In this document: positions 1 through 64,000 of the stretch, in pieces | Position numbering within the stretch: the stretch's first letter is position 1 | Layout: every line of letters begins with the position of its first letter | Virus record (IMG/VR): IMGVR_UViG_3300032327_000093 | Span: 5,215 to 69,214 of that record | Source: a virus | Taxonomy: Duplodnaviria > Heunggongvirae > Uroviricota > Caudoviricetes | DNA: 64,000 nt | Strand: one strand, 5' to 3' | Notes under the pieces: model-generated | The model's database searches: none | What the model was told of the DNA's origin: nothing | What the model saw: the letters and a program-made list of their open reading frames with translations, nothing else | Program-made: the position numbers and the translations under genes

Positions 1-1404
1 CGTGAAGATACTAATGTGCGTGGACTAAAACCCGTACAGCAAGTAATCAAAGGTAAGGCTGTAAAGAAAGGTCCCTACGCTAATAGCATCACAGAAAGCA
101 AAGTAAACGAAGATGATTTGGCAGAACAAGACTTAATCGTTATCCCGGGACAAGGTAGATTAAGAAGAACTGGATTCGTTAAGCATGATATGGATCAGGG
201 TGAACATGAAGGGCACACATTAAAGAATAGTCTACACACTATTGCCCGTGCTGCTAGTGAATTAGATGAGAGATTGTCCGTTCAATCTGAATTCCCTGAG
301 TGGGTATCAGAGAAGATTGGCGCAGCAAAAGGCATGATGGTCAGTGTCATGGACTATCTAATCAGCAGCCAAGAGATGCAGCATGGTGCTATGGAAAGTA
401 CCAGTGGACTTGCATATGAAGATAGCGACGGTGGTGAACAGATGCTAGAGATGGCTATGGGAGAGTTGCGTAATATTGCAAAGAATTGCAAGCAGATACA
501 TGGTATGTTGAAGCAAGGTAAACAACTGGATACATGGGAATACAGTTATATCACAGTATCAAATGACCATATTGGTACAGTAGCAGATGTGTTAGCTACT
601 GATAGTGCCGACGGGGTGTCGGAGGCATTAAACTTAGATGATTTGAGAAAAGCAGCAGCAAGTTCCAGAAGTCCAGAAGATACTCAGGCTCTTAAACGCA
701 ATCCAGACTTTGCTAAAGTAATGCAAAAGAGTGTGAACAAACACAATAAAGCTGTAGTAAAAACTAAAAAAGATGTTGGCAGTAGAGTTGCTGATATTGG
801 TCCTGGTGGAAAAGAATATAACGTAAAGACTGATGCTGCATGGGATGCTGCTAAGAAAAGTGTAGACGAAGGTTGGAAAAGTAAAATTGGTGCTGCTGCA
901 CTGGCAGGCGCTGCCGCTTTAGGCGGAGGTGCAGCACATGCATCTGAGTTACCATCTATCATTGCTCAAATCACTTTTCAAGTAGATGGTAAAACAGTTA
1001 CTAAAGATATCAATCTTGGAACAGAATATCAAACTCCAGGACATGCGTCACAAGCGGTTAAAGATTTTATGAAATCTAAAGGTATAAAATACTATAATTT
1101 TAACTTACATCGTGCTGATGCTCAACCTTCTTTAGTTGACCCAGATGAAATGAATGCATCTAATCAAGAATATGAGAGACAATACAACTCGAATAATTTA
1201 AGTACTACACCATTTACAAGTAAAGGTGAGCAGTCTGCTAGGCTTCAACCAATGGCAAATGAAGGTGCTAAAGTAGATCGAATGGTCAAGCATGTAAAAC
1301 AATCTGAAAAGAAGTTAGGACATTCAAGTAAAGAGGCAGAGAACATTGCATGGGCAACTGCTAACAAGCGTGGCATGTTAGATAACAAAAACAAGAAAGC
1401 ATAA
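1..1404 (+). CDS. hypothetical protein, 5'-truncated at the window edge (reading frame is open from nt 1); has an Ala/Gly-rich central segment
   Basis: The ORF runs without a stop from the window start to 1404. The first in-frame codon listed in the track (GTG at 16) is not a true start. It sits immediately upstream of the CTS-like LysM gene, so it may be a virion-internal protein. Confidence 0.45.
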   Translation, partial: REDTNVRGLKPVQQVIKGKAVKKGPYANSITESKVNEDDLAEQDLIVIPGQGRLRRTGFVKHDMDQGEHEGHTLKNSLHTIARAASELDERLSVQSEFPEWVSEKIGAAKGMMVSVMDYLISSQEMQHGAMESTSGLAYEDSDGGEQMLEMAMGELRNIAKNCKQIHGMLKQGKQLDTWEYSYITVSNDHIGTVADVLATDSADGVSEALNLDDLRKAAASSRSPEDTQALKRNPDFAKVMQKSVNKHNKAVVKTKKDVGSRVADIGPGGKEYNVKTDAAWDAAKKSVDEGWKSKIGAAALAGAAALGGGAAHASELPSIIAQITFQVDGKTVTKDINLGTEYQTPGHASQAVKDFMKSKGIKYYNFNLHRADAQPSLVDPDEMNASNQEYERQYNSNNLSTTPFTSKGEQSARLQPMANEGAKVDRMVKHVKQSEKKLGHSSKEAENIAWATANKRGMLDNKNKKA

Positions 1405-1406
1405 TT

Positions 1407-3842
1407 ATGAGAACCAATGAATTTTTAGCAGAATTATCTAACGAAAAGCTAGCCAAATACAAAACTGCGGCTAGTGCTGACGCTACTAAAGCTGACAAAG
1501 AGGGAGACTTCAAAAAAGGCGATAAACGTTTCAAAGGTATCAATACTGCTACTAAGAAACAATTCGATAATGATGCCAAAAAAGTAACAGAAAATAAACA
1601 ATTTGTGTTAAATGAATCTTTATTGATGGAAGATCCTATCTATCGTCAATTCAAAAATGTTGGTAAGTATTTGTCTGAACGCAGACTTAGCAAAGAAGAA
1701 ATATATCAAATATTTGCTGATACTGAAGCTGACATGACAAATAAAGACACTGGTGCTAATCGTACAATGTTGGGTCGTGGCAAAGATGTAACAGGTAAAG
1801 CAGTAACAAGCGTTAAAGATTCTGTGTCAAACGTTTTGAATTCTATTCAAAATTCAGTTCCAGTATCAGCAGTTGATGTTGCATACGATCAAGCTACAGC
1901 TGCCTTAGGAAAAATGACAGGTGGTGAAAAAAGCAAGATAATGAAATCTATTATTGGATATCGTAATCTTGCTAAACAATATCCAAAAACAGCTGGCTTT
2001 GCTAAAGCAGCATTGGTTGCTGCTATTGGACTCGCTACCGGTGGAGCAGGACTTCCTGCTATAGCAGGACTAACTTACGCACTTGATAGTGCTATCAGAG
2101 GTGATAAGTTATCAAGTGTGATTGGTAAAGGAGCCGGCGCTGCTGCATTAGCATATGGTAGTCAAGCCTTAGCTTCTAAAGCTAACGCAGCAACTACACC
2201 AACAGGAGCTGATATACCCGGAGCAAATCCGCATCAATTAGACCCATCACAGATGCAACAACCTCCGGCAACTAATATACCCGGAGCAAATCCGCATCAA
2301 TTAGACCCATCACAATTTCAACCTACTCCTACTGATTTTCCCCCAGCTGCTAATGATATAGTAAAGACAGTTGCAAAAGGCGATACATTAAGTAATATTG
2401 CACAGCAAAATCAAACTAGTGTAGAAGTTTTAATGAGAGCAAATCCTCAAATAACTAATCCTAACGCATTAGCAATAGGAACTCAAGTTCATATTCCCCA
2501 AGTAAATGCACCTACATATCTACACGGTGTAGGAACTGCGAGTGATACCGCTGCTAAAACTGCGTCTGGTGCATATGATAGTGTACCAAAAGCATTAGGC
2601 AAACAAGTAGCAGCTACTAGAGGTGCTTGGACTGAAAGTATTTGGCAAGATAATATTCCTGCTAGAAATAAAAAAATTGTAGAATCAATTGCATTCAAAA
2701 AGTTATCGGCATATGATTTGATAGACAAAAAAACTACTGCGTTGAATTGGGCATTGAACGAAAGTATCGGTAATAAAACTAGAAATGTAAATTTAACTAC
2801 ATTAGGTGTATATACTATATTTGAAAATGTTGATCGTTATCGTCTTGCTGTAATGGAAGCAGAGGCTACCCCTCCTGAGCAATATCGTCCAGATCAACCA
2901 GGCGGCAAAGGCAAAGAAAGCAAACCCGGTATGATCGGAAGAGGGCTTAACTGGCTAGACAAAGCTGCCGGTAAAGTTGGTGGAGCATTAAGTAACTTTG
3001 GACATCAATTCACTACAAACGTCACAAAAGAAAAACTAAATATGAATTGGACTCAAGCAGGACAACCGAGTGATTCAGATCAATTAGCAGCTTTTATGAA
3101 AAAACAAGGTGTACCAGAAGAAGTAATCTCAACAGTATACACAAAAATGGGTCTACCGTTTACTATGACTCCAGCAGCAGCCACAGATACAGGTGGAGCA
3201 GGTGCTGGCGCATTTGGTAATATGGCAAATCAATTATCCGGAGCAAACAACAGCACAGCATCTACTGGAGGTTCAACATCAACTTCGGCGACAAATTCGG
3301 GTGGAACAGTAAATTCATTCACTGGTTCAGTGAATTCATATAAGAACGCAGGTCAAAGTAGTTTTCAACCGCGAGTAAGTGGTGGTGCAGCTTCTAGTAC
3401 AGGTAATACAGCACAACAGTCTCAACAAGCACAACAGCCGCAACAATCACAACAGCCGCAACAATCGCAGCAGCAACAAACAGAACCTAATACACCGCGT
3501 GAACAACAAGCGGTTACCCGTACAGTAAGACAACAGATTAATGATGTTATGCATACTATAATGACTCAACACAATGATGATCAACCTCCATTAGTAAAAT
3601 ATTTGCGTCAACAACTTGACAGTAGTTTTCCACCTGAAGTTGCAGCAACACCTAAAAGAGCAGCACGTAAAAGAGCAGCGCCTAAAGGAAAAAAACCTGA
3701 TAATACTATAGCAATGCCAAAGAAAGCTGAAAAATTTCGTGTGGGTAAAGATGTAATCACACCTGATAATCCTATGTATGATAAAATTAAAGCAGCTAGT
3801 GGAGTAAAAGAATCAGCAATATTAAAAGGCCTAAAAGGATAA
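1407..3842 (+). CDS. 811-aa LysM-domain protein with a CTS-like N-terminus (MRTNEFLAEL); putative encapsidated/ejected peptidoglycan-binding protein
   Basis: LysM signature VAKGDTLSNIAQQNQTSVEVLMRANPQI...GTQVHIP; Q/P-rich repeats (QQPQQSQQPQQSQQ; duplicated IPGANPHQLDPSQ); N-terminal decapeptide shared with ORFs 21174-22748(-), 23485-24909(-), 48319-48711 and 48708-49082. Confidence 0.55.
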   Translation: MRTNEFLAELSNEKLAKYKTAASADATKADKEGDFKKGDKRFKGINTATKKQFDNDAKKVTENKQFVLNESLLMEDPIYRQFKNVGKYLSERRLSKEEIYQIFADTEADMTNKDTGANRTMLGRGKDVTGKAVTSVKDSVSNVLNSIQNSVPVSAVDVAYDQATAALGKMTGGEKSKIMKSIIGYRNLAKQYPKTAGFAKAALVAAIGLATGGAGLPAIAGLTYALDSAIRGDKLSSVIGKGAGAAALAYGSQALASKANAATTPTGADIPGANPHQLDPSQMQQPPATNIPGANPHQLDPSQFQPTPTDFPPAANDIVKTVAKGDTLSNIAQQNQTSVEVLMRANPQITNPNALAIGTQVHIPQVNAPTYLHGVGTASDTAAKTASGAYDSVPKALGKQVAATRGAWTESIWQDNIPARNKKIVESIAFKKLSAYDLIDKKTTALNWALNESIGNKTRNVNLTTLGVYTIFENVDRYRLAVMEAEATPPEQYRPDQPGGKGKESKPGMIGRGLNWLDKAAGKVGGALSNFGHQFTTNVTKEKLNMNWTQAGQPSDSDQLAAFMKKQGVPEEVISTVYTKMGLPFTMTPAAATDTGGAGAGAFGNMANQLSGANNSTASTGGSTSTSATNSGGTVNSFTGSVNSYKNAGQSSFQPRVSGGAASSTGNTAQQSQQAQQPQQSQQPQQSQQQQTEPNTPREQQAVTRTVRQQINDVMHTIMTQHNDDQPPLVKYLRQQLDSSFPPEVAATPKRAARKRAAPKGKKPDNTIAMPKKAEKFRVGKDVITPDNPMYDKIKAASGVKESAILKGLKG

Positions 3843-3844
3843 TT

Positions 3845-4285
3845 ATGTTAACAGAAGATTTAAAAGTGTTATTGGCAAGTGTTAACTCACTATCTATCAA
3901 AGCACAAAACTTTCATTGGAATGTAGAGGGAGATAACTTTCCGCAATATCACGATTATCTTGCTAATTTCTATGAAGAAGTATACAGCGCAGTAGATAAA
4001 GTTGCTGAATATATTCGTACATTAGATAGTTATACTCCGGGTAGCTTAACACGCTATGCAGAGTTAACAATCATACAAGATCAACTTAAGATTCCTCGCG
4101 CTGAATTGATGTTTGCTGAATTATATGAAGATAATGCCAAAATGATTGAGCTACTCAATCATTGTTTTGTTTCAGCAACACAAGAAAACAAACAAGGTAT
4201 CGCTAACTTTATCGCTGAAAGGTTAGATGCACACGAGAAACATCAGTGGCAGCTTAGAAGCATTTTGAAAAAATCTAGGGCATAA
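3845..4285 (+). CDS. Dps/ferritin-like protein (DNA-protection-during-starvation family)
   Basis: FHWNVEGDNFPQYHDYLANFYEEVYSAVDKVAEYIRTL matches the Dps ferroxidase-site pattern (HW.V.G..F...H......Y.E.....D..AE); start overlaps the upstream stop (TAATTATG). Confidence 0.55.
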   Translation: MLTEDLKVLLASVNSLSIKAQNFHWNVEGDNFPQYHDYLANFYEEVYSAVDKVAEYIRTLDSYTPGSLTRYAELTIIQDQLKIPRAELMFAELYEDNAKMIELLNHCFVSATQENKQGIANFIAERLDAHEKHQWQLRSILKKSRA

Positions 4286-4286
4286 C

Positions 4287-4727
4287 ATGAAAAAAATAAT
4301 ATTATTATTGACATTGACAATACTATCTAGTGTTACATTAGCAGAAAAGCAAAAAGAAGGTGTAACATACGATGCTGTGATAACTAGAGTTATCGATGGT
4401 GATACTGTAGCCTTTCAAGCACCATTCTTACCTGACCCATTAAAGAAAGAATTGAGTATTCGTGTGTATGGTGTTGATACACCAGAAAAAGGGTTTAGAG
4501 CAAAATGTCCTAGCGAAGATCAAAGAGGTCAAGCAGCAACTGCTTTCACTAAGCATGCCATTGAAGTCGCAAACAAACGACAAGTCGTTCTCATGGATTG
4601 GGACAAGTATGGTGGTCGTGTGTTAGGTGATGTACTATTAAATGGACAAAGCCTTAGACAAATGCTAATTAGTCAAGGCTTTGCCCGAGAATACTACGGT
4701 GAAGCTAAAACCAGCTGGTGTAACTAA
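4287..4727 (+). CDS. secreted thermonuclease (staphylococcal-nuclease/SNase-like) with Sec signal peptide
   Basis: N-terminal MKKIILLLTLTILSSVTLA-EK signal; SNase motifs GDTVAF...VYGVDTPEKG and DKYGGRVLGDVLL. Confidence 0.7.
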   Translation: MKKIILLLTLTILSSVTLAEKQKEGVTYDAVITRVIDGDTVAFQAPFLPDPLKKELSIRVYGVDTPEKGFRAKCPSEDQRGQAATAFTKHAIEVANKRQVVLMDWDKYGGRVLGDVLLNGQSLRQMLISQGFAREYYGEAKTSWCN

Positions 4728-4773
4728 AATTTATTGTTGATAAAATACCACCTATTGTTTAACAAGTTTAAAA

Positions 4774-5976
4774 ATGACTGAAACATTTTGTATATTACCA
4801 TGGATGTCCATGGCAACTAATCCTAAGGGCGAACTAAGAGTATGTTGCAATAGCACTGATAGTACTCCTGGAGCTATTAGTAATCTCATTACTAGACACG
4901 ACAATACTCCTTATCATATATTAGACGATGATATTGATAATTTTTGGAATAGTAAAATCTTAAAAAATTTAAGAAAAGATTTCCTTAATAATGTGAAACC
5001 AAAAATATGTCGCCAATGTTTTAGCTTAGAATCTTTTGGAATAACATCCCCTAGACAATTTTGTAATCAAAAATGGATGTTTGATTACGAACCTAGTATC
5101 ACCCCTCCTGTTATTATTAAATACATAGATATACGATTGGGAAATTTATGCAATTTAAAATGCAGAATGTGTAATCCATATTCAAGTAACCAATGGATCG
5201 AAGAATGGGGATTGGTGAAAGAACCATTGGATGATAAAACCAAAACACAATTATTTAAAATGGATTGGCCTAATAATGACAAGGTGTCTGAAAATTTATT
5301 GAAGTTTGCTAATACAATAGAAGAAATATACTTAACTGGAGGTGAACCAACTCTAGCTACAAGTCAATATATATTGTTTGATAAATTAATTGAATTGAAT
5401 GTAGCTAAAAATATTACTCTGAAGTACAATACCAATTGCACAAATTTACCAAAAAAAATGATTGACTATTGGAAACACTTTAAAAAAATTTCGCTGAATG
5501 CTAGTGTAGATGCATATGGAGACCTCAATAGGTATATAAGATACCCAACTGGATGGAGTTTAGTTGAAACTAATTTAATGAAATTTAAAGAATTATCGCA
5601 TGAAAATATAAATTTAGCAATACATATTACGGTTCAAATGTATAATATATTACACCTAGACAAATTATTAGAGTTTTTAAATATGCACCAAATAAACAAT
5701 ATTTATTTAAGTATACTAGATCACCCATCATGCTTAAACATTAAATTATTACCAGTTGAATTGAAAGAATTAGCTAGAGATAGATTACAGCCGTTTATGC
5801 ACATTCACAGAGTTAAAAACATTATAGATTATATGTTATCTGAAGATTTAAGTTTACGACTTAGCGCATTTAAAATGTATACACTGGCACTTGATAAAAG
5901 TAGAAATGAATCGATTTTAGATTTGGTTCCAGAAATGAAAGATATATTTAATACTAAAGATAATAGTTCACACTAA
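4774..5976 (+). CDS. radical SAM enzyme (CxxxCxxC) with extra N-terminal Cys motif; substrate unknown
   Basis: GNLCNLKCRMCNP is a canonical CX3CX2C radical SAM cluster motif; N-terminal CILPW...RVCC cysteine motif; GGEPTL SAM-binding-like segment. Confidence 0.55.
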   Translation: MTETFCILPWMSMATNPKGELRVCCNSTDSTPGAISNLITRHDNTPYHILDDDIDNFWNSKILKNLRKDFLNNVKPKICRQCFSLESFGITSPRQFCNQKWMFDYEPSITPPVIIKYIDIRLGNLCNLKCRMCNPYSSNQWIEEWGLVKEPLDDKTKTQLFKMDWPNNDKVSENLLKFANTIEEIYLTGGEPTLATSQYILFDKLIELNVAKNITLKYNTNCTNLPKKMIDYWKHFKKISLNASVDAYGDLNRYIRYPTGWSLVETNLMKFKELSHENINLAIHITVQMYNILHLDKLLEFLNMHQINNIYLSILDHPSCLNIKLLPVELKELARDRLQPFMHIHRVKNIIDYMLSEDLSLRLSAFKMYTLALDKSRNESILDLVPEMKDIFNTKDNSSH

Positions 5977-5984
5977 ATATCAGT

Positions 5985-6437
5985 ATGAGCATGATAAAAT
6001 TAGGTAAATTAATAGGTGATTGGAGTAACATCAATGATGTATTACTGCAACAAGTGAATACTCTATTCAAACTTAGAGATTCTACGACTTTTTTGGATAT
6101 ACAAAAACCAAATCAAGTATGTCCCTTTATCAAAGATGATTTGACACATTATAATATAGACCAACCTTTTACTATTAAAAGAATTTTTATTCATTTAACA
6201 GATTGGGAACCTGGACATTTTTATAGTATTGACAGTAAAATTCATACTAACTGGAGTGCAGGTGATGTATATGAATTTGATTGGCACAATGGTTCTTATG
6301 CTAGCGCAAATGCAGGCTCTGCTGACAGAACCATACTACACTTAACTGGCATAATAACCGAAGAATCTAATGAATTTTTGGCTAGACTAAAAAGATTTGA
6401 CACATACGCACTTGAACTTAAAGAAAGTTCTTGGTAA
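5985..6437 (+). CDS. hypothetical protein (possible cupin/Fe-oxygenase-like H-x-D...H pattern)
   Basis: ORF with IHLTDWEPGH...H pattern; immediately downstream of the radical SAM gene; weak. Confidence 0.3.
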   Translation: MSMIKLGKLIGDWSNINDVLLQQVNTLFKLRDSTTFLDIQKPNQVCPFIKDDLTHYNIDQPFTIKRIFIHLTDWEPGHFYSIDSKIHTNWSAGDVYEFDWHNGSYASANAGSADRTILHLTGIITEESNEFLARLKRFDTYALELKESSW

Positions 6438-6439
6438 GA

Positions 6440-6480
6440 ACACACCTTAGGGCCGTGTGGCCGGCTGCTGGCCAACGAAT
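6440..6480. other. GC-rich hairpin-forming intergenic element (possible terminator or structured RNA)
   Basis: ccttagggccgtgtggccggctgctggcc: a locally GC-rich self-complementary segment (GGCC...GGCC) in an otherwise AT-rich genome, located in a 98-nt intergenic gap. Confidence 0.3.
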
Positions 6481-6534
6481 AGGAATCGCTACCCATTTAG
6501 TTCGTTAAAGTGAGCACCTTTTGATAAATACATA

Positions 6535-7197
6535 ATGCTTACTGAACACATTATTATTGAATCCGCTGCCAATGAATTAGCAAAAAGATTGCCGTCATTA
6601 CAAAAACATGACTACACTACTATTGACAAGTTGATGCAGCAAATTGCTAGCAAACATCGTATCACTGGTAAAGCATTACATGACTTGTTTGTTCATAAAT
6701 TCAAACGTTCACCTGATGAATGGGTCAAAGGTAAACTTGACGAACAACAGATGAGTGTAGATCAGGTAGCAGGATTAAGAAAGGTTCGACCAAGACATGT
6801 TCCTAATCAGCATGAATTATCAGAAGATGATGAACCAGACTTCCTAGAAGATAATCCAATAATGCAGAAATTTATCAAATGGGCTAGCAATGAATTAAAC
6901 TTAAAGTCTACACCCAAATTTGAATTCAGTTACAATACCGAAGAAGCACAAGCTGGGCATCATACTGGTAGACATAAAGATAGTGACAATAGCGTTTGGG
7001 TATATGTAGCCAATCGCAATATGGTTGATATCATGCGTACTGTTTACCATGAACTTACCCATGTACGTCAGGGTGAATTGAATATGATTAAACCTGGTGA
7101 CAGTTATCCGGGTAGCCCAATTGAGATGTTAGCTGACATGACAGCGGGCAAAGCAATGAAGATATTCGGCAAAAATCACCCAGAAATCTTTCAATAA
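6535..7197 (+). CDS. hypothetical protein with HExxH motif (VYHELTHVRQGE)
   Basis: ORF; the Zn-metallopeptidase-like HELTH motif resembles the motif in ORF 39580-39999 (AHELVHVKQF). Confidence 0.4.
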   Translation: MLTEHIIIESAANELAKRLPSLQKHDYTTIDKLMQQIASKHRITGKALHDLFVHKFKRSPDEWVKGKLDEQQMSVDQVAGLRKVRPRHVPNQHELSEDDEPDFLEDNPIMQKFIKWASNELNLKSTPKFEFSYNTEEAQAGHHTGRHKDSDNSVWVYVANRNMVDIMRTVYHELTHVRQGELNMIKPGDSYPGSPIEMLADMTAGKAMKIFGKNHPEIFQ

Positions 7198-7200
7198 AAT

Positions 7201-7223
7201 AGTTTCTATGCTATACTGCATAG
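7201..7223 (+). promoter_or_regulatory. extended -10 promoter (TGcTATACT) embedded in an inverted repeat CTATGC-tatact-GCATAG; essentially leaderless start of the 7224 gene
   Basis: ctatgcTATACTgcatag lies immediately before ATG 7224. The same tatgcTATAAT architecture is found at 17217-17237 and 41263-41280. Confidence 0.35.
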
Positions 7224-7832
7224 ATGCTAAAACTGCTCTTTCCATTACCAAAAGAAATCGTTATCGCATTTAGTGGCGGTGTTGATAGTGTTGCTATCAC
7301 AGATTTCCTTTCACAAAAACATAAGGTAACTTGTGCTTTCTTCCATCATGGAACAGAGAATAGTGAACGAGCATTAGAATTTGTTGCTAAATTCTGCACC
7401 GAACGTAATCTTCCACTTATGATTGGATTGATTAAGAATCAGAAGCCAAAAGAACTTAGCACAGAAGAATATTGGCGAAATGAACGCTATGACTTCTTAG
7501 ATAGTTTTGGTGATTCATTGGGTCCAGTAATCACTGGGCATCATTTGGATGACTGTGTAGAAACATATCTTTGGTCATCACTTCACGGACAACCAAAAGT
7601 TATTCCATCAAAAAGAAACAATGTTGTACGCCCATTTCTAACTACACACAAAAGTGAATTTACAAATTGGTGCGAACGAAAAGATATCAATTGGTGTCAC
7701 GACAATAGCAATGATGACACAAAATATATGCGTAACTATGTAAGAACACATCTCATGCCACACGCATTACATATTAACCCAGGATTGCATACTGTGGTTA
7801 AAAAGATTGTAGAAAGTCAGCAAAATGTTTGA
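7224..7832 (+). CDS. PP-loop ATPase, TilS (tRNA(Ile)-lysidine synthetase) N-domain-like; alternatively a QueC-like amidotransferase-type ATP pyrophosphatase
   Basis: SGGVDS PP-loop (IAFSGGVDSVAI) plus GHHLDDCVETYLWSSLHG, which matches the TilS HHxDDQxET signature; only 202 aa (N-domain only). Confidence 0.5.
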   Translation: MLKLLFPLPKEIVIAFSGGVDSVAITDFLSQKHKVTCAFFHHGTENSERALEFVAKFCTERNLPLMIGLIKNQKPKELSTEEYWRNERYDFLDSFGDSLGPVITGHHLDDCVETYLWSSLHGQPKVIPSKRNNVVRPFLTTHKSEFTNWCERKDINWCHDNSNDDTKYMRNYVRTHLMPHALHINPGLHTVVKKIVESQQNV

Positions 7833-7880
7833 CTTTACTACGCACGGCATGTATACTAAATTACTTAACAAGGAGAAATT

Positions 7881-8141
7881 ATGACAGCAAAAATATTTAC
7901 AGGTGAACAAAAAATTAAACTGGTTCAATTGGTGAATGAGGGCATGGTAGTATTACATGAAATCGATACCCTACGTGAGGGTCTAAGTGATACTGTAAAG
8001 GCTATCGCAGAAGAACTAGAAGTAAAGCCTAGCATTCTTAAGAAGGCAATATCTGTCGCACACAAAGCAAGTCTTGGTCAAACAAACGCTGACCACGAAG
8101 AACTAAACACAATCTTGGAAACTGTAGGTAAGACACTTTGA
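7881..8141 (+). CDS. hypothetical small protein (86 aa)
   Basis: ORF with a strong RBS (aaggagaaattATG); its stop overlaps the polymerase start. Confidence 0.4.
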   Translation: MTAKIFTGEQKIKLVQLVNEGMVVLHEIDTLREGLSDTVKAIAEELEVKPSILKKAISVAHKASLGQTNADHEELNTILETVGKTL

Positions 8142-10843
8142 GTTACGTTGACGCTATTCATAGCAGGGATGAGGATCGTATCTACGTTGTAGAACGAGAC
8201 AAGGATGGCAAACGTCAATACAAAGAATATCCCACAAACTATGTACTCTACTATCCCGATCATAAGGGCAAGTATCGTAGCATATATGGCGACCCCGTAA
8301 ATCGTTTCAGCACACGCAAACGACAAGAGTTTGAAAAAGAACGCAGGATACATTCTGGTAAAAAACTCTTTGAAAGTGATGTGCCAGTGATTTTTCGCTG
8401 CCTTAGTGAAAACTATCTCAAGGCAGATGTTCCTAAACTTCACACATGCTTCTTTGACATTGAGGTAGACTTTGATCCTGAGAAGGGTTTCAGTCCCACT
8501 AGTGATCCATTCAATCCAGTAACTGCTATCTCATTATATCTGGACTGGCAAGATACATTGGTTACACTATGTATTGCTCCCAAACACATGAGTCCAGAGA
8601 CAGCACAGGAAATCTGTAATGAGTTTGAGAACTGTATGTTGTTAACAAATGAAAAGGACATGTTTGATGTTTTCTTTCAACTGATTGAAGATGCTGATGT
8701 GATGACTGGTTGGAACAGTGAAGGATATGATATACCTTATATGGTTAATCGTGTCACAAGAGTAATGAGCAAGGATGATACTCGCAAGTTTTGCTTAATG
8801 GGTCAACTACCTAAAGCAAGAGAATACGAACGTTTTGGTAAAAGTGAAACTACATATGACTTAGTAGGTCGTATTCACATGGACTACTTACAACTCTACA
8901 AGAAGTATAACTATGAATCACGACATTCATATAAGTTAGATGCTATTGGTGAGATGGAAGTAGGCGAGAACAAGACTCAATATGAAGGTACTCTTGACCA
9001 ATTGTATAACAAAGACTTTAAGAAGTTTTTAGAATACAATCGTCAGGATACTATGTTGTTGGTGAAGATTCACAACAAACTCAAATTCTTAGAACTAGCT
9101 AATCAGCTAGCACATGAGAATACAGTATTACTGCCAACAGTAATGGGTTCTGTAGCTATGATTGAAATGGCAATTTTCAATGAAGCGCATGAACGCGGAG
9201 TAGTAGTTCCCGATAAAAAACGAAAGAATGAAAATGCAGAAGAAACAACGCCAGCAGCAGGTGCCTTCGTTGCTACGCCCAAAAAAGGCATGCACGAATA
9301 CGTCGGAGCAGTTGACATTAACTCGCTCTATCCCTCGGTTATTCGTGCCCTCAACATGGCAGGAGAAACAATCATCGGTCAAGTCCGTCAGACATTAACT
9401 GACAAATATATGGACGACAAGGGCAAGCAACTTGCTAGCCTTAAGAAACGATATAAAGAAGGTGACGATGATGTTACTGGTGCTATTCTATGGGAAAACT
9501 TGTTTGGCGTATTAGAATATTGTGCTATTATGAATCAAGACCGTGGCACAATGCTTACACTAGATTATGAAGATGGTCGTAGTGAAGAATATAGTGCGGC
9601 TGAAATATGGAAGATGATTTTTGATAGCAATAGACCTTGGATGCTAAGTGCAAATGGTACAATCTTTACATATGAGAAAGAAGGTATTGTCCCTGGATTA
9701 CTATCACGCTGGTATAGTGATCGTAAGGTCATGCAAAAGAAACTTAAAGAATCTACTACTAACGAAGATAGAGAATACTGGGACAAGCGTCAACTTGTTC
9801 GCAAGATTTTGTTGAATAGTGCATATGGTGCACTACTAAATGAACATTGTAGATTCTATGATAAGCGTATTGGTCAGAGTGTTACATTAAGTGGTCGTCA
9901 GATTGTCAAACACATGATGAGTACTATTAATGAAACAATCGCAGGTACATATGCACACGATGGCGATGCTATTGTATATGGTGATACTGACAGTTGTTAC
10001 TTTACTGCATACCCTATTCTGAATACGCAAATACAGAATGGTGAACTAGAGTGGAACAAAGAAACTTGCATCGGGTTGTATGATAGTATTGCTGACCAAG
10101 CTAACGAAAGTTTCCCCGCATTCATGGAACGTGCATTTCATGCACCACGCAAGAATGGTGAAATCATCAAAGCTGGTCGTGAATTGATTGGCGATCGTGC
10201 TATCTTTATCACAAAGAAACGCTATGCTATCAATATCTTTGATAAAGAGGGCAAGCGCAAAGATACAAACGGTAAGAACGGTGATATCAAGGCAATGGGT
10301 CTTGACTTGAAACGTGCTGATACTCCTAAGTACATACAAGAATTCTTAATGGATGTGCTTACTAAGGTCCTTGCTGGTGCTCAACGTGATGTTGTTATTG
10401 AAATGGTTAAAGAATTCAAAAACAAACTATCAGAACAAGATAGTTGGACAAAGGGTTCACCTAAATCAGTTAACAACTTGACTAAGCATACAATTGAGTT
10501 TGAAAAGACTGGTAAGTGTGGTGTTGGTCATGCCCGTGCAGCAATTAACTGGAACTATCTACGCAGAGTATATGGTGACAACTACAGTCAAAAGATTGTA
10601 GATGGTATGAAGATTGTTGTATGTAAACTCAAAGACAATGCATTGGGCTTCACTAGTATCGCATATCCAGTTGATGAACTACGACTACCTACATGGTTCA
10701 AGGAATTGCCTTTCGATGATTTACTAATGGAAAAGACATTGGTAGATGAAAAGATTGATAACTTGATTGGCGTATTAGATTGGGATATCAGAAGCAATAC
10801 TGATGTTAACTCAACATTTGATGACTTATTCACATTTGGTTAA
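8138..10843 (+). CDS. family-B DNA polymerase with 3'-5' exonuclease domain
   Basis: Exo I FFDIEVD; pol motifs KILLNSAYGAL (motif A region) and YGDTDSCYF (motif C); 901 aa. Confidence 0.95.
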   Translation: MSYVDAIHSRDEDRIYVVERDKDGKRQYKEYPTNYVLYYPDHKGKYRSIYGDPVNRFSTRKRQEFEKERRIHSGKKLFESDVPVIFRCLSENYLKADVPKLHTCFFDIEVDFDPEKGFSPTSDPFNPVTAISLYLDWQDTLVTLCIAPKHMSPETAQEICNEFENCMLLTNEKDMFDVFFQLIEDADVMTGWNSEGYDIPYMVNRVTRVMSKDDTRKFCLMGQLPKAREYERFGKSETTYDLVGRIHMDYLQLYKKYNYESRHSYKLDAIGEMEVGENKTQYEGTLDQLYNKDFKKFLEYNRQDTMLLVKIHNKLKFLELANQLAHENTVLLPTVMGSVAMIEMAIFNEAHERGVVVPDKKRKNENAEETTPAAGAFVATPKKGMHEYVGAVDINSLYPSVIRALNMAGETIIGQVRQTLTDKYMDDKGKQLASLKKRYKEGDDDVTGAILWENLFGVLEYCAIMNQDRGTMLTLDYEDGRSEEYSAAEIWKMIFDSNRPWMLSANGTIFTYEKEGIVPGLLSRWYSDRKVMQKKLKESTTNEDREYWDKRQLVRKILLNSAYGALLNEHCRFYDKRIGQSVTLSGRQIVKHMMSTINETIAGTYAHDGDAIVYGDTDSCYFTAYPILNTQIQNGELEWNKETCIGLYDSIADQANESFPAFMERAFHAPRKNGEIIKAGRELIGDRAIFITKKRYAINIFDKEGKRKDTNGKNGDIKAMGLDLKRADTPKYIQEFLMDVLTKVLAGAQRDVVIEMVKEFKNKLSEQDSWTKGSPKSVNNLTKHTIEFEKTGKCGVGHARAAINWNYLRRVYGDNYSQKIVDGMKIVVCKLKDNALGFTSIAYPVDELRLPTWFKELPFDDLLMEKTLVDEKIDNLIGVLDWDIRSNTDVNSTFDDLFTFG

Positions 10844-10850
10844 ACTGGTG

Positions 10851-10879
10851 TTGACTATCGTAATATATTCCACTATAAT
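10851..10879 (+). promoter_or_regulatory. sigma70-type promoter TTGACT-17 nt-TATAAT upstream of gene 10922
   Basis: ttgactatcgtaatatattccactataat; RBS aaaggaaacaaaATG follows. Confidence 0.5.
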
Positions 10880-10921
10880 ACGTGATAGGAACTCCTAAAT
10901 ATTTCAAACAAAGGAAACAAA

Positions 10922-11653
10922 ATGAAAGATTACTTAAAAGACTTAATTGACCATACACATGGTCTTGGTACTATCGAACTAGTTAAAGTTACTGGTACCG
11001 ACACAGAGACTACTATCAATGCAGTAGCTGAAAACAAGAATGTTATCGTAAGTGGTACATTCAAAGACCCACTCGCTGACTTCATTGGTGTGTTCGGTAT
11101 GCCTAACTTGAGCAAACTTAAGACAATCATCGGGTTCGATGAATATGACAAGGATGCTAAAATCAATGTTGTTCGTACTCAGCGTGATGGTATAGATGTT
11201 CCATCTACTATTCACTTTGAGACTAAGAGTGGTGACTTTGTTAATGACTATCGTCTTATGCTTAAAAGCGTAGTTGATGAAAAGGTCAAGACTGTATCAT
11301 TCAAAGGTGCTAAGTGGAATGTTGAATTTGAGCCTACAGTAGCAGGTATTCAACGTCTTAAGAAGCAGGCAAACGCTAATAGCGAAGAAGAACATTTCGT
11401 ATTCAAAACTGATGGCAGTGATTTGAAGATTTACTTTGGTGACGCATCGACACACAGTGGTAACTTTGTATTCAACACTCCAGTATCTGGAACATTAGCT
11501 GGCACACACAAGTGGCCCGTCAAAGAATTCTTGAGTATCATGGATCAAGTCGGTGACAAGAAAGTCAAGATTAGCGAACAAGGTGCGACTGAGATCACAG
11601 TTGACAGTGGTATCGCAACATATGTTTACTTACTTCCAGCGAATAAGAAATGA
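10922..11653 (+). CDS. hypothetical protein (position after the polymerase suggests a replication accessory protein, e.g. clamp-like; unproven)
   Basis: 243-aa ORF with a good RBS; no recognisable motif. Confidence 0.4.
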   Translation: MKDYLKDLIDHTHGLGTIELVKVTGTDTETTINAVAENKNVIVSGTFKDPLADFIGVFGMPNLSKLKTIIGFDEYDKDAKINVVRTQRDGIDVPSTIHFETKSGDFVNDYRLMLKSVVDEKVKTVSFKGAKWNVEFEPTVAGIQRLKKQANANSEEEHFVFKTDGSDLKIYFGDASTHSGNFVFNTPVSGTLAGTHKWPVKEFLSIMDQVGDKKVKISEQGATEITVDSGIATYVYLLPANKK

Positions 11654-12045
11654 TCAAGGGTATAGCTCCAATGGGTAAGTACACAGTTGTTTCTGCGGGG
11701 AATACTAGTGTTCCCTATGTCAATCCAAATATCAACAATCCTATACAAGGAATGATACGTATCAGTGGTACTGATATGCAAGTGTATGACGGAACTACTT
11801 GGATGACGATGAATACTAGCTATGCAAGTGTTGGATTGTCATCTGATGCAGAAGCATTGCTTGACTGGGCTAGAAAAAAACGTAATGAAGAATTTGAATT
11901 AGAAGCATTAGCACAAACTAATCCTACTATCAGAGATTTATTAGACACTATCAAGCAAAAAGAAGAACAAATAACTATTGTCAGGACTTTAATTAAACAA
12001 GAAGTCGGTGAATCAGGTGTATCAATTCCATATGGCCCAGCATAA
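11650..12045 (+). CDS. hypothetical protein
   Basis: ORF, translationally coupled (ATGA overlap). Confidence 0.35.
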   Translation: MIKGIAPMGKYTVVSAGNTSVPYVNPNINNPIQGMIRISGTDMQVYDGTTWMTMNTSYASVGLSSDAEALLDWARKKRNEEFELEALAQTNPTIRDLLDTIKQKEEQITIVRTLIKQEVGESGVSIPYGPA

Positions 12046-13615
12046 TCTAACATCAACACATAACCCAGAGTGGGCATTGTTCTTACCCGCAGTCAGCAGT
12101 TTCTATATTGCTGGCTTAGGTAAGCAACGCAAGGGTGAGCCATACTTTGATCAGACTCGCATTCCGGCAGGATTCAAAGGTGATGTTGAGAAACTAAATT
12201 TTCTTAACAGCAAAGAAGGTCTTTACTATTACAAGTGGGGACTGTATAGTGCTGGTCATGCTAACTTAGATACTACAGACGATGATGCAAGCGAATCAAT
12301 CATACGTGAACGTGAAGCTGGCACATTCATGTTAGGTGATAGCGGCGGCTTTCAGATTCTTAAAGGTCAATGGCCCGCAGACTGGAAGGATCCTAACTGT
12401 CCTCGTGCTATGAAGAAACGTAAAGCAGTATTGAATTGGATGGATACATACATGGATTACGGTATGTGTTTAGATATCCCAAGTCAATCATTGACCACTT
12501 ATCACATCAAAGATCCTAAGACAGTGGAAAAAGATAGTGATGGTAATATTATTCCAGGCACTGGAAAAAGTGTGCATGGTATTAAATTGATTGCAGATGC
12601 AGTAAAAGCTACACATATTAATAACGAATACTTTATAAATAACCGCTCAGGGAAATGTAAGTTTTTGAATGTATTGCAAGGTCGCAATCATGACCAGTCG
12701 GATGATTGGTATAACGAAATGAAAAGATATTGTGACCCAAATATTTATCCAGACAATCATTTTAATGGTTGGGCATTCGGTGGACAAAACAAGATTGATA
12801 TTCATCTAACATTGCGTAGAATGACTGAAATTATCCATGATGGATTGTTATGTGAAGGTAAGCATGATTTGATTCACTGTTTAGGTACAAGTATCTTAGA
12901 ATATGCTGTATTGTTCACTGATATGCAGAAAGCTATTCGCAAGTATCACAATCCAAAACTACAGATTACTTTTGATTGTGCTAGTCCTTTCTTTAGTGCT
13001 GCTAAAGGTCTTGCTTATTTCAATACAACTATTGAGCATAATAAGAAATGGTCTTATCAAATGGAAAAGACTGCTGAAAAGAAAAGTTATGCAAGTGATA
13101 CACGCAAGTTCCGTGATGCTGTATTAGCTGATAAAATTCATAAATCATTTACAGACAGTCCTGTGACTGATGCATTGGTTATGAAAGACTTGTGTTATCG
13201 TGGTGTAGGATTCTTAGGACAACACGGTAAAGAAACTAAAACAAGCTGGGACACATTAAGCTATACACTACTACAAAGTCATAATGTTTGGATGCACATG
13301 AATGCGGTTCAAGAGGCTAATCGTCAATATGAACAAGGCGTCATCCCCAAAATGATTGTGCATAAACTTGAAGGTGATAGATTCTTTACTCAATTGGTTG
13401 ATGAAATATTTAGTAAGAAAACTAAACAGGAAGCATGGGAATTGATTGACCAACATAGTAGTTATTGGAAACAATTTCAATCTGGTAGCCAAGGTATCAG
13501 TGGTAAGAAAACTGAAAATGCCATGAGTTTTTTTGATAAATTGTTTACTGTAGAAGAAGAAACAATTGAAGAAATAGAAGATAGTGATGAAGCTATTGCA
13601 TTAGTTTTGGAGTAA
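12008..13615 (+). CDS. dpdA: tRNA-guanine-transglycosylase-like DNA transglycosylase (DpdA-like) for 7-deazaguanine insertion into DNA
   Basis: MLGDSGGFQILKG matches the TGT catalytic-Asp motif (DSGGFQ); 535 aa; sits next to folE/queD/queE. Confidence 0.6.
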   Translation: MNQVYQFHMAQHNLTSTHNPEWALFLPAVSSFYIAGLGKQRKGEPYFDQTRIPAGFKGDVEKLNFLNSKEGLYYYKWGLYSAGHANLDTTDDDASESIIREREAGTFMLGDSGGFQILKGQWPADWKDPNCPRAMKKRKAVLNWMDTYMDYGMCLDIPSQSLTTYHIKDPKTVEKDSDGNIIPGTGKSVHGIKLIADAVKATHINNEYFINNRSGKCKFLNVLQGRNHDQSDDWYNEMKRYCDPNIYPDNHFNGWAFGGQNKIDIHLTLRRMTEIIHDGLLCEGKHDLIHCLGTSILEYAVLFTDMQKAIRKYHNPKLQITFDCASPFFSAAKGLAYFNTTIEHNKKWSYQMEKTAEKKSYASDTRKFRDAVLADKIHKSFTDSPVTDALVMKDLCYRGVGFLGQHGKETKTSWDTLSYTLLQSHNVWMHMNAVQEANRQYEQGVIPKMIVHKLEGDRFFTQLVDEIFSKKTKQEAWELIDQHSSYWKQFQSGSQGISGKKTENAMSFFDKLFTVEEETIEEIEDSDEAIALVLE

Positions 13616-13619
13616 TAAT

Positions 13620-13829
13620 ATGTATAGACAACGAATTGCAAGATTAGAACAACAAATCAAGGACCTTGATGCTAAAATACTAACAGCAGAACAGGACAAA
13701 GACTTTGATGTAGATACCCTTAAAGATATGAAAATAGATAGAAATGATGTATACTTTGAGTTAAGGAAGTATACAAAACTTCAATGGGAAGAAGATCACG
13801 AACGTGTTCGTTTTGAGGATGATAGATGA
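13620..13829 (+). CDS. hypothetical small coiled-coil protein
   Basis: ORF (69 aa). Confidence 0.3.
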   Translation: MYRQRIARLEQQIKDLDAKILTAEQDKDFDVDTLKDMKIDRNDVYFELRKYTKLQWEEDHERVRFEDDR

Positions 13830-14281
13830 TTGAACAAAGAATTATGGCATTGGCAGAAAAGCGTCAACGCATCAAAGATAAAGCAATGCGTACAATTTTT
13901 GTGCGCTTTCAAAAAGAAGGTATTCATAAGTACCCGGCAGCAGCAACAGACCCTAACTTGGCAACAGGTGATGAGTATGATGTTAGCTTTCTAGCAACTC
14001 CACATCGTCACATCTTTCACTTTGAAGTGACGATTGAAGTGTTTCACAACGATAGGGATATTGAGTTTATTCAATTCAAAAGATGGCTAGAGAATCAATA
14101 TTCTCAAAACATTCTTGCATTGGATTACAAAAGTTGTGAAATGATTAGTGATGACCTTTATGAGGTTATCGCAACTCGGTATCCAGATCGTAATATCAAA
14201 ATCACAGTCTCTGAGGACAATGAGAATGGTGCTACGATTCATTATAATATAACTAAACCTTTAACTAACCTCGCTATCTAA
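13826..14281 (+). CDS. hypothetical protein inside the deazaguanine cluster (possible divergent T-fold protein; PHRHIFHFEV)
   Basis: 151-aa ORF, coupled to neighbours. Confidence 0.35.
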   Translation: MIEQRIMALAEKRQRIKDKAMRTIFVRFQKEGIHKYPAAATDPNLATGDEYDVSFLATPHRHIFHFEVTIEVFHNDRDIEFIQFKRWLENQYSQNILALDYKSCEMISDDLYEVIATRYPDRNIKITVSEDNENGATIHYNITKPLTNLAI

Positions 14282-14290
14282 GGAAACAAA

Positions 14291-14497
14291 ATGGCAAAAC
14301 AAACTTTTCAATCTAACCCACGTGTTCAACAAATCTTTGAGGACCTAGAGAAATATCTAGACTTCTGTGTGGGTTACGGTTATAAGTACAACGAAGCAGA
14401 ACTGTATGACCAACGCAGTTATGTATACCGTCAGTATACAAAATTCGCAACTGGTAAAGTTGCTCGTGATCAATGGCAGGAAAACGCTCGTCCATAA
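14291..14497 (+). CDS. hypothetical small protein
   Basis: ORF with RBS aaggaaacaaaATG. Confidence 0.35.
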   Translation: MAKQTFQSNPRVQQIFEDLEKYLDFCVGYGYKYNEAELYDQRSYVYRQYTKFATGKVARDQWQENARP

Positions 14498-14585
14498 TGC
14501 GTAAACACAGTAAGATGAACCAAGCAAAAAGCATGAACAGCGACTTTACTAAGGAAGAATTAATGAAACTCTATGAGGATAGACA

Positions 14586-15758
14586 ATGAGAAAATTATGG
14601 TATTGTGGATTGGAGCCTTATAAAGCCCGATACACCTTGCAATTACAAGAGTGGAATACTACTGTGTTTGAACGTAGAGGCATCAACTATGTTGTAGTGC
14701 CTGGTGAAACACTTAGCAATGACCAAGCGATTGTTACAGGTCAAGTATTAGATGCACATGGTCGCACATACTACGGTATGAGTCAACTTATGAATCTAAT
14801 TCGTATGATGAAACAAGGAGAACTAAACAATGAAGATGTTATCTACTTTGAGGACATGTTTCAACCCGGTATCGAGAGCCTGCCTTATATTATGGATCAA
14901 ATTGATCCTACTCATCGTCCCCGTATTTTTGTGCGGTGTCTTGCTCAGTCCATTGATCCTGATGATTTCGTTCATGTGTGGGGAATGGCAAAGTGGATGG
15001 CGCAATATGAAAAACTCGTGGACTCATTTGTTAGCGGTGTTTTGGCCACGAATGAGGAAATGGTAGCACACATGAAGATTGCAGGGTGGACTGCTCCAAT
15101 CTATAATATCAGTGGGTTAGCATTTGGCAAATCAGAAGTGCAGAGCCGTGTAGCAAGTATCAAGCCATTCAATGAACGCAAAATGCGTGTAGTGTTTTCT
15201 GCACGATGGGATCAGGAGAAACAACCTGACTTCTACATGGACCTAATTGAGGCATGGCATAAGCAAAATGGACCAGAACTTGAGTTCTGTGTATGTAGTG
15301 GTGGCAAACTAAAATCAAATAGTGATAGCTATATGCAACGCACTTATAATTTGGTTGATAGAGGACTACTAACAATCTATGAGGATTTAGAAAAGAATGA
15401 ATACTATGACATTGTTAATGATAGTCGGGTTGTATTTAACTGTGCGCTACAAGATTGGGTTTCAAACACAGTCAGTGAGGCTGATGCTCTCGGATGCAAT
15501 GTGCTATACCCTGCTTATCGTAGCTTCCCTGAAACTTTTGCCAACGACCATACTCGTCTTTATGTACCTTGGTCTATTGATGATGCTATGGACAAACTGG
15601 AAGCGTTATTGGACACACCACATCCAGCCATGGGCGCAATCAGCGACTACAACAACGGAACAATCGACCGAATCATCGACATCTTAGAAGGTGGTGGAAA
15701 AGATATGCTACGAATGAATGTAGACTATCGTAAACACACTAGAGAAAGTAAATATTAA
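14586..15758 (+). CDS. glycosyltransferase-like protein (paralogous to 18986-20356; possibly a T4 alpha-glucosyltransferase-like GT-B DNA glycosyltransferase)
   Basis: VFSARWDQEKQP here and FIGRWEERKNP in ORF 18986 share an RW(D/E)(Q/E)(E/R)K motif; N-terminus MRKLWYCGLEPY...LQLQEW recalls the T4 AGT N-terminus from memory; 390 aa. Confidence 0.4.
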   Translation: MRKLWYCGLEPYKARYTLQLQEWNTTVFERRGINYVVVPGETLSNDQAIVTGQVLDAHGRTYYGMSQLMNLIRMMKQGELNNEDVIYFEDMFQPGIESLPYIMDQIDPTHRPRIFVRCLAQSIDPDDFVHVWGMAKWMAQYEKLVDSFVSGVLATNEEMVAHMKIAGWTAPIYNISGLAFGKSEVQSRVASIKPFNERKMRVVFSARWDQEKQPDFYMDLIEAWHKQNGPELEFCVCSGGKLKSNSDSYMQRTYNLVDRGLLTIYEDLEKNEYYDIVNDSRVVFNCALQDWVSNTVSEADALGCNVLYPAYRSFPETFANDHTRLYVPWSIDDAMDKLEALLDTPHPAMGAISDYNNGTIDRIIDILEGGGKDMLRMNVDYRKHTRESKY

Positions 15759-15770
15759 AAAGGAAACAAA

Positions 15771-15959
15771 ATGAACGCACATAATGATATTAAAACACAA
15801 TTGGCAGCATATGAAGCCGAACATGAAAAGTTTGAAAAAGGTAATGCAGCCGCTGGAACACGTGCCCGTAAAGCATTGGGCGAACTAGCTAAAGCAGTTA
15901 AGGCACGCCGTAATGAAATCACCGCTGAAAAAGCAGCAAGAAAAGAAGCTAAGGCTTAA
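15771..15959 (+). CDS. small Ala/Lys-rich basic protein (histone-H1-like / nucleoid-associated-like)
   Basis: AAGTRARKALGELAKAVKARRNEITAEKAARKEAKA; RBS aaaggaaacaaaATG. Confidence 0.35.
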   Translation: MNAHNDIKTQLAAYEAEHEKFEKGNAAAGTRARKALGELAKAVKARRNEITAEKAARKEAKA

Positions 15960-15977
15960 TCTGTGATAAATAAATAT

Positions 15978-16001
15978 GTAAGCTACACAACGGTAGCTTA
16001 C
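15978..16001 (+). terminator. stem-loop (gtaagctac-acaacg-gtagcttac), terminator-like
   Basis: 9-bp perfect stem followed by an A/T-rich tract; between the 15771 gene and folE. Confidence 0.4.
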
Positions 16002-16038
16002 ATTTCAAAACAAAAACCATCACAAAGGAAGGTTATCT

Positions 16039-16716
16039 ATGAGTTATAATAAAACAAAAACAGATCCAGAACTGGGTCAAAAAGTACACGAACATTTGGT
16101 TAAGATGGGAGTTGAGACTCCTACAAAGCCAACTATCTTTGATCGTAAAGATAAAATTGAAGTCATTGAAGCGCATTTTTCACAAATCATGCGTACTCTT
16201 GGGCTTGATTTAGAAGATGATAGTTTGTGTGATACGCCAAAGCGTGTAGCAAAGATGTATGTCAACGAAATCTTTTGGGGTCTTGATTATGAGGCATTCC
16301 CTAAATGTACAGCAGTCGATAACAAGATGAAGTACAATGAAATGGTGTGCGAACGCAATATCAATGTACAAAGCAATTGCGAACATCACTTTGTAGTCAT
16401 CGATGGTCTCGCTACTGTCGCATATGTTCCCAATCAAAAGGTTCTAGGATTGAGTAAAATCAATCGTATCGTAGAATACTTTAGCAAGCGTCCACAGATA
16501 CAAGAACGATTGACTGAACAAATCTTTCACACACTACAGTATATTCTAGACACCGAAGATGTAGCGGTCATGATTGACGCACAACATTATTGTGTCAAGA
16601 GTCGTGGGGTAGAAGATACTGGCAGTAGTACTGTCACAAGCAAGCTAGGCGGTGGCTTCAAAAGTGACCCAGCAGCAAGAGCAGAATTCTATCAATTGGC
16701 TCGGGGCGGGAAATGA
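16039..16716 (+). CDS. folE: GTP cyclohydrolase I
   Basis: CEHHFVVIDG active-site signature; 225 aa. Confidence 0.85.
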   Translation: MSYNKTKTDPELGQKVHEHLVKMGVETPTKPTIFDRKDKIEVIEAHFSQIMRTLGLDLEDDSLCDTPKRVAKMYVNEIFWGLDYEAFPKCTAVDNKMKYNEMVCERNINVQSNCEHHFVVIDGLATVAYVPNQKVLGLSKINRIVEYFSKRPQIQERLTEQIFHTLQYILDTEDVAVMIDAQHYCVKSRGVEDTGSSTVTSKLGGGFKSDPAARAEFYQLARGGK

Positions 16717-17174
16717 TATTTAATAGAATCAAAGAACTAAAACAACAAGGCCTAAAGATAGGTATCGTATTCTCGCAATTTGATATATTACATGCAGGAC
16801 ATATCGCAATGCTTAGTGAAGCTAAGAATCATTGCGATTACCTAATTGCTGGATTACAAAACAATGCACAATGGGACAGACCCGAAAAGAATTCACCCAT
16901 TCAAAGTATCGTTGAACGCCAGATAAGTTTAAGTGCTGTACGTTTCGTAGACGAAATCGTAGTATATAACACAGAAAAAGATTTGGAAGACATACTGTTG
17001 ACATTGCCAGTAGATGTGCGTATACTAGGGGTTGAGTACATGGAGAAAGACTTTACTGGTCGTGCAATCTGTGAGAAGCGTAGGATTGAATTGGTATTCA
17101 ATAGTCGTGACCATAGTTTTAGTAGTAGTAGTTTGCGTAAACGTGTAGTACAAGCTGAATCAAAGGATAAATAG
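16713..17174 (+). CDS. sugar-phosphate nucleotidyltransferase, HldE domain II / cytidylyltransferase-like (HxGH)
   Basis: GIVFSQFDILHAGHIAMLSEAKNHCDYLIAGL matches the FDILHAGH...GD.LIV pattern of ADP-heptose synthase (HldE C-domain) and TagD-type cytidylyltransferases. Confidence 0.6.
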   Translation: MIFNRIKELKQQGLKIGIVFSQFDILHAGHIAMLSEAKNHCDYLIAGLQNNAQWDRPEKNSPIQSIVERQISLSAVRFVDEIVVYNTEKDLEDILLTLPVDVRILGVEYMEKDFTGRAICEKRRIELVFNSRDHSFSSSSLRKRVVQAESKDK

Positions 17175-17200
17175 AGATAGCGGTCTCGGCGTCATCCCGC

Positions 17201-17229
17201 TTTACAAATTCTGCTGCCTATGCTATAAT
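17201..17229 (+). promoter_or_regulatory. promoter TTTACA-17 nt-tgcTATAAT (extended -10) with inverted repeat CCTATG...CATAGG around the -10
   Basis: tttacaaattctgctgcctatgctataat, followed by aggagaaaatcATG (queD). Confidence 0.45.
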
Positions 17230-17245
17230 AACATAGGAGAAAATC

Positions 17246-17728
17246 ATGGCAAAGAAATATTTCAGTACAAAAACGTACAAACAGATAGGTCCAGTAGCTT
17301 ATCGTCAATGGCGTGCAGATAGTCATTGTAATCTAATTCACGGTTACGCAATGTCGTTTCATTTTGAATTTGAAGCAGATACATTGGATGCACGTAATTG
17401 GGTTACAGACTTTGGTGGATTAAAACCACTCAAAGGCTTACTAGAAGATTGGTTCGATCATACATTACTAGTCGCACAAGATGACCCAATGCGTGAACAT
17501 TTACTTGAATTGGGTAGATTGAAACTAGCTAAGATTACAGAAGTAGAAAAGACAGGATGCGAAGGTATTGCTGACTTTTTATATGAATATGTGAACACTA
17601 TCTTTCTGCCAAACTGTGGTAGCGAAGAAGCTAAACGTGTCTGGTGCTGTAAAGTAGAGGTTAGAGAGACAGATAGTAACATGGCAGGTCGTCAAGGTCA
17701 TAGAGAAGATAACGAATTTCAGGATTAA
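17246..17728 (+). CDS. queD: 6-carboxy-5,6,7,8-tetrahydropterin synthase (QueD/PTPS family)
   Basis: CNLIHGY...DFGGLK aligns with the QueD C..LHGH...DF.ELK pattern. Confidence 0.7.
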   Translation: MAKKYFSTKTYKQIGPVAYRQWRADSHCNLIHGYAMSFHFEFEADTLDARNWVTDFGGLKPLKGLLEDWFDHTLLVAQDDPMREHLLELGRLKLAKITEVEKTGCEGIADFLYEYVNTIFLPNCGSEEAKRVWCCKVEVRETDSNMAGRQGHREDNEFQD

Positions 17729-17729
17729 C

Positions 17730-18572
17730 ATGGCAAAATTAAAAATAGCAGAACTATTTTACAGCATTCAAGGTGAGGGTAGATACACGGGTGTCCCTTC
17801 CGTGTTCCTAAGAACATTCGGCTGCAACTTCAAATGTGCAGGATTTGGTATGCCTAAGGGTGAATTAAGTCAAGAAGCAAATAATATTGATGCGACAAAG
17901 TATACTGATTACAAGATGTTACCTCTTGTGTCTACTGGATGTGATAGTTATGCAAGCTGGGATCCAAGATTCAAAGACTTGAGTCCAATGCTTGAGACTG
18001 ATACTATCGTTGATAGCATCATGGATATGTTACCACATAAGCGTTGGTTAGATGAACATCTTGTTATCACAGGAGGTGAACCACTACTAGGCTGGCAGCG
18101 TAGTTATGTTGATTTACTTTCACATGATAACATGAAAGGCTTACAAGAATTGACTTTTGAGACTAATGGCACACAGGCATTACATCAGGATCTAAGATTC
18201 TTTTTGAATAAATGGTGTGTCAGTCGCAGTATGGGTTCTATCACATTCAGCGTCAGTCCTAAACTCAGCATCAGTGGTGAGAAGTGGGATGATGCAATCT
18301 GTCCAGACATAATCTATGAGTACAGCCAAGTTGGGCATACATATCTAAAATTTGTAGTAGCTACTAACGAGGATATGGAAGAAGCTGAGGAGGCAGTAAA
18401 TGCGTATCGTAAGAGGGGTTTTCGTGGTCATGTTTATCTCATGCCTTGTGGTGGCGTTGAGCGGGTGTACAATCTTAATAATAGGGCAGTGGCAGAAATG
18501 GCAATGCGAAAAGGATGGCGGTATAGTGATAGACTACAAGTGCCGTTATTCAAAAACGAGTGGGGCACTTGA
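17730..18572 (+). CDS. queE: 7-carboxy-7-deazaguanine synthase (radical SAM)
   Basis: ELFYSIQGEGRYTGVPSVFLRTFGCNFKC is a strong QueE N-terminal signature. Confidence 0.8.
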   Translation: MAKLKIAELFYSIQGEGRYTGVPSVFLRTFGCNFKCAGFGMPKGELSQEANNIDATKYTDYKMLPLVSTGCDSYASWDPRFKDLSPMLETDTIVDSIMDMLPHKRWLDEHLVITGGEPLLGWQRSYVDLLSHDNMKGLQELTFETNGTQALHQDLRFFLNKWCVSRSMGSITFSVSPKLSISGEKWDDAICPDIIYEYSQVGHTYLKFVVATNEDMEEAEEAVNAYRKRGFRGHVYLMPCGGVERVYNLNNRAVAEMAMRKGWRYSDRLQVPLFKNEWGT

Positions 18573-18817
18573 TGCCATCAAGTGATTGGACTACGATATC
18601 GGCTAGTGACTATCATTTCAAAAGATGTATTATGGGTAGAAAATTAAAGTTTACCCTTATCCCTAGACGTTGCTATGTCACAAAGCGTATAATATGGTTA
18701 AAGAGTGCATATCGTATTACCGCAGGATATCCAGTAGGGTTTGCAGATTGGTTGTACGAACATCGGTGGTATGATAAAGATGAATATTTAATAGCAAGAT
18801 TAAGGGATTTAATATGA
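18560..18817 (+). CDS. hypothetical small protein
   Basis: ORF. Confidence 0.3.
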   Translation: MGHLMPSSDWTTISASDYHFKRCIMGRKLKFTLIPRRCYVTKRIIWLKSAYRITAGYPVGFADWLYEHRWYDKDEYLIARLRDLI

Positions 18818-19011
18818 GATTTGAAATGCGTTGGCTTGTTACACCAAATTGGGATGAAGGTCCCGAGAAGATATTACAATATCGCTATGAAAGAGAAATA
18901 ACAGATTACAGTTTACAGAACCCAACTACAGGTTCATTTATAACTAGAAAAGAATTGACTGAATGGATCGATGTTCCAACAGTAGATGAGGCGTGGAATG
19001 CGGACATATAA
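18814..19011 (+). CDS. hypothetical small protein
   Basis: ORF. Confidence 0.3.
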   Translation: MRFEMRWLVTPNWDEGPEKILQYRYEREITDYSLQNPTTGSFITRKELTEWIDVPTVDEAWNADI

Positions 19012-20356
19012 CAAACGCATTGGCTTCCTAATTGCGGATCAACATTTTATTCCACATGGTGGAATAGGACAATTTGCTAAAGGCTTTACAGAGTTATGTC
19101 AGCGTATCAACTGGAAAGTTGATATCATATTAGACAAGCAACCTACAAATGATTTTAGCGAATATGTAAAATCATTGGGTGCTAATATTGTATATCCTGA
19201 TGATCCATTAAGATATTCTTCACATACTGCTACATTCGCATTTAGTGATAGCATTAACTTTGAGAAGATGGTTAACTTTAGAGAAAGTTTACTAAAGGCT
19301 TTTCATACTAATATCTATGACATGCTAGTGTGTAACACACAGGAAGCAATGAGTGCTGCATATGCTATGGGCATTGGTAAGTATATTCCAGTAGTATTCT
19401 ATACACATTCATATAGCATGGTATTTCGTGATGAACAAGATTTTAGTGATGTTTGCATAGATGAATATCATAGTTACTTCAATAAACATATGGAACTGGC
19501 ACATGTTTTTGTAGGCACACAGAGTCAAAAAAATGTAAATGAACTTACTAAGTACGGGGCAAAGAATGTTGCATTATTGCGTATGCCATTGAGTGAACGT
19601 GGATTACTTGAGCCTAACAATGGACCTCGTAGTGGTGTATTGTTTATTGGTCGTTGGGAAGAACGCAAGAATCCGTCAGCTTATATTAAAGTAATGAAAG
19701 AGACAGGATTGCCTTGTAAGGTAATGACTAATGGTACTGGTGCAAAGAAGTTTGAGAAAGCATTTAGTGAAGCTGGTATCACAGACTATGAAATCAAAAT
19801 TGCCATTGTAGGACAAGAGAAGGTAGACTTCATTAAGAGTTGTAAAGTATTCTTCATGCCAGCATTAGGCGAGAACTATCCGTTTGCGTTTAGTGAATGC
19901 TTAGGACATATGCCATGTGTTGTATTGGACAATCAGGAATGGTCCGATAACTTTGATGAAAAGTATTTCTATAAAGAGAAACTAGAAAACGCAGGCAATT
20001 TAATCAGCATGTTATATATTGTTGATAATTATTATACTACTGGTGCATTAGATTATATATATGACCTAGATGATGTTACGGCTAAAGGTTGGATAACATT
20101 CTTGGACAATTTCGTTGCAAAGCGTAGCAATACAAATGCAGCAAAGATTAACACATATGAAACTGTATGCTACCGTGACTATATAAAAGAATTGAATCGT
20201 AGTCACTTAGCCCGTGAAGATTTTGAAAGTGTATTGGCTAATCGTCAGAAGTTTATCATTAACACATATACAGATGACAATAGCTATTTGAGTAAAGACC
20301 CGTTATTCAAGCCAGTAGAAGAAGAAACAGGGTTAGACTTATTCGAAGGATTATAA
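18986..20356 (+). CDS. glycosyltransferase (GT-B, group-1/GT4-like), paralog of 14586-15758
   Basis: LFIGRWEERKNPSAYIKVM resembles the GT4 E-x7-E region; 456 aa. Confidence 0.5.
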   Translation: MRRGMRTYNKRIGFLIADQHFIPHGGIGQFAKGFTELCQRINWKVDIILDKQPTNDFSEYVKSLGANIVYPDDPLRYSSHTATFAFSDSINFEKMVNFRESLLKAFHTNIYDMLVCNTQEAMSAAYAMGIGKYIPVVFYTHSYSMVFRDEQDFSDVCIDEYHSYFNKHMELAHVFVGTQSQKNVNELTKYGAKNVALLRMPLSERGLLEPNNGPRSGVLFIGRWEERKNPSAYIKVMKETGLPCKVMTNGTGAKKFEKAFSEAGITDYEIKIAIVGQEKVDFIKSCKVFFMPALGENYPFAFSECLGHMPCVVLDNQEWSDNFDEKYFYKEKLENAGNLISMLYIVDNYYTTGALDYIYDLDDVTAKGWITFLDNFVAKRSNTNAAKINTYETVCYRDYIKELNRSHLAREDFESVLANRQKFIINTYTDDNSYLSKDPLFKPVEEETGLDLFEGL

Positions 20357-21177
20357 TGAAAAAAGTATTAATAACAGGGAACAGTGGTTACATAGGTAGT
20401 CATCTTAGTAAGATGCTATACAAAGATTATGAATTGTATGGACTAGATATTAATCCATCACAGTTCCCTGTAACAGACCATTTTCAAGTTGATATCAATA
20501 AAGTATTCAATATGGATATGGAATTTGATTGTGTGATTCATTTAGCAGCATTGGTCAACGTAGGCGAAAGTGAAAAGAAACCTATTCAATATTACATTAC
20601 TAACCTGAATGGTACAATGAATGTTATCAACAAGATAAAGACAAAGAATTTTATCTTTGCTAGTACAGGTGCAGCAGTAGGTTGTGCTAGTGCGTATGGT
20701 ATCAGTAAACGTGCTGCGGAAGATGTTGTGCGTGAGTATTGCACACAGCATAGACCTACACCATATACTATCTTTAGATTCTACAATGTGATTGGTAGTG
20801 ATGGGTTTGAACCAACTAATCCAGATGGACTAATGTATAACTTAATGCAAGCAAAAGAGAAGGGTGAGTTTACTATCTTTGGTACTGATTATAATACATT
20901 TGATGGAACTTGCATTCGTGACTATGTGCATGTGAATGAGATATGCGATGCATTGCGTACTGCTATCGAAAAGCCAAGCAATCAAGTAGAATCATTAGGC
21001 CACGGTACAGGTCATACAGTTAGACAGATTGTTAACCTATACAAGAAGGTCAACAACATTGACTTTCTAATAAAAGAAGGGCCAAGAAGAAAGGGTGACT
21101 TAACAATATCTGTGTTAGATAATGTGTCACCCTATATGAAAGAGTTATACTCTTTAGAACAACTACTTAAGGTTTAA
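20356..21177 (+). CDS. NAD-dependent epimerase/dehydratase (short-chain dehydrogenase/reductase (SDR) family, short form)
   Basis: N-terminal Rossmann TGNSGYIGSHL; catalytic YGISK (YxxxK). Confidence 0.6.
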   Translation: MKKVLITGNSGYIGSHLSKMLYKDYELYGLDINPSQFPVTDHFQVDINKVFNMDMEFDCVIHLAALVNVGESEKKPIQYYITNLNGTMNVINKIKTKNFIFASTGAAVGCASAYGISKRAAEDVVREYCTQHRPTPYTIFRFYNVIGSDGFEPTNPDGLMYNLMQAKEKGEFTIFGTDYNTFDGTCIRDYVHVNEICDALRTAIEKPSNQVESLGHGTGHTVRQIVNLYKKVNNIDFLIKEGPRRKGDLTISVLDNVSPYMKELYSLEQLLKV

Positions 21178-22748
21178 TGTCTTAATAGTAATGTTGATAT
21201 AACGTTAGGATCGTTTGCACTGATATCACCTTCACCCGGTGCAACGATAACATTATATTTCATACCAGCTGGTATTGATTTGCGTTTAGCCATGTACTCA
21301 GCATAACTCAATATAGAGTTAGAACTTAATCCATACTGCTTAGCCAATCTTTGTTTTAGTTCAGGTAGTTTGTCAGGTTGTACTTGCCATTGTCCTTCTT
21401 CCCCTTTAACTAAGTTTTTCTTTTCATCCTTGACTAATAAGTCTTGGAACAATTCATCAGGAACAATGCGACTATTCTTAGTTGTATCTAAGTTAGCGTC
21501 TTTAGCTTTAACTTGTTTCTCTTGGCTTGTGTGAGCACCTTCACTCCAATTGATGATGAAGTTGTCTGGCTTATCTGCTAATGCTGCACCAGCCATCTTA
21601 GTGTAAGCATAGAATCTTACATCAGGGTGTTTAGCAGCCATCTTTAGTGCCATGTCTAAGTATTCTGGACTAAAGAAGTCACCAGCATCATGCCAACGAA
21701 TTGTTGTTTGCCAACCATTAGGGAATTTCTTATCACCCTTTGCTCCTGCACTTGCTTCTTTAGAAATCTCAGCACTTAACTGATTAAAGAAACCATCTGG
21801 ATCATTCAATAGATATGTAAGTATTCTTCCGTCACTTTGCCATGGACCTTGGAATTGAATCTTGCCGCCTTTCATAGCGAAACAATCTACTTTACAACTA
21901 CCAGCACCTGGGCATGTGTTAACAACGATTAGATTATTTGTTTGTTCGTCTAGTGCTAATCCAACCAATGCTGCAAAACCAACATTAAAGAATTGCTCAA
22001 ACTCACCATTACTATGCTTCATCTTTTCATTTTGCTTTAGTAATGTTTTAGGACGAATCGCTAATGTTTTCTTAACCGCATCTTCATCAAATGTTTGACC
22101 ATCTGGACTCATGTAAGTAACTACACTACTACGATGTATGTAAGGCATTTTATATCTGTCTGATTTTGTTTTACCAGACACATACTTTTCATTACCCTTT
22201 TTATCTACTTTAACATTGCCTTGTTTATCTACATCGGGTGTACCAATGATACGCTTCATGTAGTCTTGGAACTCTTGACCACCCAAATCACGGGTACTTG
22301 CTGGTAGTTTAGTTGCTTCATCTAGTCCAGATAGGCTACGAATTCTACTCAATTGTGATTCGGATAATCCATCTTCAAGTTCTTCTGCTGGCCAACTCAT
22401 ATGGCTGCGACCATGCTCATCACCGGCACGAACAACAAACACGCCACCATTGTCATACCCATCATCTTGACCGATTTCCCAACCTGCTGACATTAGTAAT
22501 TTTTCTACACGAGGATCTTCATCACCGTTCCACCATTGAGCAGCAAGACGTTTTAGTGTTTCGTCACTAAATCCATCATCACCATCATCATTAGGAGCGA
22601 ACTCTTTTAATTCTTCATCAGATTCTTCTTTGTCAGATTTTGCATCACCGGCACTAGCAACGAATTGCTGAGGTGTCATAATCTTTATGCCACTAGGGGC
22701 ACCTGGCATACTTGGCTCTGCGCCCTCAAATAGTTCTTTGAAATTCAT
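21174..22748 (-). CDS. hypothetical 524-aa protein with CTS-like N-terminus (MNFKELFEGA); putative encapsidated/ejected protein
   Basis: First gene (3' end) of a three-gene minus-strand block; acidic N-region; CTS-like decapeptide. Confidence 0.5.
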   Translation of the reverse strand: MNFKELFEGAEPSMPGAPSGIKIMTPQQFVASAGDAKSDKEESDEELKEFAPNDDGDDGFSDETLKRLAAQWWNGDEDPRVEKLLMSAGWEIGQDDGYDNGGVFVVRAGDEHGRSHMSWPAEELEDGLSESQLSRIRSLSGLDEATKLPASTRDLGGQEFQDYMKRIIGTPDVDKQGNVKVDKKGNEKYVSGKTKSDRYKMPYIHRSSVVTYMSPDGQTFDEDAVKKTLAIRPKTLLKQNEKMKHSNGEFEQFFNVGFAALVGLALDEQTNNLIVVNTCPGAGSCKVDCFAMKGGKIQFQGPWQSDGRILTYLLNDPDGFFNQLSAEISKEASAGAKGDKKFPNGWQTTIRWHDAGDFFSPEYLDMALKMAAKHPDVRFYAYTKMAGAALADKPDNFIINWSEGAHTSQEKQVKAKDANLDTTKNSRIVPDELFQDLLVKDEKKNLVKGEEGQWQVQPDKLPELKQRLAKQYGLSSNSILSYAEYMAKRKSIPAGMKYNVIVAPGEGDISANDPNVISTLLLRH

Positions 22749-23488
22749 TTCTTATTGTTCCTAATAAATTGTTCAGCAAGCATTACTAATTCGTGTAGTT
22801 CCTCAATAGATTCGCAATGCCATCTACGTAGACTTTTATTTATATTGCTGTTTGGGTCTCGTGCTGTTTTAGCACCGGTACGATGTTTCTTCATGCCACG
22901 CATTCTTGCACAGAAGCTAGCACGGCGTTTTGCTGCCTTACTACCTTTTTTAAGTTTACTTGGTTTAGTTGTCACTGCTGTTTGAATCTTGCTGCCAGGA
23001 TGACTGCGGCGATAACTCTTAACAGACTTTTTACTCATTCCGCCTACACGTTTGTTGTTGTGCTTTGACCAATTCTCGCCTTCATCCATATCTTGCTTCA
23101 CTCTAGAAACTGGAACGATAAGTGATTCGTATTCGCTGATATCAACAATATATGCCGGGGACTCTATACCTTTGCCTGAATCATATCTAACGATTTTACC
23201 TGAAACCATTTTTCCCTTGTGAGGTACTGTAACTTGTGTTCCAGGAGAAAGAATAGTACTCTCTCCCTCCGCCAAACCTTCTGATTTGTTACCATAGTTA
23301 GCTGCACCTTTTTTGCGACATTGTACTAGCCTACCTGACGCATACGCACTTGGCCATACCTTAGCAGAAGATTTTATCTTGTAATAGCAAGCATCTTTTT
23401 TCTCCATGAGTTCAGATTCTGAAACTATTGGTCCACCGCAATGTGGGCATTTGTTATGCGATTCAGTTATGATTTCTAATATTTTCAT
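22745..23488 (-). CDS. zinc-ribbon (CPHCGG) protein with Lys/Arg-rich tail; N-terminus MKILEIITES is CTS-like
   Basis: C-x2-C...C-x?-C zinc ribbon near the N-terminus; basic C-terminal half (KKGSKAAKRRASFCARMRGMKKHR). Confidence 0.5.
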   Translation of the reverse strand: MKILEIITESHNKCPHCGGPIVSESELMEKKDACYYKIKSSAKVWPSAYASGRLVQCRKKGAANYGNKSEGLAEGESTILSPGTQVTVPHKGKMVSGKIVRYDSGKGIESPAYIVDISEYESLIVPVSRVKQDMDEGENWSKHNNKRVGGMSKKSVKSYRRSHPGSKIQTAVTTKPSKLKKGSKAAKRRASFCARMRGMKKHRTGAKTARDPNSNINKSLRRWHCESIEELHELVMLAEQFIRNNKK

Positions 23489-24909
23489 TTTCCTTTTCCT
23501 TTAGTACTGACATTTATTGCTTTACCTGAACGATTAGCATTAGGATCCTCACGGCGTTTTCTAGCAGCAGCCGATGCTCTTCCTTTTTTACCTAAACTAT
23601 GTGCTTTGCTTTGTGGTAGACATTTGGGTTTTCCTTCTGATTCACTTCCTCTAGCACAGTCTCCGCGGATCTTTCCATCTGGGCCAAATCTCACCCATTT
23701 CTCTTTGAACCATTTGTGTAGATTTTCAAGTACTTGTTCTGTCTCTGTAGCTTCTGTACTTTCTTTCGGGACACAATTAGGAACTTGTTTGCCGCCCTTA
23801 TTTTTCATGCCCACTTGCTTATGTGTACTCCAACATGCTTCATCTAATTGTTTTACTATCCAATCATCAGGAATCATATGGTTTTTCTCAACAAATTCAT
23901 TATGTAATTCATCACCAGTCAAATTATGTTTTTTACAAACTGATTGCATCATTTTGTCAATATTCGTATAATTTAACTTTATATCTCTTTCTTTTGCCTT
24001 TAGCAATAGTTTTTCTAATGTGTGTACTGCCCCCGGTATTTCTTCACCAGAAACTTTGAACGGCTTCATGTTTCCTGACTTCATAAATTCAGGTTTCTTT
24101 TCCTCAGCCACACCTTGTGATTTGCGGATATACTCATTGGCAGCATTTTGTGCATCTTTGCTGTCATCACCAAAATGAAGATTTACAATATTTGAATAAA
24201 TTTTACTTGCTTGTTTCTTATGTTTATCAGCAGTTGTGTAGTCTCCGCGATTTTCCGCTTGCCGTGCTTGACTTTTATGTTTGGAATAAATTTTAATTTT
24301 ATCATCTAAAGAAAGCATCTTGGAGCCTTCCGCCACACCTTGCTCTCCGATGTTTACACTTTGTGAAGAATGAAACGGGCTGTGGATGTTGGTATCATCG
24401 TCAGTTGACGGATCGCGGCGTTTCATTTTAGCAGCATGTGCATCATCACTGTGCATTTTATTAACCAAGGCTCTCATTGGATCAGTTTTCTCTAATTTCT
24501 TCTGCGCTCTTAATTTGTCCATGTGACGATCAAATGCTGCTGAATCAAATGCTTCCGCTACACTCTGCTCACGCTCTGCTTGACGCTGTGCCCAACGCTC
24601 TTTGTTGCGTTGGACTTGTTGAGGACTTGCTTTCTTTTCTTTGCTTAGGTCACGATATAATGCTCGACCCAATGCGCTGGTATGAGGATTCTTTTCAGCC
24701 TCTGCGGCTTTGTTGGCCGCACGGCGCCTTTTCATGTAATCTGCGTTGTCTCGATCAGTGGATCCTGAACCTTGATCCGCAAACACCTCATCAATCTGGT
24801 CACCTTCCGCCACACTTTTTGGCTTCTTGCCAGCTTTCTTCATAGCGATGGCTATCGCTGCTTGCTGTGCAGGACTACCAGCTTCGGATATAAATTCGGT
24901 AAATCTCAT
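23485..24909 (-). CDS. hypothetical 474-aa highly charged protein with CTS-like N-terminus (MRFTEFISEA)
   Basis: ORF; low-complexity K/E/R/D-rich sequence. Confidence 0.5.
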   Translation of the reverse strand: MRFTEFISEAGSPAQQAAIAIAMKKAGKKPKSVAEGDQIDEVFADQGSGSTDRDNADYMKRRRAANKAAEAEKNPHTSALGRALYRDLSKEKKASPQQVQRNKERWAQRQAEREQSVAEAFDSAAFDRHMDKLRAQKKLEKTDPMRALVNKMHSDDAHAAKMKRRDPSTDDDTNIHSPFHSSQSVNIGEQGVAEGSKMLSLDDKIKIYSKHKSQARQAENRGDYTTADKHKKQASKIYSNIVNLHFGDDSKDAQNAANEYIRKSQGVAEEKKPEFMKSGNMKPFKVSGEEIPGAVHTLEKLLLKAKERDIKLNYTNIDKMMQSVCKKHNLTGDELHNEFVEKNHMIPDDWIVKQLDEACWSTHKQVGMKNKGGKQVPNCVPKESTEATETEQVLENLHKWFKEKWVRFGPDGKIRGDCARGSESEGKPKCLPQSKAHSLGKKGRASAAARKRREDPNANRSGKAINVSTKGKGK

Positions 24910-24946
24910 GTTTTTGTCCGTAAATAGTTGACTTTATTGCGTAAAT

Positions 24947-26014
24947 ATGTTACACTATATGTATTATTTATCACTTTGGGCTTTTACCTTGACAAATCAA
25001 TCTATCAAACGCATCGGTTTTGCTTGCAAATTTAGTGAACTAAACAGCAAGGGTGAAGTCTGTTCGGTCAAAGAACTTAACACAGGTGGTACAACTCGTG
25101 CATGGGTCAATAGACAATCTCGTAGTGCCGCAGAAGAAAAGATACTTGATGTATCAAAGCAAAATATACTGCATACACACAATTTAGTTAAGAAGGTAGC
25201 AACACTACGACCTGAACTACGAATGGTTCGTCTTACTAGTGATATGTTGCCTTTCTACACAATGGACGGCTGGCAAGACTTTTGGCATGACAAGTCAATG
25301 CAAGATAGTCTAGCCCGATGGTTTGCACCCATTGGTGAAACTGCGCGGGCTAACGATGTTCGTCTTAGCTTTCACCCTGACCAATTTGTAGTTTTAGCTA
25401 GCGACCGTGAAGAAGTAGTAAATAAGAGTATTGAAGAATTTGAATATCATGTTGACATGGCCCGCATGATGGGTTATGGTAAACAGTTTCAAGATATCAA
25501 AATCAACGTACATATCAGTGGTCGTAAAGGTCCACAGGGCATTCGTGATGTGTATGGAAGACTGTCACCCGAAGCCCGTAACACACTTACACTAGAGAAT
25601 GAGGAATATACACATGGACTACTTGACTGCTTATCATTATCTGACCTCGTACCTACGGTCATGGACATACATCATAATTGGATACGTGAAGGAACATACA
25701 TTCAGCCTAATGATGTACTTGTACAACGTGTTATTGATAGTTGGCGTGGCATCCGCCCTACTATGCATTACAGTGTTAGCCGCGAAGATGTACTTGGAGC
25801 ACATCCCGGACATGTCTTACCCGATCATGGTGCGTTGATCAATGAAGGATACAGTAAGCAGAAACTCAGGGCACATAGTGATTACTACTGGAATGACGCT
25901 GTGAACGATTGGGCATTGACATTCTGTGATAACTTTGATATCATGTGTGAGTCAAAGGCAAAGAATCTTGCCAGCTTTAGATTATTTGAGAGATATAAAA
26001 ATGGGACTATTTGA
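24947..26014 (+). CDS. UV-damage endonuclease (UvdE/Uve1-like)
   Basis: RIGFACKFS N-terminal pattern and a TLTLENEEYTH (xLENxE) motif typical of the UvdE TIM-barrel family; 355 aa. Confidence 0.5.
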   Translation: MLHYMYYLSLWAFTLTNQSIKRIGFACKFSELNSKGEVCSVKELNTGGTTRAWVNRQSRSAAEEKILDVSKQNILHTHNLVKKVATLRPELRMVRLTSDMLPFYTMDGWQDFWHDKSMQDSLARWFAPIGETARANDVRLSFHPDQFVVLASDREEVVNKSIEEFEYHVDMARMMGYGKQFQDIKINVHISGRKGPQGIRDVYGRLSPEARNTLTLENEEYTHGLLDCLSLSDLVPTVMDIHHNWIREGTYIQPNDVLVQRVIDSWRGIRPTMHYSVSREDVLGAHPGHVLPDHGALINEGYSKQKLRAHSDYYWNDAVNDWALTFCDNFDIMCESKAKNLASFRLFERYKNGTI

Positions 26015-26477
26015 TAAACTATTCGGCGTAAACGCAAAAGAAAAAGCATTGGAAGCATTAGTTGCTACACCAGAAACCCCTAAGGTAAAGAAACCTCGCA
26101 AACCTAGGAAACCTAAGGCACCTAAGGTAGAGAAGGACCAGCCAACTACATCAGACAAAGCTAAAGCTACTGAATTAGGTTTACCCTACGTTAATATATT
26201 AAAGATGGAATTAGACCCATATGATATTAATACAGGAGCATTTGAACTTGATTGGAATGATAAATTTGTATTAAACTTGATTCGTGCAGGATATAAGATA
26301 CGTGATGATGATACTGATACAATGATAGTTGATCGGTGGTTTCAGACCGTGGCGCGCAATATAGCACTTGAACTCTATGAACAGCAGCAAGCTGATCCGG
26401 AGAATAGAGCAATGGCTTCGGAAATGAGAGTGGTCCGTGCTAAGGATTTAGGTGATGGCCGTACAGAAGTTAGCTAA
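26001..26477 (+). CDS. hypothetical basic protein (PRKPRKPKAPK repeats); start taken at the internal ATG 26001 with RBS
   Basis: The ORF track starts at 25926 but overlaps uvdE. The ATG at 26001 (gagagatataaaaATG) is the more plausible start. Confidence 0.4.
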   Translation: MGLFDKLFGVNAKEKALEALVATPETPKVKKPRKPRKPKAPKVEKDQPTTSDKAKATELGLPYVNILKMELDPYDINTGAFELDWNDKFVLNLIRAGYKIRDDDTDTMIVDRWFQTVARNIALELYEQQQADPENRAMASEMRVVRAKDLGDGRTEVS

Positions 26478-26483
26478 AAAAAG

Positions 26484-26512
26484 TTGACAATTAATGGTTT
26501 TGGGTATATAAT
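26484..26512 (+). promoter_or_regulatory. consensus sigma70 promoter TTGACA-17 nt-TATAAT (cassette copy A: TTGACAattaatggttttgggtaTATAAT)
   Basis: Exact -35/-10 consensus with 17-nt spacing; the spacer AATGGTTTTGGGT is shared with copies at 38606-38634 and 38935-38963. Confidence 0.6.
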
Positions 26513-26533
26513 ACTCTATAACTTAGTAAATAT

Positions 26534-27322
26534 ATGTCTGCAATATCATTTAACTTGTTCAAATCTTCATGTGGGGAACGCGGCTATACCGATCGTGTAT
26601 ATGAAGACCAAGGCAGTTTAGTATTATACACTAATAACGGCATACGTTGCCTTATCAGAAAAAATAACTATGCTATGGGATTTGGAGCCAATCTTAAAGA
26701 TGTTAACGACATTCGTGAGCGCCTGCTGAGCCAAGGGTTTACTGAATTACCCGGTAAACGTAGTCAACGTAAAGATGGTAAGGACTTTGTTAATATCAAG
26801 TTTGATGGAGATATCCTTGAAAACTTTTGGATTATCATTAATACTATTGAAAGCATTGAAACAATTGTAAAGAAGGTTCGCGGTCAGGCTATTAAACCTA
26901 TTCCGCGTGAAGTGTCCGAACGTAATATTTTTGAGAAGATTGCCAAACGATTCCGTTACTTTATTGACAACGAAGATGGATTTGGTTTAGAGAACGCCCG
27001 TTCATTGCTTGAAGGTGACAGTATCGACCATTTGATCACTATTGGTGAATCAGTAAAACGTACAAAAGAAAACACATACCGAGAACATATCGTTCCTTGT
27101 ATCATGGTTTTCAATCAAGCGGTTACAATGACTATGGAAAAACGTAGTGTTACCGAAATAGCACAGATGATTAAAAATAATCTAGCTATTGTATTGATTA
27201 CTAATGAGGAAGCCGAGTTATTGGACAACGAATTGGATATGCAGACTACTATGCCTGAAGGTTGGAATTTCGGTGATAGTGTGTTTGCGCGGCTGGATGT
27301 TGCAAAAATACTACTTAAATAG
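26534..27322 (+). CDS. hypothetical protein (262 aa), expressed from a consensus promoter with a very short leader
   Basis: ORF. Confidence 0.45.
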   Translation: MSAISFNLFKSSCGERGYTDRVYEDQGSLVLYTNNGIRCLIRKNNYAMGFGANLKDVNDIRERLLSQGFTELPGKRSQRKDGKDFVNIKFDGDILENFWIIINTIESIETIVKKVRGQAIKPIPREVSERNIFEKIAKRFRYFIDNEDGFGLENARSLLEGDSIDHLITIGESVKRTKENTYREHIVPCIMVFNQAVTMTMEKRSVTEIAQMIKNNLAIVLITNEEAELLDNELDMQTTMPEGWNFGDSVFARLDVAKILLK

Positions 27323-27325
27323 TAG

Positions 27326-27354
27326 TTGACAATAAATTAATTTTGAACTATAAT
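27326..27354 (+). promoter_or_regulatory. consensus sigma70 promoter TTGACA-17 nt-TATAAT
   Basis: gttgacaataaattaattttgaactataat. Confidence 0.55.
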
Positions 27355-27381
27355 AACATTTTACACTTTCAATCATTAATC

Positions 27382-27921
27382 ATGGATATCAACTTTTACC
27401 GTAAAAAATTAGAGAATGATCCCACTCTGTTTGATTTGTTAGCTATCCGAGGATATGACAAACATAATAAAAAACTTATGCTACAACATATCAATTCTGG
27501 TGAAATTGCAATGGGTGCTATATGGGAAAACGCATTATCTATGTTCATGCCATTTACTAAACAATGCTCATTGAATAATATGTCAATGGATTGGGATGAA
27601 GGAACTGATGGTAAATTTGTCATGACCAGTATTAACAATAATATTAAAGAACTTAAAGTAAGTATAGGAGGTGTTAAAAATAAAACAGGTACACTTAGGG
27701 TTTGTATTTGTTCTAGGCAAGACAACTACAAATTGTATTTTATGTTAATTCCTTACTCTGTATATAGTAATTGGCCTACTAATACCTGTTCTCCATTGAA
27801 ATTGGCGTTTGATAGAGACGGTATCCCAAAGGGATCTAAGTGGAAAGAGTATGCGGGATTTGTTGTTCCCTTTTCACTTGTATCTGCACCCATGTCTACT
27901 ATAAAATTCGTAAACAAATGA
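27382..27921 (+). CDS. hypothetical protein (start moved to ATG 27382, downstream of the promoter)
   Basis: The ORF-track start 27343 lies inside the promoter; the next in-frame ATG, 27382, follows the -10. Confidence 0.4.
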   Translation: MDINFYRKKLENDPTLFDLLAIRGYDKHNKKLMLQHINSGEIAMGAIWENALSMFMPFTKQCSLNNMSMDWDEGTDGKFVMTSINNNIKELKVSIGGVKNKTGTLRVCICSRQDNYKLYFMLIPYSVYSNWPTNTCSPLKLAFDRDGIPKGSKWKEYAGFVVPFSLVSAPMSTIKFVNK

Positions 27922-28913
27922 AATACGCACTTATCGATACCGCAAATACTTTCTTTCGTGCCCGTCACATTGCATCACGCAATAGTACAGTGGACGAGAA
28001 GATTGGAATGGCAATACATCTTACTATGGCTAGCACTAATCAGATAGTCCGTAAGTTTGGCATCGATCATGTGGTGTTCTGCTTAGAAGGTAAATCGTGG
28101 AGGAAGTCGTATTACACTCCGTACAAGAAAAATCGTGTAGTGGATACAATGTCTCAGACAGAGGCTGAAGTAGAAGAAAATACCATGTTTTGGCAAACGT
28201 ATGATAGTTTCACAACCTATCTCAAAGAGAAAACAAACACTAGTGTCCTGCGTGATCCTAAGGCTGAGGCTGATGACTTGATTGCACGTTTCATTCACTT
28301 GCATCCTGAGGATGAAATTTTTATCATCAGTTCGGACACAGATTTCGTACAATTAATTTCACCAAAAGTAAAGCAGTATAACGGTGTCAGTGGGGAACTA
28401 ATCACACTTGAAGGTTATTTCAATGACAAGGGTAAGCAGGTCCTAGACAAGGAAAAGAATCCTAAACTACTTGAGGATCCACAGTATTTGCTTTTTAAGA
28501 AATGTATGCGTGGTGACGCAACCGACAACGTATTCAGTGCTTTTCCCGGTGTGCGTGAAAAGGGCACACAAAAGAAAGCAGGATTGATTGAGGCTTATGC
28601 TGACCGTAACAAACAAGGCTTTGATTGGAACAATATGATGTTGCAACGGTGGACCGATCACGAAGGTGTTGAGGTCCGTGTGCGTGACGCATATGAACGT
28701 AATCGGGTATTGATTGACTTGACAGCACAGCCCGATGATGTTAAACTATCAGTAGATACAAACATTCGTGAGGGTGTGCGTACAACTACTATTCCTCAAG
28801 TTGGTATTCACTTGATGAAGTTTTGTGGTAAGTATGAATTGAACAAAATTGCAGAGAATGCAGAAACTTATGCAAAATGGCTTAACAGCCCTTATGTAGG
28901 TGTACTAGCATGA
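27918..28913 (+). CDS. 5'-3' exonuclease / flap endonuclease (T4 RNase H / FEN family)
   Basis: MKYALIDTANTFFRARH start and FCLEGKSWRKSYYTPYKKNR are typical of the phage FEN N-terminal domain; start chosen at ATG 27918 with RBS (ORF track 27840). Confidence 0.65.
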   Translation: MKYALIDTANTFFRARHIASRNSTVDEKIGMAIHLTMASTNQIVRKFGIDHVVFCLEGKSWRKSYYTPYKKNRVVDTMSQTEAEVEENTMFWQTYDSFTTYLKEKTNTSVLRDPKAEADDLIARFIHLHPEDEIFIISSDTDFVQLISPKVKQYNGVSGELITLEGYFNDKGKQVLDKEKNPKLLEDPQYLLFKKCMRGDATDNVFSAFPGVREKGTQKKAGLIEAYADRNKQGFDWNNMMLQRWTDHEGVEVRVRDAYERNRVLIDLTAQPDDVKLSVDTNIREGVRTTTIPQVGIHLMKFCGKYELNKIAENAETYAKWLNSPYVGVLA

Positions 28914-29065
28914 AATATATTTTGGTTATATGTTGTTTACTATTGCATGGTTGTGCAGTGGTAGCAGTTGCTGACGCAGGTGTTACTGTGGTAGCAACAG
29001 GAGTGAAAGTTACAGCAAAGGCAGTGGGTGCAGTTGCAGATGCGATTATACCCGGGAAGAAATGA
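28910..29065 (+). CDS. small lipoprotein (51 aa; lipobox LLHG-C) with Gly/Ala/Val-rich mature part, entericidin-like
   Basis: MKYILVICCLLLHGCAVVAVADAG...; ATGA overlap with both neighbours; not in the ORF track (<60 aa). Confidence 0.45.
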   Translation: MKYILVICCLLLHGCAVVAVADAGVTVVATGVKVTAKAVGAVADAIIPGKK

Positions 29066-29304
29066 TTGAGAAAAGAATTCAGGAACATAAAAAAGCCGCT
29101 GAACAATATGTAAAGGATAATTTTCCTAAATTAAAACCTACCTATAAAAGTTACCAAACTAAGGTTGATAATAAGTTTGCACAGTTGATAGTTAATGATT
29201 GTTGTACTATAATTACACAGGCTTCTACATTTAGTGCGTTACCAACACAGTATATAAAATCTATTAGAGAAATGTTTGACTTTGAAGATGAAAGTAACTT
29301 ATAA
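29062..29304 (+). CDS. small protein of the KFAQLIVxEC paralog family
   Basis: DNKFAQLIVNDCCTI motif shared with 29526, 32564 and 33512. Confidence 0.45.
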   Translation: MIEKRIQEHKKAAEQYVKDNFPKLKPTYKSYQTKVDNKFAQLIVNDCCTIITQASTFSALPTQYIKSIREMFDFEDESNL

Positions 29305-29533
29305 ACACACCGTGCCAAGGTTTCGTATTAAATCAATACGATTTGGTGAGCCAGGCTTCATTATGAATGATGAAAATGGTTTCAGTATTATACCCAGAGG
29401 TAGTTTAGAAATCAGTAAAGAATGTCCTGAAAATTATAGAAAGATTTTACTTGAATGTATTAACAAATGCTGGTTAATACCAGTCGTGCATATGAAAGAG
29501 TCTGAATGGATTTGGGATAAGCTAGGTGAATAA
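29276..29533 (+). CDS. hypothetical small protein (start uncertain)
   Basis: ORF overlapping its upstream neighbour. Confidence 0.3.
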   Translation: MTLKMKVTYKHTVPRFRIKSIRFGEPGFIMNDENGFSIIPRGSLEISKECPENYRKILLECINKCWLIPVVHMKESEWIWDKLGE

Positions 29534-29720
29534 CATGAATAATAGAGTAAGAGAACTAATCAAACTACATGGAAGTGATTCTAGTGGTAAGTGGGTAGCA
29601 GTAGATAAAGTAGAATTGATTGCCGAGTTGATTGTTCAGGAATGTGCTGATATTGCTGATAAAGCAGAACCATACAAGTCCAACGATTTGATTAGAAAAC
29701 ATTTCGGAGTTGAAGAATGA
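29526..29720 (+). CDS. small protein, KFAQLIV-family variant (AELIVQECADI) ending in HFGVEE
   Basis: C-terminal ...RKHFGVEE*; the junction cassette links it to the next gene. Confidence 0.45.
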   Translation: MNNMNNRVRELIKLHGSDSSGKWVAVDKVELIAELIVQECADIADKAEPYKSNDLIRKHFGVEE

Positions 29721-29962
29721 TATTTGATTTTTTTAATAAAGATAAATCTAACGGCAATGTGCTTCCATTTCCTGGTACTTATGTTGAACCAGCTAAGCCA
29801 GTGAAAGAGCCTGAACCTAAAACATTATATTCTTTTGGTGTTACTGATGATAACCGCTTGACATTTACAATGGGATATACTACACTTACAATGAATGAAG
29901 TTGGTGTACAGCAGTTAATCGACCAACTAGAATTTTTCAAGAATCAATTGAGTAAAGAATGA
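29717..29962 (+). CDS. hypothetical small protein
   Basis: ORF starts in the conserved gaagaATGA junction. Confidence 0.4.
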   Translation: MIFDFFNKDKSNGNVLPFPGTYVEPAKPVKEPEPKTLYSFGVTDDNRLTFTMGYTTLTMNEVGVQQLIDQLEFFKNQLSKE

Positions 29963-30243
29963 AATTAAAAATTTGTGGTATAACATACGAAGTATTGTAT
30001 AAGACACCTGAGGAAATGCAAGGTAATATTGGTCTTGCACTATTCAATAGTCAAGAGATTTGGATCAATGATACCTTTACTGAGCAGACTAAAAAGATTG
30101 CATTGTGGCATGAAGTGTTACATATTCTAGACCATGCATACAATCTAAAGATGACAGAAGAACAAGTTAAGTTTCAAACACATGCATTGATTGCATTAGT
30201 AGAAGATAACCCGGAGGTATTTAGTAATGGCACAGCACGGTAG
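29959..30243 (+). CDS. small HExxH protein (WHEVLHILDH; ImmA/IrrE-like metallopeptidase motif?)
   Basis: ORF with HEVLH. Confidence 0.3.
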   Translation: MKLKICGITYEVLYKTPEEMQGNIGLALFNSQEIWINDTFTEQTKKIALWHEVLHILDHAYNLKMTEEQVKFQTHALIALVEDNPEVFSNGTAR

Positions 30244-31066
30244 ATATTGGAGTTGCACCCCTTTTGCTGATTGGGTTCGCGGCACACCTAAGGGTGGCGC
30301 AAAGACCAGTGAAGATTGGGATGATTGGCGGGACAAAGCCAAAGGCTATAACCCTGTTCGTTATTGGATTGCCGAAGAAGGTCTTAGCCACTTACAAGAT
30401 TTTGTAACTTATCCTATTAGAAAGATATACGATGTCAAGTATTACATTAATAATCGTTATGTTACTCGCACTCATGCTCTTACCGCCCATCCTCGTGATA
30501 TTAAGCCTGGCTCTTGGAGTGATGTTGGCAGTCGCTTCCTTCCATGCTTATTTAATGAGTTGGTTGATTTTGTCGAAATCGAACAAGCCTGGAGCCACAT
30601 TGCGTGGGGAAACAAGGAAGATCGTGCTAAATATGATCCTCCTTTCTGGGCTAGTGGTTGGTGGCGTTGGCGCACTTGGCGTTGCAGTCAAGCAGGTCTC
30701 GATCATCTTGACTGGGCAATGACTCTTACTGATGTTGAATGGTTGGATGAAGATAAAAAGCATTTAGCAAAACCAACTAATCAAGCATTAGTTGCCAAAG
30801 AGATTAAAGAACTTTACACATGGTGGACAGTTACATATCGCAATCGTCCAGACCCATATGACGCAAGTGGTTGGAGTGACTACTGTGATAGTTTGCGTAG
30901 TAAGTTTGGCGATAACTGGATTGGCAAAAGTTCAAAAGAACCTAATGATGTTATATTGCGTGAAAAGGCTCATAAGTTGTTAGACGAGATTGAAAAAGCC
31001 TACGAAAAAGAAGATGAAGAAATGATGATTCGTTTGATTAAAATTCGTGATAGTTTGTGGACATGA
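30227..31066 (+). CDS. hypothetical Trp-rich protein (279 aa)
   Basis: ORF; many W residues (WWRWRTWRC). Confidence 0.4.
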   Translation: MAQHGRYWSCTPFADWVRGTPKGGAKTSEDWDDWRDKAKGYNPVRYWIAEEGLSHLQDFVTYPIRKIYDVKYYINNRYVTRTHALTAHPRDIKPGSWSDVGSRFLPCLFNELVDFVEIEQAWSHIAWGNKEDRAKYDPPFWASGWWRWRTWRCSQAGLDHLDWAMTLTDVEWLDEDKKHLAKPTNQALVAKEIKELYTWWTVTYRNRPDPYDASGWSDYCDSLRSKFGDNWIGKSSKEPNDVILREKAHKLLDEIEKAYEKEDEEMMIRLIKIRDSLWT

Positions 31067-31514
31067 TATGAAAAAGATTTATTATGAAAAGGTAGGCAAG
31101 AGGTATGTACCCGTTGCTGAATATGATAGTGACTACTTAGATAGTTTTCCCAAAGGCAGCACTTTAGTGATGTGCTATCCAGGTGGGCAAAGTCGTAGGT
31201 TTAATATCGATCCTGATTATGCAGCATTGATTGCTGCTGCCCGTGTAGCCGAAGATGCTATGATTCAAGCTATGACCAAAGCTAGTGAATTGAAACCTAA
31301 ACACACTCCTATCACTGAAGGTCAGCGTAGGGCTTGGGCGAACCTGGCTAAAGAGTTTGGAGAGGAGATTGCTACACTGAATGGAGCCAGTTCATACGAT
31401 ATCACTCAAGCAGGACTGAAGGCATTGAAAGATGAAGCCGCTAAACTATTGACTAACCCTGCTGTCAAAAAAGCCTATGAGCATTTTTTACTTGTCGCTG
31501 AACTGACTAAGTAA
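31047..31514 (+). CDS. hypothetical protein
   Basis: ORF. Confidence 0.35.
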   Translation: MIVCGHDMKKIYYEKVGKRYVPVAEYDSDYLDSFPKGSTLVMCYPGGQSRRFNIDPDYAALIAAARVAEDAMIQAMTKASELKPKHTPITEGQRRAWANLAKEFGEEIATLNGASSYDITQAGLKALKDEAAKLLTNPAVKKAYEHFLLVAELTK

Positions 31515-31579
31515 TATCCAAAACAATAGACAACTATTGTATTTTCTGTTATACTGTATTTTTTTAACAAAGGACTTTT

Positions 31580-32437
31580 ATGTTTACAATTCTCGTGGGT
31601 GTTATCGTAGGTTTGCTAGTAGCAGGTGCTATTAGTTTTATGTCAGAATTCAAAAAGATTGCGTTGGGTTTACTTATAGGTCTAGCAATTATTCTCATAT
31701 CAATTGGAATTTCAGCATTTACTGTGATTAGTGGAGGCCATATCGGTGTCCAAGTAACACTTGGTGAGGTTAACTTAACCCCATTGACTGAAGGTAGCCA
31801 TTGGGTTAACCCAATTAGTCAAATTAAAGATGTCGAGGTGCGACTACAGAAGGCAGAACTCAAAGGTGCCAATGCAGGTACCAAAGACTTGCAGGTTGTA
31901 CATACTGATATCGTAGTGAACTATCGTCTTGACCCACTCAAAGTACCACACATCTATAAAGAGTTTGGTCTTAATGTAGATGAAAAGGTTCTTGGCCCTG
32001 GCATCAACGAAGCGTTCAAGAGTGTGACAGGTCACTACACCAGTGAAGAACTTATCACCAAACGTGACTTGGTCAGTGCAGAAATTCTACAGCACTTGGT
32101 AGAAAAGATGGCTCCGTTCAATATCACAGTAAGCAATATCAGCTTGGTGAACTTTGGATTCAGTCCTGAATATCAAAAGGCTATTGAGGCTAAAGTTATC
32201 TCTGTACAACAAACTGCTAAGGCTCAACAAGACCTAGAGCGTATCAAGGTTGAGGCTGCAAGTCGTATCGCACAGGCAGATGGTGAAGCTAAAGCTATTG
32301 CGATTCAAGCGGCTGCTATTCAAAGTAATGGTGGTGAGAACTATGTCAAGTTGCAGTGGATTGAAAAGTGGAATGGTGCATTGCCTAGCACAATGCTTGG
32401 TGGTGACACAAAGACATTGATGAACATCGGTAAGTAA
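31580..32437 (+). CDS. SPFH/band-7 (prohibitin/HflK-C-like) membrane protein
   Basis: N-terminal TM helices, then a band-7 core (VNYRLDPLKV...ISLVNFGFSPEYQKAIEAK...) and a coiled-coil A/Q-rich tail. Confidence 0.7.
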   Translation: MFTILVGVIVGLLVAGAISFMSEFKKIALGLLIGLAIILISIGISAFTVISGGHIGVQVTLGEVNLTPLTEGSHWVNPISQIKDVEVRLQKAELKGANAGTKDLQVVHTDIVVNYRLDPLKVPHIYKEFGLNVDEKVLGPGINEAFKSVTGHYTSEELITKRDLVSAEILQHLVEKMAPFNITVSNISLVNFGFSPEYQKAIEAKVISVQQTAKAQQDLERIKVEAASRIAQADGEAKAIAIQAAAIQSNGGENYVKLQWIEKWNGALPSTMLGGDTKTLMNIGK

Positions 32438-32563
32438 AGGATTGACTGTGCGTAAGTATATCACTAACAAATTCAATAGTGTATTTCTTCCTTACGAAGA
32501 AGGTATGATTGAATGGCTTAATGAAAATTACCCGCACAGTCAATATCGCATAGTGGAGGTAGC

Positions 32564-32833
32564 ATGAACGAACGAATTAAAGAACTTGCCGAACAGGCTT
32601 TTTTTGATGAATCAACATCACGACCTAGCACCAAGATGTATACTTTTTCTGAACATAAAATGGAAAAGTTCGCCCAGTTGATTGTCAAGGAATGCTTGAA
32701 TCAAGTAAGAGAACAATATCTGCCCGTGCTAGAAGATGAACTTATGATGAAGGACACGCATTGGGATGGTTATGTACAGTGCGGGGTTGATAGTTATGTA
32801 GCGATTAAAGAACATTTCGGAGTTGAAGAATGA
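32564..32833 (+). CDS. small protein, KFAQLIV family, ending in EHFGVEE
   Basis: MNERIKELAEQA...KFAQLIVKEC...IKEHFGVEE*. Confidence 0.45.
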   Translation: MNERIKELAEQAFFDESTSRPSTKMYTFSEHKMEKFAQLIVKECLNQVREQYLPVLEDELMMKDTHWDGYVQCGVDSYVAIKEHFGVEE

Positions 32834-33003
32834 AACTGTCGGTTGTGGTTGAGCAAGATGGAAAAAGTAAAACAATCTGCACTTGGGAACACGAACATTG
32901 TGTTCTAACAGGCAAGGTCAAAGATGTCACCGAAGAGGTATTAACGGAGATTAACCGTAGGATTAAAGAACATTTCGGAGGGAAGAATGAACAAAAACAT
33001 TGA
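32830..33003 (+). CDS. small protein (57 aa) ending in KEHFGGKNEQKH (frameshifted copy of the EHFGVEE junction)
   Basis: Not in the ORF track (<60 aa); starts in the junction ATGA at 32830. Confidence 0.35.
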   Translation: MKLSVVVEQDGKSKTICTWEHEHCVLTGKVKDVTEEVLTEINRRIKEHFGGKNEQKH

Positions 33004-33172
33004 AGCATTTGTTCAAGGATACTTGTTCTTTGATGTTAATGGCAAAAGATTCCTATTATATCATAGTGCAGTTTCTTATAGGAAAACAATAGATGGAAAT
33101 TTGTTATTCAAAGGATGGCACATATATAAAGGATGGCAAGGTTTTTTTGAAAGATTTGGAGTTGAAGAATGA
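32987..33172 (+). CDS. small protein ending in ERFGVEE
   Basis: ORF; the junction cassette at its 3' end. Confidence 0.4.
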   Translation: MNKNIEAFVQGYLFFDVNGKRFLLYHSAVSYRKTIDGNLLFKGWHIYKGWQGFFERFGVEE

Positions 33173-33405
33173 GTTATAGTGACCTAAAGTCAGACGGAGG
33201 AATGGATCCGCGTGAGCGAGAACTTATTGGGTATATTGAGCGTGAAACAGGGTTTGACCCCTTGTATGCGCCACCAAAAGGTAGTATAGTCACACATGCG
33301 TTTATACAATGTAAGTATTGCAACTGTCCCATCTATCATTGTATGGGCCCACGGTCGGATGCGGTATGTTTGATGTGCCATGAAATTGAGACTGAAGGAA
33401 AATGA
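33169..33405 (+). CDS. small Cys-rich zinc-finger-like protein
   Basis: CKYCNCPIYHC...CLMCHE. Confidence 0.4.
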   Translation: MSYSDLKSDGGMDPRERELIGYIERETGFDPLYAPPKGSIVTHAFIQCKYCNCPIYHCMGPRSDAVCLMCHEIETEGK

Positions 33406-33511
33406 ACGATATTATTCCATTCGGTCATCCTTACTGGTATCATCTATATCGTAGAGAGATGGAAATCCACATAACAATAGCCATTCGTAACAAACTTAAA
33501 TTTAGCCTAAT

Positions 33512-33766
33512 ATGAACGAACGAATCCGACTACTTGCCGAACAGGCTGAAATTTTGATTACTGAAGTAGGAGCATTTCATAATACTCCGCAAGGTGCTTA
33601 TCAATTAAAAGAACAGCATATGAAAAAGTTCGCCCAGTTGATTGTTCGGGAATGTATTGAGATAGTTGAATACAAAGGTCGCAAGGTTGGGACAAAACAT
33701 CCAGTTGGGTTCAATCTCATGGATGCTGCATGGGATATAAAAGAACATTTCGGAGTTGAAGAATGA
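33512..33766 (+). CDS. small protein, KFAQLIV family, ending in EHFGVEE
   Basis: MNERIRLLAEQA...KFAQLIVREC...IKEHFGVEE*. Confidence 0.45.
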   Translation: MNERIRLLAEQAEILITEVGAFHNTPQGAYQLKEQHMKKFAQLIVRECIEIVEYKGRKVGTKHPVGFNLMDAAWDIKEHFGVEE

Positions 33767-33975
33767 GAATCATACTACTGAGTTTGTTGTTGGTAGGGTG
33801 TGCTGGTGCTATGTCACCTGAAGAACAAAAGCATGTAAAATACTGTGCTAGCCAAAGGTTATATGCAGCTAGAGTAGATGATAAACTAGTCTGTCGTAAA
33901 ATACTTACTATAGAAAATGACCAAATGGTAATTGTTCACGCATCTATAAAAGAATATTTTAAGGTGAAAGAATGA
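33763..33975 (+). CDS. small lipoprotein (lipobox LLVG-C) ending in KEYFKVKE (degenerate junction)
   Basis: MRIILLSLLLVGCAGA... Confidence 0.45.
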   Translation: MRIILLSLLLVGCAGAMSPEEQKHVKYCASQRLYAARVDDKLVCRKILTIENDQMVIVHASIKEYFKVKE

Positions 33976-34196
33976 TAGAAATCTTCATACCTGTACTATT
34001 TATATGCATGAATGGTCATTGCGATTTCATGCAGGCTCAGGCTTTTTATAAATCTGAGGCACAATGCAGAGTATCTATCGATAATCAAAAAGCACACATG
34101 CTTGAAGTTGCTGAACAGGCTGGTCAAGGCAAGTATACTATATTAGAAGGCACTTGCATCAATGCTAAAGTCGAAGATCCTAGGAACAAAGCATGA
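33972..34196 (+). CDS. hypothetical small Cys-containing protein
   Basis: ORF. Confidence 0.35.
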   Translation: MIEIFIPVLFICMNGHCDFMQAQAFYKSEAQCRVSIDNQKAHMLEVAEQAGQGKYTILEGTCINAKVEDPRNKA

Positions 34197-34373
34197 TTAG
34201 TCTAATACTATTAAAGGTTGAGAAATGAAAATGCAAATCACTTTCCACAAGCGAACCGGGATCTCGCCAGGGTTCGGAGTGTCTCGTGAGTATTATGGAA
34301 AGGCAGGCACAGTTTATATTTTACGATTGTGGTGGAGTGCTTTGTGTTTAACATTTTATCGGGAGTATAAAAA

Positions 34374-34652
34374 ATGATCAATCTAAACTTTAATATAGCT
34401 AACCCATGGCGAACTGATAAAGTTTGGAATACATTGTGGAGCAAGAGTGGTTCTATCACCAAGAACAAAGCATGGGAGTTTAATGGTTATCGTACTGATC
34501 GTATCATCAATACAGAATTCCATTGGTCATTAAAAGGTGATCATGCAGGCGCTAGATTGGTGTTTGGAGTATTTGGTTATGAAATCGAACTAGAATTCTA
34601 CGACACCCGTCATTGGGATTTTGAAAAAAATACTTGGAAATGTTATAAATGA
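34374..34652 (+). CDS. hypothetical small protein
   Basis: ORF with RBS ggagtataaaaaATG. Confidence 0.35.
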   Translation: MINLNFNIANPWRTDKVWNTLWSKSGSITKNKAWEFNGYRTDRIINTEFHWSLKGDHAGARLVFGVFGYEIELEFYDTRHWDFEKNTWKCYK

Positions 34653-34939
34653 ATCAAGCAGAATATTTTATGAAGAACCGTCATGTGGCTAAATATGAAT
34701 TTGGTCAGCGTATCTTTGGATACTGGAATAATATCCCATTCGTTGGCACAGTTGGTAATGATACTGTAGTCAATGAAAGTTTTGGGCCACAATATAGTAT
34801 ACATTTGGATTTACCGATTCGTTATGCAAATAGTACATATAATGTTATAGTAGACAAACAAAGTAATTTCAAGAAGATTACAAAACTAATAGAAATGGAA
34901 GAAGATGTCAAAACCACTAATCGCAAAACCCGTAGTTAA
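34649..34939 (+). CDS. hypothetical small protein
   Basis: ORF. Confidence 0.35.
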   Translation: MNQAEYFMKNRHVAKYEFGQRIFGYWNNIPFVGTVGNDTVVNESFGPQYSIHLDLPIRYANSTYNVIVDKQSNFKKITKLIEMEEDVKTTNRKTRS

Positions 34940-35363
34940 AAATCAATTCTGGATTGTTACTGATGGTACAGCTAAAGTAGGAAATGTTATTGCCGATGGT
35001 TCTGGCTTTGAGGTAAAACTCAACGGCAACAAAACACATTTCAAAAACACTAGTGCAATTAAAAAACAAACTAGCATAGAGTTTCAACAAACAAAGGTAG
35101 AAAAGACTAAAAAAGAGATACCTTTCAATGAATATCCAACAACAAAGAAGGTCTACAATTCTATGTTGGATATCAAGCGTAAGATACACTTGTTCACTAA
35201 AACAAGTAAAAGCAAGTGCTATCATGCTGCTGGCTGGTATGTCATGTATCAAAGTGAAGAACCTGTTGTAGTTTTTTGCCCTAAATACATTTTTATTCAA
35301 CGATATGAGTATGAAGGCCCATACAAAACTGAGGACGAAGCAAAAAACTTGATAAATATCTGA
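34905..35363 (+). CDS. hypothetical protein
   Basis: ORF. Confidence 0.35.
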   Translation: MSKPLIAKPVVKNQFWIVTDGTAKVGNVIADGSGFEVKLNGNKTHFKNTSAIKKQTSIEFQQTKVEKTKKEIPFNEYPTTKKVYNSMLDIKRKIHLFTKTSKSKCYHAAGWYVMYQSEEPVVVFCPKYIFIQRYEYEGPYKTEDEAKNLINI

Positions 35364-35563
35364 TGTTTCATATAAAAAGATTTATTGATAGAGTAGCCGT
35401 TATCGAAGGTAGACAAGGCAAAGATGTGGTAATTCCATTAACTGACGCTAGAAGTTTGCGTGATGAACTGGCTAAATTATTGATAGATCACTATGAAGTT
35501 ACTGAAGGAAAGAAGAACACTTCCGAAGTTATTGAAGTAGAAGTCATCGGAGGTAAATTTTAA
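35363..35563 (+). CDS. hypothetical small protein
   Basis: ORF. Confidence 0.3.
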   Translation: MFHIKRFIDRVAVIEGRQGKDVVIPLTDARSLRDELAKLLIDHYEVTEGKKNTSEVIEVEVIGGKF

Positions 35564-35856
35564 TGAGTAGAACACAACCGAAAGTATTATTAGAACTTGT
35601 AGATAAAACTACCTATAAGTGCGACCAAATTGTAGAAGCCAGCGGCATATGGGCAGTATTCTACGATAGGCAACCTATCAATCTAAAATCACAACATTAC
35701 TTAGATAACGAAGCGACACCTAAGTATAAGAAAACAAGTTTCAGTAATCCAGGACATGCAAGAAATCTTTGTCGCAAACTAAACAATCAATTTAAGACAG
35801 ATAAGTTTACTGTCGTTTTTATGAACAATGGTACTACTGTGTACCCGGATGAGTGA
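35563..35856 (+). CDS. hypothetical small protein
   Basis: ORF. Confidence 0.3.
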   Translation: MSRTQPKVLLELVDKTTYKCDQIVEASGIWAVFYDRQPINLKSQHYLDNEATPKYKKTSFSNPGHARNLCRKLNNQFKTDKFTVVFMNNGTTVYPDE

Positions 35857-36238
35857 TAGAAAAAAACTAAAATACACTATCACTAGAGCAGTTATGGATC
35901 AACTGCCTAGCAACAACACTCCATTTGAGTCAATCATAAGTGATTGGTGGTTCACCAAATCAGGTGATAGCCTACGCCTTACTCCACAAGGTGATTTTAA
36001 TTTCAGACAAGCACAGATTGAATACTTTGATTTACCAGTCAAAGTAAAGAAAACTAATTGGTATAAATTCTTAATTGAATGCAACAAGAAAATTAAATGT
36101 CCATATTATTTCAGTGTAAATAAGGATGCAGAGTCAAAAGAACCTTTCGTCAGACTGTACGATAGTAAGATAGCAATGATGCTAGCACTATACGGTGATA
36201 TAGAAAGTTATTTAGAATCAGTAAGGATAAGACAATGA
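35828..36238 (+). CDS. hypothetical protein
   Basis: ORF. Confidence 0.35.
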   Translation: MVLLCTRMSDRKKLKYTITRAVMDQLPSNNTPFESIISDWWFTKSGDSLRLTPQGDFNFRQAQIEYFDLPVKVKKTNWYKFLIECNKKIKCPYYFSVNKDAESKEPFVRLYDSKIAMMLALYGDIESYLESVRIRQ

Positions 36239-36405
36239 CCGAAGAAAAGAAAAAGAATCCAATAGCGTTGGCACTAGAAGCCAAAAAGAAAAACGCACTA
36301 TTAAACCCTGGCTTAGGCAAAGCACCTAAGAGTCAAGGTCCTAAAGCAAATAGTAAAGGCTTTGGTGGGGCAAGTGTTACACGCAGAGCGGGTCGCGGTG
36401 GTTAA
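36235..36405 (+). CDS. small basic protein (56 aa; K-rich N-terminus, GRGG C-terminus)
   Basis: Not in the ORF track; ATGA-coupled. Confidence 0.3.
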   Translation: MTEEKKKNPIALALEAKKKNALLNPGLGKAPKSQGPKANSKGFGGASVTRRAGRGG

Positions 36406-36896
36406 TACCACTCACCTTCGTTACGCATACGTTTAATAAAAGACAAGTAATTACTACATACACCGAAACAACGTAGATGTACTGTACTATACATACCTCT
36501 ATCTTGTATCTCAGGTAGAAAGATAACACTATTATTGTTTACGGGAACTGTACCCGGGGTAATGATTTTACCATTACTTGCGGTTACTGGTGTACTTTCA
36601 GTGTCAGTTGGGAACCAGAAGTAATTTGGATAATATTTACTTGGCTGTGTCACTATCCAATTTTGCATTTCAGTATTCATAGCATTCAACCAGAAACGAG
36701 GACCTTGTAAATACTTTTCGGTCACTTCAGTTATAGGTTGAGTAACACCCAAATATAGCTTTCCGTTATCGCGCCATACATTGACCATAGTGCTGAATCC
36801 AGCATTCATTGATTTAGTTATTTGTTTTGGGGTACAAGCGTCCTCAAAATTGGTTCCGTCGTAGATACCCTGATAAGATATATATTGTAAATTCAT
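36402..36896 (-). CDS. orphan reverse-strand hypothetical protein (164 aa, W/Y/N-rich)
   Basis: Only minus-strand ORF in a ~25-kb plus-strand region; no plus-strand ORF competes for the interval. Confidence 0.45.
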   Translation of the reverse strand: MNLQYISYQGIYDGTNFEDACTPKQITKSMNAGFSTMVNVWRDNGKLYLGVTQPITEVTEKYLQGPRFWLNAMNTEMQNWIVTQPSKYYPNYFWFPTDTESTPVTASNGKIITPGTVPVNNNSVIFLPEIQDRGMYSTVHLRCFGVCSNYLSFIKRMRNEGEWY

Positions 36897-36970
36897 GTAG
36901 TATTTAGCGTAAATGGGTAAAGAGTTTTGTATCTTGTCAACGGTTTTATCCTGAGGGGCGTTATATATAT

Positions 36971-37144
36971 ATGCGTGATAAAAATCAAACTGATTGCTAC
37001 GATGTTACGAAACGGGATAAAACCGAATCGTTTCAGGAACAATATCTGCCCAGAGGTTATGATTGGCGTAAATCCAATTGTGACGAAAAGCGTATTGGTC
37101 CATGTAAATTGAAGGATGAATATATCAAGCATAAACTTTCATAA
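36971..37144 (+). CDS. small Cys-containing protein (57 aa)
   Basis: Not in the ORF track; more plausible than the antisense ORF 36893-37132. Confidence 0.3.
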   Translation: MRDKNQTDCYDVTKRDKTESFQEQYLPRGYDWRKSNCDEKRIGPCKLKDEYIKHKLS

Positions 37145-37161
37145 ACTTAAAGGAAACTTAA

Positions 37162-37422
37162 ATGAAAACTATCGCTACTCTTATCGCTACACTAGCTACA
37201 ACTATCGCCTTCGCCGCAGAGACTGCTAAACCAGTCGGCCCTGCTGCACCCGCAGCTACCCCAGTAGCAACTGCACCCGCAGCTACTGCTCCTGCTAAAA
37301 AGGAAGAAATGAAGCTAGCTAAGAAGGAGGGTGCCAAACAGGACTCTACCAAAAGCCATAAGTCTACCAAGGACAAAAAAGCTACAGCTAAAGCTGAGCC
37401 AGCAAAAGCCGCTACTAAGTAA
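37162..37422 (+). CDS. secreted low-complexity Ala/Pro/Lys-rich protein with Sec signal peptide
   Basis: MKTIATLIATLATTIAFA-AE signal; RBS aaaggaaacttaaATG. Confidence 0.5.
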   Translation: MKTIATLIATLATTIAFAAETAKPVGPAAPAATPVATAPAATAPAKKEEMKLAKKEGAKQDSTKSHKSTKDKKATAKAEPAKAATK

Positions 37423-37630
37423 TACGATATTTGACGATAATGATGACGATGATGATTCAGAAGAACTAGATTATCATCGTGCATACGGTCGTCCTAAAGT
37501 ACACAAGGTAAAAGAAACAGTTACAGACTTTGATGATGATGAACCATTATCAGATTATGTAACTGTTAGGTTAGCTGTTGCACGAGCAAAAGCTATGTTA
37601 AAATATAGAGAAAACTCTGTGCAGGCATAA
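37331..37630 (+). CDS. possible small acidic protein with a poly-Asp tract (DDNDDDDDSEE); start uncertain, overlaps the 37162 gene
   Basis: ORF in a different frame; no clear start after 37422. Confidence 0.25.
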   Translation: MPNRTLPKAISLPRTKKLQLKLSQQKPLLSNTIFDDNDDDDDSEELDYHRAYGRPKVHKVKETVTDFDDDEPLSDYVTVRLAVARAKAMLKYRENSVQA

Positions 37631-37639
37631 ATACAGTTA

Positions 37640-37873
37640 ATGAGTTCTGTAACAAAAACTCAGTTTACACATACACAGGAGAATATAATGTTAAAGCAAT
37701 TAGGTGGCTATCTTTATAGCCTATTAGAAAAATTCAGTGAACCGCAGTCATACGGAGCATCACTAGAACGATACATCGTATCACATAATCCCACAAGTAC
37801 CGCACAAGTAGAAGCACTAGAGCGTAAGTTTGAACTACTATATTCGGCACGTAACAAAAGCTGGATGATATAA
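37640..37873 (+). CDS. hypothetical small protein (likely start ATG 37688 with RBS aggagaatataATG)
   Basis: ORF. Confidence 0.35.
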   Translation: MSSVTKTQFTHTQENIMLKQLGGYLYSLLEKFSEPQSYGASLERYIVSHNPTSTAQVEALERKFELLYSARNKSWMI

Positions 37874-38005
37874 TATGAAAATCTTAAAATCAATTTATGA
37901 TTTTCTACAAGAAGTAGGGCGTATACGTGCAGCATCATATCTTGCACGTAGAGGGCAGTATGAAGCTGCACAAAAACTTATGACAAGTGACTTGAAAGGA
38001 TAATT

Positions 38006-38287
38006 ATGTTTACACCAGATTTTTATATAGAGATGTTCCAGTCCTCAAAAAGGATGGCTACTAACCAAGTTTTCAAAGACGAGAGATTGAATAAAATTGC
38101 TAATGATTTTATAGACGCCCAAACAGTCTTTGCAAAGATGTTAGCAAAGAATACAATAGAGATGTTGTCTTATACTGTTGATAGTATGAACAAAACAATT
38201 TATCCTCAAGGTGAGGATGAGTCAGTCAAAGCAAAGACTGCTAAAAAATCAGCTAATACACACACCGACATAACACAAGGAGATTAA
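38006..38287 (+). CDS. hypothetical small protein
   Basis: ORF. Confidence 0.35.
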   Translation: MFTPDFYIEMFQSSKRMATNQVFKDERLNKIANDFIDAQTVFAKMLAKNTIEMLSYTVDSMNKTIYPQGEDESVKAKTAKKSANTHTDITQGD

Positions 38288-38288
38288 A

Positions 38289-38564
38289 ATGTCACAATTT
38301 GAAACACCAAAATTACCCGAAGTAAAATTCAACAAGAACGGCTACGAGATTCGTACCGAGATTCTTAAACAAGCACAAGACCTAATTGGTCAAGAATTCT
38401 CATACAAATGGAATGGTTGGGAAATGTCTCAAATAAGAGACAAAGATGGCAATATCGTTACCAAAGTTGGTATGCCTGAATTCCCAGGAGTTGAAAAGGT
38501 ACTTGAAACCGCTGAAAAGATGTATGCTTTTGTAAATCAAAACACACCTTCTTCTAAGAAGTAA
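38289..38564 (+). CDS. hypothetical small protein
   Basis: ORF with RBS caaggagattaaaATG. Confidence 0.4.
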   Translation: MSQFETPKLPEVKFNKNGYEIRTEILKQAQDLIGQEFSYKWNGWEMSQIRDKDGNIVTKVGMPEFPGVEKVLETAEKMYAFVNQNTPSSKK

Positions 38565-38575
38565 TTCTACCACAA

Positions 38576-38598
38576 AATGCCCCGGAGAACGGGGCATT
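38576..38598 (+). terminator. hairpin aatgccccg-gagaa-cggggcatt (terminator-like)
   Basis: 9-bp GC-rich perfect stem right after the stop of gene 38289-38564. Confidence 0.5.
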
Positions 38599-38605
38599 TC
38601 CACGG

Positions 38606-38634
38606 TTGACAATAAATGGTTTTGGGTCTATAAT
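38606..38634 (+). promoter_or_regulatory. consensus sigma70 promoter, cassette copy B (TTGACAataaatggttttgggtcTATAAT)
   Basis: Perfect -35/-10 with 17-nt spacing; downstream leader cttagacagtcaa shared with copy C. Confidence 0.6.
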
Positions 38635-38667
38635 AGAGGCTTAGACAGTCAACAAACGGAGTTAATT

Positions 38668-38925
38668 ATGTCAGCATTGCAAAAATACATTGATCAAAAG
38701 AACAAATGGAACAAATTGTTCAAAGGCCCTCAGTATGAGATACAGACTGCTAAAGGTCGTCAGGTAGTTGCTGCTTGTTTGGACAGCGACCTCAGCCCTG
38801 AGAACTTGACCTGTGACGGTGAATTGCCCCGTAGTCAGGTTCAGGCCAAGCATCGTGCATTGTCACAGGCTGCAAAAGAACTGCAAAAACTGGATCCTAC
38901 TGTTAAATTCTATGAATTTGCGTAA
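38668..38925 (+). CDS. hypothetical small protein
   Basis: ORF with RBS aacggagttaattATG. Confidence 0.4.
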   Translation: MSALQKYIDQKNKWNKLFKGPQYEIQTAKGRQVVAACLDSDLSPENLTCDGELPRSQVQAKHRALSQAAKELQKLDPTVKFYEFA

Positions 38926-38934
38926 GGCCTAGGC

Positions 38935-38963
38935 TTGACATTAAATGGTTTTGGGTATATAAT
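38935..38963 (+). promoter_or_regulatory. consensus sigma70 promoter, cassette copy C (TTGACAttaaatggttttgggtaTATAAT)
   Basis: Near-identical to copies A and B. Confidence 0.6.
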
Positions 38964-38996
38964 ACATACTTAGACAGTTAATTAAAGGACTTCAAA

Positions 38997-39275
38997 ATGG
39001 CTTATTATGTTATTGCACGTGGTACTGGTCTTATCGTTACTGATGGTTCTAATCGTACCCGTAGTTACAAAACTTTTGGTGCTGCCCGTGCTACACGGAC
39101 CCGTCTTTGCAACAAAGCAGGTTGGAGTGCTGATGAACTCAGTATCGTAAACACCCAGCATTACAAACCTAACATGGTTACTCGCAAGAATCTTATGAGT
39201 GGTATTGAATATCAGGAAGATGTTAACACTCCCCTATGCTGTTCCCCCGCTAGCGAAACTTTTTGGAGCATGTAA
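38997..39275 (+). CDS. hypothetical small protein
   Basis: ORF. Confidence 0.4.
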   Translation: MAYYVIARGTGLIVTDGSNRTRSYKTFGAARATRTRLCNKAGWSADELSIVNTQHYKPNMVTRKNLMSGIEYQEDVNTPLCCSPASETFWSM

Positions 39276-39577
39276 TTATGACACCCTTGTCTGAACGTCA
39301 AAAGACCTTGATTGTGAATAACGTAGTCAAGGCAGTAAAAAACATTGACAACCTGAATCGTACTGGTTACAACTTTCTGTATCTATGCTCAGGTTTTATT
39401 GCTCACTATGACCTGCATGGCTTCATTGCAAGCTATACTGGTCAATCACTTAAGCGTGATATCCTTAATTTTGCTGGTCAGAATCAATGGAATAACTTTC
39501 ATCCTGGCGAGAGTGATTACGATTACTACATGGCTAAAAAAGAAGTTTACAACCGTATCTTGCGCGAGATCGTATAA
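39263..39577 (+). CDS. hypothetical small protein
   Basis: ORF. Confidence 0.35.
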   Translation: MEHVIMTPLSERQKTLIVNNVVKAVKNIDNLNRTGYNFLYLCSGFIAHYDLHGFIASYTGQSLKRDILNFAGQNQWNNFHPGESDYDYYMAKKEVYNRILREIV

Positions 39578-39579
39578 AT

Positions 39580-39999
39580 ATGATTATGATGGAAATCAAA
39601 GTTGAGGGTAGTCGCCGAAACAAAAAATTTGTTGAGGCACTCCTTCCCTCAATGATTACCCAACTTGGTCTTGAGCGTTGCCGCAAAGCATTACTGATCC
39701 GTGTGTATGACGAATGCGAGGGTGACAATCAAGGCTTGACACTTGACTTATCACATTTTACTGGTGCATATCTTGTGATTATCAAACCTAACCGTAGTCT
39801 CTACCAGATTGGTCTTACCCTAGCGCATGAGTTGGTCCATGTGAAACAGTTTGCAAAAGGTACACTAAAACAAGGTAAGAGTGGTCATACATGGGCAGGC
39901 AAAAAGTACAGTAAGAAAACACCTTACTTGGACCAACCTTGGGAGATCGAAGCCTTCAGTCGTCAAGAACTTATTCTACGCCGTGCATTCGAACAATAA
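39580..39999 (+). CDS. hypothetical HExxH protein (LAHELVHVKQF), paralog-like of 6535-7197
   Basis: ORF; HELVH motif. Confidence 0.4.
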   Translation: MIMMEIKVEGSRRNKKFVEALLPSMITQLGLERCRKALLIRVYDECEGDNQGLTLDLSHFTGAYLVIIKPNRSLYQIGLTLAHELVHVKQFAKGTLKQGKSGHTWAGKKYSKKTPYLDQPWEIEAFSRQELILRRAFEQ

Positions 40000-40026
40000 T
40001 CAGTTACCCAAAACAATCAAACATAA

Positions 40027-40055
40027 TTGACAGTAAATCAGTTTTCGTATACAAT
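40027..40055 (+). promoter_or_regulatory. sigma70 promoter TTGACA-17 nt-TACAAT
   Basis: ttgacagtaaatcagttttcgtatacaat; RBS taggagttaattATG follows. Confidence 0.5.
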
Positions 40056-40098
40056 AGAGTTTCTTTATCAGCAAGCCAATAACATATAGGAGTTAATT

Positions 40099-41202
40099 AT
40101 GGCATCAGCAGTCTCTGACAATCTTACAGTAACATCAGTACAAGCCCGCAAGGCTATTCTGAAAGCATTCAAAGCAAAACGTCCCTTGTTTCTCTGGGGC
40201 CCTCCCGGTATCGGTAAATCTGAAGTTGTAGCAGACATTACTGCTGAACTTGGTGGATTTATGATTGACTTGCGTATGGCGCAAATGGAACCCACTGACA
40301 TTCGCGGTATCCCATACTTCAACAAGGACCTCAACAAGATGGATTGGGCTGCCCCGATCGACTTGCCTGACGAGGACCTCGCATCACAATATCCTATCGT
40401 TGTTCTTTTCTTGGATGAAATGAATAGTGCGATGCCTGCTGTACAGGCTGCTGGCTATCAGTTGATTTTGAATCGCCGTGTTGGTAAGTACAAGTTGCCC
40501 GATAATGTTGTTATCGTTGCTGCTGGTAATCGTGATAGTGACAAAGGTGTTACTTATCGCATGCCGATGCCCCTTGCTAATCGTTTCTTGCACTTGGAAA
40601 TGCGTTCGGACTTTACGTCATGGCAAACATGGGCAGTCAACAAAGGCATTCACAAGGATGTGGTTGGTTATCTGAGTTTTGCAAAACAGGACTTGTATGA
40701 TTTCAATAGCAAATCGTCAAGCCGTGCATTCGCTACCCCACGTAGCTGGTGTTTTGTGAGTGACTTGTTGGATGACGAGGCAGACACTGATTCTGATACA
40801 TTGTTCAATCTGATCTCAGGTTGCGTTGGTGAAGGTCTCGCTGTTAAGTTTTCTGCACACCGCAAGATTTCTGGTAAGTTGCCTGAACCTAGCGATATCT
40901 TGTCAGGCAAAGTTACTGACTTGAATGTCAAGGAAATTAGTGCAATGTATTCATTGACAATTTCATTGTGCTATGAATTGCGTGATGCACTTGAACACCA
41001 GAAGGTTTCTAGCAAGAAGTTCCACGAAATGTCTGACAATTTCTTGGTCTACATGATGAAGAACTTTGAGACTGAGTTGGTAGTGATGGGTGCTAAGATT
41101 GCACTTAAGACTTATAAGTTGCCGATTGAACCAAGTCAATTGAAACACTTTGACGAGTTCCACAAGAAGTACGGCAAGTACATTGTAGACGCAGGTAACT
41201 AA
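40099..41202 (+). CDS. MoxR/CbbQ/CobS-like AAA+ ATPase
   Basis: Walker A LWGPPGIGKSE, Walker B VVLFLDEMN, VVIVAAGNRD, and a PMPLANRF arginine-finger region typical of MoxR-class AAA+. Confidence 0.7.
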   Translation: MASAVSDNLTVTSVQARKAILKAFKAKRPLFLWGPPGIGKSEVVADITAELGGFMIDLRMAQMEPTDIRGIPYFNKDLNKMDWAAPIDLPDEDLASQYPIVVLFLDEMNSAMPAVQAAGYQLILNRRVGKYKLPDNVVIVAAGNRDSDKGVTYRMPMPLANRFLHLEMRSDFTSWQTWAVNKGIHKDVVGYLSFAKQDLYDFNSKSSSRAFATPRSWCFVSDLLDDEADTDSDTLFNLISGCVGEGLAVKFSAHRKISGKLPEPSDILSGKVTDLNVKEISAMYSLTISLCYELRDALEHQKVSSKKFHEMSDNFLVYMMKNFETELVVMGAKIALKTYKLPIEPSQLKHFDEFHKKYGKYIVDAGN

Positions 41203-41211
41203 AGTTTTTGG

Positions 41212-41243
41212 GTGAGAATGGTGTGAACATTCTCACTCTTTTT
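41212..41243 (+). terminator. rho-independent terminator (gtgagaat-loop-attctcac followed by TCTTTTT)
   Basis: 8-bp stem plus T-tract immediately after the AAA+ gene stop. Confidence 0.6.
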
Positions 41244-41245
41244 GC

Positions 41246-41274
41246 TTGTTATAAAATAAATTGTATGCTATAAT
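41246..41274 (+). promoter_or_regulatory. promoter TTGTTA-17 nt-tgcTATAAT (extended -10) with inverted repeat TATGCT...AGCATA
   Basis: ttgttataaaataaattgtatgctataat. Confidence 0.45.
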
Positions 41275-41300
41275 ACAGCATATTTGATAAAGGACTAGAT

Positions 41301-42593
41301 ATGAGTAGCGTAATTACCCCAACAAAAAAGAAAAAACGTAATGACAAGTTTGATAAACTTGTTGGACCTACTGATGCTAAGATTGATGCACAAGCCCGTG
41401 AACGATTGATTTCGGCACGTGTGGGTTTGTTGTTGCGTCATTCATTCTTTGGCAATCTTGCTACACGCCTCAAGTTGACTAATGCTGACGAGTGGTGCAG
41501 TACAGCAGCTACTGATGGTCAAAAATTCTATTACAATAGCCGTTTCATTATGCTATTGAAACCCAAAGAAGTTGAGTTCCTAGTTGGACATGAAGTGTTG
41601 CATGTGGTCTACGATCACATGGGTCGTATTGGTAATCGTGACCCGCAGATGTTCAACATCGCCAATGACTATGCAGTTAATGCAGACTTGAAACGTCACG
41701 GTGTAGGACAGTTTATCACGAGTGTCCCGTGCTTGTATGAAAAGAAATATGACGGCAAAGCTAGCGAGGAAATCTATGATGACTTGATGAAGAATGTCAA
41801 GCAGATTGATATTGGCTCTTTGATTGACCAGATGATTGACGATCACCTTGAAGATGAAGGTGAAGGCAACGGTGAGGGTGAAGGTGAAGAAGGCGACAAA
41901 GAAAGCAAAGGCAAAGGTCGTCCTAAAATGTCTCCCGAAGACCGTGAGCGTTTGCGTCAAGAAATGAAACAAGCGATCATCAGTGCCGCAAGTACATGCG
42001 AAGCTGGTCAATTGCCCTTAGGTGTCGAGCGACTAATCAAGCAACATACTGACCCAGTCATGCCTTGGCGTGAACTGATTCAGACTAATTTGATTAGTGC
42101 TATCCGTGCAGATTATTCTTGGATGCGTCCCTCACGTAGAGGTTGGCACATGGATGCTATCATGCCCGGTATGAATCCCGGTGAAGAGATTGATGTGGTA
42201 GTATCACTTGATATGAGTGGTAGTATCAGCAACAGTCAAGCACAAGCATTCTTGGGCGAGATTGGTGGCATGATGGATGCGTTTGATGGCTACAAGGTCC
42301 ATGTATTCTGTTTTGATACTGATACATACAACCCCCAAGACTTCAATAGCGATAGCATGGATACTATTGACGAATATGAACCACAAGGTGGTGGAGGTAC
42401 TGACTTTGATTGTATCTTTAAGTACTTGAAAGATAATGCAATCGATCCTAAGCGATTGATTGTGTTCACGGATGGATACCCGTGCGGCAGTTGGGGTGAC
42501 CCTGAATATTGTGATACTACTTGGATCATTCATGGTGACAAAAATCCGAATCCCCCGTTCGGTACTTTTGCACTATATGACGATAAATCGTAG
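41301..42593 (+). CDS. vWA-domain protein with N-terminal metallopeptidase-like HExxH domain (MoxR partner; CobT/DUF2201-like)
   Basis: VGHEVLHVVYDH; acidic linker EDEGEGNGEGEGEEGD; VWA metal-ion-dependent adhesion site (MIDAS) motif VVVSLDMSGSI. Confidence 0.65.
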   Translation: MSSVITPTKKKKRNDKFDKLVGPTDAKIDAQARERLISARVGLLLRHSFFGNLATRLKLTNADEWCSTAATDGQKFYYNSRFIMLLKPKEVEFLVGHEVLHVVYDHMGRIGNRDPQMFNIANDYAVNADLKRHGVGQFITSVPCLYEKKYDGKASEEIYDDLMKNVKQIDIGSLIDQMIDDHLEDEGEGNGEGEGEEGDKESKGKGRPKMSPEDRERLRQEMKQAIISAASTCEAGQLPLGVERLIKQHTDPVMPWRELIQTNLISAIRADYSWMRPSRRGWHMDAIMPGMNPGEEIDVVVSLDMSGSISNSQAQAFLGEIGGMMDAFDGYKVHVFCFDTDTYNPQDFNSDSMDTIDEYEPQGGGGTDFDCIFKYLKDNAIDPKRLIVFTDGYPCGSWGDPEYCDTTWIIHGDKNPNPPFGTFALYDDKS

Positions 42594-42828
42594 TGATGAT
42601 TACAAGGCTACAGTATTAGAAAGCCCTGATCATGGTAAGACGATCTACTCCCGACAGAGTGGATCGTCTGATCGTACTTTGATACAAGAGGATCCTTTAA
42701 CAAAAGTTACTCAAAGATGGTTTACTTGGAAAGACATACTCAAGTTATCTGAAACAGAACCTAGCTTGCGTGATTTGGTAGAAAAAGCTGAAACAGTTTA
42801 TGCGTTACTCAAAGAAGAAAACAACTAG
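42576..42828 (+). CDS. hypothetical small protein (start at ATG 42576)
   Basis: The 5' part of ORF-track entry 42460-42828 overlaps the vWA gene, so the start was moved to the internal ATG. Confidence 0.3.
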
Positions 42829-43171
42829 ATTCGTTGCCATGTGGGACATGACTGGGCTTGAAGCCTTGATCAATGTCACAAAAATAGAAAAAGAACATGA
42901 GCAATGGGAAAAAGAAAAGATGTGGAGTATTCTTAAGGAAGAAAATATCAAACCTAAACCACCAATGGTTCCATTAATGATGATGATAATGAGAGCCAAA
43001 GCAAATACTCAACGTCATTATGAAATCTATACCTTTGATTCAGAGTTGTCCGAAGAAGATATTAGAGAAGCATTTGAAGTATATCCACAAGTGATTGTTG
43101 ATAGTATTCGTAGTATTGGACATAAATTTTATAGCGATAGAGCAGATAAGAAACAGCAAGTGATCGTATGA
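42800..43171 (+). CDS. hypothetical protein
   Basis: ORF. Confidence 0.35.
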   Translation: MRYSKKKTTRFVAMWDMTGLEALINVTKIEKEHEQWEKEKMWSILKEENIKPKPPMVPLMMMIMRAKANTQRHYEIYTFDSELSEEDIREAFEVYPQVIVDSIRSIGHKFYSDRADKKQQVIV

Positions 43172-43599
43172 TGTATATAGGCACAAGTTTAGGTAAATGT
43201 TTACGTAGTCTGTTGTTGGACGAAGTGTCCGTAGATGATGTATTATTGATTATCACTCGCACCAGGGCTAAAGATTTTGAGGCTTTTATTGGTGTGGTAA
43301 AAGCATACTACGAGGATAGTATTTCTGATTTACGTTATTCTTCAAACCGACAAGAGGAATATGATCTTGCAGTCAAGCCATGGCATGAAGTAGAACAACT
43401 TGCAACATATTTGTATGAACTTGGCAAGATTCATCAGCCACGAAATTTTGCAGAATTAGGTAGTCAGTTCAGCCACCCTGGATTGAGTCAAGATGTTTGG
43501 GTAGAAGTATCACCTAAGAGCCGTAACACTACCCCTGCGGTTGTGCAAGCATACGAACATTATAAACTGCTTGATTCACTGACCAAAGATCACTCATAA
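43168..43599 (+). CDS. hypothetical protein
   Basis: ORF. Confidence 0.35.
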   Translation: MMYIGTSLGKCLRSLLLDEVSVDDVLLIITRTRAKDFEAFIGVVKAYYEDSISDLRYSSNRQEEYDLAVKPWHEVEQLATYLYELGKIHQPRNFAELGSQFSHPGLSQDVWVEVSPKSRNTTPAVVQAYEHYKLLDSLTKDHS

Positions 43600-43611
43600 A
43601 AATATTTCGTT

Positions 43612-43643
43612 GAGTATAACAGATATTAAATATCTATGTACTC
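43612..43643 (+). promoter_or_regulatory. palindromic operator-like site (core AGATATTaAATATCT within GAGTATAAC...ATGTACTC)
   Basis: Perfect 15-bp palindrome 43621-43635 with partly symmetric flanks, 20 nt upstream of ATG 43658. Confidence 0.45.
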
Positions 43644-43657
43644 AAGGAGAATAATTT

Positions 43658-44386
43658 ATGAGTTTTTTAAAACATGTCGGTAAACACGGTGATCGTAAGG
43701 TTGCTATCATCTTTCGTGAGGTTCCAGGTGAATCTCACATGTGTCTTGTAACATATACTGAGACACTAAATCAGCACATTCACGATCCATTGATTCGTTG
43801 TATTGAAAGTGATATTGGGCAACATAGTGAATCATTAAGTGATGCATTGAACCGCACCTTGGGACTAGACGGTCGTCCTATATTGCAAGTATTGCACCGT
43901 GAAGGATTACTAAAAAAAGTAAACACTGAACAAATTGTTGTCACCCCAAATCCTCAAACCAAAATCAAATTGAATGAACTCAATAAGATTTTGACTGAGA
44001 TGAAGCAGGGAGAAGATGCTGTTAAACGTATGGCTGATATTGACCAAAGCAGAGGAATGCAAACACCTGCAGAGGTAGCACGTAGACAGCGTGAGAGCAA
44101 GACCCGTGATGCTAAGGTTCAGCAACCACCATTGGTTGCTAGCAGCAATGATGCATTGGGTGATAGTGCAATAGCAAATAACTTGCGTCAACAAGCAGCT
44201 AGAATGGCAGCAGAGGCTAAAGGCTTGATGGCTGAAAGTGCTGATCTATTGAAGCAAGCAGCAGAAATAGATCCTCCTGTAATAGAGAAGAAGCCAAGAA
44301 CAACAAAGAAGGCAGTTGTAGTTGAAGCACCAGTCGTAGAAGCTGCACCTAAAGTAAAGAAAACAAGAGCAAAAGTTAGTGCATAA
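43658..44386 (+). CDS. hypothetical protein (242 aa; A/K/E-rich C-terminal half)
   Basis: ORF with RBS caaggagaataatttATG. Confidence 0.4.
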   Translation: MSFLKHVGKHGDRKVAIIFREVPGESHMCLVTYTETLNQHIHDPLIRCIESDIGQHSESLSDALNRTLGLDGRPILQVLHREGLLKKVNTEQIVVTPNPQTKIKLNELNKILTEMKQGEDAVKRMADIDQSRGMQTPAEVARRQRESKTRDAKVQQPPLVASSNDALGDSAIANNLRQQAARMAAEAKGLMAESADLLKQAAEIDPPVIEKKPRTTKKAVVVEAPVVEAAPKVKKTRAKVSA

Positions 44387-44682
44387 TGAGCCCAGAATTC
44401 ATTGAAAAGTGGGAACATATCCTTGAAGATGTTGAGAAAAATAAGATACCTGTTCAATTCATTAAGAAATTAATAATTAAACTAGAAGGCAAAAAGCAAC
44501 AGACATTAAACATTGAGAAATTTTTAAGTCAAGGATTGGACGCAGACCAAATTGAAGAAGTGGTAAGTAGAAAACTACAAGAGTTAGATGACTCTGTGGT
44601 TGGTGTAGAGTTTCTACTCAATGTACAAAACATTGCTGATGCAGTACAACCAGAAACGGATAAAATACTAGGTAACCTATGA
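44386..44682 (+). CDS. hypothetical small protein
   Basis: ORF. Confidence 0.35.
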   Translation: MSPEFIEKWEHILEDVEKNKIPVQFIKKLIIKLEGKKQQTLNIEKFLSQGLDADQIEEVVSRKLQELDDSVVGVEFLLNVQNIADAVQPETDKILGNL

Positions 44683-45551
44683 AACAATACTTAGATTTAT
44701 TGCGAGACATTTTAGATAACGGAGAAACAAAAGATGATAGAACTGGTACTGGGACTATTAGTGTGTTTGGACGTCACCTTCGCTTTGATTTGTGTAGGGG
44801 CTTTCCGTCCGTCACTACTAAAAAACTTGCTTGGAAAGCGTGTGTAGGTGAATTACTATGGTTCATCGAAGGTTCAGGAGATGAACGTAGACTAGCAGAA
44901 ATCACACATGGTGGAACAGGTGCAGTCACTATCTGGACACCTAATGCACATGCTCCTTATTGGAAACCTAAAGCAAAATTTGATGGTGACTTAGGTCGTG
45001 TCTACGGAGTACAGTGGCGTCAGTGGAATACAAATACTGTTAAGTGGATCAACTCTAGTGAATCACAATCAGTATATGTAGACCAGCTAGCTAATCTGAT
45101 CGAAGGACTAAAGAAAGATCCTAACGGTCGTAGACATATACTTACTGCATGGAACCCAGGTGAGTTAGATCAAATGGCATTGCCACCATGTCATGTGTTA
45201 TGTCAGTTCTATGTCAATAAGAATAAAGAACTATCTTGTCATATGTACCAGCGTAGTGTGGATGTGTTTCTTGGTTTACCTTTTAACATTGCTAGCTATG
45301 CGTTACTCACTCATTTGATAGCACAAGTATGCGATTTAGGTGTAGGTGAGTTAGTCATCAGTACAGGTGACACACATATCTATACCAATCATGTTGAACA
45401 AGTTGTAGAGCAGTTAAGCCGTGAACCATTATCATTACCTGTATTGAAACTTAATACAAGTATAAAATCTATTGAAGAATTCACAATGGATGATATTGAG
45501 TTAGTTGATTATAGTTGCCATACTGCTATCAAAGCTGATATGGCAGTATGA
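44679..45551 (+). CDS. thyA: thymidylate synthase (ThyA)
   Basis: [31 protein letters not shown]; catalytic LPPCH; [23 protein letters not shown]. Confidence 0.9.
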   Translation: [290 protein letters not shown]

Positions 45552-45793
45552 AGATAGTAGAGCGCATAGTACATACGATAACAATGGGGGATGTGGAAGA
45601 CCCTGACTTGTATATTGCTCATCCAATATATGAATGGCAAAAAACTGAAGCAGGACAATGGGTCATGGATAACGCAGTAGATACTCCAATATGGCATAGA
45701 ACTTCTGATGTTTTTAATTACGGTCATGTATATACCATAACAGCAAAACTAAAAGATATTGATTACACTTTTTTCAAATTGAAATTCCAATGA
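45548..45793 (+). CDS. hypothetical small protein
   Basis: ORF. Confidence 0.35.
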   Translation: MKIVERIVHTITMGDVEDPDLYIAHPIYEWQKTEAGQWVMDNAVDTPIWHRTSDVFNYGHVYTITAKLKDIDYTFFKLKFQ

Positions 45794-46779
45794 ATATATT
45801 AGTAACAGGCGGTCTGGGCTTTATCGGACACAATGTAGTAAAACGTTTATCAGAACAAGGACATACTACATCAATAATTGATAATAAAACCAATTACGGT
45901 ATCATTCCTCAAAGTGAGATTGACCATCTGATGGCTGAGCGAGAAAAGAAATTTATGTCACGTAACTTTACTGACACATTAAGTTTTATGTACGATAAAG
46001 ACATTTCAGATGCTAATGAAATGGATAACATTTTTAATATAGAACAGCCAGAGATTGTGATTCACATGGCTAGCTTCCCTAGACAGAAAGTTGTCAACGC
46101 AAACCCAGCATTAGGTAGTCGTACAATGAGTGAAGGACTACTCAATCTATTAGAAGCCAGTAATAATTACGATATTCGTAAGTTCATCTATATTAGTTCG
46201 TCTATGGTATATGGTGATTTTAATGATGATGTAAAGGAAGATTATGAATGCAAACCACAAGGACAATATGGAATACTCAAACTCGCGGGCGAATGGCTTG
46301 TTAAAGACTATACTCGCCGTACTAATCTTGTTCATACTATTATTCGCCCCAGTGCTGTTTATGGCCCACTTGACGCTGAAGACCGGGTCATCTCAAAATT
46401 CATGCTCACTGCAATGCGCGGCGGAGTGCTCCAAGTTAACGGACCGCACGAAACCCTAGACTTTACTTATGTAGATGATGCTGTGGATGGTATAGTTGCA
46501 GCAGCATTAAGCGACAACACAGAGAACAAGACTTACAATATCACAAAGAGCCATAGTGTCACATTATTAAAAGCTGCACAAATGGCATTAGAATTAGCCG
46601 GTGGTGGCCTCTTAGAGGTAAATCCTAAAGATAGTAATTATCCTAGTAGAGGGTCATTAAATATCGATGCGGCTAGACAAGACTTTAACTTTAATCCTAA
46701 AGTTGATGTGGGAGAAGGATTCCAAAACTATTACAACTGGTTGAAAAAATCAGAATACTATGCCAAAAATAACAACTGA
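45790..46779 (+). CDS. NAD-dependent sugar epimerase/dehydratase (SDR family)
   Basis: TGGLGFIGHNVV Rossmann motif; catalytic YGILK (YxxxK); 329 aa. Confidence 0.7.
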   Translation: MNILVTGGLGFIGHNVVKRLSEQGHTTSIIDNKTNYGIIPQSEIDHLMAEREKKFMSRNFTDTLSFMYDKDISDANEMDNIFNIEQPEIVIHMASFPRQKVVNANPALGSRTMSEGLLNLLEASNNYDIRKFIYISSSMVYGDFNDDVKEDYECKPQGQYGILKLAGEWLVKDYTRRTNLVHTIIRPSAVYGPLDAEDRVISKFMLTAMRGGVLQVNGPHETLDFTYVDDAVDGIVAAALSDNTENKTYNITKSHSVTLLKAAQMALELAGGGLLEVNPKDSNYPSRGSLNIDAARQDFNFNPKVDVGEGFQNYYNWLKKSEYYAKNNN

Positions 46780-46984
46780 ATTCGTAGTCAAGTGGGCAGC
46801 GACTGTATTTGCTTTAATAACTGTATATTTGACTAGTCACGATTTTATCCCTTACAATAAGTACATGGGAATAATGACCGCATTTCTATGGATGTGGTTG
46901 GGTTTCATGTGGAAGCAACCTAGCATGTGGGTATTAAACATAATTATGTTAGGATTATACATAAGTGGGTTGGTTTGGGGATAA
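46760..46984 (+). CDS. small multi-TM membrane protein (holin candidate)
   Basis: 74 aa with 2-3 hydrophobic helices; directly upstream of the spanin-like pair. Confidence 0.4.
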   Translation: MPKITTEFVVKWAATVFALITVYLTSHDFIPYNKYMGIMTAFLWMWLGFMWKQPSMWVLNIIMLGLYISGLVWG

Positions 46985-47454
46985 ATAGATGCATGTTCAT
47001 ACTACACTTTCTTCCTGATTTTGTAACTCATCTCATTCTCATTGCAGGAATATTAGGTACTATCGCTGGATTTGTTCTAGGTTTCATCCCCTTTATCAGA
47101 ACATATCAACTTCCTATACAGGTAATCAGTCTGTTATTGTTGAGTTTTGGACTTTATGTAGAGGGCGGACTAGCTAATGAACAATCTTGGCAACTAAAAG
47201 TCAAAGAAGTAGAAGCTAAACTAGCGACAAAAGAAGCGGTAAGTCAAGAAAAAAATGTAGAGATTATAGAAAAAGTAGTCACCAAGACTGAATATATAAA
47301 GACCAAAGGTCAAGATATCATAAAATATGTTGATAAGGAAGTAGTAAAAGACAACGAAGTGATAAAGTATGTCGAGATTTGTCCTGCTATTCCTCAAGTG
47401 ATATTAAAATCAATCAATGATGCAGCAACTATACCGCATGAGGCGACAAAATGA
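46927..47454 (+). CDS. i-spanin-like protein (N-terminal TM segments + periplasmic coiled-coil); alternative start ATG 46993
   Basis: TM helices then KVKEVEAKLATKEAVSQEKNVEIIEKVV coiled-coil; ATGA overlap with the downstream lipoprotein. Confidence 0.45.
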   Translation: MGIKHNYVRIIHKWVGLGINRCMFILHFLPDFVTHLILIAGILGTIAGFVLGFIPFIRTYQLPIQVISLLLLSFGLYVEGGLANEQSWQLKVKEVEAKLATKEAVSQEKNVEIIEKVVTKTEYIKTKGQDIIKYVDKEVVKDNEVIKYVEICPAIPQVILKSINDAATIPHEATK

Positions 47455-47741
47455 GATTAATTAAATTATTTGTGTTGGTAATATTGATAATATTAGCATT
47501 CTTGATAACAGGATGTTCTACCCCTGTACCATTGACACCTAGATTCCCCGAAGCACCTGCTACTTTATTAAAAGGTTGTCCTAAGCAACTAGAAACTATT
47601 GAGGGTGATAATGTCACAATCGTAGATTTCACTAAGACTGTAGTCAAAAACTATGGCACTTACCACGAATGTGCTAGTAAATATGACAGCTGGATCGAAT
47701 GGTACCATACTCAGAAGAAATTATGGGATGAATCTAACTAA
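47451..47741 (+). CDS. o-spanin-like outer-membrane lipoprotein (lipobox LITG-C, Pro-rich)
   Basis: MRLIKLFVLVILIILAFLITGCSTPVPLTPRFPEAP. Confidence 0.5.
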   Translation: MRLIKLFVLVILIILAFLITGCSTPVPLTPRFPEAPATLLKGCPKQLETIEGDNVTIVDFTKTVVKNYGTYHECASKYDSWIEWYHTQKKLWDESN

Positions 47742-47782
47742 TCCAAAATAGTGATAAATACACTATAGTTTAGGATTTAGAT

Positions 47783-48322
47783 ATGACACAAGAAATAATC
47801 AATGTAGGTGCTCAACCTAACGACGGCGAAGGTGATCCGTTACGCACGGCCTTTCAGAAAATCAATAACAATTTCACTCAATTATACAGTACTGGATTCT
47901 TTACTTCAAAAGCATATTCTACCGGACTTACAGCAGGTCAAATCATTTTTGTATCGCCGGTAGAAACATTTACTCAAGGCATTATTCAAATTAATTCTAA
48001 TGATACGAACTCAACTGATACTGAGAATATCACATTAAATGTGTCGGTAATCAACGACGGTAGTGGATTAAAATGGAACGGACATAACACATTATTCAAT
48101 GGCAACGTACTAACTGATTATGATATGGATATAATCGATTCTAATGTTTGTATTTTAGTTAATCCATTGATAGATACAACGATGCTTCATTTTATATCAG
48201 CACAGATTACATGGACAGGAATTCCTGTGGCCGGATATTATCTCGAAACTAATGCTTCAAATAAACTCATTGAGACAGAAAATGAAATTCTTTTAGAGAC
48301 TGAGAATGACATACTAGTATGA
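47783..48322 (+). CDS. short tail-fibre-like protein (conserved phage fibre N-terminal motif)
   Basis: INVGAQPNDGEGDPLRTAFQKINNNFTQLY matches the widespread GDxLRxAFxKxNxNF tail-fibre N-terminal box. Confidence 0.45.
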   Translation: MTQEIINVGAQPNDGEGDPLRTAFQKINNNFTQLYSTGFFTSKAYSTGLTAGQIIFVSPVETFTQGIIQINSNDTNSTDTENITLNVSVINDGSGLKWNGHNTLFNGNVLTDYDMDIIDSNVCILVNPLIDTTMLHFISAQITWTGIPVAGYYLETNASNKLIETENEILLETENDILV

Positions 48323-48711
48323 GAGCAAAAGAATTTGTAACTGAGGGTAGGACAGGAACAATCACCCGTGATGTTGGATTAGCATTACCAGGTGCGTTTA
48401 AGATTCCTGCACTTAAGAATCAAGACCCTTACTTACAATATCGTTTTGGTGTAGCGATTGCAGGTGCTAAAGGTGCAAGTCAACGTGCCCAAGATGGGGT
48501 ACCAAGTTTTGACGGTAAAGAATCAGTATTTGGTGAGAATGAAATTGTAGTAAGTTATGATCCTAAAGCTGAAATATGGATCAAAGATGCATTGCGTTCT
48601 ATGGGTATGCCACCAAGTGATGCAGTACGTATTGGTACTCAAGCTAGCGAAGAAGCACCTGATGTAGATAAAATTAGCCCAGTGAGAGGCTTCAAAGGAT
48701 ATCCAAAATGA
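48319..48711 (+). CDS. small protein with CTS-like N-terminus (MRAKEFVTEG), paralog of 48708-49082
   Basis: Shared N-terminal decapeptide and C-terminal ...FKGYPK / ...FKGYKRK. Confidence 0.45.
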   Translation: MRAKEFVTEGRTGTITRDVGLALPGAFKIPALKNQDPYLQYRFGVAIAGAKGASQRAQDGVPSFDGKESVFGENEIVVSYDPKAEIWIKDALRSMGMPPSDAVRIGTQASEEAPDVDKISPVRGFKGYPK

Positions 48712-49082
48712 GAGCCAGTGAGTTTTTAACTGAAGGTGAGGGTAAGATGCATCACAATCATAGTCAAGCCACACAGGGTGTTTATAAAAGCCGTGATATT
48801 GGTGGTTATGACCGCATCTACCACTTGAATCGTCTAATGATGGCTATGGGTATGGCAGACGGCAAGAGTAAAGATGCAGTTGAAATGGATAATTCAAGTT
48901 TTGCTGAAAAGTATAACACAGTTCATCCATATACCGAAGAAGAACATAACATGTTTATATCGGCTACAAAGACTATTCCAACTGATAAAAAGAATGTTGT
49001 TCCATACTCAAAGAGTAAAGAACCTGAAGATACAAATACACAAAGTTTAGTTAAACCATTCAAAGGTTACAAAAGAAAATAA
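48708..49082 (+). CDS. small protein with CTS-like N-terminus (MRASEFLTEG), paralog of 48319-48711
   Basis: As above. Confidence 0.45.
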   Translation: MRASEFLTEGEGKMHHNHSQATQGVYKSRDIGGYDRIYHLNRLMMAMGMADGKSKDAVEMDNSSFAEKYNTVHPYTEEEHNMFISATKTIPTDKKNVVPYSKSKEPEDTNTQSLVKPFKGYKRK

Positions 49083-49134
49083 TCAATCATCACATTCCTA
49101 GAATAAGTAATTATATCAAATTATAGGAATCTTA

Positions 49135-49836
49135 ATGATAATCGATATTAACCAAACACTTGACCTAGTCAAATTAAAATTCTACAACGAATGGTTGTAT
49201 ACTGCTCACATCTACGATGAGGGCAATAGTCAAATGCATTCGTCATTGACTAAATCAGTGGTTGAACAATACATTGACCCACTAAATCTAAAGAAAGATA
49301 GCAAGATACTAGATTTAGGATGTGGCCCTGGTTACTTCCTAGATGAAATGAAGTCTAGAGGTTATACTGATTTGACTGGTGTAACATTAAGTCCCGGTGA
49401 TATCAAAATCTGTGAAGATAAAGGTCATACAATCAAGAAATATGATTTAAGTTTCATCCCACAAAAAGATGGATACCATGATGAAAGCGTAGATTTTATC
49501 TTCTTGCGTCATGCACTAGAACATAGTCCATATCCTATCTTTAGTTTGATGGAATATAATCGTATACTTAAGCAGTTCGGTAAGATATACATCGAAGTTC
49601 CTGCACCCGATACTGAAAGACAGCATGAATTTAACCTAAATCACTATAGTATTTTAGGTAAGAATCAACTAGCAGCATTGATTACACGTACTGGATTCAA
49701 CATTGATTTGTTTCAAAACTTTGAATTTGACATTGAATTTCCTAATGATGCAGATCCAGAGGGTGAAAAGAAAAAAGCAAGAGAGCATTTTTACTGTATC
49801 GTTGCTACTAAGCAAAGACCATTAGATATCAAATAA
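49135..49836 (+). CDS. class-I SAM-dependent methyltransferase (substrate unknown)
   Basis: Motif I ILDLGCGPGYF; post-I acidic residue; VDFIFLRHALEH; no DPPY/PCQ DNA-methyltransferase motifs. Confidence 0.55.
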   Translation: MIIDINQTLDLVKLKFYNEWLYTAHIYDEGNSQMHSSLTKSVVEQYIDPLNLKKDSKILDLGCGPGYFLDEMKSRGYTDLTGVTLSPGDIKICEDKGHTIKKYDLSFIPQKDGYHDESVDFIFLRHALEHSPYPIFSLMEYNRILKQFGKIYIEVPAPDTERQHEFNLNHYSILGKNQLAALITRTGFNIDLFQNFEFDIEFPNDADPEGEKKKAREHFYCIVATKQRPLDIK

Positions 49837-49907
49837 GTATCTTAAGATAAATACTCTCTATATGAGAGTATTTTTATGGGTATCCATAAAGTACAGTAAA
49901 GGAACAA

Positions 49908-50197
49908 TTATGAAACCCAGCGAGATATTACGCAGTTTAGCAGATATGCTAGATGCAAAATCACAAGAACAGTCTACGGAACTAGCACAACAACCGGACG
50001 ATTTGTTTGTTCCGCCATTGCAACTTAAACTAGAATTGCTTAAAAAAGCTACAGATGTAGAGAATATCTATAGTGATGAGGAAAAAGAACAACAAGCAGC
50101 TAATTCTTATGATGAATTAGCAATGATTAAACGTAATGCTGGACTCAATCCAGTAGTATTAGATGCGCTCGGTGATGACGAACCATTAGATGTTTAA
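49908..50197 (+). CDS. hypothetical acidic small protein (start ATG 49908 with RBS aaaggaacaattATG)
   Basis: The ORF-track start 49862 precedes the RBS, so the internal start was preferred. Confidence 0.35.
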
Positions 50198-50206
50198 GGA
50201 CTTGTT

Positions 50207-53200
50207 ATGAGCGGTGCAACAGGTCCATTCATTCAGAAATTATTTACCAGTCGTGATAACTTTGTAGGTGCCAGCGGTGCATCTGGAGTAGCAACATACG
50301 TTGGTCAAGAAGGTCGTATCTGGTGGGATCCAGTACGTAACAATTTCTACTACAGCGACGGTGAAACAGAGGGCGGCATATTAATCGGTAGTGGCGGTGG
50401 CGGGGGTTCAACTGGTGCTACAGGCGTACAGGGAACTACAGGATCTACTGGTGCTACAGGCTATGTAGGAACAACCGGTGCTACAGGAGCGACTGGTGTA
50501 GTTGGTACTACTGGTGCTACGGGAGCGACTGGATATATAGGAACAACGGGTGCTACTGGCGCAGCAGGTGTTAATGGTGCTACTGGAGCAACAGGCGCAG
50601 CAGGTGTTAATGGTGCCACTGGCGCTACTGGAGCAACTGGATATATAGGAACAACGGGTGCAACTGGCGCAGCAGGTGTTGATGGTGCTACCGGAGCAAC
50701 AGGCGCAGCAGGTGTAAATGGAGCAACTGGTGCTACTGGACCAGTAGCAGGAAGTAATACACAAGTTATATTCAACAATAACAACACGGCAGGAGCTAGT
50801 GCTAACTTAACATTTAATACTGACACCAACTTATTGAATGTTACTGGTAATGTGTCAGCAAATAATATTACAGCTAACACATTGATAGCTGCCACTAATG
50901 GTAATCTTTATGTTACTGGCAATATATTACCAACATCAGGTTCATATAATTTAGGACTGTTATCTACTCCGTGGGCTAATGCTTTCTTTGGACCACAGTC
51001 TATCACAATTACTGACAATACAAGTAATCTAGCTAATACAGTTACAATTGAAAATATCGCTGCTAATATCACAATGGGTACAGCAGGATTTAATATTGTT
51101 AAACTTGGCACAGCAAATTCAATATTCCGTATTGAAGCATTAACTGGACAGATTTTTTCTTTCGCAAAAACTATTATTGAAAATGATACAGAAAGTAGTA
51201 ACACTACTAGCGGTTCACTACAAGCAGCAGGTGGCGCAGGTATTGCTAAGAATCTTTATGTTGGTGGAAATATATATGGTGAGGGTAGTACACTTAGCAA
51301 TGTTGTAACTTATGTAACTACTGGTGTAGGGTTAACAGGTGGTGGTACAGGCAACATTGGTATAGATGCTACTGGTGTAACAAGTGTTGCCGGTACTGCT
51401 AATCAAGTGTATGTTAATGGTAATGTCTCTGGTGGAAATGCCAATGGCGCAGTTACACTAACACTACCACAAAATATAGATAGTGGTGCAACATTATCGT
51501 TTGCTAACTTAACAGTCACTGGTACATTGGTGGCAAATAACTTCACAACATCTGGCAACAGTATCGTACATGATAAGATATTAAATCTAGCATACGATTC
51601 AACTAGTAACAGTCAAATCAATGGCGGTGGTATTATTCTTGGTAATATCAGTGATCCATACACTGTAAGTATATTATATGACTTGCCAAACAACGCCTGG
51701 AACACAGACGGTGCTGGATTAACAACAAATGACTTAAAAGCAGCAAATGCTAATATTGATTTCTTGTATGTTCAAAACGGTGGACATTTTGGTTTAGTAA
51801 ATGAACAATTAGATTATCCAAACGCATATGTTCAAGTAGATAGTAATGTTAATAGTTACAGCCAAATTGTAAGTCAAAATCATAGTCCCGGTACACAAGC
51901 ATCAACTGACTTAGTTTTAGTAAATGATATAGGTGACGATGGCAATCACTATATTGATATGGGTATCAACAGTAGCAACTATGCTAATGCTGCTTTTAGC
52001 AGTACGGGACCAAATGACGGATACTTGTTTGTAAATCAAGGCAATTTAGTTATTGGTACAGATACTCCTGGACAAGTAGTTAACTTTGTTGCAGGCGGAA
52101 CAACAAGCGACAATGTTCACCTAACTATTAGTGATACTGATACTACTATTAAAGGAAATGTAATCGTTACTGATGGCAGTGACAATACTATTTTCCAAAT
52201 GAAAACAGATGGTAATCTGATTTGGGGCGGTGGTAGTACTGGTATTAGCTTGAACGGCGGTTTCTTTGTTAGTACTGTTAACACTAGTGATGGTACCGGT
52301 AACATTGTTACATACAATGGTAGCCAAATGCAGTATGGTCCTCAACTAAAAGACTATAATGGTAACCTGCAAGCAAATAATTTCACTAGTAATTCTATCA
52401 CTAGTAATGCGACTGTTAATTTTGCTAATACTAATAATGTAACACTAGGTAACATAGGCAATTTACACATCGCAGGTGGTTCAGCAAACTATGTATTGAG
52501 AACAGACGGAGCAGGTAATCTAAGTTGGGTTATTCCAAATTCAGGAGCAACGGGTCCTACGGGAGCAACTGGTGCTGCCGGTACGAATGGTACAACAGGT
52601 GCAACAGGTTATCGTGGATCAACAGGTGCTACAGGTGCTACAGGCTATACAGGTAGTACTGGAGCAACAGGCGCAACAGGCGTTGCAGGTACAAATGGAG
52701 CAACTGGTGCAACAGGCGCAGCAGGCTCTAATGGATCAAATGGTGCTACTGGTGCGACAGGATATATAGGTACAACTGGCGCCACTGGTGCGACTGGTGT
52801 AATAGGTACCACAGGCGCAACAGGCGCTACAGGATACATTGGTACTACAGGAGCAACCGGTGCTACAGGAACGATAGGTAGTACTGGTGCAACAGGTGCT
52901 ACAGGGTATCTTGGTGCTACAGGGGCAACGGGCGCTACTGGTCCAATAGCAGGTAGTAATACACAAATCATATTCAATGACTCAAATAGTCCAAATGGTA
53001 GTGCTAACTTAACATTTAATAAATCAACTAATGTATTAACTGTCAACGGAAATATTTCAACAACAAACTTTACAGCCGCAGGTACATCTAATTTGGGTAA
53101 TGTTGGCAATGTCTTTATAACCGGCGGTAGTGCTAATAATATTCTACTAACTAATGGTTCTGGAAATCTATCTTGGTCTAGTATCAGTACGGTTAACGGT

Positions 53201-53722
53201 GTAGGTGGCAATCAACTAGTCTATGTGTTAAATGCTTCATACAGTTTAACCAGTCTCAAGAACACTCTACAGAGTTTGTTTGGATTGACTAATGGTGTCA
53301 CACTAGCATCAAACACACGCTATCAATATGATTTGGTGTTTAACATGCAATTTAGCAAAACAGGTATATTGACTTATGCATTAGCTTTGGGTAGTGGTGT
53401 AGCTGTAGCACAACACAACTATCAAGCAGAAGCTAGCCAAAACAATACTTTGACTGGATATGCTGCTGGTATTACCATGATGAGTCAAAATGCTACAGGC
53501 GCCACAATTACCACTGGTACAGCTATAGGTGACACACTCAACGGATATGGTCACTATGTGGTGCGTGGAACGATTGATGTAACGACTGGTGGCAATGTCA
53601 ACTTTATGGTAAGTCAAGATCAAAATACTCCTATTACTTGGAGTACTTTAACTGGATCTTATATTAAATTGTTACCTTTAGGTGCTATTGGTGCTAACAC
53701 AGCAGCCGGAACTTGGTCATAA
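50207..53722 (+). CDS. collagen-like (Gly-X-Y) tail-fibre protein, 1171 aa
   Basis: Two long GATGATGxxGxTG collagen tracts, each followed by PxAGSNTQxIFN...ANLTFN and [24 protein letters not shown] modules; RBS. Confidence 0.75.
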
Positions 53723-53723
53723 A

Positions 53724-53999
53724 ATGTTCGACCCATTCAAGCAAGCTAAAATTCAAAACGGTTATTCTAAACTCAAGGACGTAAAACTCCCTGAGAAGGA
53801 TATGACATTAGATGAATTAAAACGATTGAGTGGGTCTGGTCAAATCACAGGCGAATATTCATACACTCCACTACATGAATTAGCACAAAAGAAACAACAA
53901 TATATGCGTGAGAATAACATCAAGCCAGGTGATCAGGCCTGGTTCAAACTGATGTTCGCTAAAACACATCTGACAGGTGAAGATCCGTTTTCTAAGTAA
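53724..53999 (+). CDS. hypothetical small protein between the fibre genes (possible fibre assembly/chaperone)
   Basis: ATG one nt after the fibre stop. Confidence 0.35.
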   Translation: MFDPFKQAKIQNGYSKLKDVKLPEKDMTLDELKRLSGSGQITGEYSYTPLHELAQKKQQYMRENNIKPGDQAWFKLMFAKTHLTGEDPFSK

Positions 54000-54013
54000 T
54001 TCTCATTAAATAT

Positions 54014-54036
54014 AGACCTAAACATACGGTCTTTTC
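54014..54036 (+). terminator. hairpin agacc-taaacatac-ggtct + TTTC (terminator-like)
   Basis: After the stop of 53724-53999. Confidence 0.35.
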
Positions 54037-54076
54037 ATGCCCATTATTGATAAATACAAGAATAAAAGGATAAGTA

Positions 54077-56125
54077 ATGGCAATACCTAAAATTACAGAG
54101 TTACCTAGTAGTGCAGTAAAGATAACAGAGTTACCTGATATAGGTAACAATATAGCGACTGATACTTTATTACCAGTGGTCAATATGGCTGGTACTCCAA
54201 CAACACAAAAAGCCAATGTACAAATCACAGGTAATTTGATTTTGTCTGGTGCAGGTGGCGCAAACTTTGTACCTGCAGCCGTATCTCAACTAGCATACAC
54301 AGTATCAAATGCAGCACAACCAAACATAACTAGCGTAGGTAATCTCACAGGACTAACAATATCAAATATTGGCAATTTTCATGTACCGGGTGGATATGTT
54401 GGGTATGTTTTACAAACAGACGGCAATGGTAATCTAAGTTGGGCTAACTTGGGTGCTACTGGTATGACTGGAGATCAAGGTAGTACAGGTGCTACAGGAT
54501 TGACAGGTAGTACAGGATTGACAGGCAGTACAGGTGCATCAGGTGTTCAAGGAGCTACAGGTGGTATAGGATTCCAAGGTGCTACTGGATTAGGTAGTAC
54601 AGGTGCAACAGGTAATATAGGGTCAACCGGCGCAACTGGAACTATAGGTAGTACTGGTAACACAGGTGCTACTGGATTAGTAGGTAGTACTGGTGCATCA
54701 GGTACATTAGGTAGTACAGGTGCAACAGGTCATATAGGATCAACCGGTGCTACTGGAGCAGTAGGTAGTACTGGTGACACTGGTGCTACAGGTACATTAG
54801 GTAGTACAGGTGCAACAGGTCATATAGGATCAACCGGTGCCACAGGTGCTCAAGGTGCAACCGGTGGTATAGGATTTCAAGGAGCGACCGGTGCAGGTGC
54901 CACTGGTGCAACTGGGGCAACAGGAGCAATAGGCAGCACTGGTGCAATGGGTAGCACAGGATTAACAGGAGCTACTGGTATAGGGTCAACAGGCCCAAGT
55001 GGTTCAACTGGTTCTACAGGTGCAACAGGTGATCAAGGCATAGTCGCTCAATCTACTGCTCCAGTGGATCACAATATATTGTGGCTTGATACTAGTATTG
55101 CGGGAGTACAAGGAGTAGGCAGTACAGGGGCCACAGGGGCTATAGGAGCTACTGGTAGTAACGGAACACATGGTGCTACAGGTGCAACGGGTGCAGGAGC
55201 AACAGGTGCGACAGGTATAGCAGGCACTAATGGCAGCACAGGCGCAACAGGTAGTAACGGAACAAATGGTTCTACCGGAGCGACTGGTAGTTTTAGTGGT
55301 AATCTAACAGCTAATGTCAATGGTAATGGTTTCAGTATTAGTAATGTAGCTAACATTACTGCGAATAACTTCAGTGGTAACATCACTATCACAGGCAATG
55401 TTACTGGTACAAGTCCTAATGTTACACTAGTTGCTGGTAGTTATAGTTATGTCTTTGACAACACTGGTAACTTTACATTGCCAGCTAATAGTGATATTCT
55501 TATGGCTGGTGTTAATAGTGTATTGTCAGCCAACGGAACTACACTATTAGGTGGATACTCACAAGTTGGAGGATCTTACTCAACATTGGGTGTCAAATAT
55601 CCAGGTGCTGGCACTCAATTTGGTATAACCCTGCAACCTACTAATGATAACACCACAGCCATACAGTTCCTTAATGCCGCAGGCAGCAATATAGGTAAAA
55701 TTGATCAGACATCATCAACTGTTAAATTTATAGGTGATGGCAGTCAACTTTCAAATGTTGCTACTACTACAACAGGTAGTTGGACACTGACTGCCGGTAC
55801 TAACACAGTAAGTCTCTCAGTACCAATAAACGGTACTTACTCAATATGGGTTAGAGGAAATATTCCAAATGGTATTGTTACATATACTGCTACAGTAGTT
55901 GTTACAAATACCAATGTTCCGGTATTAGGTAGTAGTTATGGTTGGTATTATGCAGCAGGTAATGCATTAGTGCTTACAGCAATACCTGCACAGATTGTTG
56001 GAACTTTGAACAATATTAGTAATGCTGTAGTTAGTACTACAACTGCAAATGTATTTACATTTGGAATTACAAACAATAGTGGAACTAGTCAAACTGTAAA
56101 TTACGGTTATACTAAATTAGGATAA
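54077..56125 (+). CDS. collagen-like tail-fibre protein, 682 aa
   Basis: GSTGATG collagen tract (~250 aa); [24 protein letters not shown] module; RBS ataaaaggataagtaATG. Confidence 0.7.
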
Positions 56126-56127
56126 TT

Positions 56128-56826
56128 ATGATTGTACAGGGTGTAACATTAAATGGTACAAGAGTAGTTGATGCTAGTATCATCATACCAAATCTTGCTA
56201 TCTGGATAGATGCTAACAACAGTAGTAGTTACGGTGGTAGTGGCACAAGTATCACAGACTTAAGTGGTAATGGTCGAACACAGAATCTTACTAATGCTGG
56301 GCAATTTACTACCTTGAGCAGCATTAAATGCTTTGATTGTTCAAGTTCGGGATTAGGTATTGGAGCCGCCTCTATTGGACCTACATTACCTACATCAGGT
56401 TTTACATATATTTCTTGGGCTAGAATTATTGCCAGTACAGCTACTTTTAGGACATTGTTTAGAACCAGTCCTGATGATCATCCTATACTGATCAATGCCG
56501 GAACCAACGATCTAGGCATGTGGGACAACAGTAGTACTTTTCATTCAGCAGGATATAATGTAAGCAGTCTAGCTAATACTTGGGCTCAATGGGTAGTAAC
56601 AGGTGACAGTTCAGGTCAAACATTTTACATCAATGGTCAGCAGGTGGGAACCACCACATATTCGTCAGCAGGTAACAGTCATAATATTACAGGCAATGTT
56701 GGTCAAGCACCTGGTTCTACACAACCATTTGGATATATTGCTAACATGTTGTTATATACAACTAAACTAACACAAGAACAGATACAGCAAAATTACTACT
56801 ACTATAAGAGTTTGTTTGGTGTGTAA
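56128..56826 (+). CDS. concanavalin/LamG-like lectin-domain protein (fibre-associated)
   Basis: [22 protein letters not shown]...[23 protein letters not shown] resembles a LamG jelly-roll. Confidence 0.4.
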
Positions 56827-56852
56827 TAAATATATATAAAAGGGATAACATA

Positions 56853-59800
56853 ATGTCAGTATTAAAATATTGGGACACGGGAACATCATCATGGCAAGTT
56901 GCTATAGTTGGTGCACAGGGTGCAACTGGACTTGCAGGTGCCACTGGACAAACAGGTTCAGGTAGTACAGGTGCATCAGGTGCTACTGGTGCAATAGGTT
57001 CAACTGGCTCAACAGGTTACACAGGTAGTACTGGCGCACAGGGTGCAACAGGTGGTATAGGATTCCAAGGTGCTACCGGATATAGTGGAGCAACCGGTGC
57101 AATAGGTAGTACAGGAGCAACCGGTGCAGGTGCCACTGGTGCTACTGGGGTAGGTACGCCGGGCAATGATGGTGCGACAGGTGCAAGTGGTAGCAACGGA
57201 GCAGATGGTGCGACAGGTGCAAGTGGTAGCAACGGAGCAGATGGCGCTACTGGTGCAAGTGGTAGCAACGGAGCAGATGGCGCTACTGGTGCAAGTGGTA
57301 GCAACGGAGCAGATGGCGCTACTGGTGCAACGGGCCCAACCGGTAATACTGGCGCAACTGGTTCAGGCACGGGTACTGCTAACAAGATTTACAACGGCAC
57401 AAGCTATGCTAATATCGCTACATCAAATGGCAATCTACAAATTGGTGTCAATAACAATACATGGAACTTTGGTAGTGATGGTAATATAACATTACCATAC
57501 AATGCTAAAGTAGCAGTATCTGAATCTACAACAACCTCAGGTGCGTTGTCATTAAATGGTACTACTAATTATCTAACACTACCATCAAGTAGTCAATGGA
57601 TTTTAGGTACAACATGGACTATAGAATTTTGGATTAATGCTAATGCATCTTCTACAGGAGTACTTCAACGAATAATAACACAGGAAGCTGATACCAGCCC
57701 CGGAGTACTTTCTTATATAGATATAAATGTATCTAATGGATTACTTGGCATTTTATGTACTCAAAGTAATGCAATATTTTATACAGAACCTACACCGGGT
57801 CAATGGACTCATGTAGCAATTGTTAATAACAATTCTGCTGATCAAGCATTATATGTATACTACAACGGGGTAAGACAAACATATAATACTGGTTACGGTG
57901 GACCTGCTAATTATGGAAGTACTAATGCTATTACTATAGGTAGATTCCCAAATAACAATTATCAATACTTCCCCGGCAAGTTATCTGATATAAGAATCAC
58001 TAGTGGGATAGCAGTATACACTGGAAACTTCACAGTTCCTACTAGTGTGTTAACAGTTACACAACCAGCTGGTACTAATATCGCTGCTATCCCAACTACT
58101 GCAAGTGTAGTATTACTAATGGGTATGCTAAGTAGTGGCACAGCATTTAATGATAGCAGTTCATACAACACAACGATTACTAATGTTGGTTCAACATTTA
58201 CTACTAGTGGACCAGGATTGATTGGTGGCATAGGCGGTGGCATTGTATTGGAATCAATAAGTGCTAATGGTACTACTTATGATTGGCAATTTAGTACAGA
58301 CGGCGGAACAATTTTCCCAACACTAACAGTTCAGCGTGGAGACGATTCAAGCGGGACAATTACAGGTCAAACATTATTGTTTGGCGATGGCTTACAAGAA
58401 GCAATTATTTCAACCCCAGATGCTAATGCTGACTTTACCGATAATAGTCAACGACTAGTAATCAATCCTGGCAAAGGCGCTGATGGCACCGCTGGCGAAG
58501 GTGGCGACATTTATCTATGGGCTGGTCGCGGTGGCGATGCTAGTGGTTCAGGTGGTGATATCAAGATTCGCGGTGGTCAAGGTGGTGCAAACACATCAGG
58601 TGGTACAGGCGGTGCAGGTGGTTATATCCGTATAGAAGCAGGCAATGGCGTTGGAACTGGTGATCCAGGTTATATAAATATCGTCGGTGGAGATAGTTCT
58701 ACTGCACAAGGCGGAAATGTTCAAGTGACTGGTGGCTACGGTCAAACAGTAGGTGGTACCGCAAAGATTTATGGTGGATATGGCACAGCAACAGGAGGTA
58801 ATGTTGACATCTGGGGCGGTAGTTCAGGCAATGGTCAAATAAACGAAGGCAATGTTAATATTGAAACCGGAGGCAAGACTTGGACATTTGATCCTTCAGG
58901 TAACTTATCATTGACTCGCGGTGGCATCATATATGAGACAGGTATCCCATTCGGTGGACTTGATGGCAATACAATTACATTGAAGCCATCAGGTGGAACT
59001 AATACTGACCAACAGTTATTAGTTTATCCAACAGGAAGCGGTGACTTTAATCACTTACACTTGACTACTGGTAACTTGTGGAATACTGAATTGTTCTTAG
59101 GCAATGATAACTTCTACGTGAAGTTAGCAAACACTGGTAACATTCTTATCAACACTAATGATAGTATCGGTAATATATTTCAATGGAGTTTTAATACAGA
59201 CGGTTCAATACTTGCAACTGATTCAGTAACATTAAAAGTTCCAAATGGTGTGCCAGGTACTGTTACTGCTATTACAGGCAGTAGTGGCGGTTGGGAAAGT
59301 AATCCTAGTTCTAACCTTGCTACTACTGGTGGCACAGGTACTGGATTAACAGTAGATGTTGGTAATGAAGGTGGGTATGCTAGTTCTATTGCGATACATA
59401 CTCCTGGCACAGGATATACAAACGGTGATACTATAAATGTTATAAGTGGAAGTTCAAGTGCTACATTTACTATAGGCATAGTTAACAATCAGTGGGCATT
59501 TAATGCAGACGGTAACTTAAATGCATCTGGCAGTGGTTACTTTGCTGGACAAAACTTATTTGTTGGTGAAGGTGCTAACACACTTACTCAATATAGTGCT
59601 TCTACACTAGTAGTAAGTGCAGACGATGAAGCATATATTCAAGCAGTCATTACCAATGTATCAGATGTTGGTAGTGCTGACTGGGTAGCATACGGTCATC
59701 ACGGTACTGATGCCGGTGGTTGGGTAGACATTGGCTTTACTAGTTCAGGATTCAACGATGCAAACTATACTATAACTAAGCCGGGTAGTGGTTATGTATT

Positions 59801-62012
59801 TGCACATGGATTTGATATCAATACTCAACCAGTAGTAGCAGGTGATGGCAGCTTAGTATTAGCAACTGGCGAACAAGGTAATGTAAAAGATATTATATTT
59901 GCTACTGGCGGATTCTTAGAAGCAAATGAGTTTATGAGAATTAGTAATAGCAATAATGCATTACAGTTAACAAAACAAGGTGTTACACTTGGTGATTATC
60001 CTAATGCAGGACCAGCTGCAAATACTGCTGCATTATCTGGCGCACAAGTTTATCTAAGTAGTACTGATGGAAATGCTTGGGTTGGTGTTGAAAATGGTAC
60101 GCCAACGATTGGAAGTACTCTAACTACAGTTTGGCAATTTGGTACAGACGGTAATTTAACATTACCAGCTAATACATTTAGTGTTAATTATGCTAACGGT
60201 ACACAAGTACCATTAGGAGCGACAGGCGCTACTGGCCCAACTGGTCCGCAAGGTGTAAGTGTTACATTGATTGGATCAGTAGCAAACAGTGCTGCTCTAC
60301 CAGTAAGTGGAAATGCAGGTGACGGATATATTACTATAGACAGCGGTGATCTATGGATATGGAATACTGTAACAAGTTCTTGGAATGATGTAGGACAGAT
60401 AGTAGGCCCACAGGGTGCTACTGGTATAGGCGCTACAGGTGCAACTGGTAGTAACGGAACAAATGGCGCAACAGGTGCCACTGGTAGTAACGGAACAAAT
60501 GGCAGTACTGGTGCAACAGGTACAGCAGGAACAAATGGTAGTACTGGTGCAACCGGCACTGCTGGTGTCAATGGCGCTACAGGTGCGACTGGCTTAACTG
60601 GAACAACTGGTGCAACAGGCTCACAAGGTAGCACAGGTGCAACCGGCTTAACTGGTAGTACAGGTGCTACTGGATTAACTGGTAGCACTGGCCCAGTAGC
60701 AGGTAGTAACACACAAGTTATATTCAATGATGCAAATGCTGCTGGTGCAAATGCTAACTTTACCTTCAACAAATCAACTAGTGTGTTGACAGTAACTGGT
60801 AACATAATAGCAAATAATATCAATGCTGGTAACTTATTAACTGCAAACTATTCAAGTGCTGTATTAACAACAGGCGCACAGCCAAACATTACAAGTACAG
60901 GTACACTAAGTAATTTAACTGTTACTGGTAATGTATCGGCTGGTAATGTTATCGTCAACGGTCAAACAGTAGTATTAACTGGTGCTGTTAATCCAGATTA
61001 CATACAAGTTGAAAAATCAGCAGACCAAACTTTTGTTGCTAAAAATGCTGATATTAATTTCAATGTAACAACTGCAACAAATGGTGGTATTGCATACGCC
61101 AGCAATATCTTCACACTAATTGCAGGTAAGACATATCTGTTAGAAGCAACTTTGTGTATTAATACTTTTACTTCAGCTAGTGCATTTATTTGGTGGAGTT
61201 GGGTAGATGCCACAACCAATGCTCAACTTGATACATCAAACGGTGGTGCGGTGTCAACTGGTAGTTCTGGTGTGGCAATTCCCGCAACTTGGACTGCAAA
61301 TGACAATTATTCAAGCACTGCTAAACTTATCTATACTCCTAATACTACTCAAACAGTAAAATTAAGAGCCACAGACGGTAGTGGGACTTGTACAGTTTTA
61401 GCAGTAGGAACCAGAGCCAGTATTGTTCAAATAAATCCTACTGCAAGTTTAAGTGCGGTATCAACTATAAATGCTTCAGGTAATGTCAGTGTAGGTGGTA
61501 ATTTAACTGTTACTGGTGCCGCTACGATAGGTGCAACAAAAATTTACAGTTGGCCAACAAATGGTGCCTCATCTGGTTATGTTAATTTAGGAACTTGGAC
61601 TACAACATCAAATGCAGGTCAAATGTTGGATATCAAGATAACTTTACACAATGGATATAATGCAAACCCAGGACAAATACAAGTAGTAGAATCAATATTC
61701 ATGTTGTCTAACGGCTCTACCGCAGCCACAACCGGTAGTAATACTGTTGTCACTGGTACAGTATTGGGAACTGGTGTTGCAACTACATTTAGCAAGTTGG
61801 GTGGGGCAACTGCTATGTCAACGTTGGTGTTGGTTCAGAACTCAGCAACTTCATATACAATATGGGCACAGGGTGTAGTTGCTTATACTGATAACAGCAT
61901 GTATCAAGTTGTTTATGGAGGAGGCTCGACTTGGACTAACTCTGGAACATTCCAAACAGGTGCCCCAAGTTATGGTAGCAATTATGTTGTTATAACTCCA
62001 CAAACTACCTAA
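56853..62012 (+). CDS. giant collagen-like tail-fibre protein, 1719 aa, with LamG-like domain and tandem repeats
   Basis: Collagen tracts at both ends; 4x tandem [12 protein letters not shown]; [17 protein letters not shown]...YVYYNGVRQ LamG-like segment; [29 protein letters not shown] module. Confidence 0.75.
57171..57314 (+). repeat. perfect/near-perfect 36-nt tandem repeat x4 (ggtgc(g/t)ac(a/t)ggtgcaagtggtagcaacggagcagat) inside the giant fibre gene
   Basis: Direct reading; encodes ([12 protein letters not shown])x4. Confidence 0.85.
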
Positions 62013-62048
62013 TTATATAATTGGGTAGTTATCCACATAAATAAAGTT

Positions 62049-63602
62049 ATGAATAAAACAGGCTCAGCATCTCTAGTAAAAGATCCTTATACCAAAACAA
62101 AATTTAAGAACGATAAGGAATTACAGGATTTTATAAAGTGCTGCGACCCTGACACAGGCTATCTATATTTCATGGATAACTTTTTTATGATACAACACCC
62201 TACAAAAGGTAGTATGGTGTATCATCCATATGATTATCAGAAACGATTAATTCATACATATCATAACTATCGCTATAGTATCAGTTTGATGCCTCGACAA
62301 TCAGGTAAATCAACTAGTGCTGCTGGTTACTTACTTTGGTATGCTATGTTTGTACCTGATTCAACTATTCTTATTGCAGCACATAAGTATACAGGCGCAC
62401 AAGAGATTATGCAGCGTGTTCGCTACGCATACGAAAACTGCCCTAATCATATTAAAGCAGGTGTAACAACATACAACAAAGGCTCATTAGACTTTGAGAA
62501 CGGTAGTCGTATAGTTTCAGCAACTACGACTGAAAACACAGGTCGTGGTATGTCTATTACATTACTATACCTAGACGAGTTTGCATTCGTTCGACCAAGT
62601 ATCGCTAGAGAGTTCTGGACTGCTATCACTCCAACATTAAGTACTGGTGGTAAAGCAATCATCACAAGTACCCCAAACAGTGACGAGGATCAATTTGCTT
62701 TCATCTGGAAAGGTGCCAACAAAACTGAAGATGAGTTTGGTAACACTACTGAATTAGGCGTTAACGGGTTCAAAGCATATAGAGCAGACTGGCAAGAACA
62801 ACCTGGCAGAGATCAGAAATGGGCTGACGAGATGAAAGCACAATTAGGTGAAGATCGTTTCCGTCGTGAGATTGGTTGTGAATTCATTATCGCTGACGAA
62901 ACACTTATCAATCCAAATACATTATTGATGCTAGAAGGTATAGAGCCAGTAAGTCGTATGGGACAAGTCCGTTGGTATCAGAAACCAGTCAAAGGTAATA
63001 TCTATACAGTAGCACTAGACCCAAGCATTGGTACGGGTAATGACCCTGCTGCAATACAAATATATGAAGCAAACACCGTCACACAAGTTGGTGAATGGAA
63101 ACACAACAAAACTGATATTCCAACACAGATTAAATTGATGGCTCAGATAAACAAGTATATTGTAGAATGTACAGGTGAACCAAACAATGTATATTATAGT
63201 GTAGAAAATAACAGCATTGGTGAAGCAGCATTAGTATCACTAAACGAGTATGGAGAGAATAATATTCAAGGTATCTTTATTAGTGAACCAGGCAAGAAGC
63301 GTAAGGGATTTAATACTACAAATAAGAGTAAATTAACTGCTTGCGCTAAGTTTAAGACATTACTTGAGAGTAAGAAACTAACCGTAAATAGTCGTAGTCT
63401 TATAAGTGAATTAAAAGCGTTTGTAGCACATGCGGGTAGTTATGCTGCTAAAGTCGGGGACACGGACGACTTGATAATGGCCAGTTTATTGAGTGTAAGA
63501 ATGATACAGGAATTAGGTTCATATCACTTTGAATTAGACAGTTATGTCAAAGACCACGAAGAATTCATTGCCCCATTACCATTCTTTGCCGTACTAAGTT
63601 GA
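62049..63602 (+). CDS. terminase large subunit (T4 gp17-like)
   Basis: Walker A MPRQSGKST; Walker B LLYLDEFAFV; C-terminal nuclease-domain-like acidic motifs (VALDPSIGTGNDPAA, GDTDD). Confidence 0.8.
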   Translation: MNKTGSASLVKDPYTKTKFKNDKELQDFIKCCDPDTGYLYFMDNFFMIQHPTKGSMVYHPYDYQKRLIHTYHNYRYSISLMPRQSGKSTSAAGYLLWYAMFVPDSTILIAAHKYTGAQEIMQRVRYAYENCPNHIKAGVTTYNKGSLDFENGSRIVSATTTENTGRGMSITLLYLDEFAFVRPSIAREFWTAITPTLSTGGKAIITSTPNSDEDQFAFIWKGANKTEDEFGNTTELGVNGFKAYRADWQEQPGRDQKWADEMKAQLGEDRFRREIGCEFIIADETLINPNTLLMLEGIEPVSRMGQVRWYQKPVKGNIYTVALDPSIGTGNDPAAIQIYEANTVTQVGEWKHNKTDIPTQIKLMAQINKYIVECTGEPNNVYYSVENNSIGEAALVSLNEYGENNIQGIFISEPGKKRKGFNTTNKSKLTACAKFKTLLESKKLTVNSRSLISELKAFVAHAGSYAAKVGDTDDLIMASLLSVRMIQELGSYHFELDSYVKDHEEFIAPLPFFAVLS

Positions 63603-63621
63603 TATTAAGATAAATACTTTC

Positions 63622-64000
63622 ATGCCAACAAATTCAGAAACCCTCAATCGTCAACTATATCAATTGTTGTCCAAATACAAACCAAAGCCATTGGACGCAG
63701 AGGGTAAAGCTACCCCAGTTCCAGATGAGGCAGACATTTTCAAGTTTGAATTCACCAAAGACGGTGAAGATTATGGAACAGTATATGTCACATTAGATGA
63801 AGATAGAGTATTAACTGTTTACTTTGGCGATGATGTTACAGATAGTCCAGAGGACAGAACTCCAGGCATAGACTATGATGACACATGGAGTGGATTATTA
63901 CATCAATTAAGTTCTTTTAGAATGACTAGAGGACTTAAAGGGTTTGACACAAAGAACAAAGACCAAGTTAACGATGACATGGCAAGAAGGAAACATATGA
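63622..64000 (+). CDS. hypothetical protein, 3'-truncated at the window end (gene after terminase; possibly structural)
   Basis: Open frame from ATG 63622 to the window end. Confidence 0.35.
   Translation, partial: MPTNSETLNRQLYQLLSKYKPKPLDAEGKATPVPDEADIFKFEFTKDGEDYGTVYVTLDEDRVLTVYFGDDVTDSPEDRTPGIDYDDTWSGLLHQLSSFRMTRGLKGFDTKNKDQVNDDMARRKHM

Follow-up and report, generated by a model that had tools for sequence, protein, structure and literature searches.

The identity of a tRNA with a CAU anticodon, methionine or isoleucine, is set by lysidine. To our knowledge, almost no bacterium can do without the tRNA(Ile)-lysidine synthetase TilS. Current descriptions distinguish only two architectures of the enzyme. 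[quoted passage not shown] The type II enzyme of Aquifex aeolicus (317 aa; 1wy5, 2e21 and 2e89) has a single CTD1, placed on a long helical linker and believed to recognise the stem of the anticodon (PMC11947777, PMC12514573).

TilS has already been annotated in phages, where it is uncharacterised. TilS-like proteins of short architecture are annotated in MIJ3 (gp263) and in some pelagimyophages, and PA5oct encodes one of 203 aa (EST35_0433). MIJ3 and PA5oct are Pseudomonas jumbo phages of the Arenbergviridae, with AT-rich genomes that include tRNA(CAU) genes. Twelve tRNA genes are found 7–10 kb upstream of the TilS homologue in PA5oct; two of them have a CAU anticodon, and in E. coli both are most similar to a tRNA-Ile for which PGAP gives the anticodon CAT. 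Transcription of the PA5oct homologue extends over the entire infection, and the phage has a GC content of 33% in a host of 66% GC (PMC7318152). In P. aeruginosa, the frequency of AUA is 0.9 per 1000 codons, and the TilS of this bacterium is comparatively weak (PMC12514573). In the available portions of the reports that mention them, phage TilS genes are recorded as a curiosity, and neither the missing domains nor the pairing with tRNA-Ile2 is remarked upon (PMC6892783, PMC7029224). Across the literature searched, both the architecture devoid of C-terminal domains and its pairing with a tRNA appear to be undescribed.

The gene analyzed here, which we term mini-TilS, belongs to a jumbo, T4-like phage (PolB, DsbA, terminase), in contrast to the Arenbergviridae mentioned above. 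It is located in a stretch of 64 kb, hereafter the window, and the features of the locus are collected in Table 1. The open reading frame was confirmed to be real and intact. An earlier note on this DNA had singled out the SGGVDS and HHLDDCVET motifs as marks of a TilS-like PP-loop catalytic domain; both motifs are present, and the searches described below bear out the assignment.

Table 1. Features of the mini-TilS locus, in window coordinates.
Feature	Position	Strand	Remarks
mini-TilS CDS	7224..7832	+	202 aa, ATG start; TilS N-terminal PP-loop catalytic domain only
PP-loop SGGVDS	7272-7289	+	residues 17-22 of the mini-TilS ORF
HHLDDCVET	7539-7565	+	residues 106-114 of the mini-TilS ORF
7-bp inverted repeat TCTATGC / GCATAGA	7205..7224	+	from stem-loop scan; last base of the 3′ arm is the A of the ATG
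Extended -10-like TGcTATACT	7209..7217 (hexamer 7212-7217)	+	part of the hairpin loop; six bases before the ATG
h220, upstream neighbour	6535..7197	+	220 aa, HExxH; syntenic with mini-TilS within this phage family only
FolE, QueD-like and QueE-like genes	16039-18572		9–11 kb downstream of mini-TilS; from family matches

When compared with family models, the protein matched Pfam PF01171 (ATP_bind_3) over residues 12–175 with E=4e-35. With the NCBIfam model TIGR02432 (lysidine_TilS_N; cutoff 93.6 bits), of which positions 2–189 of 189 were covered, it scored 127.6 bits. The models for PP-loop tRNA thiolases all remained below their cutoffs (NcsA, 21.7 of 500 bits; TtcA, 19.9 of 272; TtuA, 16.2 of 450). 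The top solved structures found by sequence were all TilS: the A. aeolicus enzyme 1wy5 (E=1.6e-21, chain residues 21–227 of 317), followed by 3a2k (E=5.4e-16) and 1ni5 (E=3.8e-14). An AlphaFold2 model of mini-TilS was obtained with a pLDDT of 96.5 and a pTM of 0.91, and is compact and complete. Upon searching the PDB with this model by means of Foldseek, the five best matches were again all TilS (TMq 0.80–0.87, E 4e-15 to 3e-13); the A. aeolicus entries 2e21, 2e89 and 1wy5 reached a TMq of 0.84–0.87 and E. coli 1ni5 of 0.80. TtuA structures, with a TMq of 0.69–0.78, are clearly below TilS.

The residues conserved within the short family lead to the same assignment. Conserved in at least 90% of its members are S17, G18, G19, D21, S22, H42, E81, R85, R88, H106, D110, E113, G122, R136, P137, D160, N163, R170 and R174, and with few exceptions the identical residue is found in the TilS of Aquifex, Geobacillus and E. 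coli. The SGGxDS PP-loop is nearly invariant across the family, and the conserved set includes the TilS-type motif D-x-S-N...R-N-x-x-R that closes the N-terminal domain. With A. aeolicus TilS, mini-TilS shares 30% identity, the same catalytic domain and the elements SGGxDS, HxxDD..ET, RP and D-x-S-N...RNxxR; the catalytic domain of the type I enzymes is homologous as well. On the basis of sequence and modelled fold, the gene product can be confidently assigned as the N-terminal catalytic domain of TilS.

Where the known enzymes continue into their C-terminal domains, mini-TilS stops. It ends at about Aquifex residue 227, directly past the catalytic domain and without the type II CTD1, and has neither of the two C-terminal domains of type I. 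Between its stop codon and the next gene, dsbA (starting at 7881), there is a gap of 48 bp which carries a sigma-70-like promoter. Family-model searches returned no match to the TilS substrate-binding or TilS_C families, either in mini-TilS or in the neighbouring ORFs of the window, and the possibility that a C-terminal domain is hidden in those ORFs was therefore rejected. As the earlier note had stated, both C-terminal tRNA-binding domains of TilS are indeed absent. With the full-length equivalog model NF007942 mini-TilS scores only 72.8 bits, the cutoff being 606.

The short form is the rule among homologues. A metagenome search returned 1259 of them at E<=1e-5, with lengths of about 196–207 aa. 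In a library of representatives at 50% identity, 177 clusters matched at E<=1e-30, and the best 150 of these 177 are almost all 190–230 aa long. The PA5oct protein is 39% identical to mini-TilS over 99% of its length. An artefact of truncation or frameshift was accordingly rejected, given the promoter-bearing gap, the more than 1,000 homologues of equal length and the compact, complete model. Neither is mini-TilS a decaying gene, an outcome that the earlier note had left open, because more than 1,000 homologues and at least 150 clusters at 50% identity retain almost without exception this length; the gene is moreover syntenic in 80 relatives.

For the 5′ end of the gene, a leaderless extended -10 embedded in a palindrome had been proposed, and at sequence level this description is accurate: the TGcTATACT element occupies the loop of a 7-bp hairpin, and no Shine-Dalgarno sequence is present before mini-TilS. 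A -10 element within a hairpin ending at an ATG occurs only once in the window. Relatives show compensatory changes in the stem (CTATGT/ACATAG, CTGTGT/ACACAG, TTGTGCT/AGCACAA). Cells changed on both sides numbered 24, as compared with 12.0 ± 3.0 after shuffling (0 of 500 shuffles reached 24), and the hairpin scored higher in register than in every slid register. The hexamer of the relatives reads TATAAT, TATACT, TACAAT or TATCAT, with unchanged spacing to the ATG, and several of them (L060, L061, L124) also have a TTGACA-like -35 element 17 nt upstream. Transcripts from this putative promoter are predicted to start at or near the ATG and would be leaderless, or nearly so. In RNA reading through from upstream, the hairpin would bury the mini-TilS start codon.

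A similar arrangement is known from phage T4. Genes e, soc and I-TevI of this phage have a promoter inside a hairpin that sequesters the start codon: read-through RNA folds and the start is buried, while the shorter RNA made from the promoter cannot fold and is translated. Read-through RNA of mini-TilS could likewise fold with its start codon buried. The two cases differ in the promoter, which in T4 is the late promoter TATAAATA and in mini-TilS looks sigma-70-like (TGnTATACT), and in the predicted transcript, which for mini-TilS is leaderless.

The genomic neighbourhood of the gene was analyzed in 90 dereplicated mini-TilS loci from diverse phages (35–70% identity). Within 10 kb, tRNA genes were present in 58 of the 90 loci and tRNA(CAU) in 32. 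The distance between tRNA(CAU) and mini-TilS was at most 200 bp in 16 loci and at most 1.5 kb in 23, and both were always on the same strand. The tRNA nearest to mini-TilS was a CAU tRNA in 23 of the 58 loci, as compared with a 10.4% share of CAU among the tRNAs present there, an excess with a binomial p of about 5e-9, uncorrected for relatedness. When loci were grouped in clusters at 55% identity, 14 of 16 clusters had a CAU tRNA in the locus and 7 of 16 had it within 200 bp. Several loci have tRNA(CAU) as their sole tRNA in 20 kb, and in the huge phages LR745206 and LR756502 the homologue is located between tRNA arrays. The link between mini-TilS and tRNA(CAU) is hence strong for the family.

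CAU tRNAs were classified with a heuristic that relies on acceptor-stem pairs. A C3:G70 pair is typical of Met and fMet tRNAs. This pair is lacking in 13 of the 16 adjacent tRNA(CAU)s; 13 of the 16 have C4:G69 and 12 of the 16 C5:G68. Absence of C3:G70 and presence of C4:G69 and C5:G68 are the signatures that Silva et al., 2006 (PMC1635315) gave for tRNA-Ile(CAT), so that most of the adjacent tRNAs have an acceptor stem of Ile2 type. C3:G70 together with a U1.U72 mismatch occurs in 3 of the 16, all from one lineage. Taking every CAU tRNA without C3:G70 as Ile2 was not precise enough for arrays rich in tRNAs, where a second elongator class (UUCAUAC loop) is lumped with the Ile2-like tRNAs; the rule was therefore applied only to the TilS-adjacent tRNAs, alongside C4:G69 and C5:G68.

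The phage family of the window presents a different neighbourhood. The order h220-TilS-dsbA-polB is found in nearly all of 80 close relatives, h220 being undetected in a few short or divergent loci. The h220 product has no match in Pfam or NCBIfam; its gene was found in only 20 of the 90 diverse loci, and PA5oct lacks a counterpart. Over the window plus 8.6 kb upstream and 10 kb downstream (about 85 kb), ARAGORN and Rfam at its gathering threshold detected zero tRNA genes, and ARAGORN detected no tRNA within 10 kb of mini-TilS in 44 close-relative loci. This sets the window apart from PA5oct, where the gene lies 7–10 kb from a tRNA cluster. Window DNA has 38.8% GC, and AUA accounts for 16.8 per 1000 codons and 28% of Ile codons.

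We also searched for tRNAs of this family elsewhere, and no tRNA(CAU) could be placed on one contig with a TilS of the window family. A scan of viral contigs with an Ile2-like pattern gave no informative overlap among the matches listed. Among the matches listed for a family-specific pattern, contig 3300027770_001980 contains Arg(UCU), Ile(UAU) and CAU tRNAs. The idea that this contig and a 263.7-kb contig with TilS form one genome was withdrawn, because a scan with the exact tRNA sequences did not match the TilS contig. A glycosyltransferase encoded between the tRNAs of 3300027770_001980, used as an anchor protein, has no copy on the ENA scaffolds of the window. Relatives that share the DUF7448 region located nearby have Ile2-like tRNA(CAU) genes, often as a triad of CAU, Leu(UAA) and Arg(UCU). 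tRNA-Ile(UAU), which reads AUA without lysidine, is also present in some relatives and in both huge phages.

Taking these results into account, we propose that mini-TilS is probably a tRNA(Ile2)-lysidine synthetase consisting of a stand-alone catalytic domain and supporting the decoding of AUA. As in bacterial TilS, including the A. aeolicus enzyme, whose chemistry it presumably shares, the reaction would begin with the ATP-dependent adenylation of cytidine 34 at C2 in a CAU tRNA, followed by the addition of lysine; a Met-type tRNA that reads AUG would thereby become an AUA-reading isoleucine tRNA. The additional lysidine-forming capacity would sustain AUA decoding during infection by an AUA-heavy, AT-rich phage, with either a phage tRNA-Ile2 or that of the host as substrate. 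We infer the enzymatic activity, lysine as the amine and the substrate tRNA in this phage from the evidence given above. A role in AUA decoding, and not in queuosine synthesis, is preferred because phage homologues are often found directly beside a tRNA(CAU) gene; in many other phages mini-TilS and a tRNA-Ile2-like gene form a co-oriented two-gene module.

With respect to the family as a whole, we lean slightly towards considering it a third class of TilS ("type III"), consisting of the N-terminal domain only and moving between phages as a compact AUA-decoding module with its own tRNA(CAU), often adjacent and on one strand. If this is true, the catalytic domain alone can discriminate tRNA-Ile2 from tRNA-Met, perhaps owing to co-evolved features of the anticodon arm or to a relaxed specificity. 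In lineages such as that of the window, with no phage tRNA nearby, the enzyme may act on the tRNA(CAU) species of the host.

The earlier note had favoured another role, namely that the gene takes over the QueC step. The carboxylate of 7-carboxy-7-deazaguanine (CDG), made by the FolE, QueD-like and QueE-like products, would be adenylated by mini-TilS and amidated to ADG or preQ0, so that a 7-deazaguanine pathway devoid of canonical QueC would be completed. In the window, the preQ0-type genes are there (Table 1), and among its ORFs of 100 aa or more none matches QueC or TGT/DpdA. QueC (2pg3) and TilS are, furthermore, both PP-loop ATP pyrophosphatases with an SGGxDS loop, and PHROGs gives a weak "QueC-like" match (E=4e-7), which is confined to residues 10–64 and corresponds to the shared PP-loop. 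Similarity to QueC goes no further: only the first 50 or so residues align, and the QueC models PF06508 (14.3 bits, cutoff 22) and TIGR00364 (13.6 bits, cutoff 150.3) match residues 12–64 only. In the Foldseek comparison, 2pg3 appears at rank 50 with a TMq of 0.43 and an rmsd of 10.6 Å, against 0.86 for TilS. The conserved residues are the TilS set up to the end of the domain. QueC has its zinc site in a C-terminal multi-cysteine cluster; the C-terminal part of mini-TilS has C160 and C168 as its sole cysteines, and no such cluster is evident. QueC also acts on a free base and not on RNA. In the 90 diverse loci, homologues of FolE, QueD and QueE occur within 10 kb in 1, 1 and 0 cases, so that the neighbourhood link exists only inside the phage family of the window. 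The papers describing the homologues of PA5oct and MIJ3 make no mention of queuosine or 7-deazaguanine genes, and a QueC could also sit in the unseen 130–200 kb or so of the genome. We consider this role highly improbable, and the assignment of the gene at 7224..7832 to the queuosine pathway is hereby corrected.

Two further explanations keep the TilS domain and change what it does. Loss of the C-terminal domains might reflect a change of target, the TilS chemistry being directed at another cytidine in tRNA or rRNA or at cytosine in DNA, or replacing lysine by another amine. The two domains by which known TilS enzymes position tRNA-Ile2 are indeed absent, and in the family of the window the gene lies beside replication genes (dsbA, polB) and not beside tRNAs, none being found near it in the window, its flanks or the 44 relative loci. 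Across independent lineages, however, the preferred neighbour is a tRNA(CAU) of Ile2 type, the conserved residues of the TilS N-terminal domain are retained, and no DNA-modification context (DpdA, glycosylase-like transferase) adjoins the gene in any lineage examined; such a change of target is thus quite improbable. Of the lysidine-like modification of tRNA or DNA that had been suggested as an alternative, the tRNA version is favoured by the evidence, and the DNA version finds no support. It is also conceivable that mini-TilS depends on a partner, such as the host TilS, the 220-aa HExxH protein or a tRNA-binding subunit with which it dimerises, or that it is a regulator or decoy sequestering tRNA(CAU) or ATP. 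As a decoy it would make no lysidine and would, for instance, interfere with host translation or with a tRNA-targeting defence. Truncation of the C-terminal domains cripples type I TilS (PMC11947777), h220 adjoins mini-TilS in nearly all loci of this phage family, and Imam et al. have speculated about roles in host maintenance (PMC6892783). Against this, h220 is missing from 70 of the 90 diverse loci and from PA5oct, and neighbouring window ORFs encode no TilS C-terminal-domain family. Moreover, the catalytic residues hardly vary in a family of very high diversity, and this speaks for catalysis. Dependence on a partner or a decoy function is hence unlikely, and we retain a stand-alone lysidine synthetase as the preferred reading.

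A large and diverse family of bare catalytic domains, often encoded beside the presumptive substrate tRNA, represents a ready-made minimal system, and the mini-TilS-tRNA pairs are small enough for in vitro tests and structural study. With regard to phage biology, AT-rich jumbo phages would import a rare-codon tRNA together with the enzyme that gives it its identity. Such an import would matter most in hosts of high GC content, where AUA is hardly used and the resident TilS is slow (PMC12514573).

The window is part of the genome of a large, AT-rich (38.8% GC), T4-like phage, which encodes a DsbA-like protein, a family-B DNA polymerase, a large terminase and collagen-like fibre proteins. The closest cultured relatives of the polymerase (43-46% identity) are those of jumbo phages Atu_ph07, Vibrio 2.275.O, XaC1 and the 121Q group, and IMG/VR contigs related to the window reach 230-300 kb. 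The product of the short ORF termed here mini-TilS matches the Pfam PP-loop family PF01171 (E=4e-35) and covers the entire TIGR02432 model, the curated TilS N-terminal domain (127.6 bits; cutoff 93.6). Its sequence also matches the solved structures of TilS from Aquifex (E=1.6e-21, chain residues 21-227 of 317), Geobacillus and E. coli. With the full-length E. coli-type TilS model it scores 72.8 bits, below the cutoff of 606, and no neighbouring ORF in the window matches the TilS C-terminal domain families. A gap of 48 bp separates its stop codon from dsbA, which has its own putative promoter. These matches confirm the earlier note, which had described a truncated TilS-like PP-loop domain without the substrate-binding C-domains.

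Coordinates of mini-TilS, its promoter hairpin and the deazaguanine-type genes in the window
Feature	Position	Strand	Remarks
7-bp inverted repeat TCTATGC-TATACT-GCATAGA	7205-7224 (hairpin region 7205-7226)		repeat finishes on the first base of the start codon
mini-TilS ORF	7224-7832	+	202 aa; SGGVDS at residues 17-22, HHLDDCVET at 106-114
folE	16039-16716		canonical FolE
nucleotidyltransferase-like gene	16713-17174		RfaE domain II / cytidylyltransferase type
QueD-like gene	17246-17728		best match QueD, below curated cutoff
QueE-like radical SAM gene	17730-18572		best match QueE, below curated cutoff

The short form is conserved in related phages. A search of 5.8 billion proteins returned 1259 homologues at E<=1e-5, the best 120 of which share 66-100% identity and are nearly all 192-208 aa long. 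Among 50%-identity representatives, 177 clusters were matched at E<=1e-30 in an exhaustive HMMER search (nearly all 190-230 aa among the best 150), and at 40% identity the family comprises dozens of lineages. Close relatives are encoded on 483 IMG/VR viral contigs; in nearly all of the best 80, the gene order h220-TilS-dsbA-polB is maintained, h220 being the upstream neighbour gene. Five residues (G19, S22, R88, H106 and R170) are invariant in an alignment of 126 members, and about twenty further positions are nearly so. Nearly all of the conserved positions coincide with residues common to the three solved TilS enzymes, up to the D-x-S-N...R-N-x-x-R motif that ends the TilS catalytic domain. 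The AlphaFold2 model is compact (pLDDT 96.5, pTM 0.91). Mini-TilS is not a remnant.

Two roles had been proposed in the earlier note: replacement of QueC in a preQ0-type pathway or, alternatively, a lysidine-like modification. The pathway genes are real, and none of the window's ORFs of 100 aa or more has a family match to QueC, TGT or DpdA. The proximity of mini-TilS to the folE, queD-like and queE-like genes belongs to a single syntenic phage family, so that its many instances are not independent cases. In 90 dereplicated loci, homologues of FolE, QueD and QueE occur 1, 1 and 0 times within 10 kb of mini-TilS. The structure model also argues against QueC. Its top five PDB matches are all TilS (TMq 0.80-0.87), TtuA thiolases come next (TMq 0.69-0.78), and QueC first appears at rank 50 (TMq 0.43). 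The interpretation in the earlier note is partly supported: the QueC reading is not borne out, and the evidence favours the lysidine-type modification of tRNA, on the TilS match and the tRNA(CAU) neighbourhood. The folE-to-QueE-like genes are flanked by two glycosyltransferases and an NAD-dependent epimerase (window 14586-21177), and this cluster may lead to a DNA base of the CDG type or to a sugar-linked deazapurine as its end product.

For the neighbourhood analysis, loci (L-numbers) were fetched around distant family members so as to represent independent lineages; 90 remained after sequence dereplication. tRNA genes are present in 58 of them and a tRNA with CAU anticodon in 32, always on the same strand as mini-TilS when close to it (within 200 bp in 16 loci, within 1.5 kb in 23). 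Several loci (L154, L162, L169, L172 and L190) have no tRNA other than tRNA(CAU) in 20 kb. The tRNA nearest to mini-TilS is CAU in 23 of the 58 loci, CAU accounting for 10.4% of all tRNAs there (binomial p ~5e-9, a value that treats related loci as independent). When mini-TilS is clustered at 55% identity, tRNA(CAU) is found in the locus in 14/16 clusters, within 1.5 kb in 11/16 and within 200 bp in 7/16. The reverse direction agrees: among the matches listed for an Ile2-like tRNA pattern, 3 of 120 arbitrary viral loci contain mini-TilS, directly adjoining the tRNA in one. Two tRNA arrays enclose the homologue in the huge phages LR745206 (32 tRNAs within 20 kb) and LR756502 (25 tRNAs).

Some tRNAs in these loci are unusual. 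Two lineages have an 88-nt tRNA(CAU) whose long variable arm is uncommon for Met or Ile tRNAs (L153:10034-10121, 55 bp from mini-TilS; L183:11521-11608, 963 bp). CUA-anticodon, amber-suppressor-like tRNAs (ARAGORN 'Pyl') occur about 1.8 kb downstream of mini-TilS in one lineage, and a UUA-anticodon, ochre-suppressor-like tRNA in another (positions: L115-L118 at 12466; L153 at 11882; L113/L114 at 18525), a hint that these phages may reassign or suppress stop codons.

According to Silva et al. (PMC1635315), C3:G70 is usual in Met and fMet tRNAs, tRNA-Ile(CAT) frequently has C4:G69 and C5:G68, and initiators show a C1xA72 mismatch plus A11:U24. Among the 16 TilS-adjacent tRNAs, 13 do not have C3:G70, 13 have C4:G69 and 12 have C5:G68; initiator-like features are seen in none. 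Clear initiator types are found among the tRNA(CAU) genes distant from mini-TilS. In phage PA5oct, a 203-aa homologue (39% identity, annotated TilS) lies 7-10 kb from a 12-tRNA cluster. Two of its three 'tRNA-Met' genes share the anticodon arm GCGA-CUCAUAA-UCGC, and their best-scoring E. coli matches are PGAP tRNA-Ile genes with CAT anticodon; the third has a C1.A72 mismatch and is initiator-like. Such phage clusters carry the anticodons UAA, UCU, UGU, UGG, UCC and UGA plus CAU, a well-known set that serves codons ending in A or U. A lysidine-type tRNA-Ile has been reported in all T4-like phages having tRNAs (PMC1524935).

Neither ARAGORN nor Rfam detects tRNA genes in the window or its flanks (L083, 8.6 kb upstream; L082, 10 kb past the terminase). 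About 63 kb downstream of mini-TilS there is a DUF7448 gene (L082:18455-18841), which in many related phages (L334-L409) lies inside arrays of 20-30 tRNAs or beside a CAU, Leu(UAA) and Arg(UCU) triad. In the lineage of the window and in its nearest relatives (L330-L333) the locus has no tRNAs, which suggests that the array was lost or relocated there. One metagenome yielded both a 43-kb contig that bears TilS and a 221-kb contig that encodes Arg(UCU), Ile(UAU) and Ile2-like CAU tRNAs. The 43-kb contig is 99.995% identical to a 263.7-kb contig over the 20.5 kb compared (L012 and L013); as an exact-sequence scan did not find the Ile2-like tRNA on the latter, linkage of the 221-kb contig to the TilS contig is not claimed. 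The same three tRNAs stand side by side on related contigs (L454:105-1831, L527:61-4874), tRNA-Ile(UAU) and Ile2-like tRNA(CAU) being two routes to AUA reading in one phage; tRNA-Ile(UAU) is present also in LR745206 and LR756502. Two scaffolds of ENA assembly ERZ28594406 cover the window: scaffold_22 (123,870 bp), ending near window position 24.4 kb within a minus-strand gene block (~21174-24909), and scaffold_59 (88,653 bp), which carries the terminase. The window sequence is from another, more contiguous assembly. The substrate of its mini-TilS may be a tRNA in the unseen ~130 kb of these scaffolds, or host tRNA-Ile2.

The start of mini-TilS lies in a hairpin whose loop is the -10 hexamer TATACT, preceded by TGc, and there is no Shine-Dalgarno sequence upstream of the ATG. 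The layout recurs in relatives with arms that differ yet remain complementary, and relatives without the upstream gene have a TTGACA-like -35 element 17 nt upstream. In a 28-sequence alignment, double changes affect 4 of the 7 pairs. Double-change cells number 24, against 12.0 +/- 3.0 in shuffles (0/500 reached 24), and the true register exceeds every shifted one; the sequences being related, this covariation is supportive, not proof. Within the window the layout is unique to this gene start. The extended -10 embedded in a palindrome, given in the earlier note as leaderless, is borne out as far as sequence can show. The predicted promoter would yield a leaderless transcript, its 5' end at the ATG or directly beside it, whereas transcripts reading through from the upstream gene would have the mini-TilS start codon base-paired. 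T4 places a promoter inside a start-sequestering hairpin, a device that the arrangement predicted here resembles.

Other genes of the window may be mentioned. Upstream of the TilS region, ferritin-like, staphylococcal-nuclease-like and twitch-domain radical SAM proteins (the last NF033640, 366 bits) are encoded in a row (3845-5976). The region just upstream of the large terminase (50207-62012) encodes three very large proteins (1171, 682 and 1719 aa) with collagen-like repeats, seen in two of them only via precomputed Pfam matches on near-identical ENA homologues; all three presumably serve as fibre or decoration proteins.

A putative TilS has been reported in phages MIJ3 and PA5oct, where it is an unusual, host-like gene with no known function whose transcription lasts throughout infection (PMC6892783, PMC7318152). 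TilS is listed for some pelagimyophages (PMC7029224), a longer form (349 aa) for Ralstonia phage RsoM2USA (PMC8504454), and JGI annotation already names several metagenome homologues TilS. Vibriophage tRNA(CAU) was observed with k2C34, host enzymes being suggested as modifiers (PMC13191261). In the limited literature searched, we found no description of an N-terminal-domain-only TilS class, its size and diversity, or its pairing with tRNA-Ile2 genes.

Type I TilS without CTD2 has strongly lowered activity and relaxed acceptor-stem discrimination, yet remains inefficient with tRNA-Met (PMC11947777), which leaves room for recognition of tRNA-Ile2 by the catalytic domain alone. Through the established TilS chemistry, a tRNA of Met/AUG type becomes one of Ile/AUA type (as cited through PMC12069591). 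AUA makes up 28% of Ile codons in the window (16.8 per 1000 codons). The frequency of AUA per 1000 codons is 4.9 for E. coli and 0.9 for P. aeruginosa, which has a comparatively slow TilS (PMC12514573); PA5oct has 33% GC and its host 66% (PMC7318152). From these contrasts we infer that AT-rich phages would bring in tRNA-Ile2 together with the enzyme conferring its Ile identity, and translation of their AUA-rich messages would then be independent of a host activity that is tuned to a rare codon or lost after shut-off.

Follow-up and report, generated by a model that had tools for sequence, protein, structure and literature searches.

A QueC-less, DpdL-containing 7-deazaguanine DNA-modification module with associated sugar genes in a jumbo-phage fragment

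The 64,000-nucleotide stretch of DNA analysed here (the window) is a jumbo-phage fragment in which nt 12008–21177 form a single plus-strand block of tightly packed genes (Table 1). The evidence supports identification of this block as a 7-deazaguanine DNA-modification module. Our overall reading, to which we assign a probability of about 0.55, is a phage DNA guanine-hypermodification module that lacks QueC, contains DpdL and has a glycosylation branch attached. Within it the deazaguanine-insertion core is highly probable, and that the sugar ends up on the deazaguanine base is a tentative proposal. Chance does not account for the arrangement, which we found again at 82 related loci as well as in several unrelated phage lineages. 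An initial annotation had described the module from the sequence; all of its open reading frames were located where it had placed them, and its description was confirmed overall, with a DpdA of genuine TGT fold; its interpretation held in part.

Table 1. Genes of the deazaguanine block and the principal evidence for each
Feature	Position	Strand	Evidence
DpdA, long and divergent DNA guanine transglycosylase, TGT superfamily	12008..13615	+	TGT fold, catalytic motifs
69-aa ORF, overlaps DpdL start	13620..13829	+	29-86% identity in ~40 of 82 related loci
DpdL, QueD paralogue, proposed CDG decarboxylase	13826..14281	+	phrog_17812 at 3e-32
68-aa conserved ORF	14291..14497	+	56-100% identity in related loci
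GT1, GT4-like GT-B glycosyltransferase, conserved DpdA/DpdL partner	14586..15758	+	GT4/GT20-like GT-B fold
62-aa Lys/Ala-rich protein, Hc1 (histone H1-like) type	15771..15959	+	homologue in locus L003 with PF07432 (Hc1)
FolE, GTP cyclohydrolase I	16039..16716	+	NF006824 326.9 bits (cutoff 202); Pfam 1.3e-62
HIGH-motif nucleotidyltransferase, HldE domain II/TagD-like, 153 aa	16713..17174	+	Pfam CTP_transf_like 9.2e-10
QueD, 6-carboxytetrahydropterin synthase	17246..17728	+	Pfam PTPS 55.8 (cutoff 22.4), 5.5e-15; PHROG QueD-like 1.8e-42
QueE, radical-SAM CDG synthase	17730..18572	+	PHROG QueE family 2e-51
Two small overlapping ORFs (85 and 65 aa), bridging QueE to GT2	18560..19011	+	overlap at both ends
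GT2, GT4-type GT-B glycosyltransferase, EX7E motif	18986..20356	+	Pfam Glycos_transf_1 9.6e-4, under gathering score
Short extended-SDR, GalE-like NDP-sugar epimerase, 273 aa	20356..21177	+	Pfam Epimerase 1.1e-32

The genes for base synthesis are readily recognized. FolE retains legible CEHH and HYCxKSRG motifs, QueD the motif CNLIHGY (CxxxHGY), and QueE the N-terminal ELFYSIQGEG...GCNFKC motif, with five NCBIfam QueE models matching at 1e-11 to 1e-15, all under cutoff. Profile scores and motifs thus bear out the gene set claimed for the path from GTP to 7-carboxy-7-deazaguanine (CDG). QueC was not found among the window ORFs scanned; the gene at nt 7224–7832 was identified as the N-terminal PP-loop domain of TilS (TIGR02432 127.6, cutoff 93.6), in keeping with the earlier statement that the cluster has no canonical queC and only a TilS-like PP-loop gene 5 kb upstream. 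The missing QueC is explained by the presence of a DpdL homologue.

DpdL had been overlooked in the initial annotation. Its LATPHRHIF fits the signature LxxxHRHxF (PMC10516641), and tblastn identities are 51% to ACP17 ASD50405, 59% to PA5oct gp318, 67% to Phosso and 31% to phiST CGPG_00067. DpdL of phiST was proposed to be a CDG decarboxylase, and 7-deazaguanine (dDG) was measured in the DNA of that phage (PMC10516641). Given the homologue and this precedent, the inserted base is predicted to be dDG, which revises the suggestion of CDG or something new. The core of the module is therefore of an already known kind, the QueC-less, DpdL-containing system described in 2023 (PMC10516641). With dpdA and dpdL alone, whether from ACP17 or phiST, Cui et al. 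did not succeed in reconstituting dDG, and they suggested that additional enzymes may be needed (PMC10516641); this speaks for a tie between the sugar genes and the module.

Homology and structure comparison identify the 535-residue TGT-fold enzyme as a divergent DpdA retaining TGT-type catalytic motifs, which are conserved among its homologues. Among solved structures, the one nearest to it belongs to a DpdA that acts on DNA, and a profile link joins its family to ACP17-type DpdA (probability 92%), so the claim that this ORF is TGT-like stands. The true start is probably ATG 12032, because homologues start at the equivalent of Met9. Its identity to bacterial DpdA (PDB 7ui4) and tRNA-guanine transglycosylases is about 13%, with no similarity at the level of HMMER, and unlike them it has a C-terminal helical extension of about 120 residues and an acidic tail. 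Bacterial DpdA, moreover, inserts preQ0 and requires DpdB.

The window and the phiST/ACP17-type system (PMC10516641) have in common FolE, QueD, QueE, DpdL, a TGT-like DpdA invisible to Pfam, and no QueC. The window DpdA exceeds those of that system by about 110 to 275 residues, and its relation to phiST CGPG_00065 is weak (hhalign probability 33%). ACP17 also carries a GT1-like gene, there between DpdA and DpdL, whereas the nucleotidyltransferase, GT2 and SDR are extra in the window clade; PMC10516641 makes no mention of a glycosyltransferase, sugar or nucleotidyltransferase. In the Pseudomonas jumbo phage PA5oct (Wroclawvirus), gp316–gp322 are syntenic with the window: PolB, a virion protein, a DpdA-like protein (gp316, 32–35% identity), a GT1-like protein (gp317), DpdL (gp318), an SDR fragment and QueE. 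This cluster has a phosphoribosyltransferase in place of the HIGH-motif nucleotidyltransferase, and no GT2. A 2021 jumbo-phage survey noted its deazaguanine synthesis and incorporation system (PMC7824862), and restriction analysis revealed modified G in its DNA, G-containing sites being resistant in GA/GG contexts (PMC12191111); the chemical identity of the base is not reported in the searchable literature.

The four sugar genes are interleaved with those for the base. The scores of the GTs, like those of QueE, lie under curated family cutoffs, a point against our overall reading. GT2 displays HGGIGQF, GRWEERKNP and E-NYPFAFS-E. The two GTs had been called paralogous GT-B proteins; the GT-B type holds for both, but close paralogy does not, their common stretch being one 31-residue GT-B motif region (E 0.002). 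Nor does the N-terminus of GT1 specifically resemble T4 alpha-glucosyltransferase: 33 other structures, nearly all GT-B glycosyltransferases, match GT1 better than the T4 alpha- and beta-glucosyltransferases do. The nucleotidyltransferase, with FDILHAGH (HAGH) and SSSSLRKR motifs and matches to TIGR02199 (8.3e-18) and TIGR01518 (2.1e-13), each under its cutoff, is HldE-domain-II-like as first described. The sugar-epimerase assignment of the SDR likewise held (TIGR01179 164.5 bits versus a cutoff of 262). Overlaps couple FolE to the nucleotidyltransferase, by 4 nt at the FolE stop, and QueE to the two small ORFs, GT2 and the SDR, whose start overlaps the GT2 stop. The nucleotidyltransferase, and the GT2 and SDR coupled to QueE, are additions seen in this clade. 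Among the small genes, the Hc1-type protein is 76–100% identical clade-wide, the 85- and 65-aa ORFs are partially conserved within the clade, and the 69-aa ORF found no family match in Pfam and PHROG profile searches. Other products of the window include fibre proteins with collagen repeats, a lectin-like protein, a methyltransferase and a second SDR.

Comparison across phages supports a tie between sugar genes and module that goes beyond local gene order. Among clade loci long enough to reach the gene in question, DpdL is present in 42 of 42 (reaching FolE), GT1 in 40 of 42 (lost from L026 and L027), the nucleotidyltransferase in 25 of 25 (reaching QueE), GT2 in 19 of 19, with bimodal identity of 41–50% or 67–91%, and the SDR in 12 of 12. 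GT1 homologues adjoin DpdA and/or DpdL in ACP17, PA5oct, BUDD/X1, Phosso, BCSR5 and BUCT-ZZ01, and in deeply divergent metagenomic jumbo phages as well; in three divergent metagenomic jumbo contigs DpdA is followed downstream by GT1, DpdL, an SDR and QueE. By tblastn, GT1 and DpdL are less than 4 kb apart in 18 of 23 cultured-phage records with a GT1-like gene. SDR epimerases also occur in the modules of PA5oct, L092, L093 and L094. The T4-like cyanophage BUCT-ZZ01 carries QueE, a phosphoribosyltransferase, QueD, FolE, GT2 (44% identity, adjoining FolE), DpdA, DpdL and GT1 in one block.

A pathway can be proposed from these assignments. FolE, QueD and QueE are shown by homology or structure to be the enzymes that convert GTP to CDG, from which DpdL may remove the carboxyl and so yield 7-deazaguanine, the reaction suggested for phiST. 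DpdA would then exchange guanine in replicated phage DNA for 7-deazaguanine. The nucleotidyltransferase and epimerase may make or adjust an NDP-sugar, which GT1, the partner conserved across lineages, could transfer to the deazaguanine, in DNA or before insertion; GT2 might add or vary a second sugar. A related reaction is found in vertebrate tRNA, where the GT4-family enzyme GTDC1/QTMAN makes mannosyl-queuosine. There too a GT4-type enzyme acts on a 7-deazaguanine derivative already in nucleic acid, but it attaches the sugar to the cyclopentenediol hydroxyl that queuosine offers in tRNA, whereas the substrate here would be DNA, and QueA/QueG-type genes are not present in the window. Unsubstituted 7-deazaguanine has no hydroxyl acceptor, and the linkage would have to be of N-, C- or ester type. 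Such a linkage is unusual for GT4-like enzymes and counts against a sugar on the base; no sugar-bearing deazaguanine in DNA has been reported in the searchable literature.

It is conceivable, though unlikely, that the module is a plain dDG system as in phiST, with unrelated sugar cargo: early genes that are simply transcribed along with it and whose products glycosylate another target, for example virion or fibre proteins or a glycan on the host surface. The lack of an obvious O-acceptor favours this, as do the two clade loci that have lost GT1 and the fibre, lectin-like, second SDR and methyltransferase genes of the window. GT1 was also undetected in ten DpdL-bearing phage records, and phiST has no GT1 gene, yet makes dDG with DpdL and DpdA3 (PMC10516641). 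GT2-like genes occur without nearby deazaguanine genes in Erwinia Alexandravirus, and the BUDD copy is far from the module. On the other hand, lineages differ in gene order around GT1 and DpdL, and despite this reordering GT1 stays beside DpdA/DpdL in at least six phage lineages, at the short distances given above. Block-wise transfer of the module between the jumbo clade and the T4-like cyanophage (GT1 64% identity) and the translational coupling of sugar genes to Que genes also argue against mere cargo.

A pathway at the nucleotide or small-molecule level is improbable. Here the base would be made into a nucleotide, a nucleoside or a glycoside, either ahead of its insertion into DNA or in place of it, and would be incorporated by replication or remain a free deazapurine glycoside. 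N-glycosylated 7-deazaguanine natural products exist, and the overlap of the nucleotidyltransferase with FolE would fit such a route. So would the type I phosphoribosyltransferase in the PA5oct, BUCT-ZZ01 and L094 modules, although salvage of displaced guanine explains it equally well. DpdA3 phages replace G completely, and free ADG nucleoside appears in CP220 infection (PMC10516641). Against this, the closest structure is that of a DNA-acting DpdA, a dGTP-destroying enzyme was not found among the window ORFs scanned, and PA5oct resistance looks motif-dependent, which fits post-replicative insertion (PMC12191111).

Under two stacked modifications, a reading raised in the initial annotation, the GTs would act separately from the deazaguanine, on a hydroxymethyl- or hydroxy-pyrimidine whose synthesis is encoded in another part of the genome. 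Known DNA glycosylation is always on modified pyrimidines; the T4 enzymes act on 5-hydroxymethylcytosine DNA, whereas the acceptor in our reading would be a purine analogue. Only 64 kb of genome is visible, compared with related contigs of 231 and 345 kb. Nevertheless the window shows no hydroxymethyl-pyrimidine pathway, and genes for a hydroxymethylase, TET/JBP or a DNA kinase were not seen in it; the one homologue of thymidylate synthase that it encodes is ThyA of canonical type (NF002497 356.8, cutoff 327); and between lineages GT1 tracks DpdL, not a pyrimidine-modifying gene. The idea is unsupported in the window and very improbable. Least credible is a tetrahydrobiopterin-glucoside-like pteridine made by FolE, the PTPS-family enzyme, SDR and GT4 enzyme, as in cyanobacteria: the carrier BUCT-ZZ01 does infect Synechococcus elongatus PCC 7942, but QueE, DpdA and DpdL would have no role, GT1 adjoins DpdA/DpdL and not FolE/PTPS in ACP17, PA5oct and BUDD, the SDR is of the GalE-like extended type and not the sepiapterin-reductase type, and 13 other GT4/GT20 structures score higher in the GT1 structure comparison.

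We therefore retain the DpdL-containing guanine-hypermodification module with an attached glycosylation branch as the preferred reading. If the sugar branch is real, these phages would carry a sugar-bearing purine in their DNA, a kind of modification undescribed in the searchable literature, and the co-travel of the sugar genes across unrelated phages hints that they may.

The product of ORF 12008 gives no match in Pfam, PHROG, NCBIfam or PADLOC, with phmmer, or when a nine-sequence profile is run against PDB sequences; its link to TGT enzymes came only from structure prediction and hhalign. AlphaFold yields a confident model (pLDDT 87.7, pTM 0.86) with a TIM barrel of TGT type. Three TGT enzymes are the only Foldseek hits in PDB below E 1e-3, in agreement with the TGT-like character proposed in the initial annotation. 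In an alignment of 60 family members (33–90% identity) from two database searches, D111 (DSGGFQ), H290xLG, and D323 (FDCAS) are invariant, the catalytic aspartates included; we take D111 and D323 to be the counterparts of TGT D102 and D280. From the confident model, the Foldseek hits and the invariant motifs, the protein is predicted to be a genuine, very divergent DpdA. Since homologues begin at the equivalent of Met9, the gene probably starts at 12032. Pfam PF01702 matches neither this protein nor its homologues in PA5oct, Phosso, Vibrio phage 2.275.O, ACP17, BUDD, and BUCT-ZZ01, and the published DpdA3 assignment likewise required HHpred (PMC10516641). No CxCxxC...H zinc-site pattern was found in the family, whose conserved C-terminal residues are only C396, H425, and H430. 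Indirect evidence suggests that the family exchanges guanine on DNA, as a homologue (32–35% identity) is encoded by PA5oct, a phage whose DNA is modified at G (PMC12191111).

The link to the short DpdA3 of Cellulophaga phage phiST, CGPG_00065, is weak: hhalign gives a probability of 33% (E 4.5e-4, 94 columns), and tblastn of ORF 12008 finds no match to it. Homology with the ACP17-type DpdA (ACP17, BUDD, and BUCT-ZZ01, about 420 aa) is clearer. The hhalign probability is 88.7% for the ACP17 dpdA product as a single sequence and 92% for the profile of the three (E 6.4e-7, about 181 core columns), and BLASTP of the ACP17 product reaches members of the window family at E 2e-6. We infer from position and homology that ASD50403 is the ACP17 dpdA of Cui et al. 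(PMC10516641). The window also has the genomic context of DpdA3, namely FolE, QueD, and QueE with DpdL and without QueC. Vibrio phage 2.275.O carries a long-type DpdA with QueF, YhhQ, QueC, an amidotransferase-like protein, and a 370-aa protein that is amidoligase-like, which stand in place of DpdL and GT1. This gene set indicates that more than one base chemistry is served by the DpdA branch.

The 151-aa ORF downstream of DpdA (phrog_17812), overlooked at first, is a DpdL homologue. DpdL is a QueD paralogue proposed as the decarboxylase of 7-carboxy-7-deazaguanine (CDG) in phiST, where every G is replaced by 2′-deoxy-7-deazaguanosine (dDG) (PMC10516641). The DpdL signature LxxxHRHxF, as against CxxxHGH in QueD, reads LATPHRHIF in this ORF, and the adjacent true QueD retains CxxxHG(H/Y). 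H60, H62, and F64 are invariant among 12 homologues. By tblastn the protein is homologous to those of ACP17 (51%, E 2e-39) and phiST (CGPG_00067, 31%, E 4e-5), and its homologues were also matched by HMM. In PDB the DpdL profile gave no more than a marginal match, to chain 2dj6_A ('hypothetical protein PH0634', E 0.33), presumably a PTPS/QueD homologue.

No canonical QueC lies in the cluster, as had been noted, and PF06508 matches none of the window ORFs scanned. Because a DpdL homologue is present, the absence of QueC is the normal state of the described system type. The inserted base was previously left as CDG or something new; by analogy with this QueC-less, DpdL-bearing type, the expected base is 7-deazaguanine and not CDG. 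Heterologous expression of the DpdL system failed and the decarboxylase activity is proposed only; dDG was not reconstituted from dpdA and dpdL of phiST or ACP17, and extra enzymes were suggested as possibly needed (PMC10516641).

The other ORFs of the initial annotation are all present as described. FolE is unambiguous (NF006824, 326.9 bits vs cutoff 202; CEHH motif), and for QueD and QueE the evidence is Pfam and PHROG matches and signature motifs. The genes are closely spaced: the end of FolE runs 4 nt into the nucleotidyltransferase, and successive overlaps link QueE through two small ORFs to GT2 and on to the SDR. A promoter and terminator scan, lending weak support only, found no strong plus-strand terminator within the module; its counts are little above those of shuffled sequence for promoter-like sites (47 vs 39.6 ± 5.6) and terminator-like sites (9 vs 5.0 ± 2.1). 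The gap separating the Hc1-like gene from FolE holds a near-perfect 28-nt palindrome, ATGTAAGCTACCGTTGTGTAGCTTACAT, perhaps a terminator or regulatory hairpin.

The TilS-like PP-loop gene has a weak PADLOC QueC match (5.7e-6) and was rejected as a QueC substitute: it passes the TilS N-domain cutoff, and PolB lies between it and the module. It was also rejected as a module part, being absent from the modules of PA5oct, ACP17, BUCT-ZZ01, and the metagenomic jumbo contigs L092–L094. Relatives keep it upstream of PolB, with 80% identity in the 345-kb relative L003. The window holds no tRNA genes, and hence no obvious local substrate for it. The thymidylate-synthase homologue was rejected as a hydroxymethylase, being a canonical ThyA.

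Features of the window and of comparison loci (coordinates are those of the window unless a locus is named)
Feature	Coordinates	Strand	Remarks
Ferritin/Dps-like, staphylococcal-nuclease-like protein, UvdE UV-damage endonuclease	3845-4727 and 24947-26014	+	
Radical SAM protein, N-terminal twitch domain	4774-5976	+	NF033640 366.5 bits; weak viperin-like matches (PADLOC pVip 2e-7)
TilS N-terminal PP-loop domain, stand-alone	7224-7832	+	TIGR02432 127.6 bits vs cutoff 93.6; without tRNA-binding C-terminal domains
PolB	8138-10843		
DpdA (predicted)	12008-13615	+	
DpdL homologue	13826-14281	+	
GT1, glycosyltransferase-like	14586-15758	+	
Lys/Ala-rich histone H1-like (Hc1) protein	15771-15959	+	62 aa; inside module, between GT1 and FolE; 76–100% identity across clade
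Palindrome	15976-16003		
FolE	16039-16716	+	
HIGH-motif nucleotidyltransferase	16713-17174	+	
QueD	17246-17728	+	
QueE	17730-18572	+	
GT2, glycosyltransferase-like	18986-20356	+	
SDR, epimerase	20356-21177	+	
MoxR-type AAA ATPase, then DUF2201 metallopeptidase/VWA protein	40099-42593	+	
Canonical ThyA, then second SDR	44679-46779	+	SDR dTDP-glucose 4,6-dehydratase-like, 329 aa
Class I SAM methyltransferase	49135-49836	+	immediately upstream of fibre genes
Three very large collagen triple-helix-repeat proteins, concanavalin-like lectin-domain protein	50207-62012	+	repeat proteins 1171, 682, 1719 aa; presumably tail fibres
Small type I phosphoribosyltransferase	PA5oct (L001) 13946-14380; BUCT-ZZ01 (L006) 16303-16764; L094 14749-15222		
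Enlarged module	L003 12543-21046		
Module lacking GT1 and Hc1-like gene	L026, L027 11552-12560		different samples
Long-type DpdA locus	Vibrio phage 2.275.O (L005) 13663-17923		

GT1 has the two Rossmann domains of a GT-B fold. It scores 22.1 bits against Pfam Glycos_transf_1, below the gathering score of 26.4, and some close homologues have a precomputed PF00534 or PF13524 hit. The translation of GT2 contains the EX7E motif (E-NYPFAFS-E) and the GRxxxxK start of the C-terminal domain (FIGRWEERKNP), with a Pfam score of 19.2 bits vs the cutoff of 26.4. Two earlier claims about these proteins do not hold: GT1 and GT2 are not paralogues, having in common only the generic motif that opens the C-terminal domain, and GT1 bears no specific likeness to T4 AGT, which is neither its closest structural nor its closest sequence relative. 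The nucleotidyltransferase, described as HldE-domain-II-like, shows only the generic HIGH features (HAGH; Pfam CTP_transf_like 39.3 vs 21), scoring 64.6 bits against TIGR02199, the model of HldE domain II heptose-1-phosphate adenylyltransferase (below 181.5), and 50.5 bits against TagD-type TIGR01518 (below 165.4). The SDR is of epimerase type, as had been proposed (Pfam Epimerase 113.9 vs 20.9). Against GalE TIGR01179 it scores 164.5 bits, below 262.3, and with 273 aa it is shorter than that model (332 positions). As the nucleotidyltransferase and the SDR reach superfamily, not equivalog, cutoffs, the scores do not name the donor sugar.

Linkage was counted in the clade of jumbo-phage relatives of the window (82 loci), using for each gene only the loci long enough to reach it. 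DpdL is found in 42/42 loci, GT1 in 40/42, the nucleotidyltransferase and QueD each in 25/25, GT2 in 19/19, and the SDR in 12/12. Across lineages, GT1 homologues adjoin DpdA and/or DpdL in a shuffled gene order. The order is DpdA-GT1-DpdL-QueE in ACP17, DpdA-GT1-DpdL-x-SDR-PRTase-QueE in PA5oct (PRTase, phosphoribosyltransferase), GT1-DpdA-DpdL-QueE in BUDD, DpdL-GT1 in Phosso, and QueE-PRTase-x-QueD-FolE-GT2-DpdA-DpdL-GT1 in BUCT-ZZ01, a T4-like cyanophage; in BCSR5, GT1 is about 3 kb from DpdL. In L092, L093, and L094, whose DpdA is about 35% identical to that of the window, GT1, DpdL, SDR, and QueE lie at most 9 kb downstream of DpdA. Among cultured-phage records, 23 have a GT1-like gene, and 18 of these carry DpdL within 4 kb of it; the five exceptions are the weakest matches. 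The persistence of this adjacency across lineages is strong genomic evidence for a role of GT1 in the same pathway as the deazaguanine genes, and the epimerase probably acts there too. GT2 is less specific, with relatives also away from deazaguanine genes.

Several variations of the module were observed. GT2 identity is bimodal within the clade (41–50% or 67–91%; loci L008–L083), and its flanks in the same loci are conserved (QueE 64–94%, SDR 61–86%). This points to allelic replacement of the second glycosyltransferase or to diversifying selection on it; bimodality beside conserved neighbours is the pattern expected of a glycan-diversifying enzyme. L026 and L027 lack GT1 and the Hc1-like gene and retain DpdA, DpdL, FolE, the nucleotidyltransferase, QueD, QueE, GT2, and SDR. 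The phosphoribosyltransferase of the PA5oct, BUCT-ZZ01, and L094 modules occupies the place where the clade has the nucleotidyltransferase, and might serve salvage of the displaced guanine or deazaguanine nucleotide synthesis. The module of L003 is enlarged by a homologue of the YhhQ/Vut_1 queuosine-precursor transporter, an IMPDH/GuaC-like protein, and an APS-kinase-like P-loop kinase. It also gains a second nucleotidyltransferase, a fusion with a mannose-6-phosphate-isomerase cupin domain.

The window is a jumbo phage fragment. Its family-B DNA polymerase (PolB) is 43–46% identical to the enzymes of Agrobacterium phage Atu_ph07, Sinorhizobium phage Phosso, Vibrio phage 2.275.O, and 121Q/Rak2-like coliphages, and a T4-type large terminase and the collagen-repeat fibre proteins are encoded downstream of the module. 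Megablast found no match of the region among cultured phages. The clade is very common in metagenomes: ORF 12008 has matches in more than 7,000 90%-identity clusters, and at least 573 IMG/VR stretches encode a relative. Contigs run up to 231 and 345 kb.

We put at roughly one in three the chance that phages with DpdA, DpdL, and GT1 carry a glycosylated 7-deazaguanine in their DNA; the carriers would be the abundant metagenomic jumbo clade of the window, PA5oct, ACP17, BUDD/X1, Phosso, and BUCT-ZZ01. In a speculative route, DpdL would free C7 of the deazapurine, DpdA would insert the base, and the GT4-like GT1 would attach, by a C- or N-type linkage, a sugar that the nucleotidyltransferase and the epimerase provide; different GT2 alleles would then give different glycans. 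As unsubstituted 7-deazaguanine lacks a hydroxyl, any sugar linkage would be of N-, C-, or ester type. dDG is made in phiST with no GT1 gene, and GT1 is also missing from ten records that bear DpdL, showing that it is an addition and not a requirement for dDG. If further enzymes are needed for dDG in ACP17, GT1 is an obvious candidate, and a glycosylated base, if true, could explain the failed reconstitution of dDG from dpdA and dpdL alone. PA5oct DNA withstands enzymes whose sites contain G in a GA/GG context (PMC12191111); the chemical identity of its base is not reported in the literature searched.

The core of the module is a new, abundant member of an already known system type. In the literature searched, an association of glycosyltransferase or epimerase with deazaguanine genes is not mentioned, DNA glycosylation is reported on modified pyrimidines only, and DNA 7-deazaguanine bases are reported only with small C7 groups. 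Given the conserved association, a sugar-decorated deazaguanine is a realistic hypothesis, and as several carriers are cultured, the question is directly testable. If true, no sugar-bearing purine analogue would have been described in DNA before, as far as the literature searched shows, and the base would form a new class; it would matter for how such DNA evades restriction, CRISPR, and type IV/END-nucleases and for its handling in nanopore and enzymatic work. Regardless of the sugar, DpdA is now assigned to PA5oct-like therapeutic phages, GT1 is singled out as a possible member of the 'other unknown enzymes' suggested after the failed dDG reconstitution, and a large Pfam-invisible DpdA branch is defined, with 1,147 50%-identity cluster representatives in a profile search of the whole library and more than 7,000 90%-identity clusters for the clade alone.

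Follow-up and report, generated by a model that had tools for sequence, protein, structure and literature searches.

Genes and domains of the minus-strand block

Three minus-strand genes, here called p474, p247 and p524, form a block within the 64,000-nucleotide stretch of phage DNA that we analyzed (the window). They are arranged head to tail, and each neighboring pair overlaps by 4 nucleotides. The initial annotation had reported three ORFs here and described them as the only multi-gene strand inversion in the window. The ORFs and their N-termini are present at exactly the coordinates claimed, and independent gene calls agree that the inversion is the sole multi-gene one; besides the block, they place one lone opposite-strand gene in the window (36402-36896).

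The p474 gene (23485..24909, minus strand) encodes a tagged, polyprotein-like product of 474 amino acids that begins with MRFTEFISEA. Based on the ORF, PHROG and IMG/VR homology and predicted fragments, its leader is followed by about five modules with xVAE joints between them. Module by module, p474 is homologous to IMG/VR contigs; it has its basic C-terminal modules in common with cyanophage proteins, and every PHROG match of p474 is of unknown function.

The p247 gene (22745..23488, minus strand; ORF, Pfam and alignment A2) encodes 247 amino acids beginning with MKILEIITES. In order, the protein contains the leader, a Cys-containing module (CPHC...KKDACYYK...VWPSAYASG), a small beta domain and a basic module. 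Residues 147-223 match the Pfam family DUF6321 (PF19846) with 40.9 bits, compared to a cut-off of 28.5. The DUF6321 module as a whole, residues 137-247 (22748..23080, minus strand), is a predicted mature product of 111 amino acids that is very basic, according to Pfam, predicted fragments and alignment A2. As to the Zn-ribbon named in the initial annotation, a Zn_ribbon_3 match in p247 stays below the Pfam threshold (13.9 bits against a cut-off of 27), in a region with one CPHC pair and Cys residues farther away, where the structure model is unreliable.

The p524 gene (21174..22748, minus strand; ORF, Pfam and alignment A1) encodes 524 amino acids beginning with MNFKELFEGA. Its leader is followed by a family-specific N-terminal element, a hypervariable insert and a conserved body, in which residues 237-414 match Pfam GP88 (PF17338) with 85.5 bits (cut-off 24.4). 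This body, residues 131-524 (21177..22358, minus strand; Pfam GP88 and alignment A1), is predicted to be the mature, enzyme-like product, and carries the motifs C-x5-C-x3-C, RWHDAGDFF and YAYTK. Structure models, with pLDDT values of 57 and 54, are too poor to give a function.

A leader shared by unrelated proteins

Predicted leaders are MRFTEFISE in p474 (24883..24909; sequence and consensus), cleaved after E9 and followed by A, and MKILEIITE in p247 (23462..23488; sequence), cleaved after E9 and followed by S. In p524, the leader MNFKELFE (22725..22748; sequence and alignment A1), predicted to be cleaved after E8 and followed by G, is one residue shorter (L6-x-E8/G9), and represents a variant form, M-x-x-x-x-L-x-E then G. 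All three are on the minus strand. E8 and G9 are invariant in the GP88 family (alignment A1 and a survey of junctions), which has its own conserved 35-residue N-terminus around the leader (alignment A1). This offset and the embedding in a conserved N-terminus suggest that targeting of p524 may need more than the leader.

We defined a strict leader pattern, M[RKN]xx[EQDH][FLIVM][FLIVMHY]xE[GAST]. In the window and related loci, it is found at 113 of 3509 gene N-termini versus 3 of 18789 internal Met positions, and within the window it occurs in 4 of 93 genes, where about 0.015 are expected. The consensus of 153 distinct leaders is M-R-A-x-E-F-(I/L)-x-E, and among about 150 related contigs it is found at the start of proteins from at least 20 unrelated families. 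When the first 15 residues are removed, leader-bearing proteins fall into 28 groups that are unconnected by BLAST, at least 20 of which start with MRAxEF.. or MKxxE... This independence of leader and cargo is directly observed, as is its counterpart among homologues of p474, p247 and p524, where the leader is kept and the bodies vary. Position 10 is not always a small residue (A24, S24 and G14, and also Y13, N13 and V11). Synonymous codon use at E5, F6 and E9 is at background levels (GAA 78-82% vs 79%; TTT 76% vs 70%), so the target of selection is the peptide rather than the DNA.

The initial annotation likened the decapeptide to the T4 capsid targeting sequence (CTS), MKTYQEFIAE/A, and this likeness holds at experimentally mapped positions. 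In the T4 CTS, residues 4 and 7 function in targeting, while residues 8 and 10 direct processing (PMC9026906), and gp21 cleaves after L/I-x-E (PMC9026906, PMC3012670). The leader core E-F-(I/L)-x-E reproduces F7 (targeting) as well as I8 and E10 (processing). Among T4 sequences that we checked, IPII and IPIII start with MKTYQEFIAE/A and gp24 with MAKINELLRE/STTT; some DUF6321 homologues start with MKTYQFITE.

Joints at module boundaries

A second signal, overlooked in the initial annotation, is found inside the proteins. Joints of the (Q)G-V-A-E/G type, in which hydrophobic-x-Glu is followed by Gly as in the T4 gp21 cleavage logo, are placed at module boundaries. There are four in p474, and one each precedes the invariant DUF6321 module of p247 and the conserved GP88 body of p524. 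The first in p474, S-V-A-E/G (residues 32-35; 24805..24816), closes a leader module of 26 amino acids, AGSPAQQAAIAIAMKKAGKKPK, and is followed by S-V-A-E/A (residues 116-119; 24553..24564), both from the sequence and predicted fragments. Motif scans and predicted fragments yield (Q)G-V-A-E/G (residues 191-194; 24328..24339) and (Q)G-V-A-E/E (residues 266-269; 24103..24114). In p247, a motif scan finds G-L-A-E/G (residues 71-74; 23267..23278), which aligns with SVAE/GVAE in homologues. Directly before the DUF6321 module lies D-M-D-E/G (residues 133-136; 23081..23092), whose E136 is invariant and whose G137 is nearly so (alignment A2). The p524 joint, G-L-S-E/S (residues 127-130; 22359..22370), marks the exact border between hypervariable insert and GP88 body, and aligns with QGVAE/G in most homologues (alignment A1). 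All joints are on the minus strand.

The QGVAE sequence occurs twice in p474, compared to 0.016 occurrences expected in the window, and three more copies are present in a tagged protein of 1024 amino acids and a 448-aa protein just upstream. GVAE is found 245 times in 808 kaa of island loci, where it is about 8 times denser in tagged proteins, but only 4 times in 700 kaa from head-module loci. Placement at module borders is also directly apparent from BLAST alignments, since 20.9% of internal HSP endpoints are at most 8 amino acids from a G[VL]AE site, versus 6.1 +/- 0.8% for random placement. For the junction that precedes DUF6321, the 20 commonest types cover 110 homologues, in all of which P3 is V, M, L, I or F, and P1 is E.

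These features could conceivably arise with no targeting or proteolysis, if the leader aided expression or folding or served as a linker for recombination, and the xVAE/G sites were flexible inter-domain linkers dispersed as modules were shuffled. Linkers, like leaders, are obvious places for recombination to join sequences, and Arg-2 of the leader is encoded by AGA in 89% of cases versus a background of 38%, which is a bias typical of efficient initiation regions. However, the background codon use at E5, F6 and E9 implies that it is the peptide that is conserved, a plain linker needs neither the invariant Glu nor the hydrophobic P3 seen in the 110 homologues, and the motif is that of a known protease logo. 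We therefore regard this explanation as very unlikely.

Other tagged proteins of the phage

Three more N-termini given in the initial annotation (1407-3842, 48319-48711 and 48708-49082) are as it stated. They belong to an 811-aa LysM protein (1407..3842, plus strand; Pfam and sequence) with the leader MRTNEFLAE, in which Leu, rather than a small residue, follows the leader Glu, to a 130-aa protein (48319..48711, plus strand; leader MRAKEFVTE/G) and to its 124-aa paralogue (48708..49082, plus strand; leader MRASEFLTE/G), the latter two from ORFs and sequence. Although all six proteins of the proposed set exist, the set is larger, with at least two more tagged genes upstream. Positions 1..1404 (plus strand) are the 3' portion of a gene for 493 amino acids; its true start, MRIKQILETTT, is visible in the upstream DNA 77 nucleotides before the window, and the 1024-aa gene just upstream starts with MKLREFITEA.

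Some of these proteins might suggest that the leader directs them, as a docking or propeptide signal, to the tail, baseplate, membrane or periplasm instead of the head. The two paralogues (48319-49082) reside among tail-fibre genes, and the 811-aa protein combines a LysM peptidoglycan-binding domain with Gly/Ala-rich hydrophobic stretches, which are typical of tail-associated or envelope-crossing proteins. However, the closest known parallels (T4 CTS, the gp24 propeptide and PA5oct gp333) are all head proteins, and cleavage after hydrophobic-x-Glu is the signature of a prohead protease (PMC9026906). A destination other than the head thus seems highly improbable.

A conserved but hyperplastic island

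Across 80 syntenic loci, GP88 anchors an island in which 0-5 differing tagged genes surround it. In relatives, the island is located between a UvdE-like gene and epimerase/glycosyltransferase genes. The variable content of tagged genes resembles the hyperplastic IP loci of T4.

The initial annotation had proposed the block proteins as prime candidates for effectors of anti-restriction or host takeover, with T4 IPI* and Alt as parallels, and had suggested comparing p524 with ADP-ribosyltransferases. On such a reading, the proteins would be fast-evolving, and p524 could be an ADP-ribosyltransferase. The locus is indeed hyperplastic in the manner of T4 IP loci, with variable inserts and variable tagged neighbors. 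It also adjoins genes for 7-deazaguanine-type DNA modification, a glycosyltransferase and an epimerase, an arrangement that recalls IPI*, the protector of modified DNA. However, the GP88 body shows 60-94% identity across more than 2000 environmental proteins, and relatives share 87-97% identity in the DUF6321 module. Identities of 60-97% over thousands of environmental homologues are the opposite of what is seen in fast-evolving effectors of the T4 IP/Alt type. We found no similarity to any anti-restriction protein, no similarity of the 524-aa protein to ART domains by sequence or fold, no support for host takeover, and no known defence or anti-defence annotation among homologues. An effector role is therefore unlikely.

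In Streptomyces phage Gilgamesh, the gene of a GP88 homologue is located between those for the major capsid protein and the head-to-tail adaptor. DUF6321 modules are additionally present in small podoviruses that are not T4-like, and so this module alone does not imply head packaging.

Lineage and head genes

Judging from sequence, the lineage markers of this phage (TerL, gp32, UvsX and UvsY) are T4-like. TerL is of the T4 type (Pfam Terminase_6N/6C) and is 48-50% identical to those of PA5oct and Phosso, and genes for a gp32-like SSB, RecA/UvsX and UvsY are just downstream. A search of ~84 kb of this phage (the window and 10 kb to either side) and of about 2.5 Mb that flanks the island in relatives detected no gp21-like protease, portal or Gp23-type capsid gene, and five attempts based on similarity linked no head module to either this phage or contigs that carry GP88. 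PA5oct, P-SSM2 and many environmental relatives do encode a gp21-family protease. The PA5oct genes are in the order portal, gp333, gp332, gp21-like protease, scaffold and MCP, and gp333, a virion protein detected by mass spectrometry that starts with MKINDIITEG, is the sole experimental anchor. Environmental relatives contain modules with Portal_T4, Peptidase_S77 and Gp23, in which a small post-portal protein starts with MKAKDLLVE.. or MRATELLVE...

The presence of this leader type on a small post-portal head-core protein in PA5oct and environmental relatives raises the question of whether the block proteins are components of the scaffolding core (compare T4 gp22, gp67 and gp68). As such, they would be targeted to the prohead and cleaved, and their fragments degraded or expelled before DNA packaging and never injected. 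T4 core proteins typically have several cut sites close together (PMC9026906), and GP88 and DUF6321 show the kind of conservation seen in assembly components. However, the island and any head module lie far apart, and close relatives differ in the genes that the island carries. Moreover, enzyme-like cargo (GP88, an Fe/Mn-SOD-like protein and a ligase-like KxDG protein) makes little sense as scaffold, and the basic, DNA-binding-like products resemble T4 IPII/III, which stay in the head. A scaffolding role consequently appears doubtful.

A candidate packaging and processing system

The leader and joints together probably represent a packaging and processing system of the CTS type. They closely match the way that T4 loads and trims proteins in its head, which suggests that the proteins are probably cargo packed with the DNA. 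The interpretation of the decapeptide as a T4-type CTS or propeptide draws on cargo independence, conservation at the peptide level, the T4 match and the internal joints; the offset in p524 and the Leu in the 811-aa protein fit it less well. Considering all observations, we favor, with reasonable though not high confidence, an explanation in which p474, p247 and p524 are a translationally coupled operon within the conserved, yet hyperplastic, island of an uncultivated jumbo phage whose lineage is T4-like, and in which a CTS-like leader, cutting by a prohead protease and packaging of the products are combined.

We infer targeting, cleavage, packaging and ejection as follows. Each product begins with the short leader, or its one-residue-shorter variant in the GP88 protein, which would act like the T4 CTS by docking its protein onto the prohead's scaffolding core. 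A prohead protease of the gp21 family would then remove the leader by cutting after the Glu of hydrophobic-x-Glu, and would presumably also cut internal joints of the (Q)G-V-A-E/G type, such that the proteins would behave as polyproteins. The predicted products of p474 are roughly five peptides, 26 to 205 residues long and mostly basic. Those of p247 are a Cys-containing piece of 65 amino acids and a basic piece ending in the 111-aa DUF6321 module (pI about 10), and those of p524 are an acidic variable spacer and the conserved enzyme-like GP88 body of 394 amino acids. Basic products would most likely remain with the packaged DNA, like T4 IPII/IPIII, and exit the head with it, and GP88 would be a packaged enzyme.

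Comparison with known systems

Among cyanomyovirus module proteins, PSSM2_123 of P-SSM2, which is encoded between gp15 and gp16 and whose record has no virion-protein mark, contains three or four of the same small modules. Shared elements are the WF..KPKC basic module, CW.GY..VPNC, KKDACY..VWPSAYASG and DUF6321, and V-x-E/G junctions precede modules (FVNE/GAAW and VVEE/GKKDACY). P-SSM2 also carries an annotated gp21 protease. However, PSSM2_123 lacks the leader (it starts with MANKSGDSS), and its modules are fused in one protein in another order.

The inner-body or ejection proteins of the jumbo phages phiKZ, 201phi2-1 and SPN3US are likewise large, head-internal and processed at multiple sites by the prohead proteases of these phages (PMC9026906). 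Proteins of the phiKZ type are cut after the Glu of a three-residue motif, and redundant sites flank their propeptides (PMC9026906). This motif is S/A-x-E (A-x-E in SPN3US), whereas P3 in our proteins is hydrophobic (V/L/I/M), as in T4. Membership in this group is ruled out by the P3 residues (V/M/L/I/F) at the 20 commonest junction types of 110 homologues and by the T4/PA5oct-like TerL.

The propeptides of T4 gp24, gp23, gp67 and gp68 and the N-terminus of PA5oct gp333 are of the same type as our leader (MAKINELLRE/S in gp24, MKINDIITE/G in gp333) and belong to T4-like head shell or core proteins. Unlike the block proteins, T4 gp24-type proteins and gp333 are structural and encoded within the portal-protease-capsid module; the block genes lie apart in an inverted island, and their products share no homology with these head proteins.

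T4 IPI, IPII and IPIII resemble the present system in having a short leader on otherwise unrelated proteins, the core EF(I/L)xE (EFIAE in T4), basic products, a hyperplastic locus and cleavage (here predicted) after hydrophobic-x-Glu. In contrast to T4, no protease was located in ~84 kb of this genome, the leader has 9 amino acids and is thus one shorter (MRAxEF.. vs MKTYQEF..), and at least 20 cargo families are tagged, including enzyme-like ones. Also, the core cargo (GP88 and DUF6321) is highly conserved, whereas that of T4 is fast-evolving, and many of the cargoes are large polyproteins built from multiple modules, in which internal (Q)GVAE/G joints recur. The block may therefore exemplify a known mechanism in a new, modular form.

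Operon and genome setting

The island operon comprises three minus-strand ORFs, exactly as the initial annotation placed them, whose products are 474, 247 and 524 amino acids long (p474, 23485-24909; p247, 22745-23488; p524, 21174-22748). Neighbouring ORFs share 4-nucleotide overlaps, which suggests translational coupling, and the operon lies between a UvdE-like endonuclease gene, oriented divergently, and an epimerase gene, oriented convergently. It had been described as the only multi-gene strand inversion in the window, and independent gene calls on ENA contigs agree, the sole other opposite-strand gene being one that encodes 164 amino acids. A candidate for another such inversion, at 36402-37484, was rejected, as these calls retain just the 164-amino acid gene. 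The T4-type late promoter motif (TATAAATA) has five matches in the window, none of which precedes the operon.

According to Pfam labels, a gene set of DNA-modification type abuts the island (4774-5976, 7224-7832, 16039-18572 and 18986-21177). It includes 7-deazaguanine pathway genes for radical SAM, PP-loop ATPase, GTP cyclohydrolase I, CTP-transferase-like, PTPS/QueD and QueE-like proteins, followed by a glycosyltransferase-like gene and then an NAD-epimerase gene. A 62-amino acid protein encoded at 15771-15959 has a precomputed Pfam match to Hc1, a chlamydial histone-like protein.

The window, part of the genome of an uncultivated jumbo phage, has no DNA-level similarity that we could find to any GenBank phage. 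Its sequences also occur in an ENA metagenome assembly (ERZ28594406, KRAE22-1), on scaffold_22 (123,870 bp) and scaffold_59 (88,653 bp), and the genome is therefore at least ~212 kb. The large terminase (TerL) is T4-type and shares 48-50% identity with the terminases of PA5oct, a Pseudomonas phage, and Phosso, a Sinorhizobium phage; downstream of it are genes for a gp32-like SSB and for RecA/UvsX and UvsY homologues. A collagen-repeat tail-fibre gene encodes 1719 amino acids in the window (56853-62012) versus 1707 in an ENA contig (L002, 4841-9964) whose terminase is identical, so the window represents a slightly different strain or assembly. The break between the ENA scaffolds falls inside the p474 gene (~24000-24400), where scaffold_22 stops after 297 codons and scaffold_59 begins at ~24.3 kb, which suggests that the module region varies within the population or contains repeats. 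The nearest large contig by TerL (94% identity) is IMG/VR 3300027736_001324 (263.7 kb; L335 and L121 among our loci). Its p524 homologue is only 71% identical despite this, and the spacing between the two genes is ~109 kb versus 39 kb in the window, which points to mosaicism or rearrangement.

A leader peptide at gene starts

The N-termini of the island proteins had been likened to the T4 capsid targeting sequence (CTS), and this observation is confirmed in a much broader set of proteins. Of the 93 gene starts in the window, 4 carry the strict leader pattern, M[RKN]xx[EQDH][FLIVM][FLIVMHY]xE[GAST]. In the window combined with related loci (156 were retrieved from IMG/VR around homologues of p474 and p524), it is found at 113 of 3509 gene starts versus 3 of 18789 internal methionines, and this enrichment leads us to reject a chance or compositional origin. 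The consensus of 153 distinct leaders is M1 R2 A3 (N/T/S)4 E5 F6 (I/L)7 x8 E9, and the next residue is mostly A, S or G. The synonymous codons chosen at E5, F6 and E9 match the background usage of these genes, and therefore it is the peptide that is conserved rather than a DNA element.

A single paralogous family could also account for a shared N-terminus, but removing the first 15 residues leaves the leader-bearing ("tagged") proteins in 28 unconnected groups, and we reject this explanation as well. Homologues of p524 retain MNFKEL.EG or MKI..L.EG, and those of p247 retain MRF.EIISE, MRIKEFINEA or MKILDIITE. Mutually dissimilar proteins in related loci also start with sequences such as MRANEFI.E, MRATEFITEA and MRALEFLNET.

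Additional tagged genes are present near and in the window. The 10 kb immediately upstream (L160) encodes a 1024-amino acid tagged protein starting MKLREFITEA (3017-6091 of that locus), whose ELKWDG sequence is a KxDG motif like that of ligases (Pfam DUF6267). The same locus also encodes a 448-amino acid protein starting MNLKELHSF (7117-8463). A 493-amino acid tagged protein starts just upstream of the window and has its 3' part at 1-1404. Two small tagged paralogues (48319-49082) are encoded among tail-fibre genes and have a common C-terminal F-K-G-Y motif (..RGFKGYPK and ..KPFKGYKRK).

Conserved modules and internal joints

Two modules of the island proteins match Pfam families to which Pfam assigns no function: the conserved body of p524 belongs to GP88 (PF17338) and the basic C-terminal module of p247 to DUF6321 (PF19846). 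Across 80 syntenic loci the island invariably has the UvdE-like gene on one side and epimerase/glycosyltransferase genes on the other, all encoded on the strand opposite to its own, and GP88 is its constant anchor. Upstream of GP88 there is always a tagged protein with a terminal DUF6321 module and a variable middle (122 to 826 amino acids), and the number of different tagged genes downstream ranges from 0 to 5. One of these encodes a 184-amino acid protein starting MRDIIQLLED that resembles Fe/Mn-superoxide dismutase (Pfam Sod_Fe_C, WWEHAW motif); it directly follows the GP88 gene in many relatives (e.g., L082, 11572-12126; L462, 2817-3371) and is absent from the window.

Internal hydrophobic-x-Glu↓Gly motifs, or joints (the arrow marks the predicted cut; P1 is the Glu, P3 the hydrophobic residue), are located at module borders. 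p474 carries SVAE↓G (residue 35), SVAE↓A (119), QGVAE↓G (194) and QGVAE↓E (269), p247 carries GLAE↓G (74) and DMDE↓G (136), and p524 carries GLSE↓S (130). QGVAE occurs twice in the window, versus 0.016 occurrences expected, and three more times in the large upstream proteins (two in the 1024-amino acid protein, one in the 448-amino acid protein). The shorter GVAE is present at 245 sites among 808,000 residues of island loci, where it is ~8 times denser in tagged proteins, and at 4 sites among 700,000 residues of loci containing head modules. Internal ends of BLAST alignments lie within 8 residues of G[VL]AE in 20.9% of cases, versus 6.1 ± 0.8% under random placement.

Family alignments exhibit the same arrangement. 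GP88 proteins have conserved residues 1-35, then a hypervariable insert that in most members closes with QGVAE↓G immediately ahead of the highly conserved 394-residue body. In the DUF6321 family the Glu ahead of the module never varies and the adjoining Gly hardly does; the 20 commonest junction types cover 110 homologues, all of which have V, M, L, I or F at P3 and E at P1. A 26-amino acid element, A(G/N)(S/P)PAQQAAIAIAMKKAGKKPK (also written AANPAQQAAIAIAMKK..VAE), comes straight after the leader and is ended by an xVAE joint. It occupies residues 10-34 of p474 (24808-24882), recurs at residue 10 in 19 proteins of related loci, and may extend the targeting signal or be a peptide that is released.

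Environmental homologues number more than 2000 for GP88 and more than 7900 for DUF6321. In Streptomyces phage Gilgamesh, a GP88 homologue is encoded between capsid and adaptor genes. The DUF6321 module is also found in 33-38 kb non-T4-like podoviruses of Pelagibacter and Prochlorococcus (HTVC024P, P-SCSP1, Lederberg), so that the module itself is not tied to heads of the gp21 type; it is a general aquatic-phage module, here set behind a leader. Its predicted product is a 111-amino acid peptide with a pI of ~10, and our best guess is that it would be a DNA-associated basic internal protein, like T4 IPII and IPIII. AlphaFold models of p524 and p247 are poor (pLDDT 56.7 and 53.6), a profile search of the GP88 alignment against PDB sequences gave no significant match, and NCBIfam gave none for p474, p247 or p524. 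A literature search found no phage paper on DUF6321, PF17338, the T4 CTS string or the leader and joint motifs.

Packaging hypothesis

BLAST and tblastn searches with T4 and PA5oct head proteins detected no gp21-type protease, portal or capsid genes in ~84 kb of this phage (the window, L002 and L160) or in the 156 island loci. IMG/VR scans with the major capsid proteins (MCPs) of PA5oct and of three environmental loci (L247, L295 and L297), plus one protein-database search with an MCP, recovered hundreds of head modules, but among the matches listed none shares a contig with GP88 or the window's TerL. The MCP is extremely conserved (65-94% identity), and in part because of this no head module could be tied to the phage; tetranucleotide profiles did not assign one either. 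As head genes were not found in the ~84 kb and five similarity-based attempts at linkage failed, targeting, cleavage, packaging and ejection of the tagged proteins can only be inferred.

A CTS-like role is the best-supported mechanism, and we consider it fairly probable. If it is wrong, the leader and joint motifs are a strongly selected genome feature that lacks an explanation. More tentatively, the leader and (Q)GVAE↓G joints might constitute a clade-wide packaging code, in which a leader and flanking joints would be enough for any domain to enter the prohead and to be freed there as a product of its own; the island could then be a cassette system that shuffles dozens of different modules and delivers them into the host. 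Candidates include GP88, an Fe/Mn-SOD-like protein, a ligase-like protein, basic peptides of DNA-binding type and ParB-like fusions. The phages with this leader system are very abundant, uncultivated jumbo phages. If the code is real, the injected proteome could be predicted from sequence alone, and a motif search would list head-packaged, probably injected, proteins across this large group. The widespread GP88 and DUF6321 families would acquire a testable cellular context, the CTS principle of T4 would extend to polyprotein-like cargo of shuffled modules, and natural leaders and linkers would become available for protein packaging in engineered phages.

Comparison with T4, PA5oct and P-SSM2

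In T4, IPII and IPIII start MKTYQEFIAE↓A, IPI starts MKTFKEF...ITE↓A and gp24 starts MAKINELLRE↓STTT. The first ten residues of IPIII are enough for packaging, with CTS residues 4 and 7 acting in targeting and 8 and 10 in processing; gp21 cleaves after L/I-x-E, core proteins are cleaved at several sites, and CTS-like leaders are found on other basic proteins of T4-related phages (PMC9026906; PMC3012670). F7, I8 and E10 of the T4 sequence are matched by the E-F-(I/L)-x-E core described here, although our leader is one residue shorter. Among DUF6321 homologues, some begin MKTYQFITE.

The T-even internal-protein loci are hyperplastic, as is the island. In contrast to T4 internal proteins, GP88 bodies and DUF6321 modules show strong conservation, and the proposal in the initial annotation that the cargo includes effectors, possibly ADP-ribosyltransferases, is not supported.

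The head module of PA5oct has the order portal, gp333, gp332, gp21-like protease, scaffold and MCP, and gp333, a virion protein detected by mass spectrometry, starts MKINDIITEG. Hundreds of environmental relatives of this module are annotated Portal_T4, Peptidase_S77 and Gp23. In these, the protein after the portal recurrently starts MKAKDLLVE.. or MRATELLVE.., the scaffold recurrently starts MAKKIDEILSE↓S, and the MCP contains ..ALLE↓G. The T4-like cyanophage P-SSM2, which has an annotated gp21 protease, encodes a fusion of modules found in the island proteins, preceded by FVNE↓G and VVEE↓G. On the CTS-like reading, the abundant jumbo phages of the window's group would use T4-type leaders and gp21-type joints to build and deliver modular polyproteins, a variation on the T4 principle.
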